A DNA stretch of 64,000 nucleotides from Methanomassiliicoccales archaeon. GTDB lineage: Archaea; Thermoplasmatota; Thermoplasmata; Methanomassiliicoccales; UBA472. The stretch lies in the NCBI GenBank assembly GCA_026394395.1, contig JAPKYK010000002.1, positions 183,653 to 247,652 of the forward strand. Reading direction: 5' to 3'. Both the position numbers and the translations under genes were made by a program. The notes below the pieces were generated by a model. The model worked only from the letters and a program-made list of their open reading frames with translations. It made no database searches and had not been told where the DNA came from. This document shows, one piece after another, positions 1 to 64,000 of this stretch (positions within the stretch are counted from its first letter, which is position 1; the number at the start of each line of letters is the position of its first letter).

Positions 1-1060
1 ACGTCACCACGCTGTAGATGTTGATCTCCGCCTGGCGCAGCGACGACGCCACATCGGCCAGCACTCCCAGCTTGTAGCCGGTGTTCTCCCCGAACACCTT
101 CACCAGGGAGAGGTTCTTCATGCAGGAGATGGACTTGATGCTCTTCTCCACGTTCTCCACCCCCTTGATGGCCGTCCCCGAGGCCTCCGGGCGAAAGACG
201 TTCTTTACCCGGATCTCGATATTGCCGGAACGCGCCGGTTCCATGGTCATGGGATGGACGATTTTAGCTCCGAAGTACGCCAGCTCGGCCGCCTCGTCGT
301 AGGTCAGCTGTGGGATCGGCCTGGCGGACGGAACGATCTTGGGGTCCACGCTCATGAACCCGTCCACGTCCTTCCATATCTCGAGGACCGAGGCGCCCAT
401 GGCGTTGGCCACGGCGGCCGCACTGTAATCGCTGCCGTTGCGCCCGAATACGGTGACGCTGCCCTCCGGCGCTCGTCCGAAGAACCCGGTGACCACCGGG
501 GTGACGCCATCGTGCATGATCTTCATCAATTTGGGGCGGATAGTGGAGCGGGTGGCCTCCAGGTTCACCGTGGCCGTCCCGTACTCGCCGTCGGTGATTA
601 TGCCCAGCTCGTCAGCGTCCATTGCCCGCGCCTTCATGCCCATCTCGTTGAGCAGGGCGGAGACGACGATCACGGAGAGGCGCTCCCCGAAGCACTGCAC
701 GTAGTCCCGGATGCGGGGATTGACCTCTTCGATGTAACTGGAACCGTAGAGCATGCGCTCCAGTTTGACCAGTTTCGCCACCAGCTCCTCCATGGCCTGG
801 GCCTGGCACTTTTCCGAGGATAAGGCCTCCTTGACCAGGTCGGTGTGCAATTTGGTGATGGCCTTCATGAAGTCGTCCACATCCTCCTCGGTCCGGGTGC
901 GGGAGATGAACTGGACCAGCATCTCGGTAACGCCGGAGACGGCGCTGAGGACCACGACCTTCTTCTCCTTCTCGACCATAATGATGCCAGCCACCTGGCG
1001 CATGGACTCCCCGGTCTTCAGCGAGGAACCGCCGAACTTCAGTACCTTCAGGTGCGGCAC
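1..1060 (-). CDS. lysC: Aspartate kinase (N-terminal ~353 codons; 3' end runs off the left window edge)
   Basis: Minus-strand translation from GTG at 1060 reads MPHLKVLKFGGSSLKTGESMRQVAGIIMVEKEKKVVVLSAVSGVTEML, the aspartokinase KFGGSS N-terminal signature. The frame stays open to position 1, where it reads GYKLGVLADVASSLRQAEINIYSVV (ACT-like). It is absent from the ORF track because it is edge-truncated. GAGGAG lies directly upstream of the GTG. Confidence 0.85.
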   Translation of the reverse strand, partial: MPHLKVLKFGGSSLKTGESMRQVAGIIMVEKEKKVVVLSAVSGVTEMLVQFISRTRTEEDVDDFMKAITKLHTDLVKEALSSEKCQAQAMEELVAKLVKLERMLYGSSYIEEVNPRIRDYVQCFGERLSVIVVSALLNEMGMKARAMDADELGIITDGEYGTATVNLEATRSTIRPKLMKIMHDGVTPVVTGFFGRAPEGSVTVFGRNGSDYSAAAVANAMGASVLEIWKDVDGFMSVDPKIVPSARPIPQLTYDEAAELAYFGAKIVHPMTMEPARSGNIEIRVKNVFRPEASGTAIKGVENVEKSIKSISCMKNLSLVKVFGENTGYKLGVLADVASSLRQAEINIYSVVT

Positions 1061-1707
1061 CTCCTCTTGACTATCATCTGGGGCGTCTCCACCAGCGCGC
1101 GGTCGGCCTCTTCCCTGGTAAGACCGGCGGCCAGCGCGATCTGCGTGGCCGTGACCAGGTCTATCAGGTCCCCCGGGCTGTGCGCGTCGGTGTTGACCAC
1201 CATGTGGGCCCCGGCCTGCTGGGCCATGCGGGCCACGTGCCCGTTGGTCTTGCAGTGCGAGCCGCGGGAGGTTATCTCCAGCACCACGCCGTTGTCCCGG
1301 GCATGCTGTGCTTCCTCCAGGGTGATGAACCCAGGGTGCGCCAGGATGTCCACCTCGGGGTTCATGACCGCCGCCAGGTTGGTCCCCTTCTCCACCGGCT
1401 CGCTTATCGTTTCACCGTGAATCACCACGATCTCCGCCCCCAGCTTGCGTGCTTTGGAAACGACCTCGTCGATGCGGCGCACGGGAACGTGCGTTATCTC
1501 CACTCCGACCAGCACTTTCATGCCCCATTCGGTGGCCAGGTCGGCGTCCCTCCTTCCTTCGGAAATGATCCGTTCCAGGTTGCTCAGCGAGGCGTGATCG
1601 GTGAACGCCAAGGTCTTCGTTCCCTTTACCAGGGCGCGGCGCGCCAGCTCGATCGGGAGCAGCTCGCCGTCGCTCATCAGAGTGTGGGTGTGCAGTTCGG
1701 CCCTCAT
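1048..1707 (-). CDS. PHP-family metal-dependent phosphoesterase, probable histidinol-phosphate phosphatase
   Basis: 219 aa. N-terminus [14 protein letters not shown] is the PHP-domain HxH motif, with later DH and TDAH motifs. It is translationally coupled (ATGA overlap 1704-1707) to hisIE at the end of the his operon. Confidence 0.7.
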   Translation of the reverse strand: MRAELHTHTLMSDGELLPIELARRALVKGTKTLAFTDHASLSNLERIISEGRRDADLATEWGMKVLVGVEITHVPVRRIDEVVSKARKLGAEIVVIHGETISEPVEKGTNLAAVMNPEVDILAHPGFITLEEAQHARDNGVVLEITSRGSHCKTNGHVARMAQQAGAHMVVNTDAHSPGDLIDLVTATQIALAAGLTREEADRALVETPQMIVKRRCRT

Positions 1708-2306
1708 TTTCTTCTCTCCGCCAGTTTACGATAGACGTCCTCCCACTTTATCTCCATGCCTTCCATCGCCACCAACAGGTGGTAGACCAGGTCGGCGACC
1801 TCCCAGGCCTCCTCCTTCTCTTGGTGGTTCTTGGCGGCTAGCAGCACTTCCGCCGCTTCCTCCACCACCTTCTTCAGGCGCTTGTCCTCGTCCGCCAGGA
1901 GCTTGCAGGTATAGCTGCCCTCCACCGGGTGGGCCTTGCGGTCGCGGATGATCCGTATGAGCTCGGGGACCACGGCCATGGTGCCCTCGAGATCGCCGTA
2001 CACCACCTCGTCGAAGCAGGACATGCGCTCCAGGTGGCAGGCCACCCCGGTCTGCTTGACCCGCACGAGCAAGGTATCATTGTCGCAGTCCAGCTGGATG
2101 GAGACGATGTCCTGCACGTGGCCGGACGTTTCGCCTTTCATCCACTGGGCCTGCCGGGACCGGGAGTAGAAATGGGTTCGCCCGGTCTTCAGCATCTGGC
2201 GGTACGCTTCATCGTTGGCGTAGGCCATCATCAGCACCTCGTTGGTCTCGTGGTCTTGGACGATGACCGGTATCAGTCCGTTGGCATCGAACTTCGGGCT
2301 GCTCAT
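1704..2306 (-). CDS. hisI: Bifunctional phosphoribosyl-AMP cyclohydrolase / phosphoribosyl-ATP pyrophosphatase (HisIE)
   Basis: 200 aa. The N-terminal half (GLIPVIVQD...[17 protein letters not shown]...DCDNDTLL) is HisI-like. The C-terminal half (SYTCKLL...[15 protein letters not shown]...[11 protein letters not shown]) is HisE-like. Confidence 0.93.
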
Positions 2307-3058
2307 CTAACCTCAACTCCATTCTCTCGGAGATATTGCTTCACGTTCCCCACCGTGCACTGGCCGTAGTGGAATATGGAGGCTGCCAGCGCCGCCGCCG
2401 CCTTCGTCTCTTTCAAAACCTCCAGGATATGCTGCGGCGAGCCGCAGCCCCCGGAGGCGATGACCGGTATGTCGACCGCGTCCGCCACCGCCCTTGTCAT
2501 AGCAATATCGTAACCGTCCTTAGTGCCGTCGGCGTCCATGCTGGTCAACAGGATCTCCCCGGCCCCCAGCTCCTCCACCCGGCGGGCCCATTCCACCATG
2601 TCCAGGTTGGCGTTCTTGCGCCCCCCGTGCGTGTACACGGTCCAGGAGCCCCCCTGGCGCTTGGCGTCTATGGCCACGACGACGCATTGCGAGCCGAAGT
2701 CCTTGGCGCACTCGGAAACGAGGTCGGGGTGCTGCACGGCGACGGTGTTCACGGACACCTTGTCCGCGCCGGCGTTGAGGGCCTTGCGCATGTCGTCCTT
2801 CTCCCGGATCCCACCGCCCACGGTAAGCGGGACGAAGAGGCGCTTGGCCGTCTCCTCGACGATGCCCAGCAAGGTCCGTCGCCCCTCGGCGCTGGCGGAG
2901 ATGTCCAGGAAGACGATCTCGTCCGCCCCCTGCTTCTCGTACGCTTCGGCAAGCTCCGGCGGGTACCCCACGTCCTTCAGGTCCAGGAACTTGATCCCTT
3001 TGACCACCGCCCCGTCCTTCACGTCCAGGCAGGGGATTATCCGTTTGGTCAGGCTCAT
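2303..3058 (-). CDS. hisF: Imidazole glycerol phosphate synthase, cyclase subunit
   Basis: The track ORF 2303..3514 carries a spurious Arg/Pro-rich N-terminal extension. The real start is ATG at 3058, giving [21 protein letters not shown]...GADKVSVNT...ASGG (HisF signature). ATGA overlap with the hisB stop. Confidence 0.93.
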
Positions 3059-3606
3059 CTCTTGCTCACCTTGGGGCGGTCCTTGGTGCTGAGCTCCTTG
3101 GACCGCGGCCTCACCGCGGCCTGGAGGGCCTTTCCTAAGGCTTTGAAGGTGGCCTCGATGAGGTGGTGCTCGTCGTACCCCCGCAATATCAGCACGTGCA
3201 GGGTGATGTCCGAGGACATGGCGAAGCTGCGGAGGAAGTGGGTGTACAGCGGGTCGGGGCAGTCCAGGTCGGCGTACGGCCTTTCGATTATGTCCACCAC
3301 CACCTGCACTAGGGCGTCGTCCATGGGCATGAGGGAGGAGGCGGTGCGCTCGATGGGCGTCTCGCCCAGGCTCTGCCTCAACGTCTTGCCTAGGACTATA
3401 GCAACATCCTCCACCAGGTGGTGCACGTCGTCGCCCGTGGCCTGCACGGTCAGGTTGAAATTGGCGTAGCGGCCCAGGGTCTCGACCATATGGCGCAGGA
3501 ACTGGTCGTCGCACTCCACCCTGGTCTCTCCCACCCCGTCCAGTTCCAGCACGATGCGCACCTCGGTCTCCCGGGTCTTGCGCACCAACTCCGCTTTCCT
3601 TACCAT
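3055..3606 (-). CDS. hisB: Imidazoleglycerol-phosphate dehydratase
   Basis: 183 aa; [31 protein letters not shown] and [17 protein letters not shown] are IGPD motifs. Confidence 0.93.
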
Positions 3607-3610
3607 GCCA

Positions 3611-4312
3611 TCAGCTCCGAAATACTTTATGATTCAATTTTCCAGTATAAAGCGCTAATCCCACCACCGCCTCCAGGACGCCCATTCGCCGCAGGGCCTC
3701 GACGTCCCTCTGGTCGGTGACGCCGCCGGAGACGATGGTCAGGTGCGGGCATCTGGACACGAAGGAGCGCACCGCCCCTTCGTCTATGCCTTGGGCTTGC
3801 CCCTCCACGTCCACGTTGGTGAACAGGACGCCGGCCAAGGGAACGCTCTCGATCTCCTTGAACACGGTCTCCATGTCCAGTCCGGCATCGGCCTTCCAGC
3901 CGTGCGTCTGGATCTTCCCGCCCTTCATGTCCATGGCCAGGACCACCCTCTTGGGGTACTTACCAGCCATGGTCCTCAGCCACTCAGGGTCCTGCAGTCC
4001 CTTGGTGCCCACGATGACCCGGTCCGCGCCGCAGTCCAGGTAATACTCCGCCACCTCTGTCGAACGGATGCCGCCGCCGACCTGCACCGGCATCTTCACC
4101 GAAGCGATCACCCTCCGGATGGTCTGGGCGTTGTGCCCCTTCCCCAGGGCGGAGTCCAGGTCTATTATGTGCAACCGCTGGGCGCCTTGGGCCTCCCAGT
4201 CCTTGGCCGTGGTCAAAGGGTCGGGCAGCACCACCTGCTCCGTGCCCGGGACGCCGCCCACCAGCTGCACCACACGGTGGTCCAGTATGTCCACCGCGGG
4301 CATGACCATCAT
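3611..4312 (-). CDS. hisA: 1-(5-phosphoribosyl)-5-[(5-phosphoribosylamino)methylideneamino]imidazole-4-carboxamide isomerase
   Basis: The real start is ATGATG at 4312 (the track ORF is over-extended to 4783). The product MMVMPAVDILDHRVVQLVGG...QVGGGIRS...SGGV is a HisA (beta/alpha)8 signature. ATGA overlap with the hisH stop. Confidence 0.9.
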   Translation of the reverse strand: MMVMPAVDILDHRVVQLVGGVPGTEQVVLPDPLTTAKDWEAQGAQRLHIIDLDSALGKGHNAQTIRRVIASVKMPVQVGGGIRSTEVAEYYLDCGADRVIVGTKGLQDPEWLRTMAGKYPKRVVLAMDMKGGKIQTHGWKADAGLDMETVFKEIESVPLAGVLFTNVDVEGQAQGIDEGAVRSFVSRCPHLTIVSGGVTDQRDVEALRRMGVLEAVVGLALYTGKLNHKVFRS

Positions 4313-4905
4313 CTGCACTCCTCCGCGAAGCGCACGAAGCCGTTCAGGAACTCCAGTCCGGCCGCGGAGCTCTTCTCCGGGTGGAACTGCGTCCCGTAGG
4401 TGTTCCCCTTGTGGAACAAGGTGGGGAACTCCCCGTAATAATCGGTATGGCCAACGTCGGAGTAGTCCTCCGGGCGGCCGTGGTAGGAGTGGGCGAAATA
4501 GAAGTACGGCTCGCTGATGTTGCGCATGATGTGGTCCTCCGACTCCACACGGTTCCAGCCCATGTGCGGGACCCGGGGTGCCTTCAGCCGCACAACCCTG
4601 CCTTTCAAATAACCGAGCCCAGGGCTCGTTCCTTCCTCGCTCCCCTCGAACAGTATCTGCATGCCGATGCACACCCCCAGGCAGGGCACGCCGTCCTCCA
4701 GGCGGTCCACTATCACGTCCCGGTGGGGCAGCAGCCGCTCCAAGGTCTTGTCGAAGGCCCCCACGCCGGGAAGCACGATGCACTCGGCCTCCGGCAGCTT
4801 GGACATGTCATCGATGACGGTCACCTGCGCCCCGCAGAGCTCCAGGGCCTTGCGTATGCTGTGCAGGTTGCCGACCCCGTAGTCGGCCATGGTGACCTTC
4901 AGCAT
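4309..4905 (-). CDS. hisH: Imidazole glycerol phosphate synthase, glutamine amidotransferase subunit
   Basis: Start at ATG 4905 gives MLKVTMADYGVGNLHSIRKALE...LPGVGAF...GVCIGMQIL...FHPEKS, a class I GATase triad context. One-nt overlap with the hisC stop. Confidence 0.9.
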   Translation of the reverse strand: MLKVTMADYGVGNLHSIRKALELCGAQVTVIDDMSKLPEAECIVLPGVGAFDKTLERLLPHRDVIVDRLEDGVPCLGVCIGMQILFEGSEEGTSPGLGYLKGRVVRLKAPRVPHMGWNRVESEDHIMRNISEPYFYFAHSYHGRPEDYSDVGHTDYYGEFPTLFHKGNTYGTQFHPEKSSAAGLEFLNGFVRFAEECR

Positions 4906-5948
4906 TACCCTAGGACCTCCCCGATCTTGCGCAATAAGGTGGAGTTCATCTCCCTGGTGCCTATGGTCGTCCGTACGCAATTCTCCAGGCGGCGCTCCTT
5001 GCCGAAGTCCCGCACCAGCACGCCCTTGTCCGCCAGTTTACTGGTCAGCGCGTCCGAGGGCACCGTGGAACGGAACAGCATGTAGTTAGCCTCGGAGGGG
5101 AACACATCGAATCCCAGGTACCTCAGCCCCCTCTCCAGGTACGGCCTCTCCTCCTTCACGACGCGCACGCTCCTCTCCAGGAACTCCCGGTCCTTCAAGG
5201 CGGCCATGGCCACCCTCTCCCCTATCATGTTGAGCGAGTAGGGGATCTTGACCTTCTGCAGGGCTTCGGCCATCTCCTCGCCCGCGACCAGGTAGCCCAC
5301 GCGCATACCCGCCAGTCCGTACGCTTTCGAGAACGTCCGGGTGACGATTAGGTTGTCATACTTCTTGACCAGGGGGATGAAGGACATACCGGCGTACTCC
5401 CCGTAGGCCTCGTCCACCACCACCGGACGGTCGTTCCCTTCGATGACTGCCTTGACGTCGTCCAGGCGAAAAGTGTTGGAGGTGGGGTTGTTAGGCGTGC
5501 AGATAAGCGCCAGCTTTCCTTTGGCGTCGTTCATCTTCTCTACGACCAGCTGGAACTCGTCGTCCAGGTCTACGGTGACGGTCCGCCCGCCGTTAATCTT
5601 CACGAAGAAGGAGTGCAATACGTACGCAGGGTGGGCGGTGATGACCATCTCGCCCGGCTCCACGAAGGTCTTGATGATGATGTCCAACGCTTCGTCGGAA
5701 CCGTTGCCCACCACGAAGTTCTCCGGACGCAGCTTGTACAGCTCCGCGAGAGCGCCCCTCAGCCCGTCTCCGTAGGTGCTCGGGTACTGTCCAACGTCCA
5801 GCGAGGCGCATTCCTTGAGCGCACGTTGCCCGGCGGGGTTGGCCCCCAGGGCGTTGGTGCTGGTGTCCATGCGCAGCTTGTCCCCCACCTGGGGGTTGTA
5901 GTAGAGCTGCAGGTCCCGGCAGCTGCTGCGTATCCAGTTCTTGTCCAT
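4905..5948 (-). CDS. hisC: Histidinol-phosphate aminotransferase
   Basis: 347 aa class II aminotransferase (NPNNPTSN-like PNNPTSN, TFSKAYGLAGMRVGY with the PLP lysine) in his-operon context. Confidence 0.9.
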   Translation of the reverse strand: MDKNWIRSSCRDLQLYYNPQVGDKLRMDTSTNALGANPAGQRALKECASLDVGQYPSTYGDGLRGALAELYKLRPENFVVGNGSDEALDIIIKTFVEPGEMVITAHPAYVLHSFFVKINGGRTVTVDLDDEFQLVVEKMNDAKGKLALICTPNNPTSNTFRLDDVKAVIEGNDRPVVVDEAYGEYAGMSFIPLVKKYDNLIVTRTFSKAYGLAGMRVGYLVAGEEMAEALQKVKIPYSLNMIGERVAMAALKDREFLERSVRVVKEERPYLERGLRYLGFDVFPSEANYMLFRSTVPSDALTSKLADKGVLVRDFGKERRLENCVRTTIGTREMNSTLLRKIGEVLG

Positions 5949-5957
5949 GCAGGCACC

Positions 5958-6821
5958 TCAGGGGACCATGCGGTCGATGGGCGTGAGCAGTATTCCTGTC
6001 GCTCCCATGCGCTTGAGCTTGATGATGGCGTCGTAAGCGTCCGTCTTGTCGATGACCACGTGCACGGCCACGACGTCGTCCCGGCCGATGATGTTCATGA
6101 TGGTCGGGCCGGCGATACCGGGGAAGGATTTGCGGACCTCGTCCAGCGAGGTCTTCGGCACGTCGGCCATGAGATACTGTTTGTTCTCCGCCTCGGTGAC
6201 GCTCAGCATGGCGGAGATTATCTCCTGCACCTGCTGCTCGTGGCTCTCGTACGCTTTACGGTTGGCGATCACGACCGCTTGTGATTCGGCGACGACCGCC
6301 AGCTCGCGCAGGTGGTTCATCTTTAACGTTGAACCGCTGGAGACCAGATCGACGATTATATCGGCGACGCCCAGGTGCGGGGCGATCTCCGCCGCCCCGG
6401 CGATGGAGGCAATCTCCACCTTCTTGCCCAGCTTCTCGAAGTACTTGCGGGTCATGTTGGGGAACGACGTCGCCACCACCAGCCCGTCGGGCAGGTCCTC
6501 TGGGCGCTTGACGTCCATGGCCTCCGGGACGGCCACGGATAGACGGCAGCGCCCGAAGTTGAGCTCGTAGGGCACGACGACGTCCAGGCCGGACTCCAGC
6601 ACCAGGTCGTAGCCGGTGATGCCCACGTCCACCGCTCCCTTGTGCACGAACTTGACGATGTCCTGGGCCCGGAGGAACATTACCGCCAGGTCCTGGCGCT
6701 TGACGTTGGCGTACAGCCTGCGCTCGTCCCCGTTCTCTATCTCCAGTCCAGCCTGCTTGAGGATCTCGATGGACCTCTCGCTCAGCCTTCCTTTGTTGGG
6801 TATGGCCAGCCTGAGTGTCAT
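5958..6821 (-). CDS. hisG: ATP phosphoribosyltransferase, long (HisZ-independent) form
   Basis: 287 aa; MTLRLAIPNKGRLSE...DVGITGYDL...DLVSSGSTLK plus a C-terminal regulatory domain. First gene of the his block. Confidence 0.92.
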   Translation of the reverse strand: MTLRLAIPNKGRLSERSIEILKQAGLEIENGDERRLYANVKRQDLAVMFLRAQDIVKFVHKGAVDVGITGYDLVLESGLDVVVPYELNFGRCRLSVAVPEAMDVKRPEDLPDGLVVATSFPNMTRKYFEKLGKKVEIASIAGAAEIAPHLGVADIIVDLVSSGSTLKMNHLRELAVVAESQAVVIANRKAYESHEQQVQEIISAMLSVTEAENKQYLMADVPKTSLDEVRKSFPGIAGPTIMNIIGRDDVVAVHVVIDKTDAYDAIIKLKRMGATGILLTPIDRMVP

Positions 6822-6933
6822 ATGATAACCCTTGGCAATACCCCATCAATGGACAAATGCTACTTATAATTACTGACACTCTGGTCGCGAACGCGCGTTT
6901 GTCCAGGAAGAATGACAAAAAAGAGACGTCCCG

Positions 6934-7659
6934 TCAGCGCTCGTAGCGCACCTTGGTGATACGGTCTTCGGGAATGTCGCAGCGGACCAATCGTGGAACG
7001 TCCCCGCCCATGCCCATCTTGCCGTTGATCATGACCAGCGCTCCCAACACGCCGTCGATGGCCAGCACCCCACGGAGCGCCTTGTCCATGGTGGTGACGT
7101 CGTCATCGGAGATCATGTTCCCCAACTTCGTGGCGCAGGCGTCGGCCAGGGCCACATCGTTCGAGATGACCGTGGCCAAGTCCGCCCGTCCCAGGGAGAT
7201 GGAAGGGCCGATGGTGCCGGAGGACGTGCATATCCCGTACAGCTTCCTGGTCGGCGGCACCTCTAATGCCATGTATATGGGCGAGGCCTCTCCGGCGTAG
7301 AGCCCCACGGTCACCGTCTTGGAGGTGCGCATGGCGATGTCACCACCGTTATCCACCATGCAGTGCTTGCAGCCGGCCTTGGTCATGGTCATCACCGCCT
7401 GCTCGCTGATAGCCCCGGCCACCGCGGCCATGGGCCCCACACCGGCCTTCTGGGCCGCCAGGCACATGCGCTTGACCACTTCGTCCATGTCCGGAGCGAC
7501 GGGGTAGGGATCGAAGGTGGTCTTGAAGTACTCGTCCTTGGCGATGTAGGCCTCGACCTGCTGGCGGGCGTCCATAATCGCCGTCTCGGCCATGGATAGG
7601 TACTCTTCCGCCGCTTCGATGGTCACGGCGGTCTCGCGGATCTCGAAGTGCTTTCTCAT
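6934..7659 (-). CDS. UPF0280 / COG2122 ApbE-like protein (sulfide-assimilation accessory protein of the archaeal homocysteine pathway)
   Basis: The real start is ATG 7659 (MRKHFEIRETAVTIEA...). The track ORF start at 7719 overlaps the upstream gene. ATGA overlap with the NIL-ferredoxin gene. GPMAAVAGAISE and DNGGDI are ApbE-like motifs. Confidence 0.75.
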   Translation of the reverse strand: MRKHFEIRETAVTIEAAEEYLSMAETAIMDARQQVEAYIAKDEYFKTTFDPYPVAPDMDEVVKRMCLAAQKAGVGPMAAVAGAISEQAVMTMTKAGCKHCMVDNGGDIAMRTSKTVTVGLYAGEASPIYMALEVPPTRKLYGICTSSGTIGPSISLGRADLATVISNDVALADACATKLGNMISDDDVTTMDKALRGVLAIDGVLGALVMINGKMGMGGDVPRLVRCDIPEDRITKVRYER

Positions 7660-8060
7660 ATTCGGAAGTTCATCGCTCCTGGCGGGCAGGCGTCGATGCA
7701 CATCCCGCAGGCGATGCACTTCTCGGCGTCATAGCGCACCTTCCATACCGAACGGTCCATGGTCAGGGCCTCCACTGGACAAATGGAGATGCACATGCCG
7801 CAATGGGTGCAGCGCCCCTCGTCCTTGTCCACGTAGTTGGTCAGCTCCTGCACGTCGACCCTGGCCTCGTTCAAGAATCGAACCGCGTCCCTGATGCTGG
7901 CGGCCTTGCCCTCGACCTCCATGAGCAATCGTCCGCCCATCTCCCGGACCTCCGCCCGCAGGATGTTGATCCGCAGGTCGTAGTCCTTGACCAGGTGGTA
8001 TACGACCGGCTCGTTGACCAGGTCGGGGGTGAATCCGAGCATGAACTTCTTCTTGACCAT
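7656..8060 (-). CDS. NIL domain + 2x[4Fe-4S] ferredoxin-domain protein (MA1822-like)
   Basis: 134 aa. The N-terminal NIL-like domain is followed by CTHCGMCISICP and CIACGMCIDACP cluster motifs. Confidence 0.85.
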   Translation of the reverse strand: MVKKKFMLGFTPDLVNEPVVYHLVKDYDLRINILRAEVREMGGRLLMEVEGKAASIRDAVRFLNEARVDVQELTNYVDKDEGRCTHCGMCISICPVEALTMDRSVWKVRYDAEKCIACGMCIDACPPGAMNFRI

Positions 8061-9226
8061 CAGACCGCCTCCTCCCGGGAACGAACCTCGAGCGTGCCCA
8101 CGCTGCGGTCCTCGGGCAGCTGGGCCACCGGCTCGGTCAGAAGGAACTCCCCGTCCTCAATGCGTTCCGATAGAAGCTCGGCGATCTGCCTGGCCTTCAA
8201 GTAGCTAGATAGCGACGAGGTTCGCACTTCCTTACCGAAAAGCTCGACCTTGCCCGAGCGTAGCTCGGCGTAGGAGACGTGCTTTATGGGCCGGCGGTTC
8301 CTGGACTGCACGGAGTAGTCTATGATGGGAGCGAAGAGCTGCTCGTCGCTGACGGTCGTGGCCTTCAGCACCTCCTCGTCCAGTATCGGGATCGGCACGC
8401 CCACGCCCAGGGCCAGGGAAACGCCGTATCCGGGCAGGTTCAACGCCCTGACGAAATCGGGGGACATGCCCCGCAGGTCGCCGATGGTGGCCAGGTTGCG
8501 CGCGGCTCCCATCGGCACCCCGTTCTTGGTCTCCACGTTGGTACGGAACTGCGTGCCCTCCCAGGCCACGTAACCAGTGCCGCCGCCCAGGAATATCCTG
8601 GTGCCGATGCCGATGGTGCGCAGGGTGGGGTCGTTCATCAGCGGGGAGAGCTGCCCGGCGCTGGAGTAGGTGATGTTGCCGTATCCGGCCAGCAGCTTAC
8701 CCATGTAGGTGTAGAGCGTCCGTTCGGAGGAGTTCGTTCCCGCCGCATAGTTCTGATAGGCGTTGCGCGGGTTGAAAAGATAGGCCTGGTTCATGCTGTT
8801 CAGGGAGACGAAGGTGTCGATGTCCTTGCGCGGGTAGCAGTCGCTGCCGCTGGAGGACGCCTTCAGTCTAACAGGTTTTCCGGACACCAGGTCCTCGATG
8901 ACATGCGCCCCGCCGTAACCGGAGCTGTCGTTCTGCTTGAGCTCCGTGGCCCCGATGAAAGCGTCCACGGCGGCGAGGCCGGCGTAGGCCGGCACGTCGT
9001 TCAAGGTGACCTTCTGCATGCGGATCGGTGGCTCGGAATGACCAAAGTTGAGGAAGGCCCCGGAGGAGCACATGGCGCCGAAGGTTCCCGTCGTTACGAC
9101 GTCAACCTCCTTGGCGGCGCGCTCCAGGCCCTCGCTCTGGACGTAGGGTATGACCTCCTCGGCGGTCATGACCACCACGTCCCCGTTCTTGATCTTCGCG
9201 TTTATCTCGGCGACCGTCCGCTTCAT
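8060..9226 (-). CDS. COG1900-family homocysteine biosynthesis protein (aspartate-semialdehyde + sulfide route), no CBS domains
   Basis: 388 aa with no conserved enzyme motifs of standard Met pathways. The sequence type and its adjacency to NIL-ferredoxin, COG2122 and asd match the methanogen MA1821/MJ0100 family. Confidence 0.75.
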   Translation of the reverse strand: MKRTVAEINAKIKNGDVVVMTAEEVIPYVQSEGLERAAKEVDVVTTGTFGAMCSSGAFLNFGHSEPPIRMQKVTLNDVPAYAGLAAVDAFIGATELKQNDSSGYGGAHVIEDLVSGKPVRLKASSSGSDCYPRKDIDTFVSLNSMNQAYLFNPRNAYQNYAAGTNSSERTLYTYMGKLLAGYGNITYSSAGQLSPLMNDPTLRTIGIGTRIFLGGGTGYVAWEGTQFRTNVETKNGVPMGAARNLATIGDLRGMSPDFVRALNLPGYGVSLALGVGVPIPILDEEVLKATTVSDEQLFAPIIDYSVQSRNRRPIKHVSYAELRSGKVELFGKEVRTSSLSSYLKARQIAELLSERIEDGEFLLTEPVAQLPEDRSVGTLEVRSREEAV

Positions 9227-9237
9227 CCGGTACCCCC

Positions 9238-10299
9238 TCAGAGGAGCTTCCTAGCCACGGCCAGTTCCGCGTTGAGCACGGAACCGCCAGCCCCGCCCCT
9301 CAGGGTGTTATGGGAAAGCAACCAGAACTTGATATATCCTTTGCTCTCGCGCACCCGACCGACGGAAACGGCCATGCCCCTGGCCCTCTCCGGCTCGCCG
9401 GCCAAAGCGTCGGCGGCCGGCTGCGGGCGGTTCTCCTCCTTCCGTACAATGATGGGATGAACAGGCGCGGTGGGCAGCTTGAGCTTCTGCGGCTCCGGTC
9501 TGAAGGCCTCCAGGACCTTGACCACGTCCTCGGCCGACCCATTCTTACCCAGCTTGATCACCACGGACTCCAGATGACCGTCGACCACCGGCACGCGGGC
9601 GCAGCTGGCCACCATGTCGAAGTCGGCGTACTTGACCTTCTTTCCGTCCAGCTTGCCCAGCATCTTGTAGATCTCGGCCTCCATCTTCTCCTCTTCGTTC
9701 TTGATGAAGGGGACCACGTTGCCGAGAATATCCAGGGACGGCACGCCGGGGTAACCAGCGCCGGAGACCGCTTGGTAAGTGGATACGTAGCAGGCCTTCA
9801 GCCCGAACTTCTGGTAGATGGCCTGCAGCGGGACGGCCAGGCCGGTGGTGGAGCAGTTGGCGTTGGTCACGATGTAACCGCCGTTGGCGAACGTGGACTG
9901 CGTGCGCACCAGTTCCAGATGGTCCGGGTTGACCTCTGGTATGAGCAACGGAACGTCGTCGCGCATGCGGTGGGAGGCGGCGTTGGAGAACACGGCTACA
10001 CCTACATCCGCCAAAGCGGACTCGGTGTCCTTGGCCACCTCGGTGGGCAGGCCGGAGAAGGCCGCCCGGCAACGCTTGGATATGGCCTTGGGCTCCAGCT
10101 GTTCGATCTTCAGGTCCAGGGTGTCCGGCTTGAAGCGCACGTCCTTGACCTTCAGCACCTCGCTGAGCGACTTCCCCTCCGACCGTTCGGAAGCGTAGAG
10201 GCCGCCTATCTCGAAGTAGGGATGGTCCTCCAACAGCTGCACGAACCTTTGTCCGATCATTCCTGTGGCGCCTAGTACGGCCACATTTATCTTCTTCAT
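9238..10299 (-). CDS. asd: Aspartate-semialdehyde dehydrogenase
   Basis: The real start is ATG 10299 (MKKINVAVLGATGMIGQRF, Rossmann GxxGxxG); the track ORF is over-extended to 10782. Contains the NANCSTTG active-site Cys motif. ATGA overlap with the tyrA stop. Confidence 0.92.
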   Translation of the reverse strand: MKKINVAVLGATGMIGQRFVQLLEDHPYFEIGGLYASERSEGKSLSEVLKVKDVRFKPDTLDLKIEQLEPKAISKRCRAAFSGLPTEVAKDTESALADVGVAVFSNAASHRMRDDVPLLIPEVNPDHLELVRTQSTFANGGYIVTNANCSTTGLAVPLQAIYQKFGLKACYVSTYQAVSGAGYPGVPSLDILGNVVPFIKNEEEKMEAEIYKMLGKLDGKKVKYADFDMVASCARVPVVDGHLESVVIKLGKNGSAEDVVKVLEAFRPEPQKLKLPTAPVHPIIVRKEENRPQPAADALAGEPERARGMAVSVGRVRESKGYIKFWLLSHNTLRGGAGGSVLNAELAVARKLL

Positions 10300-11375
10300 T
10301 GCTTCACCTCGAAATACTTCCTTCCTTCCTGCATGATCCTGATCAAGTGGGACCGGTCCTCGTCCGTGCCGGCCTCCTGCACTTCCCTCAGGGCGGAGAT
10401 GAACGCATCCAGCACATCCTGGTTGTATGGGTTCAGATGCTGGATCTCGTAGTAAAGGTTGGGGCTCTCCCGGGCCACGCTGCTGCTGGTGTTCATCTGC
10501 CTCTCGAACGTGGTGGAGGACACTCTCTTGAGCTCCTCGAAACCGAAGTCGCTGTGGCGTAGGGCCTCGAAGAACGCCAAGTTCAGGGCATGGCTCATCC
10601 CCAGCACCACGGCTATGTACTTGTCGTGGTCCTCCAACGGCATCTGGATGACGTTGGCACCGGTGCCGTTCAGCAAGGGCATGAACTTGTTGACGGCGGC
10701 GTCCGAGCCGCAATCGCACACTATCAGGTTCCGGGCAAATATGAAGGAGGCGCTGGGGCCGAACATCGGATGGATGGAGCACACCAGCAAGCCTTGGTCC
10801 GCCCCTTCCTTGAGGACCTCGATCAGCGGCGACTTCACCGAGGCGATGTCGAAGACCAGCCCCTTGGGCTTCAGCTTGAATATCTGGCGCAGCATGTCCG
10901 CGGTGGCGGAGATGTGCGAGGACACGGCGATCACGTCCGCTTCCTTGACCCCCTTCTCCAGCGACGTAACGTTGGGGAACGACTTGCCGGGAAGGGTATC
11001 GAACACCTTGACCTCATGGCCGCGGGAGGAGAAGAAGCGGCACAGCCACTGTCCCATGGCGCCACCGCCGCCCACCACCAGCACCTTGCGCGGCTTCATT
11101 TGTCTGGGTAAACGGGCCTGGGCCTCTACCGATTCACGCACTATCAGCGAGGAAAGCTCGATGGCCGCCGCATCGCTGATGCCCACATCTTTGGCCCTGG
11201 CGAGATATCTGTCGCGGACCTGCTCCTCGACGCGGATGTCCCTAACGGGCATTTCCTTCTCCACCTTGTGATGCCCCATGGCCAGGGCTATGCTCATACG
11301 CTTCTTGATCAGGTCCAGTATCTCGTTGTCGATCTCCTCGATCTTCCACCGGATGCCTTCCACACTATCAGTCAA
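10296..11375 (-). CDS. tyrA: Bifunctional chorismate mutase / prephenate dehydrogenase
   Basis: 359 aa. The N-terminal ~90 aa is an AroQ-type CM helix bundle (IRWKIEEIDNEILDLIKKRM). It is followed by VLVVGGGGAMGQW (Rossmann) and the prephenate dehydrogenase core (HPMFGP). Confidence 0.85.
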   Translation of the reverse strand: MTDSVEGIRWKIEEIDNEILDLIKKRMSIALAMGHHKVEKEMPVRDIRVEEQVRDRYLARAKDVGISDAAAIELSSLIVRESVEAQARLPRQMKPRKVLVVGGGGAMGQWLCRFFSSRGHEVKVFDTLPGKSFPNVTSLEKGVKEADVIAVSSHISATADMLRQIFKLKPKGLVFDIASVKSPLIEVLKEGADQGLLVCSIHPMFGPSASFIFARNLIVCDCGSDAAVNKFMPLLNGTGANVIQMPLEDHDKYIAVVLGMSHALNLAFFEALRHSDFGFEELKRVSSTTFERQMNTSSSVARESPNLYYEIQHLNPYNQDVLDAFISALREVQEAGTDEDRSHLIRIMQEGRKYFEVKQ

Positions 11376-12441
11376 CTACACCACCTCTCATGCTCAGGTC
11401 GGCCAGGACCAGGGCGGCCGCGGCCTCCACCACGGGCACGGCCCGCGGCGCTATGCAAGGGTCATGTCGTCCCTCTATTTTTAGCTCCGTCTGCTTCCCG
11501 CTCTTAACGTTCAGCGACCGCTGCCCCTTGGCTATGGAGGCGGTCGGCTTGATGGCCACGCGGAAGACCACCGGCATGCCGTTGGTTATCCCGCCGAGAA
11601 TGCCGCCGGCGTCGTTCTTGGACGTTCTTACCTTCCCGTCCACCAGCACGAAGGGGTCGTTGTGCTGCGAGCCCCTCATCCCTGCGGCGGCGAACCCTGA
11701 CCCGAACTCGATGCCCTTGACCCCGGGCACGGCGAAAACGAGCTTAGCCAGCTCTCCCTCCACGGTGTCGAAGAACGGTTCTCCTAATCCCATGGGCAGG
11801 CCGTCTACGATGCATTCCACCACCCCGCCCACGCTGTCCCCATCCTCCTTGGCCCGGAGGATCTCCTCCTTCATCCGGTCGGCGACGTCGGCGGAAGCTG
11901 CCCGCACCTCGTTGGAACGGGAGAGCATCGCTTCGGTGACGCTCCTTTCCTCCTGGTCCCGTACGGTTCCCACCTGTTTCAGGTAGGCGGCCACGCGCAC
12001 CCCGCGCTCCTCCAGCAGCATCTTGGCTATGGCCCCGGCGGCCACCAGCGCCACGGTCATGCGGCCGGAGAACTGCCCCCCGCCCCGCAGGTCCGCGCAC
12101 TCCGAGTACTTGGAGCGGGCGGTGAGGTCGGCATGCCCCGGACGGGGGACCTGCTTGAACTTCTCGTACTTGCTGGAATCGATGTCCCGGTTCACCACCA
12201 TCAGGGTGATGGGGGCGCCGGTGCTCTTGCCCTCCAATATTCCGGAGACCACCTCTACCTTGTCCTCCTCGGCCCTTGGCGTGCCGATGCCCGCCGACGG
12301 CTTCCGTAGGTCGACCTCGTTCTGTATGCGGATGGGATCGATCGACATGCCCGGTGGGACCCCGTCCAGCACCGCGCCGACGCACGGTCCGTGGCTGGCG
12401 CCGAACAGGGTCAAGCGCAATTCGCTGCCAATGGTGTTCAC
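11368..12441 (-). CDS. aroC: Chorismate synthase
   Basis: 357 aa; LRLTLFGASHGPCVG, RPGHAD and GRHDPC are chorismate synthase signatures. Confidence 0.93.
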   Translation of the reverse strand: MNTIGSELRLTLFGASHGPCVGAVLDGVPPGMSIDPIRIQNEVDLRKPSAGIGTPRAEEDKVEVVSGILEGKSTGAPITLMVVNRDIDSSKYEKFKQVPRPGHADLTARSKYSECADLRGGGQFSGRMTVALVAAGAIAKMLLEERGVRVAAYLKQVGTVRDQEERSVTEAMLSRSNEVRAASADVADRMKEEILRAKEDGDSVGGVVECIVDGLPMGLGEPFFDTVEGELAKLVFAVPGVKGIEFGSGFAAAGMRGSQHNDPFVLVDGKVRTSKNDAGGILGGITNGMPVVFRVAIKPTASIAKGQRSLNVKSGKQTELKIEGRHDPCIAPRAVPVVEAAAALVLADLSMRGGVVD

Positions 12442-13703
12442 GGTATCATCTCCAGCTTGGCCCCCAGCGACCTCATGTCTTGCACAAAGTCCGGGTAGGA
12501 TATGCGGTGGCAGTCGCCATCGTTTATGATCGTCTCGCCGTCCGCCACCAGGGCGGCCACCGCCGCGGCCATCAGTATGCGGTGGTCGTTGAACGAGTTG
12601 ACGCGCGCGCCCCGGAGCTTGGTCCCGCCCCGGACCACACAGCCGTCCTCCGTCTCCTTCACCTCCGCGCCCATGTCCCTCAGGAAGGCGGTGGTGGCGG
12701 CGATGCGGTCGCTCTCCTTCAGGCGCACGTGGGCCGCGTTGGTAATATGGCTCTCTCCTTTGGCCTGGGTGCAGAGCACGGTCACGATGGGGAAGAGGTC
12801 TGGGGCGTCGCCCAGGTCTATCTCCATCCCCCTCAATTCTCCGCGAGCGCAGCGCAGGTCGTTACCCTCCCAGCGGACCTCCGCCCCCAATCCTTTAAGG
12901 ATGTCCAGAAAGGAACGATCGCCCTGCCTGTCTTTAGGATCTAAGTTCTTCACGGTGACCTGGCCGGTGAGCGCGGCCGCCGCCAACGGGAACGCCGCCG
13001 AGGAGAAGTCCCCGGGGACGGTGTAGTCCTGGGGTCGGTACCTCTGGCCTCCGGGGACGATGAATCCGTCGGCGGTGCTCTGGCATTTAACGCCGAAACG
13101 CGTCATCATCTCCATGGTTATGTCCACATAAGGCCGGGACTTGAGCGGGGTGGTCAGGTGAATGGTAGTATCCACATCCTTGACCGCCGAGGATATCAGT
13201 AACGAGGAGATGAACTGGGAACTGACGTCCCCGCGTATGCTGGTCTCCTTTCCCTTGTTGGGTCCTTGGACCATCAGGGGGGCCAGCCCGTTGCCGCGGG
13301 TGGACTCGCATCGCACGCCCAGGCCGATCAGCGCCTCGATCAGGGGCTGCATCGGTCGCCGTCTAACGCTCTCGTCGCCGGTGAGCACGGTGGTGCATGA
13401 TAGCAGCGAAGCCACCCCGGCCATCAGCCGTATGGTGGTCCCGGAGTTCTTGGCGTCGACGATGCCGTCAGGGCATCTCAGCCGCCCGCCGGTTATCTCC
13501 AGGTCCGTACGCTCCTCGACCAACCCTCCGAAGGCCTTCACCGCCTCCAGCGTGGCCAGCGTGTCCTCGCCTCGCAGCGGGCGATGCAGGACGCTCCGGC
13601 CCTCCGCCAGCAGGGACAGGGTCATGGCCCGGTGGGTGTAGCTCTTGGACGGCGAGGAGACGACCTCCCCTTCCGTCCTGGACCTAATGACCTTCAGCAT
13701 CAT
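12438..13703 (-). CDS. aroA: 3-phosphoshikimate 1-carboxyvinyltransferase (EPSP synthase)
   Basis: The real start is ATGATG 13703 (MMLKVIRSRTEGEVVSSPSKSYTHRAM...); the track ORF is over-extended to 14099. Contains LKESDR and NDHRI motifs. ATGA overlaps at both ends. Confidence 0.92.
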   Translation of the reverse strand: MMLKVIRSRTEGEVVSSPSKSYTHRAMTLSLLAEGRSVLHRPLRGEDTLATLEAVKAFGGLVEERTDLEITGGRLRCPDGIVDAKNSGTTIRLMAGVASLLSCTTVLTGDESVRRRPMQPLIEALIGLGVRCESTRGNGLAPLMVQGPNKGKETSIRGDVSSQFISSLLISSAVKDVDTTIHLTTPLKSRPYVDITMEMMTRFGVKCQSTADGFIVPGGQRYRPQDYTVPGDFSSAAFPLAAAALTGQVTVKNLDPKDRQGDRSFLDILKGLGAEVRWEGNDLRCARGELRGMEIDLGDAPDLFPIVTVLCTQAKGESHITNAAHVRLKESDRIAATTAFLRDMGAEVKETEDGCVVRGGTKLRGARVNSFNDHRILMAAAVAALVADGETIINDGDCHRISYPDFVQDMRSLGAKLEMIP

Positions 13704-14539
13704 ATCGGCTCCCCCTGGAACACGTCCACGGCCAGGGCCCCGGGGCCCATGGCCTCGATGACCTTCTTCTCCCTGGTCGCGCCCACGAAGGCGGCCACCG
13801 CCGGCCCGGTGCCGGATATGCCCGCCCCGATGGCCCCGGCCTTCATAGCCTGTATAGTCAGGTCCTGGTCCAGACCTAGCGCCGCTCCATAGCACAGGCC
13901 GTTTAGGAACATGGCATCGAGGTAATGCCGGTTCCAGGCCATCTCGAAGGCCTTCTCCACCATGGGCTTGTAGACGGCGATGCGGTCCCGGGGCAGGTCC
14001 GCCTTGCGGATCATGCGCTCCGGCACGCCGATGACCACCCTCGGGCTGAGGGTCCACTTCTCCCTCCTCAGCAGCTTGCGGCGGAGGTTGTCGGTGCACA
14101 CCACCCCACCCAACAAAGAAGCGGCGGCGTCGTCCATGGACCCGGTGACCGAGACCCCGGCGGCCACGGAGATGTCGGCGTTCATGCGCAGCACCTCCAG
14201 GTAGCCCATCTTCTCCCCCAGGGCGTCCAGGGTGGCCAGTATCACCGCGTTGGCCGCGGCGCTGCTGCTCTTGAGCCCCCGGGAGACCGGGATCTGAGAG
14301 CCAGAGCGGACCTTGGCCTTCATCCTCCGCGAGAAATGGTCCATGACCGCGTTGGCGCAGGAACTGACCAGCTTGGTCGGTTCGTTGGGCAGCCCTTCCA
14401 TGACCACCTCTACCCCTTCACCGGGTGAAAGCTCCACCTCGGCCCAGGTGCGCAGATCTACGCCGACCGCGCAGCCCTTGCCGGCGGCGATGGCGTTTAT
14501 TATGGTGACGGCGCCGTGCGCCTCTCCCCTTCCGATCAA
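13700..14539 (-). CDS. aroK: Archaeal-type shikimate kinase (GHMP kinase family)
   Basis: 279 aa with the GHMP motif PVSRGLKSSSAAANA, positioned between aroA and aroDE. Confidence 0.85.
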   Translation of the reverse strand: MIGRGEAHGAVTIINAIAAGKGCAVGVDLRTWAEVELSPGEGVEVVMEGLPNEPTKLVSSCANAVMDHFSRRMKAKVRSGSQIPVSRGLKSSSAAANAVILATLDALGEKMGYLEVLRMNADISVAAGVSVTGSMDDAAASLLGGVVCTDNLRRKLLRREKWTLSPRVVIGVPERMIRKADLPRDRIAVYKPMVEKAFEMAWNRHYLDAMFLNGLCYGAALGLDQDLTIQAMKAGAIGAGISGTGPAVAAFVGATREKKVIEAMGPGALAVDVFQGEPI

Positions 14540-15996
14540 GGCAGCGCCTCCCGGAAGGCCTGCTCCATGACTTCGTACTCGGCGGCCTTTCCGGTCCAGA
14601 GCTCGAAGGAGGCCAGGGCCTGATAGATGAGCATGTCCTTGCCGCTTACCGCCACCGCTCCCTTGCGCGAGGCCTCGGCCAGCAGCGGCGTCACCGCTGG
14701 ATTGTATACGATATCCATGACGAACTGCCCCTCTCGCAGCGAGTGCGGGGAGATGGGCATCTCCATGGGGAACCCCTTCATTCCGAGGGGGGTGCAGTTC
14801 ACGATGATGTCGTACTGCTTCTCCTCGGCGATGGGACGGCCGACGGCCGAAACGCCGTCGAAGGCCTTGGACAGGGACTCGGCCTTGCCCATGGTGCGGT
14901 TGGTGATGTCCACCTCCGCTCCCTTGGACGTGAGGTAGGCCAGGACGGAGCGGGACGCGCCTCCGGCGCCCAGCACCAAGGCCATCTTGTCCTTGGGGTC
15001 CACGCCGTTCCTCTCGAAGGTCCTCTCCACCCCGATCACGTCGGTGTTGCGCCCCACCAGGTTCCCGTCCTCGTTGACCACGGTGTTCACCGCCCCGATC
15101 CTCTCGGCCAACGGGTCGACCCGGTCCAGGAAGGGAATGATGGTCTCCTTGTGCGGGATGGTGACGTTGAAACCTTTTATGCCGAGGGCGTCCGCCACGC
15201 CCAGCAGGTCCTCCAGCTCATCGTTCAAAGTGACCCACTTGAGATAGATGCCCTTGATCCCCAAGGAGCGGAAGGCGGCGTTGTGCAGCTGCGGCGACAC
15301 GGAGTGGTCCAGGGGATATCCGATTATCCCGGTGACCAGCGGCTCCTTTCCCAGCCACTTCATGGTCTCCAGGTCGAGCTGGCCCGGGGCGGTCTCCTTA
15401 CCTGCGGACACGGAAGCATAGGTGAGAACACTGTCCAGCCGGTACGCCAGCACCCGGGTGACCGTGCCCAGCTCGCCCATGCCGATGACCGTGAAGCGCT
15501 CCCGGCTCAGGTCGAACCACATGGCCGCCTCCACCAGCTGTGCCATGTCGTGCATCGTCCGTACATTGAAGGCCGCCTTGGCCATGTCCGCCCGCGCCGA
15601 GCACTCCACCAGGGTCTCGATGATCTTTCCTATGGAGGGCGTCATCTTCAGGTCGTGATAGGAGATGATGACCTTGGACGGTTTCAGCAGGTGCGCTCGC
15701 ATCACGAGGGGATGACCGAATTCGAGGTCCACGTCGAAACCGGCGTGCGCTGCCCGCCACAGGAATTCCCACTTCTTCTCCAACGGCCCTTCCCAGGCCC
15801 CGCCCTGGTCCTTCTCCCGTAGGGTGGCGATGCGACGAACGTCGAGCTCTTGGAACGGTGCCAGGTCGTCCGGCAGCACGGGCATGGCATCGAAACGGAA
15901 CTCCAGGCACTCAGCTCCTCTGGACACGGCATCCTTCGCCACCGCCAATGCCGAGGTCGCGTCGGCCTCCGATATAGCCACGCATATCCTGGTCAT
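14536..15996 (-). CDS. aroDE: Fused 3-dehydroquinate dehydratase (type I) / shikimate 5-dehydrogenase
   Basis: 486 aa. The N-terminal ~215 aa is AroD-like (CVAI...ECLEFRFD...IISYHD). The C-terminal part is AroE-like (GIIGYPLDHSVSPQLHNAAF, LGAGGASRSV). Confidence 0.88.
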   Translation of the reverse strand: MTRICVAISEADATSALAVAKDAVSRGAECLEFRFDAMPVLPDDLAPFQELDVRRIATLREKDQGGAWEGPLEKKWEFLWRAAHAGFDVDLEFGHPLVMRAHLLKPSKVIISYHDLKMTPSIGKIIETLVECSARADMAKAAFNVRTMHDMAQLVEAAMWFDLSRERFTVIGMGELGTVTRVLAYRLDSVLTYASVSAGKETAPGQLDLETMKWLGKEPLVTGIIGYPLDHSVSPQLHNAAFRSLGIKGIYLKWVTLNDELEDLLGVADALGIKGFNVTIPHKETIIPFLDRVDPLAERIGAVNTVVNEDGNLVGRNTDVIGVERTFERNGVDPKDKMALVLGAGGASRSVLAYLTSKGAEVDITNRTMGKAESLSKAFDGVSAVGRPIAEEKQYDIIVNCTPLGMKGFPMEMPISPHSLREGQFVMDIVYNPAVTPLLAEASRKGAVAVSGKDMLIYQALASFELWTGKAAEYEVMEQAFREALP

Positions 15997-17030
15997 CTTT
16001 CCACTACGCTCTCCTTCACCGCATGCCCGAAATGCCTTCCGCCCTTTTCCAGGCGTACCAGCACCTTGTCGCCCTCTTTAATTTCAGCGACGGATATCGA
16101 ACCATCCTTGCTGCACAACCGAATGGTCTCGGCGTTCTGCAGTATGGTGGTGAAACGCGAACCATCAGCTTCCGCTTCCAGCAGGAGCAGCGGGCGCACT
16201 TCTACCTTAGCGCGTCCGACCACCACCGGCCTAGTGCGACCGGACGAATCCACAGCCAGAAGTTCGGTGCCGCTACCAACCTCCGAAAGGTATTTGGTAC
16301 GTCCGTCCGAACCGAGGACGTAGGCGTGCACCGCCCCGGCGTTGACCCGGAACGGACGGGAGGAAACGTAATGTGAGTCCATGGCCTCGCTCTGGACCAG
16401 GAAAAGGCAGGCGGACTGCGATCCCACCAGCATGCCCTCTCCCACGTTCAGCGTAGAGCAGGTGTCCACGCAGACCCGGTCCCCGATATTTACTGGACGA
16501 ACAGATCTCACCGTGGCCTCGGTCAGCTCTACGTCGGTCACGCCGGAACGTCCGAGGGGGGCGAACAGCCTCAGCTGTGTGGGGTCCTTGACCGTGATAG
16601 CTAGACCGTCCACCCCGCTCTCGAGGGTGGTGGCGAACAGGTTCGCTTCATCTAACGTCGCGCAGGAGGCGATGACCTTGGTGTTGGTCCCCTGGAACTC
16701 GGCGATGAGGTTCTCCAGTGGAATCACTTTCCAGTCATGCGACTCCACCAGCACGTATCCCTGCTTTCCTTTCAGGGTGGCGGCCTTCTCCGCGTCCTTG
16801 TGACTGCGTATGGTCAGTACCACGCCCACCGGCTTTCCGTCGGCGAACAGCTCGTCCCCCCGCCGCACGATAGCGTTGTACCGCCCCACCTTCTGCAGGG
16901 CGGCGTCCTCCTCCCGGAGCACGATGCTGACGTACCCTGATTCCAGGGCGGAGGTCACCATGCGCTTCCTTTCGGCAGCGGAAGGAAGATGGTCGGTCCG
17001 CACCCAGACGATCTTGCCCTTCCCGGACAT
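15993..17030 (-). CDS. aroB': 3-dehydroquinate synthase II (archaeal AroB')
   Basis: 345 aa with no resemblance to bacterial AroB. The sequence type (KIVWVRTD..., ...MLVGSQSACLFLV...) and its position match the MJ1249 family. Confidence 0.8.
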   Translation of the reverse strand: MSGKGKIVWVRTDHLPSAAERKRMVTSALESGYVSIVLREEDAALQKVGRYNAIVRRGDELFADGKPVGVVLTIRSHKDAEKAATLKGKQGYVLVESHDWKVIPLENLIAEFQGTNTKVIASCATLDEANLFATTLESGVDGLAITVKDPTQLRLFAPLGRSGVTDVELTEATVRSVRPVNIGDRVCVDTCSTLNVGEGMLVGSQSACLFLVQSEAMDSHYVSSRPFRVNAGAVHAYVLGSDGRTKYLSEVGSGTELLAVDSSGRTRPVVVGRAKVEVRPLLLLEAEADGSRFTTILQNAETIRLCSKDGSISVAEIKEGDKVLVRLEKGGRHFGHAVKESVVER

Positions 17031-17034
17031 GTTA

Positions 17035-17850
17035 TCACTTCAGTAGTTGCAAGGCCTCTTCGACTTCCATGTCCTCCAGCACGATGCCGCTGACGGCCTT
17101 GGTTATGCCGATCACGTTCTTATGCTGGAAGATGTTCCTTCCGATGGAGACGCCCTTTCCGCCGGCGTCAATGGAGTCGCGCACCATCTGCAGCAATTTC
17201 TCGTCAGAGTCCATCTTGGGCCCGCCAGCGATGACCACCGGCGCCTGTGCTCCCCGCACAACCTCGCGGAAGGAGTCGATATCGCCAGTGTAGCTGGTCT
17301 TGATTATGTCCGCCCCCAGCTCCGCCCCTACGCGGGCGCAGACCTTGATGGCCTCAGCGTCGTAGCCGTCCTTCATGTCCTTGCCCCGGGGATAGATCAT
17401 GACCATCAGGGGCATGCCCCATTCGTTGCAGCGCCTGGAGATGTCCCCGAAGTCGGCTAGCATCTCGTTCTCGTAATCGTTGCCGATGTTGACGTGGATG
17501 GAAACGGCGTCCGCCCCTATCTTGATGGCCTCCTCCACGGTGGTCACCAATATCTTCTGGTCGGTGCGCCGGCTGTACTTGGTGCTGGCCGAGAGGTGCA
17601 CAATCAAGCCAATGTCGCGCCCAAAGGACCGGTGGCTGTAGGGGATGATGCCCTTGTGCAGGACCACCGCGGTGGCCCCTCCCTGGGCCACCTTGTCTAT
17701 GGTCGACCTCATGTCCACTAGTCCTTCGATGGGGCCCTGGGTAATGCCGTGGTCCATGGGGACGATGACCGCCCTCCCGGTGCCCCGGTCCATGATCCGC
17801 TCCATCCTAACGCTCTTGCCTAGCACTTTTTCACCTTCTTGCCGTGTCAA
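17035..17850 (-). CDS. aroA': 2-amino-3,7-dideoxy-D-threo-hept-6-ulosonate (ADH) synthase (archaeal AroA', class I aldolase fold)
   Basis: 271 aa DhnA/FbaB-type aldolase (VIVPMDHG, GADIIKTSYTG with the Schiff-base Lys context). First gene of the aro block. Confidence 0.8.
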   Translation of the reverse strand: MTRQEGEKVLGKSVRMERIMDRGTGRAVIVPMDHGITQGPIEGLVDMRSTIDKVAQGGATAVVLHKGIIPYSHRSFGRDIGLIVHLSASTKYSRRTDQKILVTTVEEAIKIGADAVSIHVNIGNDYENEMLADFGDISRRCNEWGMPLMVMIYPRGKDMKDGYDAEAIKVCARVGAELGADIIKTSYTGDIDSFREVVRGAQAPVVIAGGPKMDSDEKLLQMVRDSIDAGGKGVSIGRNIFQHKNVIGITKAVSGIVLEDMEVEEALQLLK

Positions 17851-18080
17851 TTCTTAGCACGCATATAAGAGTTGCGTCATCTACGCATATGTCAGGCATG
17901 AGATATAAATCACTGGTCGAAGTCCTCGTCCTCTTTCATCATTTCACCTACCCCCGACTTGAAATTTCCGGTGGACGATTTCCATAGTTCGACCGTGATT
18001 CGCCGTTCATTGTTGTTTAACAATACGATACATCGTTGAATGAATTAGGGCATCAATGAGTTTTTATATCCGTCATTCTG

Positions 18081-18593
18081 GTGAGGAGAATCATGTGGCG
18101 CTCTCTCTCCAAGCATTTCGGCAAGTACCCTTCCCAAGCCAAGGTGGCCAAGCTTCTCCTGCAGTACGGTCTCAAGGTGCAGGAGGCCCGGGTGTATTGC
18201 GGGGACATCGAGATAGCCGACATGGCCATCGGGCGGGCGGCGGGCGTCGACCGGCGCATCGTGCGCTCGGCCATCGAGACCATCGAGGGGAGCAACGAGC
18301 TGCGGACCTTGTTCTGCCGTTTGGAACCGACCGCCCTGCTCTGCAACGTGGCCCCGGTCATGGGCTGGACCGCCCTCGAGATATTTCCCACCGACGCCAA
18401 GACCTGCGGCATCATCGCCGAGGTGGCCGGGGTCATCGCCCGGGCCGGGATATCGTTGCGGCAGGTGGTGGTCAGCGATCCCGACCTATCCCCAGAGCCC
18501 AGTCTTTACATCATCACCGAGGGTGTGGTGCCTCCGGAACTGATACCCCAGATCCGTGCCTGCAAGGGCGTGCGCTCCGTCGTCCTGCATTGA
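18081..18593 (+). CDS. ACT-domain regulatory protein with N-terminal HTH-like segment (COG2150-type amino-acid metabolism regulator)
   Basis: 170 aa. The C-terminal half (LEIFPTDAKTCGIIAEVAGVIARAGISLRQVVV) is ACT-like. It is divergent from the aro operon. An alternative start is ATG 18093, preceded by GTGAGGAG, with TTTTTATAT at 18061-18069. Confidence 0.65.
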   Translation: MRRIMWRSLSKHFGKYPSQAKVAKLLLQYGLKVQEARVYCGDIEIADMAIGRAAGVDRRIVRSAIETIEGSNELRTLFCRLEPTALLCNVAPVMGWTALEIFPTDAKTCGIIAEVAGVIARAGISLRQVVVSDPDLSPEPSLYIITEGVVPPELIPQIRACKGVRSVVLH

Positions 18594-18597
18594 TACC

Positions 18598-19467
18598 ATG
18601 AGCCAGGAGCGATGGGCCTACCCGGCACTGTTCGTGGCCATATTGGCCGTGTCCTTCGCCTCCATATTCATCCGCTGGAGCGACGCCGACCCTCTGATCA
18701 TCGCCGGCTACCGCATGCTCTTCGCCTCGCTCATACTGGCGCCCTTCGCCTTCCGTGAACGACGAAACGCGGAGAGGATGCCGCGCAAGACCTCACTGCT
18801 GGTGCTCATCACCGGGGTTGTTTTGGCCGTCCACTTCTTCACCTTCATCTCCTCGCTTAACTACACTTCCGTCGCCGCCAGCACCCTGCTGGTAAATTGC
18901 CACCCGCTTATAGTCGGTGCCGTTTCGGTGCTGCTGCTCAAAGAATCCTCGAAAAGGACCGTGCTGGGCGTGATCATCGGTTTCGCCGGGGTGGCCTTCA
19001 TCGCCCTGTCCGGCCTCGGTTCCGAAGGGGCCTACGGCAACACGCTGGCCCTGGTCGGTGGGGTCATGGCCGCGATATACATTCTTGCCGGCAGGGTGCT
19101 CCGGCGCTCCCTGGGCATATTCACCTACGCCTTCCTGGTGTACCTGACGGCCAGCGTGGTGCTGCTTTCCTCCGCCTTGATCACGGGCGTCCCTCTGTGG
19201 CCATACTCCGGCGAGGAGCTGCTCATCTTCATGGCCCTGGCCGTGGTCTGCACCATCTTCGGCCACACCGTCTACAACTGGTCGCTGAAGTACCTGTCCG
19301 CCCCGGTCATCAGCACCTCCTTGCTGGGAGAGCCGATACTGGCCAGCCTGATGGCCTTCCTGCTGCTGGCCGAGGCCCCGGGTTGGACGGTGATATTGGC
19401 CGCCCCGCTGGTGCTATTGGGGGTGCTGCTCACCGCTTCGGACCGTCCGGTCAAAGAGAGCGGATAA
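18598..19467 (+). CDS. EamA/DMT-family permease
   Basis: Start at ATG 18598 (MSQERWAYPALFVAILAVSFASIFIRW). About 10 hydrophobic helices in two EamA-like halves. Confidence 0.8.
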   Translation: MSQERWAYPALFVAILAVSFASIFIRWSDADPLIIAGYRMLFASLILAPFAFRERRNAERMPRKTSLLVLITGVVLAVHFFTFISSLNYTSVAASTLLVNCHPLIVGAVSVLLLKESSKRTVLGVIIGFAGVAFIALSGLGSEGAYGNTLALVGGVMAAIYILAGRVLRRSLGIFTYAFLVYLTASVVLLSSALITGVPLWPYSGEELLIFMALAVVCTIFGHTVYNWSLKYLSAPVISTSLLGEPILASLMAFLLLAEAPGWTVILAAPLVLLGVLLTASDRPVKESG

Positions 19468-19491
19468 AAAAGGAAAGGGAAAGGGTTTGGC

Positions 19492-22400
19492 CTACTTCTT
19501 GCGGAGGACCAGCACGATAGCCACGACGGCCACCAGCAAGCCTACGACACCTAACGCCACCGCTATCAGGGGCAGAGGTCCGGGCGAAGCTACGCCGGTG
19601 ATGACCGCCAGCGGGACGCCGGAGACCGGCGCATCGGGCAGCGGTCCCTCGCCGGCTGCGTTCACCGCTGTCACCCAGTAGTCGTACTCCGCACCCGGTT
19701 CGACCGAACCGTCCACGAAGGTGTCCGTGCCGGCGGGAACGGTGGCTATGAGCTGCCTATCGCCTCCCTCCCCGCGCCGGTAGATATTGTAACCGGTGAC
19801 GGCCGAGCTGCCCTGGTCGTCAGGGACGGACCAGGTCAGGGTGAGGCGGCCTTGTCCCTCCTCCACCTCCACGTTCACCTCTCCGGGGACGGCCAGGGCC
19901 ACCAGGGAGGCGCTGAGCACCCTGGAAGGTTCGCCCTCTCCCCACTGGTTGAGGGCGGAGACGCAGTAATAGTACGTGGTGCCGTAGACCGCCGCACCGT
20001 CCACGTAGGTGGTGGATCCAGCGGGAACGGACACCAGGAGCTGCAACGCCAGGGGGCTGGTCCCGCGGTACACGTTGTAGCCGGTGATCGGTCCGTCACC
20101 CGTATCGCTCGGGACGCTCCAGAGCAATGTTACGCTGGAATTGCCACCGGTGGCCGAGATCAGGTACGGTGCGGCGGGCGCATCGGTATTGGGCGAGGGT
20201 TGCTGATTGGTGCGCAGCACCATGGTGTTTGACGGCGCTCCCTCCCCGAAGGCGTTGAGGGCGGTCACCATGTAAGTGTAGTTCACACCGGCAAGCACGC
20301 TGGTGTCCACGTATGCGTTCCCAGTCAGGGAGGCCAGCAGCACGGTGGTCCCGATGCCCGGCGTGCGGTAGAGGCGGTAACCGATGATCGACGAGCCGCC
20401 GTTGGCCGGGACCGACCATCCCAGGGTGATGCGGTCCACCGCGGTCTGGGCGTTCAGCGTGGCCGCCCCGGGCACCGTTCCCGGCGTGGCGTCCACCGTG
20501 GCGTTCTCTCCGTTCGCCGTGCCGATGAAGCAATACACCCGGTAGGTGTACGTCACTCCGTTCACAAGTCCGACGTCAGTATAGGACGAGCCGTTCTGAG
20601 CGCTCAGGAAGGTGAAGTTCCCGCCGTCGCTCCGGAACACCCGGAAGCCGTTCACATGGAAGGATACCATGGGGTCCCAAGTTAGGGTCACCGTCCCGTT
20701 GCCGACCGTGGCCAGCAGGTAGGACGGGGCCGGAAGACCGGTAACGACCACCTCGTCAGGCGTCACGTTCACGCGAGCGGATTCCGGACCGGCCCCCCAG
20801 GCGTTCAAGGCCACCACCCAGTAGGTGTGCGGCAGGCCGCTGACCACGTTATGATCGGTGTAGGTCATGATATTGACCATAGCTTGCAACGTCACAGTAC
20901 CGTCCAGGTCGCGATACACCCGGTAGCCGAGCACGGCCGAGCCGCCGTCGTCCGCCGGGGCCTCCCAGTCCAGGGTGACGATGCCCGCTCCTTCGGTCAG
21001 GGTGAGATTCTGTACCGCGCCCGGGACACTTCCCGGGGTGGCCAGGACCGTCGTGGAGTTACCGCTCTCCCCTCCGTCGTTGTAAGCTGTCAGCCGGTAG
21101 GAGCAAGGAACTCCGTTAAGCACCGTCCCATCTGAATATCCCACCCCAGCCACCGTGTCCAGCAGCGCGTATCCGCTTCCGTTGTCCCGATAGACACGGT
21201 AACCTACGGCTCCGTTCGAAGCGGTCCAGCTAAGGGTCACCAGGGAATCACCTGCTATGGCCGTCAAACCCTGCGGCGCTTCCGGCGGAAGGACGATGCC
21301 GAGCGTGGCCTGGTAGGGGGCGCTCATTTCGCTCACGCCATACTGGTTGGAGGAACGCAGGGCGTAGAACATGTCGGCCGTTCCGGCCAGGTCCAGGTAC
21401 TCGAGCACGTCTCCATCGATTATGGCGATGAGCATCAGGGAGTCCGACGCGGCTCCCCGGTAGATCAGGAACTGGTCCGGAACGGTGGAGCTCTCTGGCA
21501 CATGCCAGACGATCAGCACGCCGTCATCCTCCTGCACCGCGGAATCTATGACCGGGGCCTCCGGGGAAGTCAAGGGAAGGGTGAGGATCGCCGCGTTGGA
21601 CGGGGATCCCTCTCCGTTGAGGGTGACCGCGCTGACCCGATAGCGATATTCAATTCCGGGGGTAGCGGTGGCGTCAAGATAGCTCAGCGAACCAGCGCTA
21701 ACCGAGCCCAGGTAAATGAACCCGGAGCCGCCGTCGCGGTAGACCTTATAACCTACTATGTCCGTTCCGCCGTCATCCGCCGGAGCGGTCCAGTTGAGGC
21801 GGACGTTCCCGCCGTCATTGGTCGCCGTCAAACCGGTAGGGGCCAAGGGCAAGCCCGGTACGGCCCCGGTCTCTTTTGAGATCGAGCCTTCGCCAGCCTT
21901 GTTCACCGCGCTCACGCGGTAGTAGTAGATCATGCCGTTGATCACAGTCGAATCGACATAGCTCCGTACTGTGCTGTTTCCCAGCAGCGCCCAACCGTTC
22001 TCCAGGTCCATACGGTAGATGTTGTAGGAAGTAGGGGCGTCTCCGCCATCGTCCGATGGCAGCTGCCACGAAAGGCTTACGCTGGAATTCCCCGGCACGG
22101 CCACAAGACCTTCAGGTGCTCCGGGCAGGGTGGCCGGAGTGTCATAGATGATGGTGGACCAGTCCCCCTCCCCGGCGATGTTCACCGCGTAGACGCGGAA
22201 TCCATACTCCACACCATTAGCCAGGCTGATAATAAGGGCGTTGCGGACGGCCGGTCCGAAATAATAATAGCCGCTCCCGCCGGAATGGCTGACCTCCACA
22301 ACGTAACCGGTCACGAGCGTCCCGCCATCGCTGGAGGGGGCGTTCCAACTGACCGTCACGTTGTGGTTGCCGAACTGGGTGTCGACGTTCAGCGGTGCGG

Positions 22401-25400
22401 AGGGCGCGTCGAAGGTGGTATTGCCCACGGTAGCCGACGCCGCTCCTGGCCCGGCCTGGTTGATGGCCCTGACCGCATAATAATAGGTCTCGCCGTTCCC
22501 GAACGGACCATCGAAGTAGATGGTTTCTATCCCCAGGGTGTTGCCCAGGAAGGCCAAGCTCGACGGGTTCGTTCCCCGGTATATTGCGTAACCGGTGATC
22601 TCCGCCCCGCCATGGTCCGTCGGCGCGGTCCAGCTCAGTTCCAGGGAACCGATACCGCGGCTAACGGATAGACCGGTCGGTGCTCCCGGCGTGTTGCAGG
22701 GAGTTACGGATAACGGCAGGCACATGCTACCGATCTCCGCTCCGCGATATGCGGCCACGCGATAGTAATATGTGGTGCCCATTGTCAATCCAGTGTTGTT
22801 GAAATGGCGAGCGGTCGTCGTTCCGATGGACGCAAAGGGCCCACCTGCATCCAGGCTGCGATAAATTACATATCCGTCGACCCCGGATGTGAAGTCATAA
22901 ATGACCTCGTCCCAGCTGAGCAGGGCCCAACTGTTGCCCACCTGAGCCTGCAGCGATGTCGGGACACCGAACGCATGCGCCAAGGGCGCATAGTCCAGAT
23001 ATTCCTCCTCACCCAAGCCGTAAGGCTGGTCCACAATGCCGTCATAATCGACGTCCGGAGAGGTCCATTCGGCCCAATAATTCCCATATCCTCCGGACGA
23101 CCACTGGCAGCTCAGATATTTGTCAAAGGCCTGGATCGTTCCTGTGGAATACGTGCCATCGTTCCCGTTGTTGCCGCGGAACATGTTCAGCGTGAAGGTA
23201 GCGGAGATGCTCTGGTCAATATATACGCCGTAACCGAGGTTGTCACCGAAGATGTTGCCTCTGACGGTCAGACCGCTGATGCCCGAACCCAGCTGCATCC
23301 CGTGCATTCCGTTGCCAGATACGTTGTTGCCCTCGATCAATCCAATGCTGATCGATTGCAGGTACATCCCATTGTAACTTCCGTCAATAACGGTGTTGTT
23401 CAACAACTGGATGAATGATCCAGCAGATACACTGATGCACGTGGTAAATCCACTCAGTGAATTCCCTTCGACTATGACCGAGTAACCTTGGTAGATGTTC
23501 AAACCAACCGAATTGCCGTTGCCATCCACTGTGTTGTTACGCACCTGGACATTGTTGGCGTTGTTGAAATATCCGAATAATTCGATGTCCGTACCCACAT
23601 TCGCCTCGACGGTGACCGTCGCCACAACGCTCAGGTCGATAAAACGTCCTCCGATGGCAGTGTTCTCACTGACCTCCAGGTCCTCGCCTTCGAACGCGTA
23701 GACGCCGGTCAAACAGTTCAGGAAGCTGCTACCACGAATGGTGACGTCATTGAACGAAAAGAGGCCTATTCCAGTATTGCATCCATCGAAGGTGGAGTTG
23801 GCCACCAGGATCCCGAATCCGTATTGAGCGAGCACCGCATAGTTCGATGGTCCGCTGAATGTACACTGCTCCACGATGAATTGACTTAGTTCAGAATTTA
23901 TTCCATTCAACATCTCCCCGGCGAAGGTGCATTCGAAGAATTGGCCGTTGACGACGTCCAGAAGACCGATGCCGTTACCAGACATGCCTAGGGTGCCGAA
24001 GTAAAAGGTGCAGTTGCGCACGACGAAATGCACCGTAGTGTGCCAGATTTCGATGCAATCCTCCCATCCAGACCCGTCGATGATGAGGTCCTCGATGACG
24101 TAGGGACTTCCCACACTGCCGTCCCCTACCCATCCTTTCAGGTCGGCCATGTCCGCGAACTCCTGGTCGCTATGTATGATTAACGGACCGGAATTGGCCA
24201 GGGGGTAGAGGGTGTAGTTGACCTCCATGATATTGGAAAGCTCACTAACGAAATCGTAATTGTTTACTGCCGCCACCGCGAAGTAATAGATGTTACCGTT
24301 GACCAGCTCGTAATTGACCTGATAGAACAGCTCACCGTAGGTGTTGCCGATGAATTCCAGGGAGCCCGGGGACAGCCCCATGTACACATAGTAATACACG
24401 ACCGTGGCATTCCCGCCGTGAACCGGTTCAGTCCAGTTCAGATCTATGTAGCAAGAGGAAAGGACCCCCACCAATCCAGTGGGTGCGGCCGGGGCTTCTA
24501 TCTTGGGGCCATAAGGCAGCTGGTATTGGTAGTGGAGGTATGACCCGCCGATCCAGACCGAGTCATCCACATAACTATCCTCGTTGAGGTCCACGTTGGG
24601 CAGGTTGCTCCAGCCGTTGCCCCAATTGCGGTCGCCTGCCCAGACGAACCAATCGTCTAATGTGCCCTGGTCATAGCACTGGTATGAATTGGGATCTATG
24701 AACGAGATCCCATTGTTGTTCAGGAAGGTGTTGTTGTAGATCCACCAACTATTGCAGGTGATTCCCAGGTAGATACCGTAATCCAGATTGTTAGCGAAGT
24801 GATTGCCGAACACATCAGCCCAATGACCACCGTAGGCGTGTAGCCCGTCCGCGGAGTTGTTCTCAATGAAACAATCCTTAACCGTGATCGGTTGCTCGTG
24901 ATTAATATCCAAATTGACGCTTATGCCATACACGTTCCAAGAGAAGGTGGAGTTGGAGACAAAGGTATACATGGCGTTGCTGATCTGCAGCCCGTACGCC
25001 CCGCAGTGGGAAGCGCTCACATTCTCGATGTTCCCACCCTCGTTCCCCACGGAGACGCCCACATTACAGTAGTCGAAAGAGCCTCCATGCACCATGCATC
25101 CCTGGCTGTCGCCTAAATCGATTCCGACCCCACAATGCGTGGCTGTGTTGTTGCCAGCGTAGGAGAGCATGGATTCACTAAAGAATATCCCGGCGTTGCT
25201 TCCGTAGGAGCAATCGTTATCTTCGACCACTACATTGCCTATGGCGCTCACAACGATGCCCGTATCACAGTTCACGCAGAAATTATAGCGGACGGTCACA
25301 TTGGAATAGGAACCGCCGCTCTCCACTGATATGCCTCGCACCATGCTCCAGTTGGCATAGTTCCCCTCGATCGTGGCGTCGTAGGAATTCTGTAAAACGA

Positions 25401-26859
25401 TCCCGTAATGATTGGATTCCAGGTCATTCCCATAAACATGCAGGTCATGAGAGAGCGAGACCAGCAGTCCGGTCTCGAGTCCGCCCTCGATGGTATTGTC
25501 GAATACCGCAGCTCCATGGATCGTATCAAGATTGATGCCGATCGAACCGATGGTGGCCAGATAGTTACCCGAGATCAAAATGTTACTACTGCTGTACACA
25601 GCGATGCCTGTGTTGGCTAGGCCCGTGATGGTATTGTTGACGATCTGGCAGTTCGAGCTCAAGGTTAGGAATACGGGCTTGTTGAACTCCCCGGTCTCAA
25701 AATCGATGACGTTATCTTCCACCCGCATGTCCTGGCATTGGTATAGATTGAACCCCTCGCTACCAAATGATGGTGTCACGGTGAGATCATTGTCAAGGAC
25801 GGTCACGTCGATGCAGTTCATAAAAGAGATACCGAAGGGGGCGCTGGCAACGGTGTTGTTTTGCACGCGGCCATTTTGTATAGTCAGGCGCATGTTGAAG
25901 TCCGAGGTATTGGTGCAGATGTTGCTATCCACGGTGACGTTCTCCGCATCGTCAAGGAAGATCGCGTAGACCGTATCGTTTATCCGGTTGTGACCGATAT
26001 GGACCTGGTCACTGGTGAATAGGGCGATGCCCTGGGCATGGGTCCCCACGAGGTCGTAAATATTATTCTGGATATCAATGTAGGTCACTTGTTGCCCATA
26101 AATGCCGTAGCTATAATCCCCAAAATTGGTGAACGTTGAATTTGTGATGGTGACTTCCGAAACATGATCAACGTTAATTCCCTGGCCGGCCTGTCGGTCC
26201 AAAGTGACGTTGTCCATGATAACGTAACGACTGGAATCGGTAATCGCAATGCCATAGATGCATCCAACGATAGCCGTATCGTTAATGGCTACATATTGCG
26301 AGTTCTTTACAAGAATTCCATAGGTTGGTGTCGTCCCTATTATATTCTTGAAGTTATAGTCGGTAATCACCCAGTATGAATATTCTATTGAGATTCCTAT
26401 GGTGGAGATGGAATTGATATCATTATTGAGCAGGGTGCAATTGTCGGATTGAGAAGCGACTATGCCGTAATCACAATCAGAGAATGCGCTCTCGTTCACG
26501 GTGACGCTCGAACAGTTCTGAAGATAGACCCCGTAGCCTCGCAGGGTCTCACTGACATATTGACAGTTGTGAATGGTGCAGTTTTCGATGTTCACGTAGC
26601 GCGTGGTGTCCTTCAGCCATATGCCATATCCTTCACCGGTACAGGTGATGTTGTAATCAGCGAAGACGTACGGACTTCCTTCCGTACCGTCGCCGGTGCA
26701 ATAACCGTCGACCTTGGCCTGGTCCAAGGCGGTGTCGCCTTCGAAGTGCAGCGGACCGCTGTCCCTCGCCGAAGCGTTCCCGGAGAACAGCATAACAGCG
26801 ATCAATAGCAATCCCAAGAATACGAATATGCCCAATGCTAAAGCTCTGCCCCGTGACAT
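19492..26859 (-). CDS. Giant cell-surface protein: signal/anchor, two parallel beta-helix (PbH1) modules, ~14 fibronectin type III domains, C-terminal TM anchor
   Basis: 2455-aa uninterrupted ORF. The N-terminus MSRGRALALGIFVFLGLLLIAVMLFSGNASA is signal-like. Repetitive N/G/I-rich ~22-aa beta-helix rungs are present. Repeated AP.AP..L...G...V.L.W..P..DGG..I.GY.VYR Fn3 units follow. The C-terminal end is PLPLIAVALGVVGLLVAVVAIVLVLRKK. Confidence 0.9.
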   Translation of the reverse strand: MSRGRALALGIFVFLGLLLIAVMLFSGNASARDSGPLHFEGDTALDQAKVDGYCTGDGTEGSPYVFADYNITCTGEGYGIWLKDTTRYVNIENCTIHNCQYVSETLRGYGVYLQNCSSVTVNESAFSDCDYGIVASQSDNCTLLNNDINSISTIGISIEYSYWVITDYNFKNIIGTTPTYGILVKNSQYVAINDTAIVGCIYGIAITDSSRYVIMDNVTLDRQAGQGINVDHVSEVTITNSTFTNFGDYSYGIYGQQVTYIDIQNNIYDLVGTHAQGIALFTSDQVHIGHNRINDTVYAIFLDDAENVTVDSNICTNTSDFNMRLTIQNGRVQNNTVASAPFGISFMNCIDVTVLDNDLTVTPSFGSEGFNLYQCQDMRVEDNVIDFETGEFNKPVFLTLSSNCQIVNNTITGLANTGIAVYSSSNILISGNYLATIGSIGINLDTIHGAAVFDNTIEGGLETGLLVSLSHDLHVYGNDLESNHYGIVLQNSYDATIEGNYANWSMVRGISVESGGSYSNVTVRYNFCVNCDTGIVVSAIGNVVVEDNDCSYGSNAGIFFSESMLSYAGNNTATHCGVGIDLGDSQGCMVHGGSFDYCNVGVSVGNEGGNIENVSASHCGAYGLQISNAMYTFVSNSTFSWNVYGISVNLDINHEQPITVKDCFIENNSADGLHAYGGHWADVFGNHFANNLDYGIYLGITCNSWWIYNNTFLNNNGISFIDPNSYQCYDQGTLDDWFVWAGDRNWGNGWSNLPNVDLNEDSYVDDSVWIGGSYLHYQYQLPYGPKIEAPAAPTGLVGVLSSCYIDLNWTEPVHGGNATVVYYYVYMGLSPGSLEFIGNTYGELFYQVNYELVNGNIYYFAVAAVNNYDFVSELSNIMEVNYTLYPLANSGPLIIHSDQEFADMADLKGWVGDGSVGSPYVIEDLIIDGSGWEDCIEIWHTTVHFVVRNCTFYFGTLGMSGNGIGLLDVVNGQFFECTFAGEMLNGINSELSQFIVEQCTFSGPSNYAVLAQYGFGILVANSTFDGCNTGIGLFSFNDVTIRGSSFLNCLTGVYAFEGEDLEVSENTAIGGRFIDLSVVATVTVEANVGTDIELFGYFNNANNVQVRNNTVDGNGNSVGLNIYQGYSVIVEGNSLSGFTTCISVSAGSFIQLLNNTVIDGSYNGMYLQSISIGLIEGNNVSGNGMHGMQLGSGISGLTVRGNIFGDNLGYGVYIDQSISATFTLNMFRGNNGNDGTYSTGTIQAFDKYLSCQWSSGGYGNYWAEWTSPDVDYDGIVDQPYGLGEEEYLDYAPLAHAFGVPTSLQAQVGNSWALLSWDEVIYDFTSGVDGYVIYRSLDAGGPFASIGTTTARHFNNTGLTMGTTYYYRVAAYRGAEIGSMCLPLSVTPCNTPGAPTGLSVSRGIGSLELSWTAPTDHGGAEITGYAIYRGTNPSSLAFLGNTLGIETIYFDGPFGNGETYYYAVRAINQAGPGAASATVGNTTFDAPSAPLNVDTQFGNHNVTVSWNAPSSDGGTLVTGYVVEVSHSGGSGYYYFGPAVRNALIISLANGVEYGFRVYAVNIAGEGDWSTIIYDTPATLPGAPEGLVAVPGNSSVSLSWQLPSDDGGDAPTSYNIYRMDLENGWALLGNSTVRSYVDSTVINGMIYYYRVSAVNKAGEGSISKETGAVPGLPLAPTGLTATNDGGNVRLNWTAPADDGGTDIVGYKVYRDGGSGFIYLGSVSAGSLSYLDATATPGIEYRYRVSAVTLNGEGSPSNAAILTLPLTSPEAPVIDSAVQEDDGVLIVWHVPESSTVPDQFLIYRGAASDSLMLIAIIDGDVLEYLDLAGTADMFYALRSSNQYGVSEMSAPYQATLGIVLPPEAPQGLTAIAGDSLVTLSWTASNGAVGYRVYRDNGSGYALLDTVAGVGYSDGTVLNGVPCSYRLTAYNDGGESGNSTTVLATPGSVPGAVQNLTLTEGAGIVTLDWEAPADDGGSAVLGYRVYRDLDGTVTLQAMVNIMTYTDHNVVSGLPHTYWVVALNAWGAGPESARVNVTPDEVVVTGLPAPSYLLATVGNGTVTLTWDPMVSFHVNGFRVFRSDGGNFTFLSAQNGSSYTDVGLVNGVTYTYRVYCFIGTANGENATVDATPGTVPGAATLNAQTAVDRITLGWSVPANGGSSIIGYRLYRTPGIGTTVLLASLTGNAYVDTSVLAGVNYTYMVTALNAFGEGAPSNTMVLRTNQQPSPNTDAPAAPYLISATGGNSSVTLLWSVPSDTGDGPITGYNVYRGTSPLALQLLVSVPAGSTTYVDGAAVYGTTYYYCVSALNQWGEGEPSRVLSASLVALAVPGEVNVEVEEGQGRLTLTWSVPDDQGSSAVTGYNIYRRGEGGDRQLIATVPAGTDTFVDGSVEPGAEYDYWVTAVNAAGEGPLPDAPVSGVPLAVITGVASPGPLPLIAVALGVVGLLVAVVAIVLVLRKK

Positions 26860-26952
26860 CTGAGAATCCCCCCGAATTCTATGACCAAGACCATGCAGTT
26901 GGGGGAGATATCTATTTTATCCAGATTTTCTTAGGATTCCTTATCGGAAGTA

Positions 26953-29900
26953 TCAATGGTACGAGGCGATGTCCCGGACCTTCAGATCGCCCTGCCTAGC
27001 CCGTTTTATAGCGCAAACCGTCGCTTTCGCCCCGTGCACCGTGGTCAGGAACGGTATCTCCAATTCGACGGCCAGGCGTCTCATCATGTACCCGTCCCGG
27101 CGAGAGCCGGAAGAGTACGTCGGTGTATTTATTATCAGGTTGATTTCCCCGCGGCGCATGAGGCCCAGGGCGTCCGGGGCGATGTTCTCGGCCACCTTGT
27201 AGACGGTGGTGATCGGCACGCCGTTGTTGCGCATGTAGGTGGACGTTCCCTTGGTGGCGTATATGGTGAATCCCATCTCATGTAGCTCTTGGACGATGGG
27301 CAGTATCTGGGCCTTGTCCGCGTCGGCCACGGTCACGTAGACCCCGCCTTGCAGCGGGAGCTTGTTCCCGGCGGATATCATGGCCTTGTACATCGCCGCC
27401 CCGTAGTTCTTGTCGATGCCCATGACCTCGCCGGTGCTGCGCATCTCCGGACCGAGTATGGAATCCACGCCTGGTAGTTTCAGGAAGGGGAAGACGGACG
27501 CTTTGACGGCCACGTGCTTGAACTCCGCCACGCCCACGTGCCCCAGGTCCTTGAGCTTCTCACCCAGCATGACCTTGGTGGACAGTTTCGCCAGCGGCAC
27601 GCCGATGGCCTTGGAGATGAACGGGACGGTACGAGAGGCGCGGGGGTTCGCCTCGATCATGAACACCTCGTCGTCCTTCACCGCCAGTTGTAAGTTCATG
27701 CAGCCCTTGATCTGCAGCGCGAGCGCGACCTGCTTGGTGATTTCGATGACCCTCTTCATGACCTCGGGGGGTATGGTCTGGCACGGGAGGACCATGGTGG
27801 CGTCGCCGGAATGCACGCCCGCTTCCTCGATATGCTCCATGACCCCGCCGATGAAGACGTCCTTGCCGTCGCACACCACGTCCACGTCCAGCTCCTTCGC
27901 GTGCGTCAGGTACTTGTCTATCAGCACCGGATGCTTCTTGGAGACCTTGACGGCCGTGGCCACGTAGGTCTTCAGCTCCTCCTCGCTGTAGATGATCTCC
28001 ATGCCCCTTCCGCCCAGCACGTAAGACGGCCTCAGCAGCACAGGGTAGCCGATGTGATCGGCCACGACCTTCACCTCATCGTAGGAATGACCCGTCCCCG
28101 ATTCAGGCTGGGCGATGTTCAGCTGGCTCATCAGCGCGCTCCAGCGCTTGCGGTCCTCCGCCACGTCCATCATGTCCGGGGACGTGCCCAGCACCTGACA
28201 CTTTCGGCCCTTCAGGGCGGCCTCCAGCGGAACGGCCAGGTTGACGGAGGTCTGCCCTCCGAACTGCAGGATGACGCCGTCGGCGTCCTCCTTCTCAATG
28301 ACGTTCATCACGTCCTCGAGAGTGAGCGGCTCGAAGTACAGGCGGTCGGAGATGTCATAGTCAGTGGAGACCGTTTCCGGGTTATTGTTGATGACGATGG
28401 CGTCCACGCCCTGCTCCTGGCAGGCCATGACCCCGTGCACGCAGCAATAGTCGAACTCGATGCCCTGCCCGATGCGGATGGGGCCGGAGCCAACGATGAC
28501 CACCTTTTTGTTGTCGGAATGCGGCACCTCGCAATCCGTGCCGTAGGTGGAATAGAAGTAGGGCGTCTCCGCCTGGAACTCCGCGGCGCAGGTGTCCACC
28601 ATCTTGTAGGTCGGAAGAATCTTGTTCTCCATCCTAATATGGTGCACCGCGGCCTCGCTCTTCTTTGTGAACTTGCCGATGCTCTCGTCCTGGAAGCCCA
28701 TGCGCTTCGCCCTTCTCAACAGCTCCGGGGTGAGCGGGCCGGTGGCCAGCTCCTTCTCCATGTTGACGATGTTCAGTATCTTGCGCACGAAGAAGGCGTC
28801 CCACTTGGTGAGGTCGGCTATCTTATCGATGGGCATCCCGCGGCGCAGCGCTTCGGCGATGCCATACAGGCGCTTATCGGACGGAGAGATCAGCTCCGCC
28901 TCCAGCTCCTTGTCGCTCCAGATCTCCGGCTCCAGGTCGATGCGGTCCGTCTCCAGGGAGCATACCGCCTTCATGAGCGATTCCTCGATGGTGCGTCCGA
29001 TGGCCATGACCTCGCCGGTGCTCTTCATCTGCGTGCCGATCTTTGTTTCGACCGTCCGGAACTTGTCGAAGGGCCAGCGTGGAATTTTAGCCACCACGTA
29101 ATCGATGGTCGGTTCGAAAGCGGCGAACGTCTTCCCGGTGATCTTGTTCGGGATCTCGTCCAACGTCTTCCCGATGGCGATCTTGGCCGCCACCCTGGCT
29201 ATGGGGTAGCCGGTAGCTTTAGAGGCCAGGGCGGAAGAGCGCGAGACGCGCGGATTAACTTCAATGACGCGGTACTCCCTGGTCACCGGGTTGAAGGCGA
29301 ACTGCACGTTGCAGCCACCCTCGATTCCCAGGGCGCGGATGATCTTGATGGATGCCGTCCGCATCAGCTGAAAGTCCTCGTCGTTCAGCGTCTGTATGGG
29401 CGCGACCACGATGCTCTCGCCGGTATGGATGCCCATGGCGTCCAGGTTCTCCATAGAGCAGATGATGACGCAGTTGTCCTTGCGGTCACGCATGACCTCG
29501 TACTCCAGCTCCTTCCAGCCCAGCACGCTCTCCTCGATGAGCACCTGGCGGATGCGCGAGTAGATCAGACCGCGGCCGGTGATGGGTATGAGCTCCTCCT
29601 CGTTGTAAGCCACTCCACCGCCAGTGCCTCCGAGGGTGTAAGCGGGACGGATAAGCACTGGAAAGCCGCCCACGGACTCCACGGCCTTCTTGGCGTCGTC
29701 GATGCTATGGACGGTGACACTGCGAGGGATAGGTTCGCCGATCTGGATCATGGTCTCCCGGAACAGCTCCCGGTCCTCGGAGAGGGCGATGGCTCGGGGT
29801 TGAGTGCCCAGTAAACGACAGTTGAGCTTTTCTAGATAACCCTTGTCAGCCAGCTCGGAGCACAGGTTCAGGGCGGTCTGCCCGCCCATACCGGAGAGCA

Positions 29901-30144
29901 CCCCCTCCACCTTCTCCTTGCGGATGATCTCCGCCACCGTCTCCACGTTCAGCGGTTCGATGTAGACGATGTCGGCCATCTCCAGGTCCGTTTGGATGGT
30001 GGCGGGGTTGGAATTGACCAGGACGGTTGTGTAGCCCTCCTCGTGCAAAGAGCGACAGGCCTGCGAGCCGGAGAAATCGAACTCCGCCGCCTGACCGATA
30101 ACGATAGGTCCGGAGCCAATGACCATGAGCTTGCCCTTGCTCAT
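26953..30144 (-). CDS. carB: Carbamoyl-phosphate synthase large subunit
   Basis: 1063 aa with two ATP-grasp halves and an MGS-like C-terminus. The N-terminus is canonical (KLMVIGSGPIVIGQAAEFDFSGSQA). Confidence 0.97.
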   Translation of the reverse strand: MSKGKLMVIGSGPIVIGQAAEFDFSGSQACRSLHEEGYTTVLVNSNPATIQTDLEMADIVYIEPLNVETVAEIIRKEKVEGVLSGMGGQTALNLCSELADKGYLEKLNCRLLGTQPRAIALSEDRELFRETMIQIGEPIPRSVTVHSIDDAKKAVESVGGFPVLIRPAYTLGGTGGGVAYNEEELIPITGRGLIYSRIRQVLIEESVLGWKELEYEVMRDRKDNCVIICSMENLDAMGIHTGESIVVAPIQTLNDEDFQLMRTASIKIIRALGIEGGCNVQFAFNPVTREYRVIEVNPRVSRSSALASKATGYPIARVAAKIAIGKTLDEIPNKITGKTFAAFEPTIDYVVAKIPRWPFDKFRTVETKIGTQMKSTGEVMAIGRTIEESLMKAVCSLETDRIDLEPEIWSDKELEAELISPSDKRLYGIAEALRRGMPIDKIADLTKWDAFFVRKILNIVNMEKELATGPLTPELLRRAKRMGFQDESIGKFTKKSEAAVHHIRMENKILPTYKMVDTCAAEFQAETPYFYSTYGTDCEVPHSDNKKVVIVGSGPIRIGQGIEFDYCCVHGVMACQEQGVDAIVINNNPETVSTDYDISDRLYFEPLTLEDVMNVIEKEDADGVILQFGGQTSVNLAVPLEAALKGRKCQVLGTSPDMMDVAEDRKRWSALMSQLNIAQPESGTGHSYDEVKVVADHIGYPVLLRPSYVLGGRGMEIIYSEEELKTYVATAVKVSKKHPVLIDKYLTHAKELDVDVVCDGKDVFIGGVMEHIEEAGVHSGDATMVLPCQTIPPEVMKRVIEITKQVALALQIKGCMNLQLAVKDDEVFMIEANPRASRTVPFISKAIGVPLAKLSTKVMLGEKLKDLGHVGVAEFKHVAVKASVFPFLKLPGVDSILGPEMRSTGEVMGIDKNYGAAMYKAMISAGNKLPLQGGVYVTVADADKAQILPIVQELHEMGFTIYATKGTSTYMRNNGVPITTVYKVAENIAPDALGLMRRGEINLIINTPTYSSGSRRDGYMMRRLAVELEIPFLTTVHGAKATVCAIKRARQGDLKVRDIASYH

Positions 30145-31220
30145 TTTCTCGCCTCCAGCATCTTGGCGAAATCGTCGAAGAGGAAACCGGTGTCCCTCGG
30201 CCCCGGCCGAGCTTCCGGATGATATTGCACGGAAAAGATGGGCAGCTCGTTGTGGCGCATGCCCTCCACCGTCCCGTCGTTGACGTTGACCTGGTCGATC
30301 TCCATCCCAGAATTGATCATGGTCTCGGGGTCCACGGCGTACCCGTGGTTCTGGGAGGTGATGTACACCCGGTCATTGTACTTCACCGGTTGGTTGACCC
30401 CGCGGTGACCGAACTTGAGCTTGTAGGTGTTGCCGCCGAAGACCTCGCAGAGCAGCTGGTTGCCCAAGCATATTCCCATGATAGGGTAATCGTCCTTCAG
30501 CTGGCGGACGTTGGAAACGATGGTTTCCTTGATTGCGGGGTGGGCCGGATCGCCCGGCCCGTTGGAGATGAAGAGACCGTCGACCTCATGGTCGCGGAAG
30601 AACTTGACCGGAGTATCGTAAGGCAGCTGGTATAATTCGAAGCGCTTCCTCAGCTCGCGCACGATGTTGGCCTTGGCCCCGCAGTCGAACAGCGCCACCT
30701 TCTTGGCGTCCTCCTTGGGGAAGTGCAGCGCTTCCTTGGGGCTGACATCGCCGACCAGGTTGCTCTCTGAGGGGTAGGGCATCTTGCGCAGCTGCTCCAG
30801 ATGTTCGTTCGGGTCGCCGTCGTAGACGATGGCGCCTTTCATCGTACCAGCGGTCCTGATTCTGATGATGAGAGAGCGGGTGTCGATGCCGGCGATTCCG
30901 GGGATCTTATTTTCCTTAAGAAATGAGTTGAGGTCCCCATTACCGTAGCCGTTGCTGGGGGCATCGCATAGCTCCCGCACCACATAACCGCTTACCTGGA
31001 CCTTCTCCGACTCCATGTCGCGGGAGTTGACACCGTAATTGCCGATTAGCGGGTAGGACATCGTCAGGATCTGGCCGCGGAAGGAGGGGTCGGTCAGGCT
31101 TTCCTGATAGCCGGTCATCCCAGTGCTGAAGACCACCTCCCCGGAGGTGTTCTCCATATAACCAAATCCCGTGCCCTCCATGATAGTCCCGTCCTCGAGC
31201 ACCAGGAAGCACTTTGCCAT
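30141..31220 (-). CDS. carA: Carbamoyl-phosphate synthase small (glutaminase) subunit
   Basis: 359 aa with GICLGNQLL and HRGVNQPV motifs. ATGA overlap with carB. Confidence 0.96.
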   Translation of the reverse strand: MAKCFLVLEDGTIMEGTGFGYMENTSGEVVFSTGMTGYQESLTDPSFRGQILTMSYPLIGNYGVNSRDMESEKVQVSGYVVRELCDAPSNGYGNGDLNSFLKENKIPGIAGIDTRSLIIRIRTAGTMKGAIVYDGDPNEHLEQLRKMPYPSESNLVGDVSPKEALHFPKEDAKKVALFDCGAKANIVRELRKRFELYQLPYDTPVKFFRDHEVDGLFISNGPGDPAHPAIKETIVSNVRQLKDDYPIMGICLGNQLLCEVFGGNTYKLKFGHRGVNQPVKYNDRVYITSQNHGYAVDPETMINSGMEIDQVNVNDGTVEGMRHNELPIFSVQYHPEARPGPRDTGFLFDDFAKMLEARK

Positions 31221-31392
31221 CAGAATTTCATGGTAGCATTATAGGATACTTAATCCTTACTGAGCGTCTGACACCGCCCAGCAGCGCCATGCCTGGACAG
31301 ATACAAGGCGTTCAATTATCAGGCATCTCTACCCGACGAATGTCCAATGCCGGACTAGCATTGAGACAACCATAAATTCCTGATAAAGCATC

Positions 31393-32436
31393 ATGCCGAC
31401 GATGAAGGTACTGCACCAGGACCGGTTCAAGGGCGAGATCAAGATGCAGGTGGAGGTGGCCGACGATCTGTGGCACCTCTACAACATTTTGACCCCCGGC
31501 GATCTGGTGTACGCCTCCACGTACCGTCGGGAGGAGACGAAATCCGACAAGATCCGGGCGGAGCGGGGGGAGAAGAAGCGCATGACCCTGGGCATACGTC
31601 TGGAAAAGGTGGAGTTCGGGGAGTTCGACAACCGCCTGCGGTTGTTGGGCGTCATCGAGGAAGGCCCGCAGGACGTTGGTGCGTATCACACCCTGATCAT
31701 GGAGGAGGGCGAGGTGCTCTCCGTAGTGAAAGTACAATGGAAGCCGTCACAGCTAGAACGGGTACGCAGGGCGGTGGAGGATTCCAAAAAACCGTGCGTC
31801 ATCTTCATATCCCTGGACGATGACGAAGCTACCGTAGCTGTGCTGCGCCAGTTCGGCGTGCAGCGCCTGGCTGATATTTTTGCGGGCGGGCACGGCAAGG
31901 ATTACGCTACTAAAGAAGAGGGGAACTACTTCGGCGAGATCATTGCCAAAGCCAAGCAGGCCCACTCGCCCGGCGTTCCTTTGATCGTCCTAGGCCCCGG
32001 CTTCGCCAAGGAGACGCTAATGGCCAAGGGCAAGGAGAAGGAGCCGGAGATGTTCTCAAAATCCTTCCTTTACCATACCGGTCAATCAGGCATGACCGGC
32101 ATACAGGAGCTGATGAAGCGGGGCATGGGAGCGGAGGTGCTCAAAGATTCGCGCGTGGCCGAGGAGACCGAGCTGGTGGAGAAGCTCCTCGAAGCGGTGG
32201 GGACGGACGGACTGGCGACGTACGGTCCCAAGGAAGTGCGCGAGGCGGCCAAGGCCGGAGCGGTGGAGCTGTTGCTTATCCTCGATTCCATGGTCCGAGA
32301 GAAGGACGTGGAGGCGCTGATGCGTTCCGTGGAGGACGCCCGCGGGCGGGTGACCGTCGTCAGCGAGCTGCACGAGGGCGGGAAGAAGCTGGAGTCGCTG
32401 GGCGGGATGGCCGCGCTGCTCCGGTACCGGGTCTGA
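31393..32436 (+). CDS. pelA: Pelota / Dom34 mRNA-surveillance (no-go decay) protein
   Basis: 347 aa; LWHLYNIL.PGD plus an eRF1-like central and C-terminal domain. The start could instead be ATG 31402 (MKVLHQD). Confidence 0.88.
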   Translation: MPTMKVLHQDRFKGEIKMQVEVADDLWHLYNILTPGDLVYASTYRREETKSDKIRAERGEKKRMTLGIRLEKVEFGEFDNRLRLLGVIEEGPQDVGAYHTLIMEEGEVLSVVKVQWKPSQLERVRRAVEDSKKPCVIFISLDDDEATVAVLRQFGVQRLADIFAGGHGKDYATKEEGNYFGEIIAKAKQAHSPGVPLIVLGPGFAKETLMAKGKEKEPEMFSKSFLYHTGQSGMTGIQELMKRGMGAEVLKDSRVAEETELVEKLLEAVGTDGLATYGPKEVREAAKAGAVELLLILDSMVREKDVEALMRSVEDARGRVTVVSELHEGGKKLESLGGMAALLRYRV

Positions 32437-32692
32437 GGGAGGCCAGAACCAGATATTACCGCGCGATGTTGTACGTTCCCATCCGAAACACTTTAGTACG
32501 TTTTTTCGCATTGACGCTTTGTCGTCCATTTATCCAATCCCAGAGGATAAAGGAAGGAATATGTCGACAGGGAGACGATGATTTTGTCACTCTGTCCGAT
32601 GCGGGGCGCCTGGACAAAATACTGCGTTCCGCATGTCCGGGAAGTCCCCGCGGACATCCGGAAGATGGCCGACGAAGCCGAGGGTATGTGAG

Positions 32693-33868
32693 ATGAAGAA
32701 CAGGTCCGAGATCCTTGCCATGTTCGAGAAGAGTCCCCTGATCACCTGCGACACCACGCTGCGCGACGGTGAACAGGCCGCCGGGATCGTCTTCGCGAAC
32801 ATCGAGAAGCTGCGCATAGCCAAGCTCCTGGACGAGATAGGGGTGCAGCAGATCGAGGCCGGCATACCGGCCATGGGCGGGGACGAGAAGAAGGCGGTCA
32901 AGGACATCGCCGGCCTCGGGCTGGAGGCGTCCGTCCTGGGCTGGGGCCGGGCCACCATAGAGGACGTGCAGCACTCCATAGACTGCGACGTCGATTCCGT
33001 ATCGATATCCATGTCCTCCTCTGACATACACATACAAAACAAATTGATGAAGACCAGGGAATGGGTCCTGGAGAAGGTGGTGGAGAGCGTGGAGTACGCC
33101 AAGGACCACGGTCTGTACATCTCTTGCAACGCCGAGGACGCCTCCCGCGCCGACCCGGCGTTCCTGGTCCAGTTCGGCAAGGCGGCCAAGGAGGCCGGGG
33201 CCAACCGTCTGCGCTACTGCGACACCATCGGACTGCTGGAGCCGCGCCGCGCATACAACGAGATCAAGGCACTACGCGAGGCCGTCGATATGGACATCGA
33301 GATGCACACCCACAACGATTTCGGCATGGCGACGGCGAACGCCGTCGCCGGCATGCAGGCCGGGGCTAAGTTCGTCAGCACGACGGTGATGGGGATAGGG
33401 GAGCGCACCGGGAACACCCCGCTAGAGGAGATTATAATGGCCTCCAAGCACCTGCTGCACATGGACGTGAACTTCCACACCGAAAGGTTCCGCGAGGTCG
33501 CCGAGTACGTGGCCCGCGCCGCCGGTCGGGAGATACCCGACTGGAAGCCCATCATAGGCACCAACTGCTTCGCCCACGAGGCCGGGATACACACTGACGG
33601 CATCATTAAGTACCTCAGCAACTACGAGCCCTACACCCCCGAGGAGGTCGGGCTGTCCCGCAAGATCGTCATCGGCAAGCACTCCGGCCGCCACACCATA
33701 AAGCAGATACTGGCCAACAAGGGCATCGAGGTCAGCGATGAGCTGGCCGGGGACATCCTGACGCAAGTGCGGGCGAACTCCATCGCTCTGAAGCGCTCGC
33801 TGTCGGAGAACGAGCTGATCTACATCTACCAGGACTTCCAGTCCGGTCACTACAAGAAGACGAACTAG
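32693..33868 (+). CDS. Homocitrate synthase / 2-isopropylmalate synthase family enzyme, short form without LeuA regulatory domain (AksA/NifV/CimA-like)
   Basis: Start ATG 32693 gives MKNRSEILAMFEKSPLITCDTTLRDGEQAAG. HTHNDFGMATANAVAG is the HMGL-like metal site. Substrate specificity cannot be read from the sequence. Confidence 0.8.
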   Translation: MKNRSEILAMFEKSPLITCDTTLRDGEQAAGIVFANIEKLRIAKLLDEIGVQQIEAGIPAMGGDEKKAVKDIAGLGLEASVLGWGRATIEDVQHSIDCDVDSVSISMSSSDIHIQNKLMKTREWVLEKVVESVEYAKDHGLYISCNAEDASRADPAFLVQFGKAAKEAGANRLRYCDTIGLLEPRRAYNEIKALREAVDMDIEMHTHNDFGMATANAVAGMQAGAKFVSTTVMGIGERTGNTPLEEIIMASKHLLHMDVNFHTERFREVAEYVARAAGREIPDWKPIIGTNCFAHEAGIHTDGIIKYLSNYEPYTPEEVGLSRKIVIGKHSGRHTIKQILANKGIEVSDELAGDILTQVRANSIALKRSLSENELIYIYQDFQSGHYKKTN

Positions 33869-34872
33869 GTGCGCATCGCTCCGTTGATGGCTATCTCGGC
33901 GATGTCCACGCCGTACATGGTGGAACGGATGATGGAATCGAGCACCATGTTGGTGATGATGGCGTCGCGGCTGCTCTCGGTAAGAAGCCCGCGGCCGACC
34001 TTCTCGCACTTCCGCACAACGTTCCGGCCCTCGTCGATTATGGCGTTGGCCTTGTCGATGTCCTTGCGGAAGAGCGCCTCCATCCCCTTCTCCAGCACGC
34101 TCATGGCCTCGGCGCTCAACGTTTTCAGCTGGTCCGCTCCCTCCAACTTCTCCTCGTCCTCGGCGCTGAGCAATGCGTTCCGGGCTATGCGCACGGCGTG
34201 GTCGCCTATGCGCTCTATTCCCCTGGCCACCAGCATCAGGTCGTTGGAACCGAAGATATCGATGCCCATGCGCTCCCCCATCTTGCGGTCGCGGGCCACC
34301 AGGTTGTTCTGCTTCATGGCCATCCAGTACAGCCGGTCCACATCGGTGTCCCGGTCGATGACGTCCTCCGCCAATCCTTTGTCCTCTAGGCGCAGGGCCT
34401 CTATGGCATCGGCGTGCATGGAGCGGACGATGAGCTGCATGCGGCGTATGCATTTCTCCAGCGGCAGCTCCACCGGGTCGGACAGGTCGTGCATGATGAT
34501 GCTGTTGGCCGTCTCCTCCACGATCTCCGGGCCTATGGCCAATCTGGAGAACTCCCGTACCGCACCTTTCGCGCTGGGTTCCATGCGTTCCTTGGAGCGC
34601 ACCTCTATGACATTGTATCCCACCAGGTAGGCGCCTATGAGCTTGCGCGTAAGGTGCTCGACGCTCTCATCGCCGTTGGTCCATATCTCCTTCTTCAGGA
34701 CCTCCCGCCGCTTGTCGGTGTGCGTGTCGAGTATGATAGTGCCGTCTGGCTGGATGGCCATGGATACCTGATCTCCAGGTTTCAGATTGGACGAGTCGGC
34801 CCATTCCTTAGGAAGCGAGACGGTCAGGGTGGAAGTACCGGTCTTCTGTACTCTGCGTAGTTCGGCTCTCAT
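33865..34872 (-). CDS. AbrB/SpoVT-domain + tandem PhoU-domain protein (archaeal phosphate-uptake regulator)
   Basis: 335 aa. The N-terminal RRVQKTGTSTLTVSLPKEWA...LKPGDQV is a swapped-hairpin AbrB fold. The remainder is PhoU-like helical repeats (DxxxD, ERIGDHAVRIA). It is divergent from pstS. Confidence 0.8.
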   Translation of the reverse strand: MRAELRRVQKTGTSTLTVSLPKEWADSSNLKPGDQVSMAIQPDGTIILDTHTDKRREVLKKEIWTNGDESVEHLTRKLIGAYLVGYNVIEVRSKERMEPSAKGAVREFSRLAIGPEIVEETANSIIMHDLSDPVELPLEKCIRRMQLIVRSMHADAIEALRLEDKGLAEDVIDRDTDVDRLYWMAMKQNNLVARDRKMGERMGIDIFGSNDLMLVARGIERIGDHAVRIARNALLSAEDEEKLEGADQLKTLSAEAMSVLEKGMEALFRKDIDKANAIIDEGRNVVRKCEKVGRGLLTESSRDAIITNMVLDSIIRSTMYGVDIAEIAINGAMRT

Positions 34873-34890
34873 TTCGTACTCCTCATACCT

Positions 34891-35040
34891 TGAATATATT
34901 TAATACCTTAATGTATATACAATATATACAGAATATGTAAAAAATATTCTACTTACAGGTCAATGCCGCAGGTGCTCGCAAGTACCAGTTGCCTTTCTGT
35001 CCGGTCGGAATATATTCTATTTCGCTAACGAATATTAATC
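34891..35040. promoter_or_regulatory. Divergent promoter region with repeated GAATAT(A/T) half-sites; candidate operator for the phosphate regulon
   Basis: AGAATAT-N7-ATATTCT (34930-34950), perfect palindrome GAATATATTC (35008-35017), GAATATATT (34892-34900), GAATATT (35030-35036) and palindromic GTATATAC (34913-34920). Confidence 0.35.
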
Positions 35041-35196
35041 CCCACCTTCGTAACCCGATATCATGGAACAGAACAGCAGAATGAAAGGGACTGGCATATC
35101 CAGTGCTTATTGTTGGCGACCTATTCTCGATCCTCTTGAACGTAGTCGCTCGCCCTTCACCGCACCTTTTCAGTCTTTGAACAAGGAGCTGTAAAA

Positions 35197-36102
35197 ATGG
35201 AGAACAAGACGAAATACGCAGTGATCGGCGTGGTCGCCATAATGATCGTGGCGGCCATCGGATTTGCCGTTCTCAATCAGGGCGAGGACGGGTCGATCAC
35301 CATCACCCAGAAGGGGTCCGACACGATGTTGGAGCTCTGCCAGTATTGGGCCGAGGACTTCATGACCGAGAACGATAACGTTACCGTGGAGATATCGGGC
35401 GGCGGAAGCAGCACCGGTTTCACCGCCCTCATCAGTGGCCAGGTGGACCTGGCGCAAGCGTCCCGGCAAATAAAGAGCAGCGAGCTGGCCAGCGCCAACT
35501 CCAGCGGCGTAACCCCGGTCGAGTTCAAGGTGGCCATCGATGGAATATCGATAATCACCAGCGACGACAACACAATACAGAATTTGACCATGGAGCAGCT
35601 GCGCGGCATCTACAACGGCACGATCACCAATTGGAACCAGGTGGGTGGGGCCGACCATGCCATAACATTGTACGGCCGCCAGTCCACGTCCGGCACTTAC
35701 GAGTACTTCTGGGAGGTTGTGCTGAAGAAGGAGAACTACTCCGCCAGCATGAACATGCTCTCCGGTAACTCGGCGATAGTGGCCGCGGTGCAGGGCGATG
35801 AGTACGGCATCGGATACGTCGGACTAGGTTACGCCAATGCCACCGGTATCGAGATAGTTGACCTGAAGGCGAACGAGAGTTCCACGGCTTTCTCCCCGAA
35901 AGATAAAGCCGCGGTGCTCGACGGCGACTACGCGCTGAGCAGGTATCTGTATATCTATAGCGACGGGACGCCCACGGGCGCGATCGCCGATTGGCTGGAG
36001 TGGATCCTGACCGCTGACGGAGGCCAGGCGGTGGCCGAGGAGGTCGGGTTCTACGCGTTGCCCAGTGATATGCTCAGCGAGCAGCTGGCAAAACTAAGCT
36101 GA
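35197..36102 (+). CDS. pstS: Phosphate ABC transporter substrate-binding protein
   Basis: 301 aa with an N-terminal TM/signal anchor and SGGGSSTG and GIGYVGLGY PstS motifs. Confidence 0.92.
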   Translation: MENKTKYAVIGVVAIMIVAAIGFAVLNQGEDGSITITQKGSDTMLELCQYWAEDFMTENDNVTVEISGGGSSTGFTALISGQVDLAQASRQIKSSELASANSSGVTPVEFKVAIDGISIITSDDNTIQNLTMEQLRGIYNGTITNWNQVGGADHAITLYGRQSTSGTYEYFWEVVLKKENYSASMNMLSGNSAIVAAVQGDEYGIGYVGLGYANATGIEIVDLKANESSTAFSPKDKAAVLDGDYALSRYLYIYSDGTPTGAIADWLEWILTADGGQAVAEEVGFYALPSDMLSEQLAKLS

Positions 36103-36164
36103 TCCAGCCTTCAAACATCTTCCCTGAACTTTTAAACCAGGGTTCAAAAAGGAGCGTTCGCGAA

Positions 36165-37097
36165 TTGGCACTGAAATTACCGGTCAAGAGCAGGAAAGGG
36201 CGCGGGAGGCGCCGCATTGACCACGTCCCGTCCAGCGAGCGGGCCATAAGATACGTGCTGATGGCCGCCACCTGGATGTCCATCATAGCCTTGGCCGCGG
36301 TCTTCGCCGAACTGCTCCTGGGCGCCTTTCCGGCGTTCACCAGCATCGATATCATCGATTTCTTCACCGGGACGGTGTGGAACCCCTCCCATCCCCTCTA
36401 TCCTCTCTACGGCATCCTTCCATTGTTCGTGGCCACGCTGATGGTATCGTTCGGGGCAGCCCTCATCGCCATCCCCATCGGCCTGGGATGTACCATCTGG
36501 CTGGCCGAGCTGGCCAGTCCCCGGGTCAAGGCCATCTTCAAGCCGGCCATCGAGATATTGGCCGGTATTCCGTCGGTCATCTTCGGCTTCTTTGCCCTGG
36601 TCATACTCTCGGAATGGATCGCCGTCATCTTCGACCCCATCAACAAACTGAACGCGCTTAACGGTGCCATAATGCTGGCGGTCATGATGATTCCCATCAT
36701 GGTCACTGTCGCTGAGGATGCCATCAACGCCGTCCCGCGCAGCTTGCGCGAGGCCTCGTTGGCCTTAGGAGCCACCCGCTGGGAGACCATCCGCCACGTG
36801 GTCCTGCCGTCAGCCCTCTCCGGGATCGTGGCGGCCATCGTCCTGGCCTTCGGCCGGGCCGTGGGCGAGACCATGACCGTGCTCATGGCCACCGGGAACG
36901 CCCCCCTGCTCTCCTTCGACTTCCTGCGCTCAGTGCAGACCATGACCGCCGCCATCGCCATCGACTTTGGCGAGGTGGAGTTCGGCTCCGAGCACTATCA
37001 CGTGCTCTTCCTCGTCGGTCTGGTGCTGTTCATAATAACCTTCATGATCAATTTCTTGGCCGACTGGATCACCAGGCGCTACCGGGAGGAGTACTGA
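36165..37097 (+). CDS. pstC: Phosphate ABC transporter permease
   Basis: 310 aa. TTG start preceded by AAAAGGAG. EAA-loop motif ([14 protein letters not shown]). Confidence 0.9.
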
Positions 37098-37948
37098 TGG
37101 ACCGGAGGACCAAGGAACTGGTCTACTTCAGCGCCTTCCGTCTCTGCGCCCTGCTGGTGGTGCTCGCGTTGGTGGTGCTCATCGGCTACATCGCCACCGG
37201 CGGACTGGAGCGCCTAAGCGTCGAGTTCCTCACGGAGATGCCCCGCCGGGCCAACACCCAGGGTGGGATACTCCCGGCCATCGTGGGCACCTTCTACCTC
37301 ATGGTCATCGTACTGTTGGTCTCCGTCCCCATCGGGGTCATGTCCGCCATATACCTGGTGGAGTACGAGCAGAGCTCCTGGATGGGCCGGGTGTTCAAGC
37401 TGGCCGTCTACAACCTGGCCGGCGTTCCGTCGATAGTGTACGGGCTGCTCGGCCTGAGTATATTCGTGGCCTACCTGGGCCTAGGCTTCTCCCTGATCTC
37501 CGCTGGACTGACCTTGAGCATAATGGCACTGCCATTGATGATCACCGCCTCACGGGAAGCGCTCGCCGCCGTGCCGAATTCATTGAGGGAGGCCTCCCTG
37601 GCCCTGGGCGCTACCAAATGGCAGACCATCTGGCATCACGTACTGCCCTACGCTATGCCCGGCATATTGACCGGGATGATTCTCTCCGTGTCCCGGGCCG
37701 CCGGGGAGACCGCCCCGCTAATGTTGACCGGGGTGGCCATGTCCCTGCAGACGTTGCCGGACAGCTTCTCCGACAGCTTCATGGCCCTACCGTACCACGT
37801 TTTCTACATGGCCACGCAATCGTCCGACCTGCTGGCCACCAGGCCCATTCAATACGCCACCGCGCTGGTGCTGCTGTTGCTGGTGCTGGGCATGAACCTG
37901 ATAGCCATAGTGATGAGGAAAAGATATCGCGACAAGTACAAGTGGTGA
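37097..37948 (+). CDS. pstA: Phosphate ABC transporter permease
   Basis: 283 aa with [25 protein letters not shown] overlap with pstC. Confidence 0.9.
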
Positions 37949-37950
37949 AC

Positions 37951-38742
37951 ATGACGACCGCAATCCATACTGACGACCTGCACGTATACTTCGAGAAGAA
38001 CCACGCCCTGAAAGGCGTGAACATGGACATACGGAAGAACGAGGTGACCTCGGTCATCGGCCCTTCTGGGTGCGGCAAATCGACGTTCATCCGCTGCATC
38101 AACCGCATGAACGACCTGATACCTGGGTGCACGGTGAAGGGGAAGGTCATCGTGGACGATCAAGACGTCAATAGCGATGAGGTGGACGTGGTGGACGTGC
38201 GCCGCCGCATCGGCATGGTGTTCCAGAAACCCAACCCCTTCCCTAAGAGCATCTACGAGAACGTGGCGTACGCGCCTCGGTTGCACGGGGTGACGGAAGA
38301 GGTGAACGGTAAGATACGCCGACGCAAGCACACTAAGAAGGAGCTGGACGAGATCGTGGAGAGGTCGCTGCGCCGAGCCGCGCTGTGGGACGAGGTCAAG
38401 GACCGCCTGGACAAGGGTGGGATGTCGCTGTCCGGCGGGCAGCAGCAGAGGCTGTGCATCGCCAGGACTCTCTCCATAGATCCGGAGATAATCTTGTTCG
38501 ATGAGCCGTGCTCGTCCCTCGACCCCATCGCTACAGCGAAGATAGAGGACCTGCTGGTGGACCTGAAGAACGATTACACCGTGGTCATCGTCACGCACAG
38601 CATGCAGCAGGCCGCGCGCATCTCCGATAGGACGGCCTTCTTCTATCTGGGCGATATGATCGAGATGGGAGAGACCAAACAGATATTCGAGAAGCCGCAG
38701 AAGGAGCTGACCGAGCATTACATAACCGGGAGGATGGGCTGA
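37951..38742 (+). CDS. pstB: Phosphate ABC transporter ATP-binding protein
   Basis: The real start is ATG 37951 ([14 protein letters not shown]...); the track ORF is over-extended to 37618. Walker [19 protein letters not shown] and Walker B ILFDEP are present. Confidence 0.95.
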
Positions 38743-39479
38743 TGACGCCGAGGACGACCTTCAACCATGAGATGGAGGAGCTGAACAAGGAGATAACCGA
38801 GATGGCCAACGCCTCCAAGACGGCCTTCGAGAGAGCGGTGAGGATGATCACGGACACGGACTTCTCCCTGCGCGAGGACGTCCGCGAGCTGGACCATCGC
38901 ATCTACGAGCTGAACGAGCAGATAGACCGGCACTGCCTGGACATTATTGCTTTGCATTCGCCGGTGGCCGGCGACCTGCGCACGGTAAGCGCCTGCCTGA
39001 AGATGATCGAGGACCTGAACCGCTTCGGCCGCTACGCCCGGGACATCGCCGAGCTCATCGACGACTTCGAGGAGGGTAAAGCGTTCAAGAGCTTCGAGTC
39101 GCTGCGCAACATGTCCTGTCTCGTCGTCGGTATGGTGGACGACGCGGTATACTCCTTCCTGCAAAGGGACGCGGAGAAAGCGTCCCACCTGCACGAGCGG
39201 GACGACGCCGTGGACGCCCTCTACGACACCATATTCCGAGAAATACTAACGTACATGATGGAGGACCCCCACAAGATCACTGTGGGCATCGACCTGATAT
39301 TGGTCGCTCGCTACATGGAGCGGGTGGCCGACCACGCCTGCAACATCGGGGAGTACGTCTTCTATATGGTTACGGGCGAGCGCCTGGACCCCAAGGCCAG
39401 GTCCGGGAACCTGGAACCGGACGTCTGCTCGAGGACGCTGGACCATCCCGCGCCCCGTAACGAGCTGGACGAGAAGTGA
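38742..39479 (+). CDS. phoU: Phosphate transport system regulator PhoU
   Basis: 245 aa with two PhoU repeats (ERVADHACNIGE). TGATG overlap with pstB. Confidence 0.9.
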   Translation: MTPRTTFNHEMEELNKEITEMANASKTAFERAVRMITDTDFSLREDVRELDHRIYELNEQIDRHCLDIIALHSPVAGDLRTVSACLKMIEDLNRFGRYARDIAELIDDFEEGKAFKSFESLRNMSCLVVGMVDDAVYSFLQRDAEKASHLHERDDAVDALYDTIFREILTYMMEDPHKITVGIDLILVARYMERVADHACNIGEYVFYMVTGERLDPKARSGNLEPDVCSRTLDHPAPRNELDEK

Positions 39480-39555
39480 GACGCATCGTACAGGACGCCC
39501 AACACCCAAAAGACATAATACTGTTCAGTTCCCATGACCAATCGGAGATATTCAT

Positions 39556-40017
39556 ATGAGCGAATGCCGCAGGAAGGCCGAGAAGGCCGTCAAGGAACTG
39601 GGCGAGCAGATGGGCGGTTACGTGCCACCGACTTTGCACCACATCAAGAACAACCACCCCGCCCTGGCGGTCATCATCAAGGACATGGACTGCGTGATCA
39701 ACACCGACGGCGCCCTGGACCGCAAGACCAAGCGCCTCATCGCCCTGGCCTGCGTCTCCGTGCGCATGTGCGAAGGCTGCATCTATCCGCAAGCGAAGGT
39801 AGCCAAGAACTGCGGGGCCACGCGCGAGGAGATCATGGAGGCTTTGAACATCGCCGTGCTCACCGGTGGCGTGCCGTCCTGGTCCACCGCCAGAGTAGGC
39901 ATCACCGAGCTGTTCGAGGAGTGGGACGCCGAGGATGCCGAGAAGGCTAAAATGAAGGCTAAGAAAGCTCCGGCCAAGGCCAAGCCCAAGGCTAAGAAGA
40001 CAACGGCAAAGAAGTGA
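39556..40017 (+). CDS. Carboxymuconolactone decarboxylase (AhpD-like) family protein with Lys/Ala-rich C-terminal tail
   Basis: 153 aa. CMD-like core with a CEGC motif (VRMCEGCIYPQAK). The last ~25 aa are KAKMKAKKAPAKAKPKAKKTTAKK. Confidence 0.7.
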   Translation: MSECRRKAEKAVKELGEQMGGYVPPTLHHIKNNHPALAVIIKDMDCVINTDGALDRKTKRLIALACVSVRMCEGCIYPQAKVAKNCGATREEIMEALNIAVLTGGVPSWSTARVGITELFEEWDAEDAEKAKMKAKKAPAKAKPKAKKTTAKK

Positions 40018-40131
40018 ACCAGTCACTTCTTTATTTTCCCTTTTTTATCCTTTATTATATTGTAAAATTTATTCTTATATTAAAAAAGCTTTTATAATGC
40101 ATGTCCATCACATCACTCTGGAGAAATCAAT

Positions 40132-40476
40132 TTGGCCTATAGACCCAACAGGAACAAGAGCAAGGCGGGAAAACCGAATCGTAACCGGGACCGAGACCGA
40201 GACTCGACCCGTGTCGGTATGCTCAACTTGCGTCGCCTGGGGGAGTTCAGGTACGATGTCCGCGAGCTGTTCGTGCAGAACCAGATGGACCCGGACCTAG
40301 CCACCACGTTCCTGGCCAGCATTATTGCGAAAGCCTCCCGCCAGAGCATCAGGGAGGCCAAGGACTTCGTGCGCGACCAGATGGACGCCACGATCATAAC
40401 CAAAGAGGTCTCCGACGGCATCTGCTACCTTTTGGACCGCTACACCAAGTACCAGACCCAGCAGACCGGGGATTAA
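40132..40476 (+). CDS. Hypothetical protein with a strongly basic N-terminus
   Basis: 114-aa ORF (MAYRPNRNKSKAGKPNRNRDRDRD...), preceded by an AT-rich promoter-like region (40020-40100). No family was recognised. Confidence 0.5.
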   Translation: MAYRPNRNKSKAGKPNRNRDRDRDSTRVGMLNLRRLGEFRYDVRELFVQNQMDPDLATTFLASIIAKASRQSIREAKDFVRDQMDATIITKEVSDGICYLLDRYTKYQTQQTGD

Positions 40477-40578
40477 GGGCTTCCATCATCGCTCCATTCT
40501 CACTTTCTACCGATTCTCGTTTTTCTCAAACGCGTCGATACTTTTATCTTTAGACCGAAATATCAAATTTCGGGGGAA

Positions 40579-41478
40579 GTGGAGACATTGTCCAACGATT
40601 CGAAGGTCTGGCAGGTACTATTGGTAGCCGCGTTGATGGTCGGGACGACTTGGGGGGTTCTGCTGATCGGCGCGCAGAATGAACCAGACGAGCCCGGCCT
40701 GCCATCATTGGAACCGATTATGCTGACTTACGAGGTCGATGGCACTTACAACGGCACCGAGGTGAACGGCTCGTTCGAAATGCAGATCACGATCAGCGAC
40801 GACAACGGTCTGGGATATATCGCGGAACAGCACAACGTCACCGGGAACATCGGCGACCTGGCCTATTATTCCTTCGGGATCCTGGGCTATGGGACCTATC
40901 TGGACGATGCTTTCTTAGAGACGCTCTGGGGGGAGAAGGCGATCCATAGGTATCTGGAATTCGCCATCATCCTGCCCTCGTTGATGTCCTCGGTGTGCGT
41001 GTGCCATCGGGGAGCCCACACCGGCCTGGCCTATCGCGTTTACCTGATAGCCCCCGATATGAGGGTGAAATATGAACTGGTGAACATCAGCATCACCGGG
41101 ATGGAGGAGCTGGACCTGAACCACCGCGGGGACGCGCAAGGGTTCCCCCGGGCTCGCCACGTGGACGTGGAGATCGTCGGCAACAACTTCGTCGGCAACA
41201 GCGACGGAGGGCCGGTTTGCCTGGTAGAACCTAACGTGGGCGAAGATATCCAGTTCAACTTCACCGCCACCAACTACACATGCCTCATCTGCGACGAGGA
41301 GGACATCTGGAACATGGTGAACGGCGGAGAGTTCCAGTACAACACGGATTGGTCGGTCGTCGGCAATGGCAGCGTGGAGTTCCTGATCGAGGACCAGATG
41401 GTGTACTATATGGTCTTCCCTACCGAGGAAGGTCCCGGGGCGACGGCGCATCTGCTGATTACCGTTTTGGACGAGTAG
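40579..41478 (+). CDS. Uncharacterised N-terminally membrane-anchored extracytoplasmic protein (paralog A)
   Basis: 299 aa with a GTG start and one N-terminal TM helix (VWQVLLVAALMVGTTWGVLLIG). It shares collinear motifs with the convergent gene 41526-42413. Confidence 0.7.
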   Translation: METLSNDSKVWQVLLVAALMVGTTWGVLLIGAQNEPDEPGLPSLEPIMLTYEVDGTYNGTEVNGSFEMQITISDDNGLGYIAEQHNVTGNIGDLAYYSFGILGYGTYLDDAFLETLWGEKAIHRYLEFAIILPSLMSSVCVCHRGAHTGLAYRVYLIAPDMRVKYELVNISITGMEELDLNHRGDAQGFPRARHVDVEIVGNNFVGNSDGGPVCLVEPNVGEDIQFNFTATNYTCLICDEEDIWNMVNGGEFQYNTDWSVVGNGSVEFLIEDQMVYYMVFPTEEGPGATAHLLITVLDE

Positions 41479-41495
41479 GAGTAACTATTAGGGTC

Positions 41496-41515
41496 TGAGG
41501 GCTAGAACGCCCTCA
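41496..41515. terminator. Hairpin between convergent paralogs (possible bidirectional terminator)
   Basis: TGAGGGC (41496-41502), loop TAGAAC, GCCCTCA (41509-41515). This is a 7-bp perfect stem centred in the 47-nt gap between two stop codons. Confidence 0.4.
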
Positions 41516-41525
41516 TACTTTCAGT

Positions 41526-42413
41526 TCATTCCTCCAAGATGGTAATATTGATCTCACCATGTGGGGTCCCGTCGCCATACTGCCCAATGTAGACCAAGGT
41601 CAACCCCTCCCCTATTTCAAATTCCAGGCTACCGTTACCTATCAAGGACCGTTCCTCGTCATAAATGTAACTATGTCCCTCGACCATGGCCGATATGTCG
41701 GCTCCGCCGATGGTGTACAGTGACGTGTTCATGGAATTGAAATGCACGACATAGTCCCGTCCCTTAGGGGGCTCGAATATCGTCCAGGCCGAGCCTGCTC
41801 CCATTATGAAGGCCTCATCATTCCGCAGTTGACGGGAATGGGTCACGATGGTGTTCTCCATCACGTTCCTATACGTATTCTCCAGATCCAGGTCCCAGAT
41901 GGACGAGAAATTGGCCTGGCTTAGCTTGACCTCTATGTGGTAATCGGGCTTTATCAGATCGGTCCGGTAGATGAGGTCGGAGTCGACCCCCCGATATTGC
42001 ACCGACATCCCCGCCACCTGGTCCTCGTAAAGGAATCCTAGGTATCGGTCGACCGCCTTCGTTCCCCACGGCGTCTCAATCGTGACCGTGTCCAAATAGC
42101 CCATGTCCCCGGTACCGCGGCCTTGGGGCAGCCCCTCATAATCATTGACCAGGTCCTCGTACCACCATCTGACCGTTGAGAAGTACCAATCACCATCTAT
42201 GTGAAATTCGACTCCGTACTCCCCCAGGGATTGTATCTGGTAATTATTTCTGACCGTATAGGTCAGAGCGCCGTATTCGGGAAGGGACGGCGCCTCGTTC
42301 TCCCCGCCTATCATGAAGGCCGCTCCCCCGGTTGCCACGATCAACGTAGCTACTATCAAGATCGCCCCGTTCCTCGAATGATCGGATACCAATTCAGCTT
42401 CCCTGAAATTCAC
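41526..42413 (-). CDS. Uncharacterised N-terminally membrane-anchored extracytoplasmic protein (paralog B)
   Basis: 295 aa with one N-terminal TM helix (GAILIVATLIVATGGAAFMIGG). Motifs are shared with paralog A: PSLPEYGALTYTV/PSLEPIMLTYEV, ETPWGTKAVDRYLGF/ETLWGEKAIHRYLEF, GNGSLEFEI/GNGSVEFLI, and the ends ITILEE/ITVLDE. Confidence 0.7.
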   Translation of the reverse strand: MNFREAELVSDHSRNGAILIVATLIVATGGAAFMIGGENEAPSLPEYGALTYTVRNNYQIQSLGEYGVEFHIDGDWYFSTVRWWYEDLVNDYEGLPQGRGTGDMGYLDTVTIETPWGTKAVDRYLGFLYEDQVAGMSVQYRGVDSDLIYRTDLIKPDYHIEVKLSQANFSSIWDLDLENTYRNVMENTIVTHSRQLRNDEAFIMGAGSAWTIFEPPKGRDYVVHFNSMNTSLYTIGGADISAMVEGHSYIYDEERSLIGNGSLEFEIGEGLTLVYIGQYGDGTPHGEINITILEE

Positions 42414-42522
42414 AGTCCTCGAGCAGATAATAAAACTATCTTCTGATTTTAATTTTTATAAAAAGGCAACTTGTTAATAATATTCACTGATAATAATAGA
42501 TATTGAAATGGATTGAAAGGGT

Positions 42523-43722
42523 TTATTTTCCTTTGGCGGCCTTCCAGGCCTTCTCCAGGTCCTTGCGGGCGACGGTCTCCAGAACATATTTTCCGAACTG
42601 CTCGCCGGTAGCGCCGTCGGAACGTCCGGTGATCTTGACCTTCTTTTCGAACTGAGTGCACAGGTCCAGGGTCATCTCCAGCTTGCTGGCCTTCTCCACA
42701 TAGCCTACATGGTTAAGCAGCATCGCCGCAGCCTTTATTATCGAGCTGGGGTCGGCGTATTGGGCGCGCCCTTCCTCCACCATGCGCGGCGCGGTGCCGT
42801 GTATCGCTTCGAACATAGCGTAGCGCGAACCGATGTTGGCGCTGCCTGCCGTGCCTACGCCGCCCTGGATCTGAGCGGCCTCGTCGGTGATGATATCCCC
42901 GTACAAGTTAGGCAGCACCACGACCTTGAACTCCGAGCGGCGGTAGGGGTCTATGAGCTTCGCGGTCATGATGTCGATGAACCAGTCGTCCCACTTGACC
43001 TCCGGGTACTCCTTGGCCACGCGCTCGGCTGTGCTCAGGAACTTGCCGTCCGTTTTCTTTATCACGTTGGCCTTGGTGACCACCGTCAAACGGTTCGAAC
43101 CGGTCTTCCGTGCATGCTCGAAGGCCAGGCGTATGATGCGCTCGCACCCTTGCGTCGTAGCTACGGTGAAGTCGACGCTTATGTCGTCGTCCACGTCCAC
43201 GCCTTTGCTTCCCAGGACGTACGCCCCCTCGGTGTTCTCCCGGAAGAATATCCAGTCTATGTTCTGCTCCGGGATGCGCACCGGCCGCACGTTAGCGAAG
43301 AGGTCCAGCTCCCGGCGCATAGCGATGTTAGCGGACTCGATGTTCGGCCAGCCGTCACCTTTCTTTGGCGTGGTGGTCGGTCCCTTCAGAATGACGTGGC
43401 ATTTCTTGAGCTCCCTCAGCACGTCGTCCGGGATGGCCTTGAGATGCTTCACCCGGTTCTCGATGGTCAGGCCGTCGATGGTCCTTATTTCTACCTTCCC
43501 GGCCTTGATCTCGTCCTTTAAAAGCTCCCTCAGCACGTTCTCCGCGTGCTTGCAGATATAAGTCCCGATGCCGTCGCCGCCGACGACCCCGATGACAATT
43601 TTGTTCAGTTTGGAATAATCCGTCCAGCTGGCGGAGGCCTTCATAGCCTCCACCCGGTCCAGCTGCTCCTTCAGGATCTTGCCGAAATGCTCCTTGGCGG
43701 CGTCAATGTCAACGTTCGTCAT
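42523..43722 (-). CDS. Isocitrate/isopropylmalate dehydrogenase family enzyme (most like isocitrate dehydrogenase)
   Basis: 399 aa with SANIAMRRELDLFANVRPV and NLYGDIITDEAAQIQGGVG, the beta-decarboxylating dehydrogenase signatures. Substrate assignment is tentative. Confidence 0.8.
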   Translation of the reverse strand: MTNVDIDAAKEHFGKILKEQLDRVEAMKASASWTDYSKLNKIVIGVVGGDGIGTYICKHAENVLRELLKDEIKAGKVEIRTIDGLTIENRVKHLKAIPDDVLRELKKCHVILKGPTTTPKKGDGWPNIESANIAMRRELDLFANVRPVRIPEQNIDWIFFRENTEGAYVLGSKGVDVDDDISVDFTVATTQGCERIIRLAFEHARKTGSNRLTVVTKANVIKKTDGKFLSTAERVAKEYPEVKWDDWFIDIMTAKLIDPYRRSEFKVVVLPNLYGDIITDEAAQIQGGVGTAGSANIGSRYAMFEAIHGTAPRMVEEGRAQYADPSSIIKAAAMLLNHVGYVEKASKLEMTLDLCTQFEKKVKITGRSDGATGEQFGKYVLETVARKDLEKAWKAAKGK

Positions 43723-44017
43723 CTTGACCAGGTGAAGGCTATCGATGAACGCATATTACATTTTTGGCCGAGAGGCGTTAATATGACGATTAGAACTTAG
43801 GAAAAACATCATCGCATAGGTGTGCGGTGGCTATAGAATTTATCGGCGTCCGGAAGGGACTGGTGGAGGATCAGATCGATAATCGTTCTGGGAGAGATAG
43901 TTTATGGGATGGGATTCGGTCCTCCGGACGCCTTAGCCTACAAGGCTAGGAATATTCGTAGTTCCGCGTTTATAAAGGATTGCCCGTCACTATCAAAAGG
44001 TTAGAACGAACCGTCCT

Positions 44018-44764
44018 TCACTTGGCCTTCCCCTGACTGGCCACCGCGTCCATGGCCTTCCTCACCGCATCCTGGTCTCCCAGGTAGTAGCTGCGGACCG
44101 CCCTCATGTCCTCGTCGAGCTCGTAGACCAGCGGCACGCCCGTCGGTATGTTCCGGGAGACGATCTCGGCGTCCGGAACGTTGTCCAAGTACTTCACCAG
44201 GGCGCGCAGGGAGTTGCCGTGGGCGGCGATGATGATCCGCTTTTCGTTCCTGAGCTCCGGAACGATCTGCTCCTTCCAGTAGGGGACGAAGCGCACAACG
44301 GTGTCCTTCAGGCACTCCGTTCCGGGGATGTCCTCCTCGGACATGTCGGCGTAGCGCCGGTCGTGGATGGGGTGCCGGGGGTCGTCCAGCTCCAAGACCG
44401 GCGGCCGAACGTCGTAAGCGCGCCGCCAGAGCAGAACCTGCTCCTCGCCGTACTTCTTGGCCATCTCGGACTTGTTCAGCCCTTGCAGCGCCCCGTAATG
44501 CTTCTCGTTCAACCGCCAGGATTTGTGAACGGGTATCCAGGAGTGGTCCATGTCCTCGAGGACGATGTCCAATGTCTTTATCGCCCGTTTCAGGACGGAG
44601 GTGAACGCCAGATCGAACTTGTATCCACCATCGATAAGCAAGCGGGCAGCCTCGTGCGCTTCCACTACTCCCTTCTCAGAAAGGCCGACGTCGGTCCAGC
44701 CGGTGAAGCGGTTCTCCTTGTTCCAGGTACTTTCCCCGTGGCGAAGCAGCACTACTTTAATCAT
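44018..44764 (-). CDS. gpmA: 2,3-bisphosphoglycerate-dependent phosphoglycerate mutase
   Basis: 248 aa with [18 protein letters not shown] (RHGE catalytic His) and [10 protein letters not shown]. Confidence 0.93.
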
Positions 44765-44926
44765 CGCTATCCTGGCAACATATCATCCAGGGCATAAAAA
44801 CGCTTTCGCTTGATAAAATACCACCATGACCTGCATTGTGAGGCACGGTCTTTCCGTTCAATCATCGCTCATCCATTTTACAAGGTCGTTGTCAGCGATG
44901 GAAAAAGGGAAGAAAAAAAGTTTGCA

Positions 44927-45172
44927 TCATTTCGCTTTTGGAGTATACGATTTTGTGCTGAGATTGGTCACGGTCAGGGTTTTAGTTTCCAAATCCACCT
45001 GGACCCTTATGGTTATGTGCAAGCCCAAGGACGGTATGTAAAATTCCATGTCCTTGGGGTGGCCATGTGGGTTCATCTTCGGATCAAACACGTATTTAGG
45101 ATCCGGCGAGCAACTATCACCAACCTTGATCTGTCCTGCTGGGCAAATTACCATCTTCGAACATTCCCCCAT
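44927..45172 (-). CDS. Small hypothetical protein in an AT-rich islet
   Basis: 81-aa ORF (MGECSKMVICPAGQIKVGDSC...). TATA-like TTTATAAA/TTTAAAT sequences lie just upstream at 45195-45230. No family was recognised. The overlapping + strand ORF 44810-45175 is an alternative. Confidence 0.3.
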   Translation of the reverse strand: MGECSKMVICPAGQIKVGDSCSPDPKYVFDPKMNPHGHPKDMEFYIPSLGLHITIRVQVDLETKTLTVTNLSTKSYTPKAK

Positions 45173-45297
45173 TAATGGTATTTATTAAATTTACGGTGTA
45201 GTTTATAAAGCTTATTTAAATGAAGAGAAAATTATTTATATGGCGTTAACGGAAAAGCTCTAATTGCCCGTTAAAACAATGTAAACTCAGGGGGAAC

Positions 45298-47730
45298 ATG
45301 GGCAAGAGGATCCGCCTTTCCATGGTCGGCCGGGAGGGGGAGTTCGAGAAGTTCCAATCCCAGTTGGCCCAGGTCATTTCCGGTCGAGGCTCGACCATAT
45401 TCATCTACGGTGAGGCCGGCATCGGAAAGACCAGGCTAGTCGAGGAACTGGGTAAGTTCTGCGACATCACCGGATCCAAGATGCTGATCGGACACTGCCT
45501 GCCAGGAGCTCCCACACCATACCTTCCGTTCATGGAGGCCATGAGGGGCGAGGGGTTGAAAGGCGCGGACCGCTGCCGGGACCTGTGCGGCTCGCCGCCG
45601 GACAAGATAATGTTCGAACTACTGGACTGGTTGCGTTCCTTATCCGGGGCGTCCCCCTTAGTCCTGGTCCTGGAAGACCTTCATTGGGCCGACACCAGCA
45701 CGGTACAGCTGATGCACTTCCTAACCCGCAACATCGGGGACCTGAAGGTCCTGATGGTCGGCACGTTCCGGCCGGAGGAGATCGGCCCGGAAGGGGAATC
45801 TCCACATCCTCTGGCCGAAGCCCTTAGGGTCATACGGAGGGAGGGGGCCTGCCGCGAGATTGACCTAAAGCAGCTGCGGGAAGGGGATGTGGAGCAGCTC
45901 ATCAACCTGATGCTCTCCGGCCGCTGTCATCACAGCTTCGTGGACCTGGTGACCAAGGAGACCGGGGGGAACCCCCTCTTCGTCATCGAGGCTATCAACC
46001 TGCTCCTGCAGACCAAGGACCTGGAGAAGCAGGAAGGGTTCTGGAACGTGAAGGGTAGGACCGCCCTGGACGTCCCACCCACGGTCAGGGAGGTGGTCCT
46101 ACGGCGGGTCGAACGCCTGTCCAAGCCGCGCAAGCGCCTTCTGGAATGCGCCTCCGTGGTCGGCATGAACTTCGACATCGACACGCTGTCGGACATACTC
46201 GGTAACAACCGCCTGGAGGTCATCGAAGCGCTGGAGGAGCTGGAGAACCCTCATTCATTAGTATACTCGGTCCAGCAAGAGGACTTCGCCTTCAGCCACG
46301 AGGCGGTGATGCGGGCGGTCTACGAGAACATCAGCGAGATCAAGCGCAAGGAGCTGCACCACATGATCGCCCGGCGGCTGGAAGCCCGACCGCTGGGTCT
46401 GCAGGAGCGCTGCGCCCTGGCCTATCACCTAGACCGGGCGGGGGATGCCGATAAGGCCTATCCCCACCATCTCATCGCCGGGGAGGGCTGGCTCAGGTGT
46501 ATGGGCATATACGAGGCCGCCCCCCACTTCAAGATCGTGCTGGACCATACCAAGGAGCATCACGAACGCCTCACCGACCGGTTGAGAGCGCTCGAGGGCA
46601 TGGCCGACTGCTATTACAACGAGGGTGACTACCAGTCCGCCGACGACTTGCTAAAGGAGTTCATCGCCCTTTCCGGAAAGGACGCCATCTGCGCCCGCAT
46701 ACTGCGCAAGAGGGCGGAATGCTGGGGCCCGGCCCGCCTGGGCAAAGGGTCATCGGACACCTTCCTGCAGCTCCTGGACCAGGCGGAGGGCTGCCCCCTC
46801 ATCAATGATTTCGAACGTGGAGAGATCGCCTCGGACAGGGCCCTGCATTTCCTGTGGCAGGGGGACTACTTCTCCGCCAACCAGCACAGCCGGCTGTCCG
46901 AGGAATGGTTCGATAAGAGCGGTGATAAGGAACGCTACATGAGCCAGCTGCTGCAGCACATCTTCATCTACCTGTCCCTCGGGGACATGTCCCACGCCCA
47001 CGGCAACATCGACAGGGCCAACGAGGTGCAGAGGACGGTGGGCGGGAGAGTGGGGGAAGCGGAGATCAACTGTACGCTGGCGGAGATACTCCTGCAGGAG
47101 GGCAAGTACCGGGAGGCGCTGCAGGCCTTCGGCCGGGGCCGGGATATGACCGCGCAGTTAGGGGATCACATCGCCATGTGCTGGTGTCAGATCTACACGG
47201 CTCTGGCGCACCGCCTGCTGAGCGAACAGGAGGCGGCGGAGAAGGCGGCGGACCTGGCGGTGCAATACACGGAGGAGGTGGAGATTCCATACACAGTGGC
47301 CATGGCCCTGGGGGTGAGGGCCCTGGTCAAAATAGGGTTTAAAGCATTGGACGAAGCCAGGAAGGACCTGGAGAAGGCCGAGGGACTGATGCAGGGCATG
47401 AAGCCCGGGGTCAAGATGCAGGCCCCCGGGTTCGTGCGGGGGGTGAGGGCCCTGCTGACCGCCATGGACGGGAACGAGGCCGAGGATTATTTCGTCCAGT
47501 CCCTGAAGCTGTTGCAGGGGGCCATGACCAGTCTTCTGTGCGAAGCGCTGGTCCGCACCTGGTACGGGGAGGCACTGGAAAAATGGGGCCGCAAGGGCGA
47601 ATCGATAGAGCAGTACGAACGGGCCAATGGCCTGTTCATACTCCTTGGCAACCAGTCAGAGGGGTCCAAGGTCTCCCGGTCCTTGCGGCTACTGACCGCA
47701 CCGGAAGGGGAGGTGGTCATTGCCAAGTGA
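45298..47730 (+). CDS. STAND-class P-loop NTPase (AAA_16-like) with a long C-terminal TPR/helical-repeat sensor region
   Basis: 810 aa. Walker A FIYGEAGIGKTRL and Walker B LVLVLEDLHWAD are followed by a GGNPLF motif typical of MalT/AfsR/LuxR-type STAND ATPases. About 400 aa of helical repeats follow. No HTH or enzymatic effector domain was seen. Confidence 0.8.
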   Translation: MGKRIRLSMVGREGEFEKFQSQLAQVISGRGSTIFIYGEAGIGKTRLVEELGKFCDITGSKMLIGHCLPGAPTPYLPFMEAMRGEGLKGADRCRDLCGSPPDKIMFELLDWLRSLSGASPLVLVLEDLHWADTSTVQLMHFLTRNIGDLKVLMVGTFRPEEIGPEGESPHPLAEALRVIRREGACREIDLKQLREGDVEQLINLMLSGRCHHSFVDLVTKETGGNPLFVIEAINLLLQTKDLEKQEGFWNVKGRTALDVPPTVREVVLRRVERLSKPRKRLLECASVVGMNFDIDTLSDILGNNRLEVIEALEELENPHSLVYSVQQEDFAFSHEAVMRAVYENISEIKRKELHHMIARRLEARPLGLQERCALAYHLDRAGDADKAYPHHLIAGEGWLRCMGIYEAAPHFKIVLDHTKEHHERLTDRLRALEGMADCYYNEGDYQSADDLLKEFIALSGKDAICARILRKRAECWGPARLGKGSSDTFLQLLDQAEGCPLINDFERGEIASDRALHFLWQGDYFSANQHSRLSEEWFDKSGDKERYMSQLLQHIFIYLSLGDMSHAHGNIDRANEVQRTVGGRVGEAEINCTLAEILLQEGKYREALQAFGRGRDMTAQLGDHIAMCWCQIYTALAHRLLSEQEAAEKAADLAVQYTEEVEIPYTVAMALGVRALVKIGFKALDEARKDLEKAEGLMQGMKPGVKMQAPGFVRGVRALLTAMDGNEAEDYFVQSLKLLQGAMTSLLCEALVRTWYGEALEKWGRKGESIEQYERANGLFILLGNQSEGSKVSRSLRLLTAPEGEVVIAK

Positions 47731-47772
47731 CAAGCTTTATTGCTTAAAAATAGCTAGTTTTTCCAATCGCTC

Positions 47773-48462
47773 GTGGGGGGTACGGTAATGGACGAGAGGT
47801 CAGAACAGATCACGTTGAAGGTCCTGCGCACGTTGCGCGAGGTCTATCCGGCCAAGGTGGACGAGATCGTGCTGGTGGCTGCGGTGCAGAAGGATGTCTC
47901 CGGGGCCAGCGTGGAGATGATCTCCGGCATACTGGATGACGCGGTGGACCGCGGGTACATCGAATCGATCATGGCCGAGGGCGTGGCCGGTGAGGGCCGC
48001 TGGTTCAAGATAACCGCCCGCGGGATCGAACGCTTGCAGGAGCTGGAGATGCGCACCATGCCCGCGGACGTGCAGACCATCATGGAGCTGGAGCGCCGGA
48101 TGGTCGGTACCTATGAAAGAGTGCACGAGGACCTCGAGCGCATGCGCGGGGAGGTGGAGGAGCGGGTCACCACCCTGAGCAAGGAGATGGAGGACATGGA
48201 GGGGAAGATACAGGACCACGACCAGGTCATCAAGACCTATTTTGTGCGGGTCATCGAGACCTTTGGGGTCTTCGTGGGCATATTCGCCGTGGTGGTCGTC
48301 TCCGTCCTCAACCGCTACGACGAGGCCGCGGCCAACATCGTGGACAACCCCGTCTCCGCCCTGATATTGGTGCTGGGGACCCCGTTGGCCGTGCTCTTCG
48401 TGGTGCTGGTGATGCTCTATGGCATCAAGAGGTTCGTCCTGCAGCCGGTTAAAAAAAGTTGA
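47773..48462 (+). CDS. Winged-helix-like N-terminal domain + coiled coil + two C-terminal TM helices (membrane-tethered putative DNA-binding protein)
   Basis: 229 aa. ITLKVLRTLREVYPAKVDEIV...GRWFKITARGIERLQEL is wHTH-like. An E/R/M-rich heptad segment follows, then FGVFVGIFAVVVVSVL and ALILVLGTPLAVLFVVLVMLYGI. The start may be ATG 47788. Confidence 0.6.
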   Translation: MGGTVMDERSEQITLKVLRTLREVYPAKVDEIVLVAAVQKDVSGASVEMISGILDDAVDRGYIESIMAEGVAGEGRWFKITARGIERLQELEMRTMPADVQTIMELERRMVGTYERVHEDLERMRGEVEERVTTLSKEMEDMEGKIQDHDQVIKTYFVRVIETFGVFVGIFAVVVVSVLNRYDEAAANIVDNPVSALILVLGTPLAVLFVVLVMLYGIKRFVLQPVKKS

Positions 48463-48471
48463 GAGCGCCCA

Positions 48472-49314
48472 TCACATTCCCACCCGGGGGTACAGGCGCC
48501 CCCCGATGATTATCAGGACCGCGGCCATGACGGTCAGCAGCCCCAGGTCCAGAAATATGCCGAACTCGCTTACGCCGCCGACGACCATCGAGCCCCGCAG
48601 GGCGTCCACCACGTAGGTGAGGGGGTTGCCATAGGATATCACTTGGAGCCATTCGGGCATCATGGAGATGGGGTAGATGGCGTTGCTGACGAAGAAGAGA
48701 GGCATGGTGATCATCTGGCCGATGCCCATGAACCGCTCCCTGGTCTTTACCAGGCAGGCGATGATCAGGGAAAGGGTGGCGAAGATGGCCGCCCCCAGAA
48801 GGACTATTACCACGACCAGCAGGACGTCGAGCGGGTTCAGGATCACGTGCACACCTAGAAGGACGGCCAGCACGAAGACGATGAACGCCTGCGATAGGCT
48901 GCGCAATCCCGCGGAGAGCGCTTTCCCGGCCACCAACGCCGTGCGGGGCGTGGGGCTCACCAAGAACTTCTGTATTATGCCTAGGTCCCTCTCCCACACT
49001 ATGGATATGCCGTAGAATATGGAGATGAAGAGCACGCTCTGGGCCAGGATGCCCGGGGTCATGAAGTCCAGATAGGGCATTTCGCCGGTGGGGATCGCTC
49101 TTACTTGGGCGAGCACCTGCCCGAAGACCACCAACCAAAGCACTGGCTGCACCACCCGGGTCAGGAGGTCGGCGGGATCGTGCCTCAGCTTGCGAGCCTC
49201 CAGCTCAGTTATGACCAATGATTTTTTGATGAAGGCCCGCAGGTACGCCAGTATTCCGCCGGACGCGGCACTACCCGAGGCGCCTGGCGGTCTGCCGCTC
49301 GCGTTGGATGTCAC
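48472..49314 (-). CDS. ABC-2 type transporter permease
   Basis: 280 aa with six hydrophobic helices in an ABC-2/DrrB-like layout. The annotated start overlaps the upstream ATPase gene by 44 nt, so the true start is uncertain. Confidence 0.8.
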   Translation of the reverse strand: MTSNASGRPPGASGSAASGGILAYLRAFIKKSLVITELEARKLRHDPADLLTRVVQPVLWLVVFGQVLAQVRAIPTGEMPYLDFMTPGILAQSVLFISIFYGISIVWERDLGIIQKFLVSPTPRTALVAGKALSAGLRSLSQAFIVFVLAVLLGVHVILNPLDVLLVVVIVLLGAAIFATLSLIIACLVKTRERFMGIGQMITMPLFFVSNAIYPISMMPEWLQVISYGNPLTYVVDALRGSMVVGGVSEFGIFLDLGLLTVMAAVLIIIGGRLYPRVGM

Positions 49315-50062
49315 GATAGTTCCCTCCCGTTCCTATAGTGTTCCCGGTGAAATGGATGAAGGCGTCGTCTAGGTTGGCCGCACCCGCTTTTTCCTTCAGC
49401 TCCTTGGGGGTGCCTAGGGCGATCAGCTTGCCCTTATGCATGATGCCGATGCGATGACAGAGGGCGTCGGCCTCGTCCATGAGGTGGGTGGTCAGGAAAA
49501 TGGTGGTCCCGAACTCCCGCTGCAGGTCGCCGATCATCTCCCATACCGCCCTCCGGGCCACCGGGTCCAGGCCGATGGTCGGCTCGTCCAAGAACAGTAC
49601 GCGGGGACGATGCAGCGTGGACTGGGCTATCTCCAGCCGGCGGACCATTCCTCCGGAGTAGGTGCGGACCAGCTTGTCCCCGAACTCGCTCAGCCCCATG
49701 TAGTCCAAGGCCCGTCTCACCCTCTCTTCCAGCTCCTTTCCCGGCACCTCATAGAGCTTGCCGAATATCAACAGGTTCTCGTAACCGGTAAGGCTGGCAT
49801 CGGCAGAGAGCAGCTGGGGCACGTAACCGATGGTCCGGCGCACCGCCGACGGCTGCTTCACCACGTCCAGACCGTCCACCAAGGCCTTGCCGGAGCTGGG
49901 CGGCAAGAGGGTAGTGAGCATCTTGATGGTGGTGGTCTTACCGGCGCCGTTCGGACCTAGCAACCCGAACACCTCCCCATCTGCCACCGTGAGGTCCAAG
50001 GAGTCCACCGCGATGAACTTGCCGAAACGCCGGGACAGCCCTTCGGCCTGGACCGCTAGCAT
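49271..50062 (-). CDS. ABC transporter ATP-binding protein (DrrA/CcmA-like)
   Basis: Walker A GPNGAGKTTT, YSGGMVRRLEIA and Walker B LFLDEPTIGLD. The ATG at 50062 (MLAVQAEGLSRRF) is preferred; a GTG at 50083 is possible. Confidence 0.9.
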   Translation of the reverse strand: MLAVQAEGLSRRFGKFIAVDSLDLTVADGEVFGLLGPNGAGKTTTIKMLTTLLPPSSGKALVDGLDVVKQPSAVRRTIGYVPQLLSADASLTGYENLLIFGKLYEVPGKELEERVRRALDYMGLSEFGDKLVRTYSGGMVRRLEIAQSTLHRPRVLFLDEPTIGLDPVARRAVWEMIGDLQREFGTTIFLTTHLMDEADALCHRIGIMHKGKLIALGTPKELKEKAGAANLDDAFIHFTGNTIGTGGNYRDIQRERQTARRLG

Positions 50063-50137
50063 AGGGGAGCACTCCGTCCGCACTGAACATCCTTCTTTCT
50101 CATATCCATTCGTAGCGGCACCCCATGGGACGCCAGA

Positions 50138-50488
50138 TTATTTACCGGTTTGCCGGGGTTTGAAGAACCCGGCCCTTTCCATCGCTTGGCGAGCGACAGC
50201 ATTGCTCGGCCCGTCCCCCCTGGCCACGTTGACCGAGACCCCGTCCCCGGCCGCCTCGGCAATCCTGCCCACACCGTGATTGGTGAAGCCCGGACACAAC
50301 AGGAACGATTGCACGCCATCTCGAACCAGTTCCCGGCACAGCTCCACCGCCTGATCCTCGTCCCTCACCAGCACGGTGGTCAACTGGTAGAGCGAGGTCT
50401 CGACCACGGTCCTGTGCCGCGACGGCTCCGCGTCCGGGGTCATGGCCACCATGGCCACCATGGCCGCTCTGAACTTATCCTTAGTCAT
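50138..50488 (-). CDS. Small hypothetical alpha/beta protein
   Basis: Start ATG 50488 (MTKDKFRAAMVAMVAMTPD...), 116 aa. No family was recognised with confidence. Confidence 0.5.
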   Translation of the reverse strand: MTKDKFRAAMVAMVAMTPDAEPSRHRTVVETSLYQLTTVLVRDEDQAVELCRELVRDGVQSFLLCPGFTNHGVGRIAEAAGDGVSVNVARGDGPSNAVARQAMERAGFFKPRQTGK

Positions 50489-50639
50489 ACATGGAACATG
50501 GCATCGCCAGATTATTAATTGACGGGCAGTTTTAGTTATCACGGTCGATCGAATTCTAACCGCTCAATATCGAGAGAAGGTAATATAAGCCGTTCAAAAT
50601 CTATTTCATACGGTCCTTGGGAAGAGGACGAGGGGAAAG

Positions 50640-52100
50640 GTGATTTTTACGAAGGGTAAGATAATAGCCTTAGTTCTGGTGATATTAATGGGCCTGAGCC
50701 TGGTGTCATTGGCGCCCGGGGCTCAGGCGGATACCGTGGATTGGGTTCTGGAAGGGCAAATTCCCGGGGAGAGGTCGGCTTTCGTCTGGGCAGAGCTTCC
50801 GGATGGACGCATCTTCATGGGTCTGGGATTCAACTCCTCTTCGTATCAATATAGAAACGACAGCTGGATATTGGACCCCTTCGAGATGACCTGGACAAGA
50901 ATGGCCGATGCGCCCTATGGTATGGTATCGACCACCGCAGCTTACCTTGAAGGCAAGGTGTACGTCTTCGGAGGGTTCGACTCAATCGTCGGTCCCACCA
51001 CCAACGTGCTGATCTACGACGTGGATGCGAATGCATGGAGCACCGGTCCGGCCTTGCCCGCCACAAGTTCTCACATGAAATGTGTCGCGGTCGACGAACG
51101 GCACATCCTGGTCGTCGGTGGCGAATCATCGAGCTGGGTAAAGTGCTACCTGTTCGATGTGGAAACCCAGATATTTAACACGGCCGATGATCTCCCGGAC
51201 GGCAGGGCCGGCGGAACATTGGTCACGGTCGCCGACATTGCATACTATTTTGGTGGATGGACGTCTGGCTATGTCACATCGGATAGCATATTTGGTTATG
51301 ACGTGGTCAATGACAATTGGTGGACCGCGGACGAGCTCCCAGAACCCATGGCCGGCATGGCCGGGGTACTTGGGAGCGATGGGCTGATCTACCTTCTTGG
51401 AGGAGCTCTGAACCCAGCGTGGGGTGGGGCGAACACAGAACAAGCCATCGCCTGGGACCCCGTTGACAAACAGTTCATCGACCTGCCCGATCTGGCCGAA
51501 CCATTGAGATTTGCGGCGCCCTTCGAACTGGCTGATGGCCGGATAATGTACTTCGGTGGCCACAACGATGACCTGGGCAATCAGAACGTCTACTCCATTA
51601 AGGCCTGGAATATCGAGGCTACCTTGGACTCCGACACCGTGGGGCAAGGGGAGAGCGCCTGGCTGAGCCTAAACATTCACACCAACTTCGCCAAGGTCAA
51701 TGATTTGTATGGTACCGTTTACCTGATGGCCATGGGCGTGACCTTCGCCACTTACTACATCGAATCTCAGGGGGGCATGGTCAGCCTGGAGATACCTATA
51801 TCTCAGGAGACGCAACCGCTCGGCTACGTATTGGTGTTCTCCGATGTTGGTTCTAACTGGGTGCAGGATTTCACCATTGAACCGTTGGCCCTGACGGTCA
51901 CGGACACCCCGTCCATGCAGGACCGCTTGAACGATCTGCAAGAACAGAACCATGCCTTGCAGGATCAGTTGAACGAGACGCGGGACGAGCTGAAGGAAGC
52001 GACGGACGCCAAACTGGACGCTATGATTGGCTACATAATATTGATCATAGCCCTGGGCGCCCTAGTGGTTGGCGTCATAATCCTAGTACGTAAGAAGTGA
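50640..52100 (+). CDS. Secreted Kelch-repeat beta-propeller protein with coiled-coil stalk and C-terminal TM anchor
   Basis: 486 aa with an N-terminal signal-like helix. Repeated GK/GR.Y.FGG and W motifs are Kelch blades. The C-terminal region has MQDRLNDLQEQNHALQDQLNETRDELKEA followed by IGYIILIIALGALVVGVIILVRKK. Confidence 0.8.
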   Translation: MIFTKGKIIALVLVILMGLSLVSLAPGAQADTVDWVLEGQIPGERSAFVWAELPDGRIFMGLGFNSSSYQYRNDSWILDPFEMTWTRMADAPYGMVSTTAAYLEGKVYVFGGFDSIVGPTTNVLIYDVDANAWSTGPALPATSSHMKCVAVDERHILVVGGESSSWVKCYLFDVETQIFNTADDLPDGRAGGTLVTVADIAYYFGGWTSGYVTSDSIFGYDVVNDNWWTADELPEPMAGMAGVLGSDGLIYLLGGALNPAWGGANTEQAIAWDPVDKQFIDLPDLAEPLRFAAPFELADGRIMYFGGHNDDLGNQNVYSIKAWNIEATLDSDTVGQGESAWLSLNIHTNFAKVNDLYGTVYLMAMGVTFATYYIESQGGMVSLEIPISQETQPLGYVLVFSDVGSNWVQDFTIEPLALTVTDTPSMQDRLNDLQEQNHALQDQLNETRDELKEATDAKLDAMIGYIILIIALGALVVGVIILVRKK

Positions 52101-52123
52101 GCCTAAACCCCTTCCTTTCTTTT

Positions 52124-53695
52124 TTATCCGTTCAACCAGGACACGATCCCCTGGATGTCCTTGGTGCCCGTGGGAATGGATAGTACAGTCTGGCTACGCG
52201 GTAGGATGACCCCTTTCCGCCACTCCCCCTCTACCAAGAAGAGGACCTTGGCGTCGAACGTAGACAACCTCCCGGACAAAGACAGTAGCTCCCCTTCCCG
52301 GCCGCCGGTCAGGTCTACGATGAGTCGCGCGGCCTTCAGTTCCTGAACGGACCGCATCGAAGAGACGAAAAGGACGGACTCCTCGGGCGTCACCAGGTGC
52401 GGCAGGAAGCCGAAAAGCTCCTGGTTCATGAGGTACAGGTGCTCCTTGACCTGGTAGACAACCTCCACGGTGTCCTTCTCCCGGTTCATCGTGCCGTAGA
52501 TCACGGATTGGCCAGCCGCGGAGAGCGCCTCGGCTACGGTCGCCTCCGGCGGCTTGGAATGATAATCGCCGCAATCAGAGAAAATGACCAGGTGTTTGAA
52601 GTCCTCCTTCCGCCGCACCTGGCCCAGGCGGTCGATGACCTCCTGATTTTTCAACGGCCTCAGCTTCCTGCGCACCTTCCTTTTGAACAGCAGGCGAGAG
52701 CGTTTGTCCCCTTTCAGGTACTCGTCGCGGAACATGCGAAAGCCTCGGGAGAACCGGCGCTCCTTGCGCATGGCGTTGCCCTTGCCGCCCTTTCCCTCCA
52801 GCTCCCGAGCTTGATTGATAAGATACTCGAAGCCCTTCAAACGTACGGTGATCCGTTCCACCTCGGGCGAGCCGGGGTCCTTTTGCAAGAGCGCCTCGAC
52901 CTCCCGACGCATCTGGTTGTAGTACGCCAGGGTCAGGTCGTTGAACCGCCAGGGCTGCCCGTGCTTCTTCTCGTAGCGCTCGCGGTTGCGCTCGAAGAGC
53001 GCTTGATAGTCCTTCTCCACCAGCTTCTTGAAGGACAGGCTGCCCTTGTGATAGATGAAGCATCCTTCGTTGATCACCAGGCGGTAGCCGGCCTTCTTCA
53101 CCCTCAGGCAATAATCGTCGTCCTCGAACATGCCTATGCTGAACTCTTCGTCCAGCAGCCCGACCTTGTCCAGGACGTCGCGACGCATTGCCACGCAGTA
53201 GAAGCCCAGCTTCTCCGTGTCGAAGAGATGCCCCTTGTTCTTCGCCGTGTAACGCCCGGCCACCTCCACATAGTTCTCTTCGTTAAGGGATGGGAGCATG
53301 ATCATCTGCTCATTCCCAGCAGAGTTAGTGACAGGGCACATCAGGCCGATGGAGCGGTCCCTCTCCAACGGCGTCAGCAGCGCGTCCAGCCAGCCCGGTG
53401 TCATCAATGTGTCGTTGTTCAACAGGACGATGCGGTCGCCGGTGGCCGCGCGCAGACCGTCGTTGTTCCCGCCAGCGTAGCCTTTGTTGCTCTCGTTCAG
53501 GACCACCTTGACGTTGCCATGCTCCTTCTCCACCGTGCGCAGGTAATCAGACGTGCCGTCGGTGGAGGCGTTGTCCACCAGGACCAGCTCGATATCGTCA
53601 GCGTTCGTGAACTTGAAGATGCTCTCGACGCAGGGGACGGTGCCCTCCTTCAGCTGGTTGTAGGTAAGGACCACTACGCTCGCTCTCATGGCCAC
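52124..53695 (-). CDS. Family 2 glycosyltransferase with a ~220-aa C-terminal extension of unknown function
   Basis: 523 aa; ASVVVLTYNQ...LVLVDNASTDGT...NKGYAGGNNDG...LLNNDT is a GT2 (GT-A) signature. Confidence 0.88.
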   Translation of the reverse strand: MAMRASVVVLTYNQLKEGTVPCVESIFKFTNADDIELVLVDNASTDGTSDYLRTVEKEHGNVKVVLNESNKGYAGGNNDGLRAATGDRIVLLNNDTLMTPGWLDALLTPLERDRSIGLMCPVTNSAGNEQMIMLPSLNEENYVEVAGRYTAKNKGHLFDTEKLGFYCVAMRRDVLDKVGLLDEEFSIGMFEDDDYCLRVKKAGYRLVINEGCFIYHKGSLSFKKLVEKDYQALFERNRERYEKKHGQPWRFNDLTLAYYNQMRREVEALLQKDPGSPEVERITVRLKGFEYLINQARELEGKGGKGNAMRKERRFSRGFRMFRDEYLKGDKRSRLLFKRKVRRKLRPLKNQEVIDRLGQVRRKEDFKHLVIFSDCGDYHSKPPEATVAEALSAAGQSVIYGTMNREKDTVEVVYQVKEHLYLMNQELFGFLPHLVTPEESVLFVSSMRSVQELKAARLIVDLTGGREGELLSLSGRLSTFDAKVLFLVEGEWRKGVILPRSQTVLSIPTGTKDIQGIVSWLNG

Positions 53696-53704
53696 CCTTC
53701 CCCA

Positions 53705-56482
53705 TCAATCCGTGTTCTTTAGAACCTTTCGCTTCCTCTGGCCGGACCGCTCCATCTCCTTCAGGTGGTTGGCGATGTCCAGGAAGCGCTGGTCCCAGGA
53801 GCTGTTCCGGGCCACCTCGATGCGCTTGGCCCTCAGGGCCTCGTCGTTTTCTCCTAATGCGGCCAGGATCCCCCTCTCGAACTCCGTGTCCCCCTCGTAA
53901 AGGTAGCAGACCTCGGCGTACCGCTCCATCTCCGGCAGCCGGACGCTTACGACAGGCTTGCCACTGCTGATGTACTCGTAGAACTTGACCGGGTTGGTGG
54001 CCATGGTCAGGGGGACCACCCGGAAGGGGATGATGCAGACGTCGAAGTAATAAAGGTAGCCGGGCAGGTCCTTGTACGGCAGCTCCCCCAGCAGATGGAC
54101 GTTGGACAACCGTTTCAGCCCGTTGACATCACAACCAAGGGTAGAGCCGATCAGCACGAAGTTCCATTCCGGATGCTTCTCCGCGCAACGGGCCACTACC
54201 TGCGGGTCGAACCATTCGGAGATGGCCCCGTGATAGCCGATTATCGGCCTCTTCAGGGAGTCGAGCTTGCCGTTCGGGAACAGGGTGTGGAACATGTTGA
54301 AGTCGGTGCCGTTGCGCACCAGTATGGTGCTATCGTTGAACGCCGCCGCCTTCTCGTAGAGCTTGGCCGAGCTGGTGACCACCAGATCGGCCTTCCCCAT
54401 GAGCTGCGTTTCCCGTTTCACCACCTCGGTGGCGTTGTTGCTGAAGCCGGCGTGGTCGTCCATGCAGTCGAAGATCAACGTGCCGGACACACGGGAACGG
54501 CACAGGTCGGCCAGCTGCCCCCATCCGGGGAACTGCACCAGGTAGGTGACGGACTTGGCGTCCAATCGTCTCAGCACGCCCAATAGCCCGTGCGCAACAT
54601 TGTTGAGGTCCGCCCCCCGGATACGATCCTGGTAGACGTTCAGCTTGTTGAAGGAGCTCAAACGGAGCTCGTAGATGTGCTCCCGCAGCTTGCCCAGGGT
54701 CACATCCTTCAACGCCTCGGCGTCGTTGAGGTACCGGGCGCCCTTCGGCGTCAGGTCCATGTGAACGAAGATGACCGTGTACCCGTTATCGGCGAAGCGC
54801 GACACCAGCTGCTGCGGTCTCTGCCAGCGGAACTCCCAGGGTATGACCGGGAAGACCACCAGGACCTTCCGTCCGTCGGCGTTGGCCTCCACCTCCTCGA
54901 GGTTGGACGGCTCTGAACGATAGAACATGCCCTGGACCTTGGAAGGGGCCAGCTGCAGGGTCACGCTCTTGAACGTGGCCACCAGGCCGTCGGACTTGAG
55001 CTTATCTACAGCCTGCTTCTGCAGGCGAGCGAACTTCTCTATCCTTCCGATGGAGGGGATGCTGTCCAGGAACTCCAGCCGCAGCTGCATGCTGCGGGCC
55101 CAGTCGGACATGGTCATGAGTTCGGCCTGCTTGGCCATGAAGCGGTCGGTCATGTCCTGCAGGCGGACGAACTGCTCATCGCGCTGTTGAATCGCCTCGG
55201 TGATGCTGGCCTCGGCCTCGGCCAGCTCGATGTCCTGCCGCGCCATGGCCTCCCGGGCGATCAGGAGGTCGTTCTGGCTGATGTTCAGTTCGTCCCTCAT
55301 TTGTTGGGAGAGAATCCTCTCTCCCTCCAGCTCATCGATCAGCTGATGATTGCGCTTCTTCACGTCCTCCAGTTCCCAGGTGGTCTGAACTAGGCGTTCC
55401 TTTTCCTTCTCCAGTTCCTTAATGAGCTGGAAGGCGTGGTCCCGTTCAAATTCCATCTGGGCCTGCACGGCCATCTTACGCAGCCTCTCTGATTCCAGAT
55501 CAACCCGCAAGGTGCCCAACAATCCGTCTTTATCTGCCAGTGACGTTTCGTAACGGACGATGGCGTCAGCCATCTCGCCTAATTTCTTTTCCTGGTTGTG
55601 GAGTTGATCATCTTGTAAACGGGCATTAAGCAGCATCTCGCTAAGAGCGGTCTTTGTAGCATCCAGCTCCAATCTGACAGAGTTTAGCTGTTGCTCCCGG
55701 TCTTGTAGGAAGGTTTGACTTGCCAGCTGATGAGACCTCTTACAATATTGCGGGGGAACCATGTGAGAACGGTCCTTTCCAAAAACCATGTCGATGAACT
55801 TTTCGCACGCCTCTCTATACACTCCCCACAAATCCTTGGGGATCTCTAATTCCATAAGGGCCTCTGGGAATGTCAGCAATGGTCCTAATCTCCGCTCTTG
55901 TTTCAGAAAGAGGACGTACAGGGCACGATATAGAACAAAAGACCGGGGGACATGGGAATCGAACACCCATTCGTGATCGGTTATCCAGTAACGCCCGCTC
56001 CCGTCAATGATAATATTATCGAAGGTCAAATCGAGGTTTGTCACGGGCATCAGGTCGATCAAGAAGGATTCTGGTACATCTTGGAGAAGTTCGTTCACGA
56101 ATCCTTCGATACTCGCCCTTCCATCCACAGATCCTAATGAAGCCAGATAGGTCTGGTACTTTTTAAGCAGACCGATCAAGCCTGCCCGATCGTTCCTCTT
56201 CGCCAGGGTTAGAAGGGCTTGCTCGAAGGAGGCACCTTCAATATAATCGAACTCCACGGCATCGTCTATTACAGTGCCCGATGGTATGTTGGCATCTGTC
56301 AGCTTATCCCTCAACAACTGACCGCCTCTAAAAATATTGATGATGTGAGGTATCCCTTCTGGTGAAAGAGCTCGTTTGAGGACCTTACGACCTTCAGACG
56401 TGGACAGGACGGTCGTTTCAGTACGGTACGAAGAAAGTCTTTCCCGATTGTACTTAATAAAGTCGATCCTTCGCTGGGTCAT
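53705..56482 (-). CDS. Tripartite protein: N-terminal protein-kinase-like domain, ~220-aa coiled coil, C-terminal GT-B (GT1/GT4-like) glycosyltransferase
   Basis: 925 aa. The N-terminal region has VLKR (beta3 Lys), FDYIEG (hinge), NLDLTFDNIII (catalytic-loop D..N) and YWITDHEW (metal-binding D), resembling APH/LPS-kinase/WbdD-type kinases. Residues ~260-480 are heptad-rich and low-complexity (Q/E/L/R). The C-terminal part has VLVVFPVIPWEFRWQRPQQL and a GT-B E..E region. Confidence 0.75.
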   Translation of the reverse strand: MTQRRIDFIKYNRERLSSYRTETTVLSTSEGRKVLKRALSPEGIPHIINIFRGGQLLRDKLTDANIPSGTVIDDAVEFDYIEGASFEQALLTLAKRNDRAGLIGLLKKYQTYLASLGSVDGRASIEGFVNELLQDVPESFLIDLMPVTNLDLTFDNIIIDGSGRYWITDHEWVFDSHVPRSFVLYRALYVLFLKQERRLGPLLTFPEALMELEIPKDLWGVYREACEKFIDMVFGKDRSHMVPPQYCKRSHQLASQTFLQDREQQLNSVRLELDATKTALSEMLLNARLQDDQLHNQEKKLGEMADAIVRYETSLADKDGLLGTLRVDLESERLRKMAVQAQMEFERDHAFQLIKELEKEKERLVQTTWELEDVKKRNHQLIDELEGERILSQQMRDELNISQNDLLIAREAMARQDIELAEAEASITEAIQQRDEQFVRLQDMTDRFMAKQAELMTMSDWARSMQLRLEFLDSIPSIGRIEKFARLQKQAVDKLKSDGLVATFKSVTLQLAPSKVQGMFYRSEPSNLEEVEANADGRKVLVVFPVIPWEFRWQRPQQLVSRFADNGYTVIFVHMDLTPKGARYLNDAEALKDVTLGKLREHIYELRLSSFNKLNVYQDRIRGADLNNVAHGLLGVLRRLDAKSVTYLVQFPGWGQLADLCRSRVSGTLIFDCMDDHAGFSNNATEVVKRETQLMGKADLVVTSSAKLYEKAAAFNDSTILVRNGTDFNMFHTLFPNGKLDSLKRPIIGYHGAISEWFDPQVVARCAEKHPEWNFVLIGSTLGCDVNGLKRLSNVHLLGELPYKDLPGYLYYFDVCIIPFRVVPLTMATNPVKFYEYISSGKPVVSVRLPEMERYAEVCYLYEGDTEFERGILAALGENDEALRAKRIEVARNSSWDQRFLDIANHLKEMERSGQRKRKVLKNTD

Positions 56483-56485
56483 GGT

Positions 56486-57382
56486 TTAACGCCTGCAGAA
56501 CACCAGGAATGAATTGGCCATCAGAGAGTATGCCCCGTTCATCAATAAGCTGTCGCACGTTAGACCCTCATCGAACAGGGCAAAGCGCTCCTGATCGTAG
56601 TTAGGTGACATTTTGCCCATATCGCCAATCGAAGGAAGTAAACGGTCGGAATAGATGCATTCTGGCAATTTGTAATCTGGATACGGATAATAGAACTCTA
56701 GGTCTGAGAACCCTGTCTCCACGAGCATATTTCTTATCTCTTCCCGTCCGAAAGTGCGAAATCCCTCCTCTCCAGGATATCCCTCCAATCCTTGGAACAG
56801 TACGCCAGAGTGGTCCTCCGGTGTCCCAGCCCAATATTTCAATCCCAGCTTGTTCTCTATGGCCAAGATCAAAGTACCGTTGTCCTTAAGCGCGGAAATG
56901 GCGTGTTTAAGCATTTCCTGATAGGGTTGGGGGGAACGTTGGTATATACCAGCGTATTCCAGGACACCAATCAGGGTGACGTAATCGAACCCCTTCAAGC
57001 CACCAATGTTGTCGAACTTGCCAGCGTATACGGTCAGGTTCTGCATCGTGCTGTGCCTGGCTGCTATGATGCTTGCCCGTCGCGGAGATATTTCCACGGC
57101 GGTCACCGAACGAACTTTTTCACAGAACAGGCCAGTTAGAGCTCCGCAGCCCGCACCAATTTCCAGCAACGACGCCTCCTTCGAGAAAGGGTACCATTCC
57201 AGAAGGTTCTTCCGTCGTTGGTCTAGATGATATAGTACAGCCCATCGCTGGTCATGGCGTATCGCATCTTCGAGATCGTTACCCGATCTCACCAAGGTGA
57301 GTATGTCCTCCTCAACATCACCATCAGAATATTGGTCCTGGTCGCTCACGTGGTCCAAGATCAATTTCGGTCCATTGTTCAT
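56486..57382 (-). CDS. Class I SAM-dependent methyltransferase
   Basis: 298 aa; LLEIGAGCGALTGLF is motif I. The stop is 3 nt upstream of the start of the kinase/coiled-coil/GT gene. Confidence 0.85.
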   Translation of the reverse strand: MNNGPKLILDHVSDQDQYSDGDVEEDILTLVRSGNDLEDAIRHDQRWAVLYHLDQRRKNLLEWYPFSKEASLLEIGAGCGALTGLFCEKVRSVTAVEISPRRASIIAARHSTMQNLTVYAGKFDNIGGLKGFDYVTLIGVLEYAGIYQRSPQPYQEMLKHAISALKDNGTLILAIENKLGLKYWAGTPEDHSGVLFQGLEGYPGEEGFRTFGREEIRNMLVETGFSDLEFYYPYPDYKLPECIYSDRLLPSIGDMGKMSPNYDQERFALFDEGLTCDSLLMNGAYSLMANSFLVFCRR

Positions 57383-57624
57383 AGAACCTTCACTCCCGGA
57401 GGTCTGAAGTTGTATTGTTGGAATTCATATGGTGATATATACTTATTGAAACCCGGGGAACTGGAATAAAATAATAAATGGGTTGGCGGGTCCGCTCAGC
57501 GGAAGATTGGAATTGCATAGAAAAGAGCTGTTTAATGATATCACTGGGGCATGGATCAAAGAAACTAATAATGAAACGATGTAAATCGTCATACATCAAG
57601 GCGACCTGTTCGATTATACTTTTT

Positions 57625-57728
57625 GGCTCTGACGCTAAACTGATGTTTCTATCAGAAATGATGGTTAGCCAGTTATTCTATATCATTCACTGGTAAGAGC
57701 TGTTGATATAGTTTGGCGTCAAAACCAT
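57625..57728 (+). repeat. Left copy of a ~104-bp inverted repeat (MITE-like unit with its own 16-bp terminal inverted repeats)
   Basis: 57625-57704 matches the reverse complement of 59314-59393 at 79/80 positions. The inner 24 nt match at 20/24. Unit ends: GGCTCTGACGCTAAAC (57625-57640) versus the reverse complement of 57711-57726, GGTTTTGACGCCAAAC. Confidence 0.9.
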
Positions 57729-57805
57729 TAAGGTTGAATTTGCCCATCATGAAGTCCGTTTCATTCAATTCGAAATGAGCAAAGAGGTCGAGCGGAGATA
57801 TTCAT

Positions 57806-59248
57806 ATGGAAGATAGGAAGGTAACCCGGGTCATTTCGGTCATGCTCTTATTAATGTTACTGTCTGGTTCGTTCCTCGTCATTGCTGGGGATACGGTATA
57901 TGCAGCCCAAGAAGGTGACTATACGTATACGATAGACGAAGGAATGGCCACCATAACAGGTTATACCGGCACGGGAAACAACATTACGATCCCCGACATG
58001 CTCGGAGGATGTCCTGTCGTGACCATCGGCAATAATTCCTTTTCTGGTCACGACTCCTTGACATCTGTGACCATCTCAGGCAATGTCACCACCATCGGAG
58101 AGGGTGCTTTCTCCGCCTGCCCCAACATAGTATCGGTGTTCATCCCGAGCAGCGTGAACACCATCGGCATGGGAGCGTTCCTGTATTGCTATGCCATGGA
58201 CTCGATAGATGTTGACGCGGCCAATCAGAACTTTACTAGCGTCGACGGGGTGCTCTACAACAAGAACGTGACAATCCTGATACAATTCCCGGGCGGAAAG
58301 GCTGGCGAGATGGTCATCCCTGAAAGCGTCACCTCCGTCGGTTCGAGAGCGTTCAACACCTGCCCGTTCCTGATCGGCATCACGATCTCCTGCAACGTGA
58401 CGACCATCGAGGAATATGCCATCGTCCAATGCGCATCTCTGAGATGGATCGATGTGAATGCATCGAACCCGTCCTTCGCCAGCGCCCTTGGCATGCTTTA
58501 TGATAAGAATTTAACGACCCTGATCCAATGCCCGGGCGGAGCGTCTGGCGAGCTGGAGATCCCTGAGAGCACGTCGGCCATCGGGAACTGGGCCTTCGCA
58601 TATTGCCCTTCATTGACCTCGGTCACCGTTCCCGGTAACGTAACGACCATCGGTTTCGGGGCGTTCCATTCCTGTACGTCCCTGACAACCATTACGTTCC
58701 TCGGTCTGGTGGCGCCGGTACTGGTCGGGGACCTGTGGATCGCGGAGACCGACCCGGAATTGCGGGGACACGCATACGCCGCCTCGAACTTCCCGATGCC
58801 TGGGGAAACCTTTTATGGACTGGAGATGGGAGAGGTCGTCCCGATCGTTCCCAGCGCACCTCTCGCAGTCTTTGCCGTTCCATATGATGGACATACCCTC
58901 TTAATGTGGGGGCCCCCCATCAGCGACGCGGGCTACGCCATCGCGAACTATTCGATCTATCGTTCGGTCGCAGACACCAGCAATTACAGTCTGATAGCCA
59001 TCGTCCCATGTTATGTTTATGTCTACAACGATACCAACCTGACCAAGGGAGAGATGTACTGGTACAAGCTCGCAGCCAACAATGTTAACGGCGAAGGCGT
59101 TCATAGCGTTGGCGTGTCCGTGACCATCCCTTTGGATGATGAGGCTACCAGCGTCAATCCTATCGTGATCTATGTGGCAGTGGTCGCGATTATCGCAATA
59201 CTGACCCTAATATTGCTTATGATGTATAAACGTAAGAATACGAATTAG
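57806..59248 (+). CDS. BspA-type leucine-rich-repeat surface protein with Fn3 domain and C-terminal TM anchor
   Basis: 480 aa with a signal-like N-terminus. Repeats of the type IP.SVT.IG..AF..C..L..I are LRR_5/BspA-like. An Fn3-like segment (PSAPL...W..P..D.GY.I..Y.IYR) follows. The end is IVIYVAVVAIIAILTLILLMMYKRKNTN. Confidence 0.85.
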   Translation: MEDRKVTRVISVMLLLMLLSGSFLVIAGDTVYAAQEGDYTYTIDEGMATITGYTGTGNNITIPDMLGGCPVVTIGNNSFSGHDSLTSVTISGNVTTIGEGAFSACPNIVSVFIPSSVNTIGMGAFLYCYAMDSIDVDAANQNFTSVDGVLYNKNVTILIQFPGGKAGEMVIPESVTSVGSRAFNTCPFLIGITISCNVTTIEEYAIVQCASLRWIDVNASNPSFASALGMLYDKNLTTLIQCPGGASGELEIPESTSAIGNWAFAYCPSLTSVTVPGNVTTIGFGAFHSCTSLTTITFLGLVAPVLVGDLWIAETDPELRGHAYAASNFPMPGETFYGLEMGEVVPIVPSAPLAVFAVPYDGHTLLMWGPPISDAGYAIANYSIYRSVADTSNYSLIAIVPCYVYVYNDTNLTKGEMYWYKLAANNVNGEGVHSVGVSVTIPLDDEATSVNPIVIYVAVVAIIAILTLILLMMYKRKNTN

Positions 59249-59289
59249 ACGATGATGGTCAAACACCTTCCATTTTCCTTTTATATACT

Positions 59290-59393
59290 ATGGCTTTGAC
59301 GCTAAACTCTATAAACAGCTCTTACCAGTGAATGATATAGAATAACTGGCTAACCATCATTTCTGATAGAAACATCAGTTTAGCGACAGAGCC
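59290..59393 (-). repeat. Right copy of the ~104-bp inverted repeat
   Basis: Reverse complement of the left copy, with a single mismatch in the outer 80 nt (59386 vs 57632). Ends: GGCTTTGACGCTAAAC (59292-59307) and GTTTAGCGACAGAGCC (59378-59393). Confidence 0.9.
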
Positions 59394-59445
59394 CTTTTTT
59401 ATTATCCGGATGTTTTATTAAATGATAACCAACCGGTCCATTCAT

Positions 59446-60990
59446 TTATCGAGGTTTGTAGACCCCAAAAAGCTCAGTGCCACGCCCTCCATTCTTAAAG
59501 TGATCGAGCTCAGCCTCCACCATTCGGACGATCAACTGACGGTCATCGAGGTTCTGGGCATTGTAATTGTCGTTATATGCGAGATTCAGTAAACGCCACA
59601 GGAAGCAATTTCTACGAAACACGTCTAATGGCTTGAACCATCGTTCTAACGTAGGCTCGATATCTTCGCTACGGATCCCTTCAAAACAACCCACTGAGTA
59701 ATCGTTGTCCGGAATTTCCGTATCCACAGTGCCAGTATTACGATTCAACCTGAATTTTTCTGGCAGCTCTTTAAATATCCCATTCGCTACGTCCAAAGCT
59801 TCCGGCCACAGTCGATTGCCATTCCTTCCCACATACTCTCCAATGCTCCAGAACTCACCATCATCGTTCAGACTTTTATGACAGAACTCAATTAGCTTTT
59901 CTAGTTCAACAATATGATGGAGCGCAGAGACACAAATGATGATGTCCCATTTTTCACCCGAATATTGTAAATCATTCGCGTCCGCTTCGATGAGATCAAG
60001 GCTCACCGTTGGAGCGAACTGTTTCGATGCCATGCAAAGTAGATCTGGATTAATATCGAGAAGCGACCATTCCACATTATTCCCTACGTGCGAAGCAAAA
60101 TCTGCTTCTATCCTGGCCGCTCCACTACACAATGACAGGACCTTCAGTGGCTTACCATTATCAGCTTTTAATTTCAATCGCCCTACGAAATCTGGGGCGG
60201 ACTCTGTGATGTTTGCAGCCAGCAAGCGCGACCCGTAGGCGTAAGGGGACTCATGAGAAAGCGGTCCGATGTGATTTAATCGATCTATCTGATATGGCAC
60301 AGCATTGATTTCACTACAATGCAATTTTCTAACTGGTCGGGCTTGACCTTGAGCTATGTTCGACCGTTCATCCTGCATTTGAGAATACATGGTGTGACGA
60401 TAGACATGACTAAAATGATCGATTTCATTGCGGGACCTCTGTTCGTGAAAGGTACGAGCTTTCATCAAAGATAACCGTTCTACTCTCGCAACGCATAGTT
60501 CGGCGATGGCGAGCCAATCCCCGATCGGATCATTTTTCGGCCCTGGAAGGCATTTAAAAATGAAATATCCTTGCCTACCCATTAAAAATGATACATCGAG
60601 ATGCGCTTCCCTCCATTGTGATGTCTGCTGACCACCGGAAATAGAGAAAGAAGCAATCATCTCCACATCTTTTCGTTTCTCTAATCGCTCAGAGAAGCTC
60701 ACTTCTAAGACCAAACCATCGCTACTGATTTTCGGTATCCCAGCACCATATCGGACATATAATTTCGTGTCTTTCTTAACTTTAATGCTCTTTGTGATCA
60801 CCAATTCTTCGCCAGCCAACAAGATCAACGATTGGCGCTTGTCGATGCAATGGGCGACCTGCATCCATCTTGGAAACATAACTCCATTCGGAGTTCCTGA
60901 GATCCGGAATGGTGATCCATCCTCGAGATAAAACTCATCCGAAAAGGAGCCCTTGCCATCATCGATTGCTTGAGTAGAAATATCGGTCAT
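59446..60990 (-). CDS. Class I SAM-dependent methyltransferase with ~250-aa N-terminal domain of unknown function
   Basis: 514 aa. VLSLCSGAARIE (motif I-like) and DIIICVSALHH sit in the C-terminal half. The gene lies in lower-GC DNA between wzt and the repeat-flanked cassette. Confidence 0.75.
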   Translation of the reverse strand: MTDISTQAIDDGKGSFSDEFYLEDGSPFRISGTPNGVMFPRWMQVAHCIDKRQSLILLAGEELVITKSIKVKKDTKLYVRYGAGIPKISSDGLVLEVSFSERLEKRKDVEMIASFSISGGQQTSQWREAHLDVSFLMGRQGYFIFKCLPGPKNDPIGDWLAIAELCVARVERLSLMKARTFHEQRSRNEIDHFSHVYRHTMYSQMQDERSNIAQGQARPVRKLHCSEINAVPYQIDRLNHIGPLSHESPYAYGSRLLAANITESAPDFVGRLKLKADNGKPLKVLSLCSGAARIEADFASHVGNNVEWSLLDINPDLLCMASKQFAPTVSLDLIEADANDLQYSGEKWDIIICVSALHHIVELEKLIEFCHKSLNDDGEFWSIGEYVGRNGNRLWPEALDVANGIFKELPEKFRLNRNTGTVDTEIPDNDYSVGCFEGIRSEDIEPTLERWFKPLDVFRRNCFLWRLLNLAYNDNYNAQNLDDRQLIVRMVEAELDHFKNGGRGTELFGVYKPR

Positions 60991-61056
60991 ATAATAATAT
61001 GAAAGATATCAAATTGCTTATTTAGAACATTTTAATGATATTAAGTTATTTTACAA

Positions 61057-62334
61057 TTATCCAATCCGTTCAATATTCATCTCCATACCCATGTCAAAAT
61101 AGCCCACGACGAACTTTGATGCAACCACTTGAAAAAAGAATATGTCATAGAGGCGATGATGCACAACAAACTCGCCCCGTTCGTCAAAACGGGTGCATCC
61201 CAGGGAAACAAGGTACTGCCCCCCCGCTAGCGTCATGGTCTGCCGGAAGGATACCACATACTCCTCTCCTTCGTGCAAGAGCGGTATATCCAGCATCTCA
61301 AATTGGGAGTTTGTTCCGGTCAGCTCGTTCCCCTTGATATCCTTGATGGTCAAAGCGAAAATGGGGGACTGCACATCTTCTTTGATACGGACGCGCATCT
61401 TGAACGTGCACTCCCTCTGCTTGATTACGGACTGGATTATGGCACCGTCTTCATCAAAGAGGCCGAAATCGACAATGCACATTTTTCTGTCCCCATAATC
61501 AAGTTTATTGGGGTTCAGGACCAGGCTTGATTTCCAAGGAACATCCTGAGACGTAGTAGATCGTTCCTCGATCTCCACCCCATCATCCGATTGGGTATGG
61601 AGGTTCACAGCGACCTTCTTGTATAGGTCGACCATACTTTTCGGGCTACCCTCGGCCAATTTCTTACCTTCGTGTAAAACCATCGCTCTATCACAGTACT
61701 TCAGCACGCTGTTCATGTCGTGCGTGACGAAAAGGATGGTCTTCCCGGCCTTCTTGAAGTCCTCGAACTTGCGGTAGCACTTGGCCTGGAAGTAGATGTC
61801 GCCCACGCTCAGCGCCTCGTCGACGATGAGAACCTCCGGGTCGACGTTGATAGCGAGCGCGAACGCCAGGCGAACGAACATGCCGCTGCTGTACGTTTTC
61901 ACCGGTTGGTCTATGAACTCCCCGATGTCGGCAAACTCCACGATGGCCGGGACCAGCTTCTCTATCTCCTGACGGCTCATCCCTTGCATGGTCCCATTGA
62001 GGAAGATGTTCTCCATGCCGGTCATCTCCGGATTGAAGCCCGCCCCCAGTTCTAGGAGCGCGGCCACTTTACCCTTCACCACGACCTCGCCGGAGGTCTG
62101 GTAGGACACCCCAGTCAATATCTTGAGCAATGTGGACTTGCCAGAACCGTTCCGGCCCAGTATCCCAACGGTCTCTCCCTGATGCACCACCAGGTCCACA
62201 CCTTCCAGGGCGTGGAAGTCCGTGTGGTACTTCCGGCGACGGGGGTCCAAGGCCTCCTTGGCCCGGTCCGACTGCTTCTTGTAGAGCCGATATACCTTCC
62301 CCACCCCCTTGATGGAAATAACCTCGTGGTCCAT
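61057..62334 (-). CDS. wzt: Polysaccharide/O-antigen-type ABC exporter ATP-binding protein with C-terminal Wzt-like carbohydrate-binding domain
   Basis: 425 aa. The N-terminal part is the TagH/Wzt type (Walker A GRNGSGKSTLLK, SSGMFVRLAFA, Walker B LIVDEALSVGD). An extra ~170-aa beta-rich C-terminal domain is present. Confidence 0.85.
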   Translation of the reverse strand: MDHEVISIKGVGKVYRLYKKQSDRAKEALDPRRRKYHTDFHALEGVDLVVHQGETVGILGRNGSGKSTLLKILTGVSYQTSGEVVVKGKVAALLELGAGFNPEMTGMENIFLNGTMQGMSRQEIEKLVPAIVEFADIGEFIDQPVKTYSSGMFVRLAFALAINVDPEVLIVDEALSVGDIYFQAKCYRKFEDFKKAGKTILFVTHDMNSVLKYCDRAMVLHEGKKLAEGSPKSMVDLYKKVAVNLHTQSDDGVEIEERSTTSQDVPWKSSLVLNPNKLDYGDRKMCIVDFGLFDEDGAIIQSVIKQRECTFKMRVRIKEDVQSPIFALTIKDIKGNELTGTNSQFEMLDIPLLHEGEEYVVSFRQTMTLAGGQYLVSLGCTRFDERGEFVVHHRLYDIFFFQVVASKFVVGYFDMGMEMNIERIG

Positions 62335-62343
62335 CAGTTCACC

Positions 62344-63135
62344 TCACAGCACGTCCGCCAGGTGCGGCCTCAGCTTTTGGAAGACTATGCTTCCGGCGAT
62401 CAGGAACACGATGGTCATGGCCCAGAAGATAACGGTGGCGAGCGGGTCCAAGGTGAACTCGCCTAAGATCGAGGTTCGATAGCCGTCGACCACGTAGGCC
62501 ATGGGGTTGATGAGCATGAGCCAGTGATACTCTTCCGGTATAGCGTTCTGCGACCACAGTATCGGCGTGAGATAGATTCCGAACTGCAGGATGATAGTAA
62601 GCATCTGCCGCATGTCCTTGAAGAACACCACGATGGATGATGTGAGGAAGCTAAGCCCCCAGACAAGTATGAATGTGCAAAATAGGTAGTATAGCACGCC
62701 AAGGGAAGAAAGATGCGCACCCTCTCCATAAATGACCAGGAAAATCACTAAGATAACGTGGAAGATGATGCTGGTGAGGAGCGAGGAAATGATCTTGACT
62801 GTAGGTAGGATCTCAACCTTGAAGACCATCTTCTTGACTAAGAACGAATACTGAGTGAGAGCATTAGTGGCATTGGACCAGGCGTCAGAGAAGAAGAACC
62901 AAGGAATGAGGCCGATAATGAACCATAGGACGAACGGCACACCCTCGACAGTGGTTATGCCGAGAGCGAACTCGAAGACGAACCAGAAGAGGAAGATCAG
63001 GCTCAGGGGCTGCAATATCTCCCAGAGCAGGCCGTAATAGGAGCCGACGTAGCGGGTGCGGAAGTCAGATTTGGTCAGGGAACGGATAAGTCCCAAGGAT
63101 CGAACATTTTCGCGAATGATGTCCTGCGCGCCCAT
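62344..63135 (-). CDS. wzm: ABC-2 type polysaccharide exporter permease
   Basis: 263 aa with six TM helices, immediately upstream of wzt. Confidence 0.85.
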   Translation of the reverse strand: MGAQDIIRENVRSLGLIRSLTKSDFRTRYVGSYYGLLWEILQPLSLIFLFWFVFEFALGITTVEGVPFVLWFIIGLIPWFFFSDAWSNATNALTQYSFLVKKMVFKVEILPTVKIISSLLTSIIFHVILVIFLVIYGEGAHLSSLGVLYYLFCTFILVWGLSFLTSSIVVFFKDMRQMLTIILQFGIYLTPILWSQNAIPEEYHWLMLINPMAYVVDGYRTSILGEFTLDPLATVIFWAMTIVFLIAGSIVFQKLRPHLADVL

Positions 63136-63241
63136 CCTTCAAACTGCCCTCCCTTCATCCTGATGCCATTCGAGCCTTTTAGCTATAATACACCGCATAG
63201 ACATATAAAAATCGGCTTAGAAAATGATGAGCTCAAGGGTC

Positions 63242-64000
63242 TCACCGCAACCTTCTGATCATTAACGTTATGGCAATGGCAGCAAGCGACACAACCAAAG
63301 TCCCTGATAGTACGTAGATAGGGGTATCTTCATAGGTATTGAACGGAGGGCCCACCGGGTTGGTTTTCACTTCCGAATGAGGAATATAGACAATCATCGC
63401 CTGTCCTCCAGTGGAATAGACGACCTCGTTCCGTCCTTCCGTTTGGCTCAAAATATTTTCAATTGGAGTGTAGGATTGACGAGAACTTCCATTATAATTT
63501 GTAGATATCGCCCAACCATTTTTTACATTCCAACTGGATAGGTATAGTAGGGCATCTGTTTGATTTTCCGTCCACTGATACCTGAGAATTTTAATATTGG
63601 TTCCTTCACCAGCGAAGATGGGAAATCTATGCCAATCAGCTGTCACTGGATAGTTGCCCCGATGATCTACATCACTGACCCATTTGGCTGATAGTACGTC
63701 AGAATCTGAGTATACGGACCAACTGGTATTTGGGTTGAGGGCGAATGAGTTGGTATAATGACCAGTCGCATAGTAAATAGTCCCAGTATTGAAGAGTAAA
63801 AATGTGATAAGAAAGATCGCCCCGGCCTTTTTTACGATTCCGTCACTAGCGAGCCTCGAGACGATGCTAATGTCACCAAGGTGCTTACCCCGGAAGAACG
63901 ACACAACAGCATATAGGCCAAGGATAAGGAATCCCGACAGAAATATGTAGGCCACCTGGAAGAACCGGGCGAAATAGAAGGAGTACGACAGGCGGGGTAT
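63242..64000 (-). CDS. C-terminal part of a large polytopic membrane protein with an extracytoplasmic domain (DUF2206-like / glycan-assembly associated); 5' end outside the window
   Basis: The frame stays open upstream of the track's GTG at 63955 to the window edge (...IPRLSYSFYFARFFQVAYIFLSGFLILG). It has hydrophobic helices, a ~170-aa soluble domain and a terminal TM helix (LSGTLVVSLAAIAITLMIRRLR). Confidence 0.6.
   Translation of the reverse strand: MPRLSYSFYFARFFQVAYIFLSGFLILGLYAVVSFFRGKHLGDISIVSRLASDGIVKKAGAIFLITFLLFNTGTIYYATGHYTNSFALNPNTSWSVYSDSDVLSAKWVSDVDHRGNYPVTADWHRFPIFAGEGTNIKILRYQWTENQTDALLYLSSWNVKNGWAISTNYNGSSRQSYTPIENILSQTEGRNEVVYSTGGQAMIVYIPHSEVKTNPVGPPFNTYEDTPIYVLSGTLVVSLAAIAITLMIRRLR

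What the first reader, a model, noticed from the sequence alone, without database searches (positions are those of the whole stretch)
52124..63135. Archaeal Wzm/Wzt-type glycan export locus with the components of a bacterial chain-terminating (capped O-antigen-like) system
Minus-strand gene order is: wzm, then wzt with an extra C-terminal beta-rich domain, a methyltransferase with an unknown N-terminal domain, the repeat-flanked insertion, a second methyltransferase, a kinase-like/coiled-coil/GT-B fusion, and a GT2. In E. coli O8/O9a, ABC-transporter-dependent O-antigen chains are capped by WbdD (methyltransferase +/- kinase on a coiled-coil stalk). The cap is read by the Wzt C-terminal carbohydrate-binding domain before export. 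The same parts list is present here: a Wzt with a C-terminal add-on, SAM methyltransferases, a kinase-like domain and a coiled coil. This suggests that an archaeon builds a terminally modified, length-controlled surface polymer by this logic, which to my knowledge is not an experimentally characterised archaeal pathway. The DNA is also compositionally distinct. Single 60-nt lines counted by hand gave 47% GC (60001-60060) and 33% (63481-63540), against ~68% at 12001-12060.
Basis: partly seen in the sequence, partly recalled or inferred. Interest (0 to 1): 0.7.

Follow-up and report, generated by a model that had tools for sequence, protein, structure and literature searches.

The report
Archaeal capped-glycan ABC export locus
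A methanogenic archaeon (Methanomassiliicoccales) carries a complete, bacterial-type gene set for building a surface sugar polymer of controlled length, capping its end and exporting it only once capped, a pathway I found described only for bacteria.

Summary
Window 52124-64000 (minus strand) encodes wzm, and a wzt with a true Wzt_C carbohydrate-binding domain (Pfam E 2e-37). It also encodes a beta-sandwich+methyltransferase protein, a 298-aa methyltransferase, a 925-aa protein and a GT2. The 925-aa protein has an N-terminal domain that folds as an APH/choline-kinase-like kinase with intact catalytic residues, then about 230 Pro-free coiled-coil residues and a TuaH-like GT-B.

In 83 loci carrying the kinase-like domain (mostly bacterial), the 298-aa methyltransferase is fused to it (31) or directly upstream (43). 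A CBM-bearing Wzt lies within 5 kb in 66. The methyltransferase is about 40% identical to that of Klebsiella pneumoniae O7 ORF6, a proven methylphosphate chain terminator. It is not a WbdD orthologue.

Coiled-coil length among archaeal homologues changes in whole heptads, as expected for a length ruler.

The host is a Methanomassiliicoccales archaeon. The locus is syntenic in relatives, where a DUF2206 membrane protein sits where a bacterial locus has an O-antigen-ligase-like gene. The closest bacterial counterparts are Firmicutes and Acholeplasmatales, so interdomain transfer is likely.

This is a new archaeal member of a known bacterial kind. The chemistry and the final acceptor remain inferred.

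The parts
63242..64000 (-). 3' part of a DUF2206 polytopic membrane-protein gene. The full gene encodes 800 aa and runs off the window end. Candidate extracytoplasmic transferase or ligase for the exported glycan.
   Evidence: Pfam DUF2206, E 4.6e-15 on the window part. The full-length 800-aa gene is seen in Logan contigs of the same genome (L084; Pfam E 2e-31). Hydropathy gives ~13 TM segments, a 200-aa soluble domain and a C-terminal TM. It lies immediately upstream of wzm on the same strand in L001, L005, L086, L090-L093 and L100. Its role is inferred from position only.
62344..63135 (-). wzm, the ABC-2 permease of the glycan exporter.
   Evidence: ABC2_membrane, E 3e-17. NCBIfam galactan Wzm/RfbD, E 3.6e-10, and KpsM, E 1e-7, both far below their cut-offs.
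61057..62334 (-). wzt, the nucleotide-binding subunit with a C-terminal carbohydrate-binding module (Wzt_C, residues 277-415, nt 61090-61506).
   Evidence: ABC_tran, E 4e-21, plus Wzt_C, E 2.3e-37. PDB Aquifex Wzt 8dku, E 1e-80. The CBM alone is 46% identical to that of Tepidibacter thalassicus and 57% to that of the L001 archaeon.
59446..60990 (-). Accessory 514-aa protein: N-terminal beta-sandwich (residues ~15-170) plus a class I SAM methyltransferase (residues ~280-380+). Lineage-specific; probably an additional glycan O-methyltransferase.
   Evidence: Pfam methyltransferase domains. AF2 model, pLDDT 78.6 overall and ~90 for the beta domain. Foldseek returns methyltransferases plus a 164-column match to Endo-D GH85, 3gdb/2w91, E 2e-7. 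Present in L086 and L090 but absent from L001 and L005. A 60%-identical bacterial homologue lies in a Nitrosomonadales wzm-wzt(Wzt_C) locus. GC3 is 46%.
57449..59465 (.). Insertion relative to the closest relative. It holds a BspA-type LRR surface-protein gene (57806-59248, + strand) flanked by 104-nt inverted repeats (57625-57728 and 59290-59393). Not part of the glycan machinery.
   Evidence: LRR_5, E 8e-38, with a signal peptide and a C-terminal TM. Inverted repeat 95% complementary. The segment corresponds to only 172 nt in L086. Each arm self-folds, z -3.75.
56486..57382 (-). 298-aa class I SAM methyltransferase; the methyltransferase half of a split methyltransferase-kinase chain terminator.
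   Evidence: Methyltransf_23/12/25/11. Its stop lies 3 nt from the start of the 925-aa gene. Its homologue is fused N-terminally to the kinase-like domain in 31 of 83 loci and lies <300 bp upstream in 43 of 83. It is 40% identical (E 1.6e-45) to the methyltransferase domain of K. pneumoniae O7 ORF6, using a sequence reconstructed from the OCR text of Fig. S9 of PMC11231755.
55769..56482 (-). Kinase-like N-terminal domain (residues 1-238) of the 925-aa protein; the kinase half of the terminator.
   Evidence: AF2 pLDDT 89.7. Foldseek top matches are MphH, APH(3'), LicA and CurKC; 225 matches at E<=1e-3. Invariant K36, N149, D151, N156, D169 and E171. No Pfam match even at E 10. The family has 1,714 representatives at E<=1e-3.
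55058..55747 (-). Coiled-coil spacer (residues ~246-475) of the 925-aa protein; candidate molecular ruler.
   Evidence: No Pro between residues 245 and 475, with raised 3.5-residue hydrophobic periodicity. Weak SMC match at residues 265-469. Linker lengths in archaeal homologues fall in 8 classes, all equal to 5 mod 7.
53705..54865 (-). GT-B glycosyltransferase module (residues ~540-925) of the 925-aa protein; polymerase component.
   Evidence: Glyco_trans_1_4, E 2.5e-7. NCBIfam TuaH, E 5.7e-27, below its cut-off. PDB GumK, E 0.012. 45% identical over 514 aa to the same module in an Acholeplasmatales protein of the same architecture.
52124..53695 (-). 523-aa GT2 glycosyltransferase with an uncharacterised C-terminal half; second polymerase or adaptor GT.
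   Evidence: Glycos_transf_2, E 3e-26, residues 6-178. Conserved directly downstream in L001, L086 and the P0022 contig. GC3 is 84%, like the host.

Best explanation
This is an ABC-transporter-dependent 'polymerase-terminator' glycan assembly locus of the bacterial type, resident in a Methanomassiliicoccales archaeon.

Proposed mechanism, by analogy with the bacterial prototypes:
1. A lipid-linked glycan is elongated on the cytoplasmic face of the membrane by the GT-B module of the 925-aa protein together with the neighbouring GT2.
2. The same 925-aa protein holds a kinase-like domain at the far end of a ~230-residue coiled coil. With the 298-aa methyltransferase encoded just upstream, it caps the growing end, most likely with a methylphosphate. 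Only chains long enough to reach the distal catalytic site are terminated.
3. The Wzt C-terminal carbohydrate-binding module recognises the cap, and Wzm/Wzt export the finished chain.
4. The adjacent DUF2206 polytopic membrane protein is the best candidate for handing the exported glycan to its final acceptor.

The 514-aa beta-sandwich methyltransferase is a lineage-specific extra decoration enzyme. The BspA gene is an unrelated insertion.

Shown here: domain identities, the fold of the kinase-like domain, conserved catalytic residues, gene linkage across 83 loci, homology of the methyltransferase to a proven terminator, heptad-quantised coil length, and archaeal residence with synteny.

Inferred: the cap chemistry, the ruler function, CBM gating, the lipid carrier, the polymer composition and the DUF2206 role.
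For: - Wzt_C, E 2.3e-37, and the Aquifex Wzt match.
- Kinase-like fold and invariant K36, D151, N156, D169 and E171.
- In 83 loci with the kinase-like domain, the methyltransferase is fused (31) or <300 bp upstream (43). A Wzt with a Wzt_C-like tail lies within 5 kb on the same strand in 66, and Wzm is found in 55.
- Architectures in relatives include MT-kinase, kinase-coil-GT2(-GT4) and MT-kinase-GT2. These match the layout reported for K. pneumoniae O7 ORF6, which was shown in vitro to add phosphate and then methyl (PMC11231755).
- The window methyltransferase is 40% identical, E 1.6e-45, to the ORF6 methyltransferase domain.
- The coiled-coil region is Pro-free. Its length classes in archaeal homologues (229, 236, 271, 278, 285, 299, 306, 313) all equal 5 mod 7.
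- Archaeal host: Wzt, the 514-aa methyltransferase and the C-terminal 622 aa of the 925-aa protein are 100% identical to NCBI Methanomassiliicoccales MAG proteins. The window also carries eRF1 and other housekeeping genes.
- The same order DUF2206-wzm-wzt-MT-(kinase/coil/GT-B)-GT2 occurs on a 1.33-Mb Methanomassiliicoccales contig and in other relatives. The P0022 contig has the same order from wzm onward, with a GT2 rather than DUF2206 upstream.
- A bacterial locus has a Wzy_C/O-antigen-ligase-like gene in the place of DUF2206.
Against: - No biochemical or glycan data exist for any archaeal member.
- No sequence match to WbdD was found.
- Sequence similarity between the kinase-like domain and the available part of the ORF6 kinase region is not significant. 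'Same kinase family as ORF6' therefore rests on position, fold class and motif only.
- Foldseek TM-scores to kinases are moderate (0.3-0.54).
- The coiled coil was inferred from sequence features, not modelled.
- No initiating phosphoglycosyltransferase was identified in the window.
- DUF2206 relatives are not always next to wzm (L094, L098, L099), and its fold was not determined.
- Archaea use dolichol-type carriers, which this transporter family has not been shown to accept.
Confidence: 0.72

Rival explanations
1. The locus makes and exports a teichoic- or teichuronic-acid-like polymer (TagGH/TuaH type) without cap-gated export. The methyltransferase and kinase-like domain would decorate internal residues rather than terminate chains.
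For: The best NCBIfam matches of the Wzt ATPase domain are TagH models (E 1e-71, below cut-off), and the GT-B resembles TuaH (E 5.7e-27, below cut-off). JGI names relatives 'teichoic acid transport system ATP-binding protein'.
Against: TagH-type names reflect only the shared ATPase domain. The protein carries a full Wzt_C CBM, which in studied systems reads a chain terminus (PMC9445017 abstract; PMC11231755). The methyltransferase is homologous to a proven terminator. The kinase-like domain sits at the distal end of a coiled coil, the hallmark of terminators.
Confidence: 0.12
2. The kinase-like domain is a small-molecule phosphotransferase (antibiotic or choline kinase type) or an inactive scaffold, unrelated to glycan capping.
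For: The top structural matches are macrolide and aminoglycoside phosphotransferases and the choline kinase LicA. No Pfam family matches.
Against: The domain is fused to a coiled coil and glycosyltransferases. In 74 of 83 loci it is fused to, or immediately preceded by, the same methyltransferase family, and in 66 of 83 it is accompanied by a CBM-bearing Wzt. Catalytic residues are invariant, so an inactive scaffold is unlikely. The ORF6 kinase of K. pneumoniae O7 also has an antibiotic kinase (AmiN) as its best structural match, yet phosphorylates the glycan.
Confidence: 0.08
3. The locus is bacterial DNA mis-binned or mis-assembled into an archaeal MAG, not an archaeal trait.
For: The nearest non-Methanomassiliicoccales relatives of every core protein are bacterial. 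GC and GC3 are atypical for the window.
Against: The locus is embedded in one 64-kb stretch with archaeal housekeeping genes (eRF1, carAB). It is flanked by DUF2206, which here was recovered only from Methanomassiliicoccales-like contigs. The same synteny, including the flanking Kelch, His_Phos_1, Iso_dh and PhoU genes, is present on an independent 1.33-Mb Methanomassiliicoccales contig and in several metagenomes. The GT2 and the GT-B part have host-like GC3.
Confidence: 0.03

Closest known systems
Klebsiella pneumoniae O7 ORF6 methyltransferase-kinase terminator/polymerase with Wzm/Wzt (Kelly et al., J Biol Chem 2024, PMC11231755)
   Same: - Domain order: methyltransferase, then an APH-like kinase that profile libraries do not annotate, then a coiled coil, then C-terminal glycosyltransferase module(s).
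- Encoded next to wzm/wzt.
- The window methyltransferase is ~40% identical to the ORF6 methyltransferase domain.
- A DxxxxN catalytic loop is present in both.
- For both kinase domains the best structural match is an antibiotic kinase.
   Different: - Here the methyltransferase is a separate gene, as in 43 of 83 related loci.
- The GT module is a single TuaH-like GT-B instead of two GT2 modules.
- I saw no CBM between the kinase and the coil.
- The kinase domains are not significantly similar in sequence over the part I could compare.
- The host is an archaeon with no LPS.
E. coli O9a / K. pneumoniae O3 WbdD-WbdA-Wzm/Wzt system
   Same: Same logic: a methyltransferase plus kinase on a coiled-coil ruler caps the chain, and the Wzt CBM reads the cap before export (PMC3482155 and PMC11231755).
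   Different: No detectable sequence relationship. WbdD carries no glycosyltransferase and recruits a separate polymerase through its C-terminus. Here the polymerase module is fused to the coil.
K. pneumoniae O12 / Raoultella WbbB (terminator-coiled coil-GT-GT in one polypeptide)
   Same: The terminator is N-terminal and distal, the coiled coil is central, and the polymerising GT is C-terminal in a single protein (as described in PMC11231755).
   Different: The WbbB terminator is a Kdo transferase, not a kinase/methyltransferase.
Uncharacterised MT-kinase-like / Wzt_C modules of Firmicutes and Acholeplasmatales (Paenibacillus, Clostridium, Lachnospiraceae, Saccharibacillus, Tepidibacter and others)
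   Same: Same gene module and order. Wzt is 53-57% identical over its full length. The Acholeplasmatales protein has the same kinase-like/coil/GT-B architecture, 45% identity over 514 aa, and is followed by a GT2.
   Different: One bacterial locus examined in detail (L003) has a Wzy_C/WaaL-like gene where the archaeon has DUF2206. The archaeal coil is ~150 residues longer than the Acholeplasmatales one.

Membership tests
ABC-transporter-dependent polymerase-terminator glycan assembly with CBM-gated export | Wzm permease plus Wzt ATPase | tested here: met
   ABC2_membrane, E 3e-17; ABC_tran, E 4e-21; PDB Aquifex Wzt, E 1e-80.
ABC-transporter-dependent polymerase-terminator glycan assembly with CBM-gated export | Wzt carries a C-terminal carbohydrate-binding module (Wzt_C) | tested here: met
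   PF14524, E 2.3e-37, 128.6 bits against a 30.4-bit cut-off, full profile coverage.
ABC-transporter-dependent polymerase-terminator glycan assembly with CBM-gated export | A terminating enzyme placed at the distal end of an extended coiled coil | tested here: met
   Kinase-like domain at residues 1-238, followed by a ~230-residue Pro-free heptad-periodic segment and then the GT-B. The coiled coil is inferred from sequence and from heptad-quantised indels, not from a model.
ABC-transporter-dependent polymerase-terminator glycan assembly with CBM-gated export | The glycan carries a non-reducing terminal cap that the CBM binds and that export requires | not testable with these tools
   Needs glycan analysis and binding or export assays.
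ABC-transporter-dependent polymerase-terminator glycan assembly with CBM-gated export | Coiled-coil length sets chain length (molecular ruler) | not testable with these tools
   Indirect only: 8 length classes among archaeal homologues, all 5 mod 7.
K. pneumoniae O7 ORF6-type methyltransferase-kinase terminator | Methyltransferase domain homologous to ORF6 residues ~1-300 | tested here: met
   BLASTP 40% identity over 242 aa, E 1.6e-45, against the ORF6 sequence reconstructed from the OCR text of Fig. S9. It is 38% identical to the Cyanobacterium and Agrobacterium orthologues. The sequence contains OCR errors.
K. pneumoniae O7 ORF6-type methyltransferase-kinase terminator | Kinase domain directly after the methyltransferase, with a catalytic Asp in a DxxxxN loop | tested here: inconclusive
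   In fused relatives the kinase-like domain follows the methyltransferase directly. D151xxxxN156 is invariant, and ORF6 orthologues show [FL][IL]DA[VI]PxN. However, the profile search against the partial ORF6 kinase region is not significant.
K. pneumoniae O7 ORF6-type methyltransferase-kinase terminator | Adds phosphate and then methyl to the chain terminus | not testable with these tools
   Shown in vitro for ORF6 (PMC11231755); not testable here.
E. coli O9a WbdD family | Sequence homology to the WbdD methyltransferase and kinase domains | tested here: not met
   PDB sequence searches with the 925-aa protein, MT298 and the fusion P0025 did not return WbdD. WbdD is not among the top 50 Foldseek matches.
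Archaeal N-glycosylation (agl) locus with flippase | AglB oligosaccharyltransferase, agl GTs and a flippase in place of ABC export | tested here: not met
   No such genes lie in 50-64 kb or in the orthologous loci. NCBIfam AglG and AglJ matches are far below cut-off (48 against 440 bits; 17 against 325 bits).
Protein-kinase-like (APH/choline kinase) fold | Bilobal kinase fold with beta3 Lys, catalytic-loop Asp/Asn and a metal-binding Asp | tested here: met
   Foldseek: 225 PDB matches at E<=1e-3, probability 1.00 for the top matches, TM 0.3-0.54. K36, D151, N156 and D169 are invariant in 10 diverse sequences.

The most novel reading that the evidence does not exclude
Wall-less Methanomassiliicoccales may use this horizontally acquired machinery, coupled to the archaea-specific DUF2206 membrane protein acting as a ligase or GT-C-like transferase, to build an LPS-O-antigen-like product. 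That product would be a capped, length-controlled polysaccharide attached to an archaeal membrane lipid (a lipoglycan) or to surface proteins. This would be the first ABC-transporter-dependent glycan pathway in Archaea and would assign a function to DUF2206.
Probability: 0.3. Interest if true: 0.75.

Novelty: new member of a known kind. Interest (0 to 1): 0.55.

Why it matters
How archaea move lipid-linked glycans across the membrane is poorly resolved. ABC-transporter-dependent, cap-gated export has been worked out only in bacteria. I found no paper describing it in archaea in the searchable library, which covers open-access literature only.

Cultured Methanomassiliicoccales are reported to lack a wall or S-layer, or to have two membranes (PMC10673518, PMC4243693). 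Their surface chemistry is therefore an open question, and a glycocalyx or lipoglycan pathway would be directly relevant.

The locus offers four things:
- a concrete, testable candidate pathway for an archaeal surface polymer;
- a natural series of coiled-coil lengths differing by whole heptads, suited to testing the ruler idea;
- a candidate function for DUF2206;
- a clear case of interdomain transfer of a complete envelope-biogenesis module.

It also shows that a kinase-like domain family of at least 1,700 sequence clusters has no Pfam model, and that the domain is left unannotated in the public record of this genome.

Tried and rejected
- WbdD orthology. PDB sequence searches with the 925-aa protein, MT298 and a fused relative returned no WbdD, so I rejected membership while keeping the functional analogy.
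- Exact-sequence look-ups of the 925-aa protein and of its NCBI 622-aa version found no contig. The Wzt look-up succeeded.
- The profile of the kinase-like domain against the OCR-derived partial ORF6 kinase region was not significant. Only ~130 residues were available and they contain OCR errors.
- Rfam and tRNA scans of the window found nothing.
- DUF2206 gave no PDB sequence match at E 10, no other Pfam match at E 1, and no paper.
- The Foldseek search of the full 514-aa methyltransferase model is dominated by methyltransferase matches. The identity of the beta-sandwich rests on two Endo-D matches whose aligned query range is not reported, so 'CBM-like' is only a suggestion.
- One Pseudomonas homologue of the 514-aa methyltransferase is not in a glycan locus, so that family is not strictly tied to Wzm/Wzt.
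- I considered that the 104-nt inverted repeats mark an invertible (phase-variable) segment. The only relevant observation is that short-read contigs break inside the arm, which any repeat would cause. Left open.


Full report
**Observation.**
- wzm lies at 62344-63135 (ABC2_membrane, E 3e-17).
- wzt lies at 61057-62334. It has an ABC ATPase domain and a C-terminal Wzt_C domain (PF14524, E 2.3e-37, 128.6 bits against a 30.4-bit cut-off, profile positions 2-143 of 143).
- A 514-aa protein at 59446-60990 has its methyltransferase domain in the C-terminal half.
- A plus-strand BspA-type leucine-rich-repeat surface-protein gene lies at 57806-59248.
- A 298-aa class I methyltransferase lies at 56486-57382.
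- A 925-aa protein lies at 53705-56482, and a 523-aa GT2 at 52124-53695.

The best solved-structure relative of Wzt by sequence is the Aquifex aeolicus O-antigen transporter Wzt (8dku, E 1e-80), with a weak second match over the CBM. The hand-counted GC values are essentially right (46.7%, 33.3%, and 71.7% rather than ~68%).

**Host and context.** Wzt, the 514-aa methyltransferase and the C-terminal 622 residues of the 925-aa protein are 100% identical to proteins of an NCBI 'Methanomassiliicoccales archaeon' MAG on a 252-kb contig. The rest of the window encodes ordinary housekeeping functions, including carbamoyl-phosphate synthase, archaeal-type eRF1, homocitrate-synthase-like and isocitrate/isopropylmalate dehydrogenase enzymes, and a phosphate ABC importer. 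The glycan genes therefore end at about 52.1 kb on that side.

The NCBI record calls the 925-aa gene as only 622 aa (P0002), leaving the kinase-like domain and half the coil unannotated. Full-length homologues of 860-925 aa show that the long ORF is real.

**The 925-aa protein.**
- Kinase-like domain. No Pfam model matches residues 1-260 even at E 10. AlphaFold2 on an alignment of 20 homologues gave a confident model (pLDDT 89.7, pTM 0.86). Foldseek against the PDB returned 225 matches at E<=1e-3. The leaders were macrolide 2'-phosphotransferases, aminoglycoside phosphotransferases, the choline kinase LicA, a lanthipeptide-synthetase kinase domain and Rio2. TM-scores are moderate (0.3-0.54), as is common for two-lobed kinases.
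- Catalytic residues. In an alignment of ten diverse family members (24-57% identity) the invariant residues include K36, N149-x-D151-x-x-x-x-N156 and D169-x-E171. These are the ATP-anchoring lysine, the catalytic loop and the metal-binding aspartate of this fold. The domain is therefore kinase-like and probably active.
- Coiled coil. Residues ~246-475 contain no proline and show raised 3.5-residue hydrophobic periodicity. They give a weak SMC match.
- GT-B module. Residues ~540-925 are a GT-B glycosyltransferase closest to TuaH (E 5.7e-27, below cut-off) and GumK.
- Membrane association. None of the cytoplasmic enzymes has a predicted transmembrane segment.

**Link between the methyltransferase, the kinase-like domain and Wzt.** Two distant hits of the 925-aa protein (P0025 and P0028, 560 aa) are fusions of a homologue of the 298-aa methyltransferase with the kinase-like domain. 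A third (P0024, 1091 aa) is kinase-like domain, coil, GT2 and GT4. It lies in the locus Wzy_C-like, wzm, wzt(Wzt_C), methyltransferase, P0024, manC.

A scan of one genome per GTDB species with a profile of the kinase-like domain returned 80 loci. Only two were archaeal, both Methanomassiliicoccaceae. The rest were bacterial: mainly Firmicutes (Paenibacillus, Clostridium, Lachnospiraceae, Saccharibacillus, Anoxybacillus, Tepidibacter), with some Campylobacterota, Deltaproteobacteria and an Acholeplasmatales bacterium.

I tabulated neighbours in 83 loci (these 80 plus three fetched earlier) by BLASTP:
- The methyltransferase is fused N-terminally to the kinase-like domain in 31 loci.
- It is encoded <300 bp upstream on the same strand in 43 loci.
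- A Wzt with a Wzt_C-like tail lies within 5 kb on the same strand in 66 loci.
- Wzm is found in 55 loci. Most loci lacking these genes are short contigs.

This linkage is the main evidence that the three parts work together. The kinase-like family is large, with 1,714 representatives at E<=1e-3 among 1.84 billion cluster representatives.

**Relation to characterised systems.** Kelly et al. (J Biol Chem 2024, PMC11231755) showed that K. pneumoniae O7 ORF6 is built as follows: an N-terminal methyltransferase, a 223-residue domain that databases do not annotate and whose best structural match is the antibiotic kinase AmiN, a CBM, a coiled coil and two GT2 modules. In vitro it phosphorylates and then methylates the glycan terminus. 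The authors describe a terminator at the distal end of a coiled-coil ruler as the hallmark of this assembly strategy across bacteria.

I reconstructed the ORF6 N-terminal sequence and two orthologues from the machine-read text of their Fig. S9. The text contains OCR errors. The window's 298-aa methyltransferase is 40% identical to ORF6 over 242 residues (E 1.6e-45). It shares the YSDGD, LEIGAGCGAIT, TLIGVLEYA, IAIENxLGLKY, PEDH and PDYKLP blocks. Fused relatives align with the cyanobacterial orthologue into the first ~110 residues of the kinase-like domain.

A profile of the kinase-like domain does not significantly match the partial ORF6 kinase region that was available. Homology of the kinase halves therefore remains unproven, although position, fold class and a DxxxxN loop agree. 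No search returned WbdD. WbdD is a functional analogue, not a relative I could detect.

**Ruler signature.** In 19 archaeal homologues I measured the distance from the end of the kinase-like domain to the start of the GT-B, using conserved motifs. It takes the values 229, 236, 271, 278, 285, 299, 306 and 313, plus 256 in the most divergent member. All eight main classes equal 5 modulo 7, so length differences are whole heptads. That is what a continuous coiled coil whose length is under diversifying selection should show. It fits, but does not prove, a chain-length ruler. The Acholeplasmatales counterpart has the same architecture with a coil about 150 residues shorter.

**Archaeal synteny and the DUF2206 gene.** A 1.33-Mb Methanomassiliicoccales contig (L001) has DUF1616, DUF2206 (796 aa), wzm, wzt(Wzt_C), methyltransferase (301 aa), a 911-aa homologue, GT2 (521 aa) and then the same Kelch-repeat surface protein and housekeeping genes as the window. 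The closest relative (L086) has DUF2206-wzm-wzt-MT519-MT304-898 aa-GT2. The P0022 contig and several metagenome contigs repeat the core.

DUF2206 is 800 aa in this genome (L084). It has about 13 predicted transmembrane segments, a 200-residue soluble domain and a C-terminal anchor. It occupies the position that a Wzy_C/O-antigen-ligase-like protein occupies in the bacterial locus L003. Among 16 metagenomic DUF2206 loci, wzm follows immediately in five and within 4.4 kb in a sixth. Three paralog-like loci with enough downstream sequence lack it. I therefore list DUF2206 as a probable but unproven part.

**Accessory and inserted genes.** The 514-aa protein is present in the two closest relatives but absent from L001 and L005, so it is not core.
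- Its model shows an N-terminal all-beta domain (pLDDT ~90) ahead of the methyltransferase.
- Among otherwise methyltransferase matches, Foldseek lists two 164-column matches to the glycoside hydrolase Endo-D. This hints at a carbohydrate-binding-like sandwich.
- Bacterial homologues are 50-60% identical. One sits in a Nitrosomonadales wzm-wzt(Wzt_C)-sulfotransferase-multidomain GT locus, and another in Pseudomonas is unlinked.

The BspA gene lies in a ~2.0-kb segment that corresponds to 172 nt in L086. It is flanked by 104-nt inverted repeats. Each arm has its own terminal inverted repeat and self-folds.

**Composition and origin.** GC3 by gene:

| Gene(s) | GC3 |
|---|---|
| Housekeeping genes | 81-88% |
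| GT2 | 84% |
| 925-aa gene, wzt, wzm | 72-75% |
| 298-aa methyltransferase | 58% |
| 514-aa methyltransferase, DUF2206 part | 46% |

Nucleotide identity to L086 is mosaic:

| Segment | Identity to L086 |
|---|---|
| DUF2206-wzm-wzt | 87% |
| 514-aa methyltransferase | 73% |
| MT298 + kinase-like domain + coil | 66% |
| GT-B + GT2 | 82% |

Outside Methanomassiliicoccales, the nearest Wzt proteins are from Firmicutes at 53-57% identity over the full length. The CBM alone is 46% identical to that of Tepidibacter. The Acholeplasmatales protein is 45% identical over 514 residues. With only two archaeal species among 80 loci, acquisition from bacteria followed by recombination within the archaeal lineage is the simplest history. 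No tree was built.

**Mechanism and confidence.** The best reading is a polymerase-terminator pathway. The GT-B and GT2 polymerise a lipid-linked glycan. The kinase-like domain and the methyltransferase cap it at the end of a coiled-coil spacer. The Wzt CBM reads the cap, and Wzm/Wzt export the chain. DUF2206 may transfer it to the final acceptor.

I put 0.72 on this overall logic, somewhat less on a methylphosphate cap specifically, and about 0.3 on the DUF2206 role. Rivals are weaker, for the reasons given under each:
- uncapped teichoic-like export;
- a small-molecule kinase;
- mis-binned bacterial DNA.

**Novelty.** The system type is well known in bacteria, and this locus belongs to the same gene families. 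What is new is its presence, conservation and local diversification in an archaeal order, and its coupling to an archaeal membrane-protein family of unknown function. Cultured members of that order are reported to lack a wall or S-layer. Full-text searches for archaeal Wzm/Wzt systems found nothing relevant, but subscription literature was not searched. I rate it a new member of a known kind, of moderate interest.

Noticed in passing
window 57449-59465 (inverted-repeat arms 57625-57728 and 59290-59393): A BspA-type LRR surface-protein gene is bracketed by 104-nt inverted repeats that are 95% complementary. Each arm has its own terminal inverted repeat and folds on itself (z -3.75). The segment is absent from the closest relative. 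Two short-read contigs of the same genome end inside the arm. It could be a small mobile cassette or an invertible segment.
   Followed up: partly
window 55574-56482 (5' third of the 925-aa gene): The public NCBI annotation of this genome calls the gene as 622 aa (P0002, 100% identical, 67% coverage). The kinase-like domain and half the coiled coil are therefore unannotated there. The domain also has no Pfam model, although the family has >1,700 cluster representatives.
   Followed up: yes
window 55058-55747; homologues P0001-P0022: Coiled-coil linker lengths among archaeal homologues fall in eight classes (229-313 residues) that all equal 5 modulo 7. Indels are therefore whole heptads.
   Followed up: yes
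window 52124-64000 compared with L086: Conservation and GC3 are mosaic within the locus. The terminator module (MT298 + kinase-like domain + coil) is 66% identical in nucleotides between close relatives, against 82-87% for the transporter and the GT modules. GC3 ranges from 46% to 84%. This resembles recombination hot spots in bacterial O-antigen loci.
   Followed up: partly
window 50640-52100 (+): A Kelch-repeat beta-propeller protein with a signal peptide and a C-terminal membrane anchor lies next to the GT2. The same neighbour is present in the distant relative L001. It may be a glycosylated surface protein or simply a syntenic neighbour.
   Followed up: no
window 19492-26859 (-): A 2,455-aa ORF covers a second low-GC island (50-56% GC). 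It may be a giant surface protein. Not examined.
   Followed up: no
window 48472-50542 (-): A second, unrelated ABC-2 transporter pair (ABC2_membrane + ABC_tran) with a DUF6506 gene lies just outside the glycan locus.
   Followed up: no
window 45298-47730 (+): An 810-aa AAA_16 ATPase with MalT-like TPR repeats (STAND-type regulator architecture).
   Followed up: no
L006 355-3699 (Acholeplasmatales MAG): The closest bacterial counterpart of the kinase-like/coil/GT-B protein (45% identity over 514 aa, followed by a GT2) is in a MAG assigned to Acholeplasmatales, which to my knowledge is a wall-less bacterial lineage. This parallels the reportedly wall-less archaeal hosts.
   Followed up: partly
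L088 1207-9671 (Nitrosomonadales metagenome contig): Another Wzm-Wzt(Wzt_C) locus pairs a sulfotransferase with a 1,233-aa methyltransferase/GT4/GT2 protein and a homologue of the 514-aa methyltransferase. This suggests a possible sulfate-type cap.
   Followed up: no

Follow-up and report, generated by a model that had tools for sequence, protein, structure and literature searches.

How is a single polypeptide used that carries a kinase-like domain, a long coiled coil and a glycosyltransferase, and that is encoded next to a methyltransferase in an archaeon? The gene in question lies in a 64,000-nucleotide stretch of Methanomassiliicoccales DNA, which we call the window. An earlier note on this DNA had read the gene and its upstream neighbour as a split WbdD-like chain terminator fused to a polymerase-type glycosyltransferase, a combination that it considered unusual. 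We compared the protein, its partner genes and its relatives with the known chain terminators of bacterial polysaccharides.

Modules of the 925-residue protein

The ORF list and the translation contain an uninterrupted ORF of 925 amino acid residues starting with ATG at 53705..56482 on the minus strand. It is built as had been described, with a kinase-like domain, a coiled coil and a GT4 glycosyltransferase in this order. The annotated call in the source record apparently begins at M304 of this ORF (P0002, 622 aa), and therefore the kinase-like domain is apparently unannotated there. The long ORF is supported by 19 full-length orthologues (alignment A2, 43-73% identity), in which conservation begins at residue ~4. 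A membrane-binding element was not found in the 925-aa protein.

The protein-kinase-like domain comprises residues 1-240 (55763..56482, minus strand) and was recognised by AlphaFold, Foldseek, invariant columns, hhalign and BLASTP. AlphaFold modelled residues 1-262 with a pLDDT of 93.6. Foldseek gave 191 PDB fold matches at E ≤ 1e-3, and the best 50 of the 191 were all protein-kinase-like enzymes, RIO, APH(3'), Mph, LicA and CurKC among them. The fold is bilobal, with a beta3 Lys, a D-x4-N catalytic loop and a metal-binding Asp. When 65 diverse relatives were aligned (23-30% identity to the query, with a single close one at 58% in addition), the sole invariant columns were K36, D151, N156, D169, E171 and W172. 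K36 is located in VLKR, D151 and N156 in NLDLTFDN, and D169, E171 and W172 in TDHEW. The four kinase-like motifs listed previously are present and are more than a chance resemblance, as the invariant columns fall in three of them, and the catalytic-loop Asp and Asn belong to the conserved set. In PKA, residues D166, N171 and D184 are arranged as D-x4-N-x12-D; the window kinase has the same spacing.

The bilobal fold and the K...D-x4-N...D constellation are shared with APH(3'), macrolide phosphotransferases, LicA, RIO and CurKC. However, structural identity to these small-molecule and RIO kinases was 10-16% with TM-scores of 0.4-0.5, and there was no sequence-level match to them. The D-x-E-W-V-F motif is specific to the family of the window kinase, as against other protein-kinase-like enzymes. 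Scans of the query and 65 relatives with Pfam, and of the query and 12 relatives with NCBIfam, found no family model for the kinase domain. In the relatives these scans returned just coiled-coil noise, in the tails. Single-sequence and profile searches of the kinase domain against all PDB chains gave no kinase match. With the N-terminal domain alone, a word-indexed homologue search found 2 proteins and an exhaustive search of representatives found 1714 clusters.

Residues 256-474 (55061..55717, minus strand) form a putative coiled-coil ruler, a continuous helix of 219 residues, as indicated by AlphaFold and heptad harmonics. The AlphaFold monomer has a single unbroken helix here, with a modest pLDDT of 55-70, and proline is absent from the segment. 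Hydrophobicity along the segment showed harmonics at periods 7, 3.5 and 2.33 (z = 2.8, 5.1 and 13, respectively, against shuffles), and power was low at periods 3.0, 3.6 and 4.0. The heptad-type character assigned earlier to residues ~260-480 was therefore borne out, and the central region is predicted to be a continuous helix rather than disordered. Fully extended, the coil would be about 32 nm long by calculation. Spacers of 154, 189, 196, 203, 217, 224, 231 and 245 aa were found in the orthologues, with steps that are multiples of 7, and one outlier of 172 aa matches no whole heptad count. The catalytic domains flanking the coil are constant in length among the orthologues. Constant catalytic ends together with whole-heptad variation of the coil fit selection on spacing. 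Coil lengths quantised in heptads are what is expected of a molecular ruler, and the coil may well serve as one.

Short helices at residues 475-538 (54869..55060, minus strand; AlphaFold secondary structure) connect coil and glycosyltransferase. Immediately before this linker, at the extreme C-terminal end of the coil, lies the highly conserved segment KQAELMTMSDWARSMQLRLEFL (residues 451-472), and columns 451-476 are invariant in the orthologue alignment. This segment could contact the membrane or a partner. Residues 539-912 (53747..54868, minus strand) form a GT-B glycosyltransferase, as had been proposed for the C-terminal part, and were assigned to the GT4 type, TuaH-like, by Pfam, NCBIfam and Foldseek. 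Pfam Glyco_trans_1_4 (PF13692) matched residues 761-854 above the gathering score, and the NCBIfam TuaH-like model matched residues 634-905 with an E-value of 5.7e-27, under its curated cutoff. The Foldseek matches were the retaining GT4 enzymes MshA, BshA, GlgM and PimA and also ManT, with E-values down to 5e-14 and target-normalised TM-scores up to 0.68. The module has two Rossmann-like domains with a C-terminal domain of the Glycos_transf_1 type, and K833 and E836 in its NPVKFYEY motif are invariant in the orthologue alignment.

Partner genes and family loci

The gene upstream encodes a SAM methyltransferase of 298 residues (56486..57382, minus strand), which belongs to class I by its Pfam methyltransferase domains. 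This ORF ends with TAA, and a single ACC separates it from the start codon ATG of the 925-aa gene; the spacer is thus exactly 3 nt, as had been stated. The methyltransferase shares 45% identity with the methyltransferase half of P0025, a protein in which the two domains are fused. Across the family, the methyltransferase is fused N-terminal to the kinase in 35 of 84 loci and is encoded directly upstream of it, on the same strand, in 43, giving 78 of 84 in which it is fused or adjacent; four of the five loci without a methyltransferase are interrupted by a contig end. The earlier description of the methyltransferase as a split partner stands, and its partnership with the kinase domain is obligate. 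The bacterial loci (n=80) were gathered with a 12-sequence alignment through the DYEWVFD motif and are therefore biased to that motif variant and to Clostridia.

A 523-aa GT2 glycosyltransferase (52124..53695, minus strand; PF00535, E 3e-26) is the product of the next gene downstream in this operon, which is ~10-16 nt away from the stop codon of the 925-aa ORF. It occupies the same position, with 65% identity, in the orthologous locus L001, and it is likely to be a second glycan-building enzyme. On the other side of the methyltransferase lie the genes of an ABC exporter. The ATPase Wzt (61057..62334, minus strand; ABC_tran) carries a C-terminal carbohydrate-binding Wzt_C domain (PF14524, E 2e-37) and matched the Aquifex Wzt in PDB with an E-value of 1e-80. 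The ABC-2 permease Wzm (62344..63135, minus strand; PF01061) is 80% identical to that of L001. Next to wzm, a gene for a large membrane protein with DUF2206 is represented by its C-terminal part (63242..64000, minus strand; PF09971), and this position beside wzm is also kept in L001. Using tblastn, similarity to the 796-aa DUF2206 protein of L001 extended to base 64000. A broken DUF2206 gene at the window edge was considered and rejected, as the gene merely continues past the window end.

The operon order is identical in L001. A Wzt_C homologue was found in 73 of 85 family loci, usually less than 1 kb away, and glycosyltransferase modules follow the coil in 40 of 84 loci. A role as chain terminator agrees with the neighbouring Wzm/Wzt genes and the Wzt_C domain. 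The cluster also contains a second methyltransferase-domain protein (59446-60990), which could modify the glycan differently.

Kinship to the O7 terminator of Klebsiella pneumoniae

ORF6 of K. pneumoniae O7 is a proven terminator of 1414 aa (Kelly et al., J Biol Chem 2024, PMC11231755). Its order is methyltransferase, kinase, Ig-like module, coiled coil and two GT2 modules; the Ig-like module, between kinase and coil, was not shown to be essential (PMC11231755). The substitution D441A abolished phosphorylation in vitro and termination and export in vivo, and the phosphate sits on the terminal sugar and is required for export (PMC11231755). We recovered the ORF6-O7 gene at L085:5755-9999, where it encodes 1414 aa and all residue numbers cited in that paper match. 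Using hhalign, the kinase family profile aligned with residues 328-545 of ORF6-O7 with a probability of 95% and an E-value of 3.6e-8 over 204 columns. Identity between the two kinases was 23% in the profile alignment, and pairwise BLAST aligned the C-lobe only. BLASTP paired D151, N156, D169, E171 and W172 with D441, N446, D459, E461 and W462 of ORF6-O7. The methyltransferase family aligned with residues 27-320 with a probability of 100%, an E-value of 7.7e-55 and 37% identity. The six SAM-site residues listed for ORF6-O7 (PMC11231755), Y28, Y66, G91, G93, E112 and Y158, correspond to Y18, Y51, G76, G78, E97 and Y143 of the window methyltransferase. The window Wzt and the O7 Wzt share 36% identity over the full length, including the binding domain. 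By these alignments the kinase domain is homologous to that of ORF6-O7, though remotely, with D151 as the equivalent of D441.

This equivalence bears on whether the N-terminal domain is active. A glycine-rich loop and an alpha-C glutamate were not identified in it, and the conserved residue of its first helix is H46, as might be the case for a catalytically dead pseudokinase that binds glycan or nucleotide only. However, all 65 diverse relatives retain the Asp and Asn of the catalytic loop as well as the metal-binding Asp and the beta3 Lys, and the conserved residues align with those of the active ORF6-O7, including D441. We consider a pseudokinase highly improbable.

Both systems have the gene order wzt, methyltransferase, kinase. 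In both, the coiled coil follows the terminator domains, so that the terminator stands at its distal end and the glycosyltransferase modules at the other, and both are associated with Wzm/Wzt exporter genes, with a carbohydrate-binding domain at the C-terminus of Wzt. Unlike in ORF6-O7, the methyltransferase here is on a separate ORF and the host is an archaeon. The Ig-like (CBM-like) module after the kinase is absent here: with the kinase extending to ~240 and the helix beginning at 256, another domain could not fit between them. The 219-aa coil appears to be far longer than that of ORF6-O7, as judged for the latter from one inspected heptad-like stretch just before residue 766, the start of the published GT construct (PMC11231755). 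One GT4 of the GT-B fold replaces the two GT2 modules, and the GT2 here is separate and downstream; polymer and acceptor sugar therefore probably differ from those of ORF6-O7. The downstream GT2 resembles the GT2 modules of ORF6-O7 in a generic way only (25% identity), and therefore sugar specificity is not transferable.

WbdD of E. coli O9a and K. pneumoniae O3 has a methyltransferase, a kinase and a coiled-coil ruler that recruits the WbdA polymerase (PMC3482155). The order methyltransferase-kinase-coiled coil is reproduced across the two adjacent ORFs of the window, as previously claimed, and the Wzm/Wzt context with a carbohydrate-binding module is that of O9a, which would suit an orthologue of WbdD now split in two ORFs. 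The logic proposed for the window system is also that of WbdD, with a kinase and methyltransferase cap, a coiled-coil ruler and a Wzt carbohydrate-binding domain gating export. However, WbdD structures are present in PDB (PMC3482155), and neither the kinase domain nor P0025 gave a sequence or profile match to WbdD or to PDB kinases. WbdD was absent from the best 50 of the 191 fold matches of the kinase domain. The best profile matches of the methyltransferase in PDB were generic class I enzymes, and WbdD was not among the matches listed (60 in the profile search). Homology to ORF6-O7 is clear, and the kinase of ORF6-O7 is reportedly unlike WbdD in sequence and structure, according to its authors (PMC11231755). 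WbdD also recruits its polymerase as a separate protein, whereas a glycosyltransferase is fused here. A split WbdD orthologue is thus very hard to reconcile with these results, and we give it little credence.

A second comparison is K. pneumoniae O12 WbbB, in which a GT99 Kdo-transferase terminator is followed by a coiled coil and two polymerase glycosyltransferase modules (PMC11231755). The order terminator, coiled-coil ruler, glycosyltransferase within one polypeptide is the same, but the terminator of WbbB is a Kdo-adding glycosyltransferase and a kinase takes its place here. No GT99 module was found in the 925-aa protein by Pfam or NCBIfam, and its N-terminus has a kinase fold. In sum, the domains and the split methyltransferase partner of the earlier reading hold, and its WbdD lineage and its view of the combination as unusual are not supported: the homology is to ORF6-O7, the combination was shown for ORF6-O7 in 2024, and the family carries glycosyltransferase modules after the coil in many loci. 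The protein is an archaeal (Methanomassiliicoccales) member, with a split methyltransferase and a single GT4, of a known, widespread family.

Proposed mechanism and meaning

The 925-aa protein is probably the scaffold of a machine for ABC-transporter-dependent glycan assembly, of the same family as the ORF6-O7 chain terminator. The C-terminal GT4, probably with the downstream GT2, would lengthen a lipid-linked glycan at the membrane, while the coil would keep the N-terminal kinase at a fixed distance of about 30 nm. Once a chain reached that distance, the kinase would phosphorylate its non-reducing terminal sugar with ATP; D151 is proposed as the catalytic base, N156 and D169 as Mg2+ ligands and K36 as the residue binding the ATP phosphates. 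The separately encoded methyltransferase would then methylate the terminal phosphate, and this methylphosphate cap would halt elongation. The carbohydrate-binding domain of Wzt is proposed to recognise the cap, after which the finished chain would be exported via Wzm/Wzt. Inferred parts of this scheme are the chemistry of the cap and its acceptor sugar, the function of the coil as a ruler and of GT4 as a polymerase, and the oligomeric state and membrane attachment of the protein.

The polymerase-type role suggested for the fused GT4 is presumed from its position on the coil. This GT4 might instead serve as a transferase for the adaptor, for priming or for the terminal residue, with polymerisation left to the downstream GT2 and to enzymes encoded past the window end, though we think this the less probable case. 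The single fused module, against two in the characterised ruler proteins (O7, O12), and three further glycosyltransferase genes near L001 point that way. On the other hand, modules at the membrane-proximal coil end are polymerase components in all characterised systems (PMC11231755), and the GT2 gene is translationally close-coupled and conserved in position.

The kinase and methyltransferase might instead decorate the glycan at internal residues, or on a lipid or an adaptor, with no length control and with the coil serving for oligomerisation or as a scaffold only. Five relatives with methyltransferase and kinase, and two more with the kinase, have almost no coil tail, and therefore the coil is not obligatory for the methyltransferase-kinase pair. 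Against this stand the tight linkage to Wzt proteins bearing the cap-reading Wzt_C domain, the terminal position of the phosphate in the characterised homologue and its requirement for export (PMC11231755), and a coil that varies in whole heptads between constant catalytic ends. We regard decoration without length control as unlikely, and return to the cap-and-ruler scheme.

The scheme is a new example of the 'measure and cap' machine described in Klebsiella in 2024; it is neither a new kind of system nor a new principle. Taken further, the family may, as a tentative reading, mark a widespread class of length-controlled, methylphosphate-capped surface glycans. Its hosts would be gut Clostridia (mostly Lachnospiraceae), Campylobacterales, other bacteria and Methanomassiliicoccales, and the kinase domain with K36, D151, N156, D169, E171 and W172 would be its diagnostic, still unmodelled signature. 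Chain length would be adjusted from strain to strain by whole-heptad changes of the coil, which ranges from 154 to 245 residues in close archaeal orthologues. To our knowledge, Methanomassiliicoccales archaea have no lipopolysaccharide; the archaeal glycan, made by an O-antigen-like pathway, would after export be passed to the DUF2206 membrane protein for attachment. The work yields a signature by which a kinase domain lacking a Pfam or NCBIfam model can be recognised in sequences, and the heptad-quantised series of orthologues is a natural experiment for the molecular-ruler idea. A bacterial mechanism established by experiment, in which polysaccharides are capped, measured and exported, is extended to gut archaea related to methanogens and also to hundreds of Gram-positive species of the gut.

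Domain structure of the 925-aa protein

The 925-aa ORF (53705-56482, minus strand) begins with ATG and runs without interruption in the ORF list and its translation. A class I SAM methyltransferase of 298 aa, assigned by Pfam, is encoded upstream on the minus strand (56486-57382). Its TAA is followed by ACC and then by the ATG of the 925-aa gene, a spacing of 3 nt.

When 1.84 billion representative proteins were searched exhaustively with residues 1-262, 1714 clusters matched at E ≤ 1e-3, of which 572 reached E ≤ 1e-10. Sixty-five diverse members were aligned, one of them close to the query (58% identity) and the others 23-30% identical to it. Only K36, D151, N156, D169, E171 and W172 were invariant, and all six lie within the motifs VLKR, NLDLTFDN and TDHEW of the earlier note. 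The D-x4-N-x12-D spacing is the same as that of D166, N171 and D184 of PKA, which are catalytic and metal-binding residues in protein kinases. Residues 1-260 of the protein matched no Pfam or NCBIfam family, none of the 65 relatives had a Pfam family in this domain and none of the 12 tested an NCBIfam family, and the kinase-family profile found no PDB chain. AlphaFold2 on the 65-sequence alignment gave a model with pLDDT 93.6 and pTM 0.89. Foldseek against the PDB returned 191 matches at E ≤ 1e-3, and the best 50 of the 191 were all protein-kinase-like (TM-scores 0.4-0.5). They included RIO kinases, APH(3′), macrolide phosphotransferases, homoserine kinase, LicA choline kinase, the CurKC kinase domain and some eukaryotic kinases. 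The N-terminal domain thus has a kinase fold, as had been proposed, and its active site is complete. Neither of the two outcomes that the earlier note had named as refuting for this domain, a non-kinase fold or variation of the catalytic Asp/Asn among homologues, was found. The gene call of the source collection at this locus (P0002, 622 aa, 100% identical) appears to begin at M304. Annotation of the source record would then probably miss aa 1-303 (window 55571-56482), a stretch that covers the whole kinase domain and ~50 residues at the start of the coil.

In the full-length AlphaFold model (pLDDT 73), a single unbroken helix at residues 256-474 is followed by four short helices and then by the glycosyltransferase. 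The 219-residue helix contains no proline and four glycines. Its hydrophobicity spectrum peaked at the heptad harmonics (period 7, z = 2.8; 3.5, z = 5.1; 2.33, z = 13.0; 2000 shuffles), with low power at periods 3.0, 3.6 and 4.0. The continuous helix and these harmonics identify the middle region as the coiled coil described earlier. The spacer was measured in 18 orthologues from the FIDxVFG motif, which lies at aa 229 close to where the kinase domain ends, to the AELMTMSDW motif past the coil. Its lengths were 154, 172, 189, 196, 203, 217, 224, 231 and 245 residues, differing by multiples of 7 with 172 as the sole exception, while the stretch C-terminal of the AELMTMSDW anchor was constant at 460-483 residues. 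Such whole-heptad steps are as expected for a preserved register with tuned spacing, and the pattern is consistent with a coil that acts as ruler or spacer. At the standard rise per residue, a fully extended helix of 219 residues would measure about 32 nm. Residues 451-476 (window 55055-55132), KQAELMTMSDWARSMQLRLEFLDSIP, were near-invariant in orthologues despite low AlphaFold confidence, and the basic RKRKVL C-terminal tail (window 53708-53746) was also conserved. Either segment could make contact with the membrane or with a partner.

The sole Pfam match in the protein was Glyco_trans_1_4 at residues 761-854; a TuaH-like NCBIfam region was found at 634-905. The best Foldseek matches of the full-length model were retaining GT4 enzymes, namely MshA, BshA, GlgM, PimA, PglA and the methylmannose-polysaccharide mannosyltransferase (E down to 5e-14, target-normalised TM-score up to 0.68). 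The NPVKFYEY motif was invariant across the orthologue alignment. From the Pfam and Foldseek matches, the C-terminus is a GT-B glycosyltransferase of GT4 type. All elements of the original observation, that is the ORF, 3-nt junction, kinase motifs, coil, GT-B module and upstream methyltransferase, were confirmed.

Relation to ORF6-O7 and WbdD

ORF6-O7, the 1414-aa chain terminator of Klebsiella pneumoniae O7 (Kelly et al., J Biol Chem 2024, PMC11231755), starts with a methyltransferase and a 223-aa kinase domain that was unannotated before its study. An Ig-like module and a coiled coil come next, and two GT2 rhamnosyltransferase modules complete the protein. It installs a terminal methylphosphate, and its D441A substitution abolished phosphorylation in vitro and, in vivo, the export that depends on termination; homologues are known in the archaeon Methanoculleus marisnigri (PMC11231755). 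The peptide deduced from the mutagenesis primers of that paper was back-translated and scanned against metagenome contigs, giving a single match, locus L085. Its 1414-aa ORF had exact primer matches and all the numbered residues (Y28, Y66, G91, G93, E112, Y158, D441, T766, D975, D977, D978, N1230 and D1232).

By hhalign, the methyltransferase family matched ORF6-O7 aa 27-320 (probability 100%, E 7.7e-55, 37% identity) and the 65-sequence kinase family matched aa 328-545 (probability 95%, E 3.6e-8, 204 columns), the kinase homology being remote in the N-lobe. BLASTP aligned 99 residues of the 925-aa protein with ORF6-O7 at 30% identity, pairing D151 with D441, N156 with N446, D169 with D459, E171 with E461 and W172 with W462. 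The window Wzt was 36% identical by BLASTP to the Wzt encoded directly upstream of ORF6-O7, over the full length including the binding domain. The methyltransferase, kinase and Wzt matches thus place the window system in the ORF6-O7-type terminator family. The two differ in several respects. The methyltransferase has its own ORF in the window but lies within the same polypeptide in ORF6-O7. The window protein lacks an Ig-like module past the kinase, and its coil is a 219-aa helix. Where ORF6-O7 has two GT2 modules, the window protein carries a single GT4 module, and its GT2 partner is a separate enzyme. The host, finally, is an archaeon rather than K. pneumoniae.

The earlier note had read the protein as a split terminator like WbdD, that of E. 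coli O9a. Among the matches listed in PDB-chain searches, WbdD had no sequence or profile link to the window kinase or methyltransferase, and it was absent from the best 50 of the 191 fold matches of the kinase domain. The ORF6-O7 kinase has itself been described as "quite different" from that of WbdD, in its structure as well as its sequence (PMC11231755). A WbdD lineage was rejected on these grounds; the homology is instead to ORF6-O7.

The methyltransferase partner across loci

In some relatives the methyltransferase is N-terminal to the kinase domain in one polypeptide, as in P0025 (560 aa), whose methyltransferase half was 45% identical to the window enzyme over the whole length. Eighty bacterial loci were picked from species-representative genomes by the family motif DYEWVFD (216 relatives confirmed). 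Their hosts were mainly Lachnospiraceae and other Clostridia, with Campylobacterales, Deltaproteobacteria, Gammaproteobacteria, Omnitrophota, Spirochaetes and Chloroflexi, proportions that are biased because one motif variant was used for the choice. HMMs for the methyltransferase and Wzt_C were built locally and iteratively from the surveyed loci themselves. A methyltransferase homologue was fused N-terminally in the same ORF in 35 of 84 kinase loci, immediately upstream on the same strand in 43 (gap −19 to +94 nt), ~7 kb off in one and absent from five; in four of these five the kinase gene was at a contig edge. The methyltransferase is an obligate partner of the kinase domain. A Wzt_C homologue was found in 73 of 85 loci, typically directly upstream of the methyltransferase.

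Architectures among the 84 loci were kinase and tail (21), the same with GT2 and GT4 (16), methyltransferase, kinase and tail (16), that combination with GT2 and GT4 (14), kinase, tail and GT2 (8), methyltransferase and kinase (5), kinase, tail and GT4 (2, the window and the orthologous archaeal locus L001) and kinase alone (2). Glycosyltransferase modules fused to terminator and coil are therefore common (40/84 loci), and ORF6-O7 is of the same kind; the earlier view of the combination as unusual is not supported.

Compared with bacterial homologues in L006-L084 (Clostridia, Campylobacterales and others), the window methyltransferase (56486-57382) showed 40-50% identity and the adjoining kinase domain just 22-33%. 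Either the two partners evolve under very different constraint, or the module came from bacteria. At L004:2411-3232 and in a 1042-aa Lachnospiraceae group (e.g. L011, L014 and L017), the SAM motif of the upstream methyltransferase homologue was degenerate (GADYGALTG versus GAGCGALTG), and this homologue had no Pfam match. It may be inactive, leaving a phosphate-only cap. A Deltaproteobacteria MAG carried the sole locus with an intact upstream region and no methyltransferase homologue (L005:9983-13360); its 1125-aa kinase ORF is a possible kinase-only terminator. Two long kinase ORFs had additional modules past the coil, and their C-terminal parts matched none of the GT2/GT4 probes (L023:7148-11320, 1390 aa; L034:9980-12502, 840 aa).

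Gene cluster and proposed mechanism

The gene of a 523-aa GT2 enzyme starts ~10-16 nt past the stop of the 925-aa gene. On the same minus strand are Wzt, with a carbohydrate-binding Wzt_C domain (61057-62334, Pfam), Wzm (62344-63135) and the last part (63242-64000) of a gene for a large DUF2206 membrane protein, which continues unbroken past the window edge. The DUF2206 protein adjoins wzm in both archaeal loci (796 aa at L001:4487-6877). In L001, from MAG GCA_054813335.1, the genes form a compact operon that runs DUF2206, Wzm, Wzt, methyltransferase, kinase-coil-GT4 and GT2, and the neighbour genes are 65-89% identical to those of the window. Full-length orthologues of the 925-aa protein (57-71% identity) include Methanomassiliicoccales archaeon proteins, and the window encodes an eRF1-type release factor. 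These features mark the host as an archaeon.

The wzt-methyltransferase interval (57383-61056) holds two genes without counterpart in the compact L001 operon. The gene at 57806-59248 (plus strand) encodes a surface protein with BspA-type leucine-rich repeats and a membrane anchor at its C-terminus. The gene at 59446-60990 (minus strand) encodes a 514-aa protein whose methyltransferase domain is confined to aa 274-380 and whose N-terminal half has no domain assignment; this protein could provide additional glycan modification. A Kelch-repeat beta-propeller protein (50640-52100, plus strand) adjoins the GT2 gene and keeps this position in L001 at just 32% identity. The window also encodes an 810-aa STAND-type AAA ATPase with TPR repeats (45298-47730) and a 2455-aa ORF (19492-26859).

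The functional reading as terminator kinase, ruler, glycosyltransferase and split methyltransferase is well supported, and the analysis established the folds, catalytic residues, homologies, gene linkage and heptad-step coil lengths. The mechanism proposed here was drawn from homology and context and is partly inferred, which applies to the chemistry of the cap, the acceptor, the ruler function, a polymerase role of the GT4 module and the fate of the exported glycan as well as to the oligomeric state and membrane attachment of the protein. A lipid-linked glycan would be elongated at the membrane by the GT4 module and probably also the adjacent GT2 enzyme, with the coiled coil setting the kinase ~30 nm away. 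Once the chain got there, the kinase would phosphorylate its terminal sugar and the separately translated methyltransferase would methylate the phosphate. This putative cap would end growth and be read by the Wzt binding domain, triggering export. Outside the membrane, the exported glycan might be handled by the DUF2206 protein, which is no more than a candidate for this step.

The window system is another member of the already known ORF6-O7-type terminator family. As by-products, the analysis provides a sequence signature for a kinase domain that neither Pfam nor NCBIfam models and a natural series of coil lengths in heptad steps. It also gives evidence for a wide spread of the system among gut Clostridia and for its presence in Methanomassiliicoccales.

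Follow-up and report, generated by a model that had tools for sequence, protein, structure and literature searches.

For a surface-protein gene that lies against the direction of a glycan gene cluster, the question is how it came to be there. In the 64,000-nucleotide stretch of DNA analyzed here (the window), which comes from a Methanomassiliicoccales MAG of an uncultured archaeon related to methanogens, a plus-strand gene for an LRR surface protein stands among minus-strand glycan genes, with an inverted repeat on either side of it. Working from the letters alone, an earlier account (the sequence-only reading) had proposed two explanations: (a) a composite cassette mobilized by two copies of a non-autonomous element, or (b) an invertible segment giving phase-variable surface display. 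The first is favored by the MITE anatomy of the repeats, by a related element end at another locus (L012), by a direct repeat that surrounds the composite only, and by two relatives without the LRR gene. Thus, we consider it reasonably likely that 57625-59393 is a MITE-bounded composite transposon-like cassette, moved as a block with the transposase supplied in trans, and the adhesin-like gene probably entered the glycan cluster as one block. Mobilization as a unit, the trans-acting enzyme and the positions of promoter and terminator are what we infer from this arrangement.

The left arm (57625-57728, plus orientation) and the right arm (59290-59393, minus orientation, inverted relative to the left) are 104 nt each, and their reverse complements are identical at 99 of 104 positions. 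They lie 1561 nt apart, so that the segment from arm to arm covers 1769 bp. The mismatches fall at unit positions 8, 81, 85, 91, and 100, four of the five within the inner 24 nt. The counts given earlier were reproduced, namely, 79/80 for the outer part, with one mismatch at 57632/59386, and 20/24 for the inner part. Each arm has terminal inverted repeats of 17 nt. In the left copy, the outer repeat GGCTCTGACGCTAAACT (57625-57641, plus strand) pairs at 14 of 17 positions with the inner repeat AGTTTGGCGTCAAAACC (57710-57726, plus strand), which holds two of the five arm differences; in the right copy, the outer (59377-59393) and inner (59292-59308) repeats pair at 15 of 17. Because each arm is internally palindromic at its ends, we take the arms to be two MITE copies and not one long inverted repeat.

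Other properties of the unit agree with this assignment. At 102 to 104 bp and with no coding capacity (the longest open frame has 23 to 24 codons), it lies within the range of MITEs, which are about 50 to 500 bp and encode no transposase, and both copies carry the terminal inverted repeats of a prokaryotic MITE. The unit is AT rich, with a GC content of 38.5% versus 58.3% for the whole window. According to folding prediction, the terminal repeats of each unit pair with each other to close a hairpin (z = -3.6 and -5.2). When a 25-mer and a 31-mer from the unit were searched in the 64-kb window, only the two arm sites were found, with matches in 0 of 100 shuffles, and nhmmer detected no further diverged copy in the window. 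The internal palindromic ends of the arms were absent from the sequence-only reading.

A 6-bp direct repeat, CTTTTT, abuts the left arm at 57619-57624 and, in direct orientation, the right arm at 59394-59399. Both copies, reported before as lying outside the arms, can be read directly in the sequence, and they represent a putative target-site duplication. The probability of an abutting 6/6 direct match by chance was 6.3e-4 with local base composition and 7.2e-4 empirically, using AT-rich window positions. The earlier caveat about T-rich flanks holds in that the flanks are T rich and the match is a single event, although chance accounts for it at a rate of only about 6-7e-4; a chance origin is unlikely, yet this is one event in T-rich DNA. 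The position of the element terminus, at GGCTCTG, was set by three independent ends: the left arm, the right arm, and L012. Neither unit copy has a direct repeat of its own (CTTTTT versus ATTAAG and ATACTAT versus CTTTTT), and only the composite is flanked by one, as would follow from movement of the block by its outermost termini. Short direct repeats outside the outermost inverted repeats, which characterize MITE-bounded composite transposons of the TIME-COMP type, are found here as CTTTTT on both sides.

The unit end is also present elsewhere. At L012, on contig CAVWKV010000059.1 of the Methanomassiliicoccales MAG MFD02138.bin.1.27, unit positions 1-18 and 31-49 are identical, the same 17-mer GGCTCTGACGCTAAACT forms the end of the copy, and nhmmer aligned unit positions 1-64 (E = 1.9e-9), so that the shared part comprises the terminal ~52 to 64 nt. 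The match ends at the same terminal base as the arms, in an unrelated locus (MCP and CbiM/Q genes). A second unit end was sought in L012 and rejected, with tail similarity no better than that of shuffles (192/500). There was no transposase within 7.6 kb of the L012 copy, and an autonomous element with ends matching the unit was found neither in the window, nor near L012, nor by a scan with the terminal 18-mer.

That 18-mer scan, which covered 185,579 species genomes, gave one archaeal match (L012) and three bacterial matches, the latter attributed to chance (two coding, one terminator hairpin). A 27-mer from the unit had no match in the same collection, which therefore does not include the source MAG. 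A 19-mer conserved block had only one match, attributed to chance, in JGI metagenomes, where it occurred in two orthologous contigs; unit words were absent from viral contigs, and nothing meaningful was obtained from plasmids and phages. These collection scans used exact words, by which diverged copies would be missed. In the protein collection, a 46-amino-acid synthetic query from the open frame of the unit returned no candidate for spurious ORFs over other unit copies. Thus, the search for extra copies that had been suggested earlier yielded a partial homologue (positions 1-64) in L012 but no further copy in the 64 kb or in the exact-word scans. No MITE family for Methanomassiliicoccales was described in the literature searched, and GGCTCTGACGCTAAACT...GAAATGATGGTTAGCCAGT is apparently an undescribed archaeal MITE end.

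The same data bear on another possibility, that of one non-autonomous element whose terminal inverted repeats are 104 nt long and which has captured a gene, or of a remnant of some other integrating element; the 17-nt symmetry would then be incidental or structural. Just two copies of the unit were seen, both as arms, and L012 conserves the outer ~52 to 64 nt alone, the stretch on which a transposon end would depend. However, in both arms the inner ends repeat the outer 17-mer in inverted form (14/17 and 15/17), as is characteristic of a small element that is complete, and we regard the single-element explanation as unlikely. It differs from the composite cassette mainly in history, not in mechanism.

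The cluster around the cassette was compared with its relatives. On the left, the flanking gene (56486-57382, minus strand) encodes a 298-amino-acid SAM methyltransferase; on the right, a 514-amino-acid SAM methyltransferase (MCX6650724.1) is encoded at 59446-60990 on the minus strand, with its stop codon 52 nt from the right arm. The profile scan bore out the earlier description of three minus-strand glycan genes per side, with Wzm, Wzt, and a methyltransferase on one side and a methyltransferase, GT1, and GT2 on the other. Two relatives, L008 and L017, are collinear with the window across DUF2206-Wzm-Wzt-MT-MT-GT1, and L017 is also collinear through GT2-DUF6506-ABC. In both, the two methyltransferase genes are adjacent, with gaps of 203 and 389 nt and no LRR gene between them. 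A promoter-like box, ATATATACTTATTGA, lies around 57434-57450 upstream of the left methyltransferase gene; it is conserved in the window, L008, and L017 and is undisturbed by the cassette insertion.

The absence of the cassette from L008 and L017 holds at the level of gene order, as protein identity is 63 to 72% and the spacers have diverged beyond alignment around the insertion point; they can be aligned with the window spacer only at the conserved promoter box. For the empty sites proposed earlier as a check, the outcome was therefore mixed: two relatives lack the cassette by gene order, but a site with a single CTTTTT could not be recognized at base level. A reconstructed uninterrupted site would read GATTATACTTTTTTATTATCC.

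An explanation without mobility has also been considered, in which a transcript of the whole segment would fold into a 104-bp stem and thereby insulate or process either the operon or the LRR mRNA. This local RNA or DNA structure was the fallback of the sequence-only reading, and it has in its favor the strong predicted folding of each unit. The arms, however, contained no Rfam family at the gathering threshold or at E <= 1, and the end of the element is found again at an unrelated locus in another genome. Nor does this account explain the direct repeat, or why the relatives lack the cassette. Such a structure is an extremely improbable account of the locus.

The cluster core around the cassette is a mosaic of low GC content, with 66 to 73% identity to L008 versus 82 to 87% in the outer parts. 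A second plus-strand surface-protein gene, encoding a Kelch protein (50640-52100), is likewise missing from L017, and no repeats flank it. Since this gene is present without flanking repeats, genes do enter the glycan cluster without MITEs. Two MITEs may have inserted independently on either side of an LRR gene that arrived by another route, e.g., by recombination during exchange of the variable cluster core. The mosaic core and the entry of the Kelch gene are in line with this, and MITEs favor AT-rich intergenic DNA, both arms being located in AT-rich spacers. On the other hand, the single copies have no direct repeat of their own whereas the outermost ends have a 6/6 repeat, and it is improbable that two family members, with none else in 64 kb, would exactly bracket one gene in inverted orientation. 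The probability left for independent insertions is small.

The passenger gene (57806-59248, plus strand; NCBI MCX6650723.1) encodes a 480-amino-acid BspA-type LRR surface protein. It matched Pfam LRR_5 (PF13306) with an E value of 7.7e-38 and 129.7 bits, against a curated cut-off of 27.7. Its N terminus is hydrophobic and signal-like, and at the C-terminal end a TM segment precedes a short, basic-rich tail, YKRKNTN, so that the protein shows both the above-threshold LRR_5 match and the surface topology of BspA-type LRR surface proteins. Although the name given by NCBI is "fibronectin type III domain-containing protein," Fn3 did not reach E <= 0.01 in the Pfam scan, and the region is here called Fn3-like. 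The earlier assignment of a single plus-strand BspA-type LRR/Fn3 gene thus stands for the LRR part but not, at this cut-off, for Fn3. The closest LRR homologues have 49 to 56% identity and occur in other contexts; no unit-like repeats were found around them (loci L009, L010, L019, L020, and L021).

Candidate expression signals were located within the cassette. Of the TATA-box-like motifs upstream of the LRR gene, the best, TTGATATA (57703-57710, plus strand), lies inside the left arm and agrees with TTTATATA at 7 of 8 positions, by motif match alone. An SD-like GGAG, also a motif match, precedes the LRR gene at 57794-57797. Past the LRR stop codon, a T-rich stretch, TTTTCCTTTT (59273-59282, plus strand), may be an archaeal terminator, a reading based on the oligo-T termination used in archaea. 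Taken together, a TATA-like box, an SD-like motif, an ORF, and T-rich sequence ahead of the right arm give the cassette the look of a self-contained expression unit. The T-rich stretch is overlapped by a perfect TTTATATA at 59280-59287.

For the composite cassette, the following course of events is proposed. Two inverted copies of the 102- to 104-bp MITE-like unit, with their 17-nt terminal inverted repeats, would bracket the self-contained LRR gene, and a transposase encoded elsewhere would recognize the two outermost GGCTCTG... ends. The AT-rich spacer that received the whole block would be the one between the two methyltransferase genes, 52 nt past the end of the first and ahead of the conserved promoter of the second, with the 6-bp target CTTTTT duplicated on entry. 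Such an insertion would place the adhesin-like gene antisense within a Wzm/Wzt-type glycan cluster with no ORF broken. Now and then the interior may be flipped by homologous recombination between the two 104-nt arms, as reported for bacterial TIME-COMPs; we take such flipping as a by-product rather than a function.

Profile scans of the 48 ORFs of the 64-kb window gave no transposase or recombinase family match, as the sequence-only reading had stated. Six of the 48 had no match in either library, and two others had only weak or uninformative NCBIfam matches. Two copies of one MITE around passenger DNA without a transposase, the arrangement of a MITE-bounded composite transposon, are what was found.

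For known invertible switches, such as fimS, Hin/Gin/Cin, and the Bacteroides invertons, the repeats are short (roughly 10 to 30 bp), a dedicated recombinase lies adjacent, and a promoter or alternative gene ends are flipped. The present locus is similar in that an inverted-repeat-bounded segment contains a surface-structure gene. It differs in that the repeats are 104 nt long, a whole self-contained gene lies inside, and the nearby tyrosine or serine recombinase of such switches was not detected among the 48 ORFs.

A programmed invertible segment would mean that a recombinase or frequent homologous recombination flips 57729-59289 and thereby alters either adhesin-like gene expression or read-through in the glycan operon. 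A long, near-perfect inverted repeat around a surface-protein gene fits this idea, and the flipped gene would be co-directional with the operon, with the T-rich stretch facing operon read-through. In addition, a 72-nt core is identical in the two arms (P = 0.013 if the five differences were scattered uniformly), a pattern consistent with gene conversion or arm-to-arm recombination. Among bacterial TIME-COMPs with inverted arms, both internal orientations are found, in 52 versus 62 of 114 replicons (PMC13367494). However, a recombinase or invertase family was matched by 0 of 48 ORFs in 64 kb, and the arms, at 104 nt, exceed typical invertase sites several-fold in length and show MITE anatomy. 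The promoter-like, SD-like, and T-rich signals all lie inside the part that would flip; as the promoter-like and terminator-like signals are inside the segment, flipping would not obviously switch the LRR gene. Moreover, the next methyltransferase gene has its own conserved promoter-like box, and the outer direct repeat is left unexplained. Explanation (b) thus gained no positive support, given the missing recombinase, the long arms, and the internal signals, and a programmed switch is very unlikely.

With a slighter chance still, the inverted MITE pair acts as a recombination "flip-flop" that toggles the adhesin-like gene between the antisense and co-directional orientations in the glycan operon, coupling surface-protein and glycan variation. 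If true, this would be archaeal phase variation built from domesticated MITEs. In the same speculative vein, adhesin-like genes might be redistributed between Methanomassiliicoccales genomes by MITE pairs of this family.

The inverted-arm structure was also followed in independent assemblies. Logan k-mer contigs of runs SRR20698647 and SRR20698649 contain both flank-arm junctions, and a contig of SRR20698648 contains the left one. One SRR20698649 contig, reported in 2 samples, holds the cassette interior with arms. Both flanks join the same "5-prime type" unit end, which excludes a single solo copy. The contigs stop exactly where a k=31 graph must break; these breakpoints are fully accounted for by the two arms, with no hint of more identical copies. 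Because the arms share the 72-nt identical core, the k=31 contigs are uninformative on orientation. The structure is no assembly artifact, as its junctions are reproduced in independent k-mer assemblies of three runs.

Comparable arrangements have been described in bacteria. TIME-COMPs are MITE-bounded segments of 1 to 10 kb, with the MITEs in direct or inverted orientation, flanked by AT-rich direct repeats of 5 or 6 bp (PMC4133298, PMC13367494). The cassette resembles them in having two short non-autonomous copies around passenger DNA, no transposase inside, and short AT-rich outer direct repeats. In contrast to TIME-COMPs, the host is archaeal, the location is chromosomal, in a glycan cluster, and the passenger is an adhesin-like gene rather than a resistance gene. 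TIME-COMP units are about 200 to 260 bp with Tn3-type IRs of about 38 bp, whereas the unit here is 104 bp with 17-nt ends, and no Tn3-family transposase was found here. For the MITE-flanked class 1 integrons of Acinetobacter and other MITE-mobilized resistance genes, the block is thought to move in trans (PMC10969869). A pair of identical MITEs around a functional gene unit is common to these integrons and the cassette; the integrons, however, are bacterial, have larger MITEs, and are known as the same block in several contexts, while the cassette comes from one context.

In Tn5 and Tn10, the outermost ends of inverted terminal modules are used, a target duplication surrounds the block, and the inner ends are free to decay; the modules themselves encode the transposase. 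The cassette shares the inverted modules, the direct repeat around the whole block, and arm differences that are mostly inner (4 of 5 in 24 nt), but its terminal modules are too small to encode anything.

In archaea, MITEs such as SM1 to SM4 of Sulfolobus and those of Halobacterium and Haloquadratum are moved by IS transposases in trans and occur in 25 to 44 copies per genome; MITEs bracketing and carrying a passenger gene are not described in the review concerned (PMC10969869). The unit resembles them as a small non-coding element with terminal inverted repeats in an archaeal genome, but they are multicopy (25 to 44 per genome), as opposed to the two unit copies seen here in 64 kb. We know of no description of archaeal MITEs that carry a passenger gene. 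A MITE-bounded gene shuttle is known in bacteria and hardly documented in archaea.

In Methanomassiliicoccales and other host- or sediment-associated archaea, the repertoire of BspA-like "adhesin-like" proteins is large and changes fast, and little is understood of the way in which their genes move. If the cassette reading is true, the MITE-bounded composite route documented for bacterial resistance genes would also serve archaeal surface-protein genes. The cassette opens no new category and rests on one locus. The GGCTCTGACGCTAAACT...GAAATGATGGTTAGCCAGT end can be used as a probe for the partner transposase.

The unit end was also compared with that of Tn3-family elements, whose inverted repeats are about 38 bp long, start with GGGG, and end with ACGYTAAG. 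Assignment as a TIME (Tn3-derived MITE) in the strict sense was rejected, as the terminal inverted repeat is 17 nt and starts with GGCTCTG, and ACGCTAA occurs at positions 8-14 and not 31-38. In a post hoc comparison that serves as a lead only, the terminal 18 nt agreed with the Tn3 IR at 13 of 18 positions at a 1-nt offset, and 1.7e-4 of shuffles were as good. The 38-mer of the Tn3 IR used for this comparison occurs in at least 5000 plasmids.

The repeat search of the window returned two 104-nt arms, at 57625-57728 and, inverted relative to it, at 59290-59393, which were 95% complementary and separated by 1561 nt. When the arms were compared directly, 99 of 104 positions were identical, with mismatches at positions 8, 81, 85, 91, and 100; the match of 79/80 plus 20/24 claimed by the sequence-only reading agrees with this recount. 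The CTTTTT repeat claimed for both outer ends was likewise present in direct orientation, at 57619-57624 abutting the left arm and at 59394-59399 abutting the right arm. Chance had been a concern in these T-rich flanks, and the probability of a 6/6 abutting match was 6.3e-4 from flank composition and 7.2e-4 from sampling AT-rich positions of the window. Thus, the observation of arms, direct repeat, and enclosed gene is confirmed.

This structure does not stem from misassembly. Independent Logan k-mer contigs (k=31) from runs SRR20698647, SRR20698648, and SRR20698649 were compared with the window. The left flank was joined to positions 1-38 or 1-80 of the repeat unit, the right flank to positions 1-38, and the interior to positions 51-104 in either arm. 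Identity to the window was 100% throughout, and the contig breakpoints were exactly those expected of a k=31 graph for arms differing at 8 and from 81 on. Both flanks joined the same type of unit end, GGCTCTG[A/T]CGCTAAACTGATGTTTC..., a pattern that calls for a pair of inverted copies separated by other sequence and excludes a single solo element. The contigs are blind to the orientation of the interior because the 72 nt over which the arm cores are identical exceed k. In SRR20698648 (contigs L004 and L006), the left-flank contig was unbranched through unit positions 1-80, and the right-flank contig ended at window position 59408, 15 nt before the arm, so that this assembly lacks the right outer junction. 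The simplest explanation is low coverage, and a strain variant at this junction may be another.

Each arm is itself symmetrical. In the left unit, the outer-end GGCTCTGACGCTAAACT pairs with the inner-end AGTTTGGCGTCAAAACC at 14/17 positions, the corresponding pairing in the right unit is 15/17, and this symmetry was also recovered by the repeat search. A single hairpin per unit was predicted (z = -3.6 and -5.2), the GC content of the unit was 38.5% versus 58.3% for the window, the longest open frame was 23-24 codons, and no Rfam family was found in the unit at the gathering threshold or E <= 1. Judged by sequence, this anatomy is that of a miniature inverted-repeat transposable element (MITE), so the 104-bp inverted repeat would represent two opposed copies of a 102-104-bp unit. 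As a putative MITE, the unit is known from the two copies in 64 kb and one partial relative.

Within the 64-kb window, long words from the unit had no third site (0 shuffles matched), and a profile search found no diverged copies. A unit 27-mer had no match in the searchable genome collection, which does not include the source genome. The terminal 18-mer had four matches. Three were bacterial, fell within coding regions or a terminator hairpin, showed no further similarity, and are therefore attributable to chance. The fourth was in L012 (CAVWKV010000059.1), a contig of the uncultured Methanomassiliicoccales archaeon MFD02138.bin.1.27, where unit positions 1-18 and 31-49 were both identical with their spacing kept. 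Its alignment covered positions 1-64 (E = 1.9e-9, nhmmer) and ended at the same terminal base as both arms. From the three termini, the element end is GGCTCTG and the direct repeat is 6 bp, not 5. The L012 locus, where a PAS/MCP chemoreceptor and CbiM/CbiQ are encoded, bears no relation to the window, and no transposase was found within 7.6 kb of the copy. Past position ~64 it showed no similarity to the unit (192/500 shuffles scored equally), so it would be either an end that is solo or has decayed, or a member of another subfamily. Exact-word scans of JGI metagenomes with the conserved 19-mer and of viral contigs, plasmids, and phages gave nothing real, nor did a search at the peptide level. 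Of the five unit ends known, three have a similar AT-rich motif (ATTATACTTTTT, TTATATACTAT, and TTTACTATAGA) within ~10 nt before them, at window 57614-57624 and 59281-59291 and at L012 7660-7672; TATA-like DNA may be a preferred target, or the element end may extend slightly further out.

As claimed, a single plus-strand gene lies between the arms, at 57806-59248 (480 aa; MCX6650723.1, with a neighboring methyltransferase [MT] as MCX6650724.1). The Pfam scan supported the BspA-type leucine-rich repeats (LRR_5, E = 7.7e-38); the Fn3 part of the earlier description was not recovered at E <= 0.01 and is a name from NCBI. The N-terminus of the protein is hydrophobic and signal-like, and on the C-terminal side a membrane segment precedes a short tail rich in basic residues, YKRKNTN. 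Motif matching gave candidate signals: the best TATA-like motif TTGATATA inside the left arm (57703-57710), an SD-like GGAG (57794-57797), and a T-rich stretch TTTTCCTTTT between the stop codon and the right arm (59273-59282). Taken at face value, these would make the cassette a self-contained expression unit. A perfect archaeal TATA consensus, TTTATATA, is also found at 59280-59287 (+), just inside the right arm, directed outward through that arm and antisense to the operon, with its minus-strand mirror directed into the 3' end of the LRR gene. The nearest homologues of this LRR protein, at 49-56% identity, stood in other gene contexts, one of which, MFS-LRR-H2TH, was found in a 1.96-Mb contig and a JGI contig; no comparable repeats or unit traces were found around the closest homologues.

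Two relatives carry the same gene order without this gene. In L008 (Logan SRR5198901; MT identity 72% aa), the order is DUF2206-Wzm-Wzt-MT519-MT304-GT1 with an MT-MT spacer of 203 nt, and in L017 (JGI Ga0617938_0000583; 63% aa), it is DUF2206-Wzm-Wzt-MT512-MT301-GT1-GT2-DUF6506-ABC with a spacer of 389 nt; the LRR gene is absent between the two MT genes in both. The window distance is 2063 nt, of which 1775 nt are taken up by the cassette together with one copy of the direct repeat. A promoter-like box, ATATATACTTATTGA (~57434-57450), upstream of the downstream MT is kept in all three and lies outside the cassette, so that the insertion in the spacer breaks neither an ORF nor this box. The box, (A/T)T(A/T)TA(T/A)ACTTATTGA, is ~55 nt upstream of the 298-aa MT gene in the three genomes (L008 ~6810-6830; L017 spacer 8540-8928). 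In L008 and L017 the empty site is seen at the level of gene order only, the spacers beyond the box being too diverged to align at the insertion point.

The CTTTTT repeat brackets the composite, and neither single unit copy has a direct repeat of its own, which fits movement by the outermost ends. The inner 24 nt contain four of the five arm differences, and two of these four affect the left copy's inner terminal repeat, as expected if the inner ends were dispensable; the 72-nt identical run had P = 0.013 under uniform scatter. The claim that the window holds no transposase or recombinase gene was borne out by family matching (0/48 ORFs), so the enzyme would act in trans. Arm anatomy, the outer direct repeat, and gene absence in relatives support the mobile cassette first suggested from sequence, and a composite MITE-bounded block that would have moved as a transposon-like unit through its two outer ends is, on balance, the best explanation.

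This architecture matches that of a MITE-bounded composite transposon, for which bacterial TIME-COMPs are an explicit precedent. These span 1-10 kb between a pair of MITEs, either direct or inverted, are framed by AT-rich direct repeats of 5 or sometimes 6 bp, and have been shown to transpose with a transposase provided in trans (PMC4133298, PMC13367494). For an inverted-arm TIME-COMP in the same work, interior orientation was split 52 versus 62 among 114 replicons (PMC13367494), and it is thus plausible by analogy that arm-arm recombination occasionally flips the present cassette, which would not make it a programmed switch. An invertible segment serving phase variation, the other reading proposed, appears very improbable: the window yielded no invertase, the arms have MITE anatomy and a length of 104 nt, the putative signals of the LRR gene would flip together with it, a separate conserved promoter-like box precedes the next operon gene, and the direct repeat remains unaccounted for.

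The MITE-bounded cassette differs from strict Tn3-derived TIMEs, membership of which was rejected, in a terminal repeat of 17 nt versus ~38, in ends starting GGCTCTG, and in having ACGCTAA at positions 8-14 rather than at the inner repeat end. A 6-bp AT-rich duplication is within the range reported for Tn3-derived MITEs. With a 1-nt offset, 13 of the 18 nt at unit positions 1-18 (57625-57642) agreed with the Tn3 IR, the 9-mer TCTGACGCT among them, a score reached by 1.7e-4 of shuffles in a post hoc comparison. The 38-mer taken as the Tn3 IR had a match in at least 5000 plasmid records. The similarity of the ends offers a lead to Tn3. Sulfolobus, Halobacterium, Haloquadratum, and a few others are the archaea for which MITEs are described in the literature searched (PMC10969869), which contained nothing on MITEs or IS elements of Methanomassiliicoccales. 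A MITE-bounded gene cassette is a known kind; here the host is an archaeon and the gene carried is adhesin-like, and this is probably the first archaeal example described. As a single locus, it supplies a usable new transposon end and no new principle.

Divergence from L008 is mosaic, with DNA 82-87% identical in the outer cluster parts (52818-55347 and 61065-64000) and 66-73% at 55409-57449 and 59465-60943. The diverged part (within 55400-61000) coincides with a low-GC core (MT514 45%, MT298 50%, window 58%) and looks like an exchanged, serotype-like variable region; MT homologues 50-60% identical occur in Pseudomonas and Nitrosomonadales. A second plus-strand gene for a surface protein, with Kelch repeats, stands at the opposite end of the minus-strand glycan cluster (50640-52100) and has no flanking repeats. 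Its product starts with a signal-like segment and has a TM anchor at the C-terminus, the last residues being RKK. The collinear relative L017 lacks this gene, its GT2 and DUF6506 genes being 57 nt apart. Between housekeeping genes (CarB, EamA transporter), 19492-26859 (-) encodes a predicted surface protein of 2455 aa, comprising nine stretches of beta-helix/NosD type as well as six Fn3 domains, a further member of the genome's large adhesin-like repertoire.
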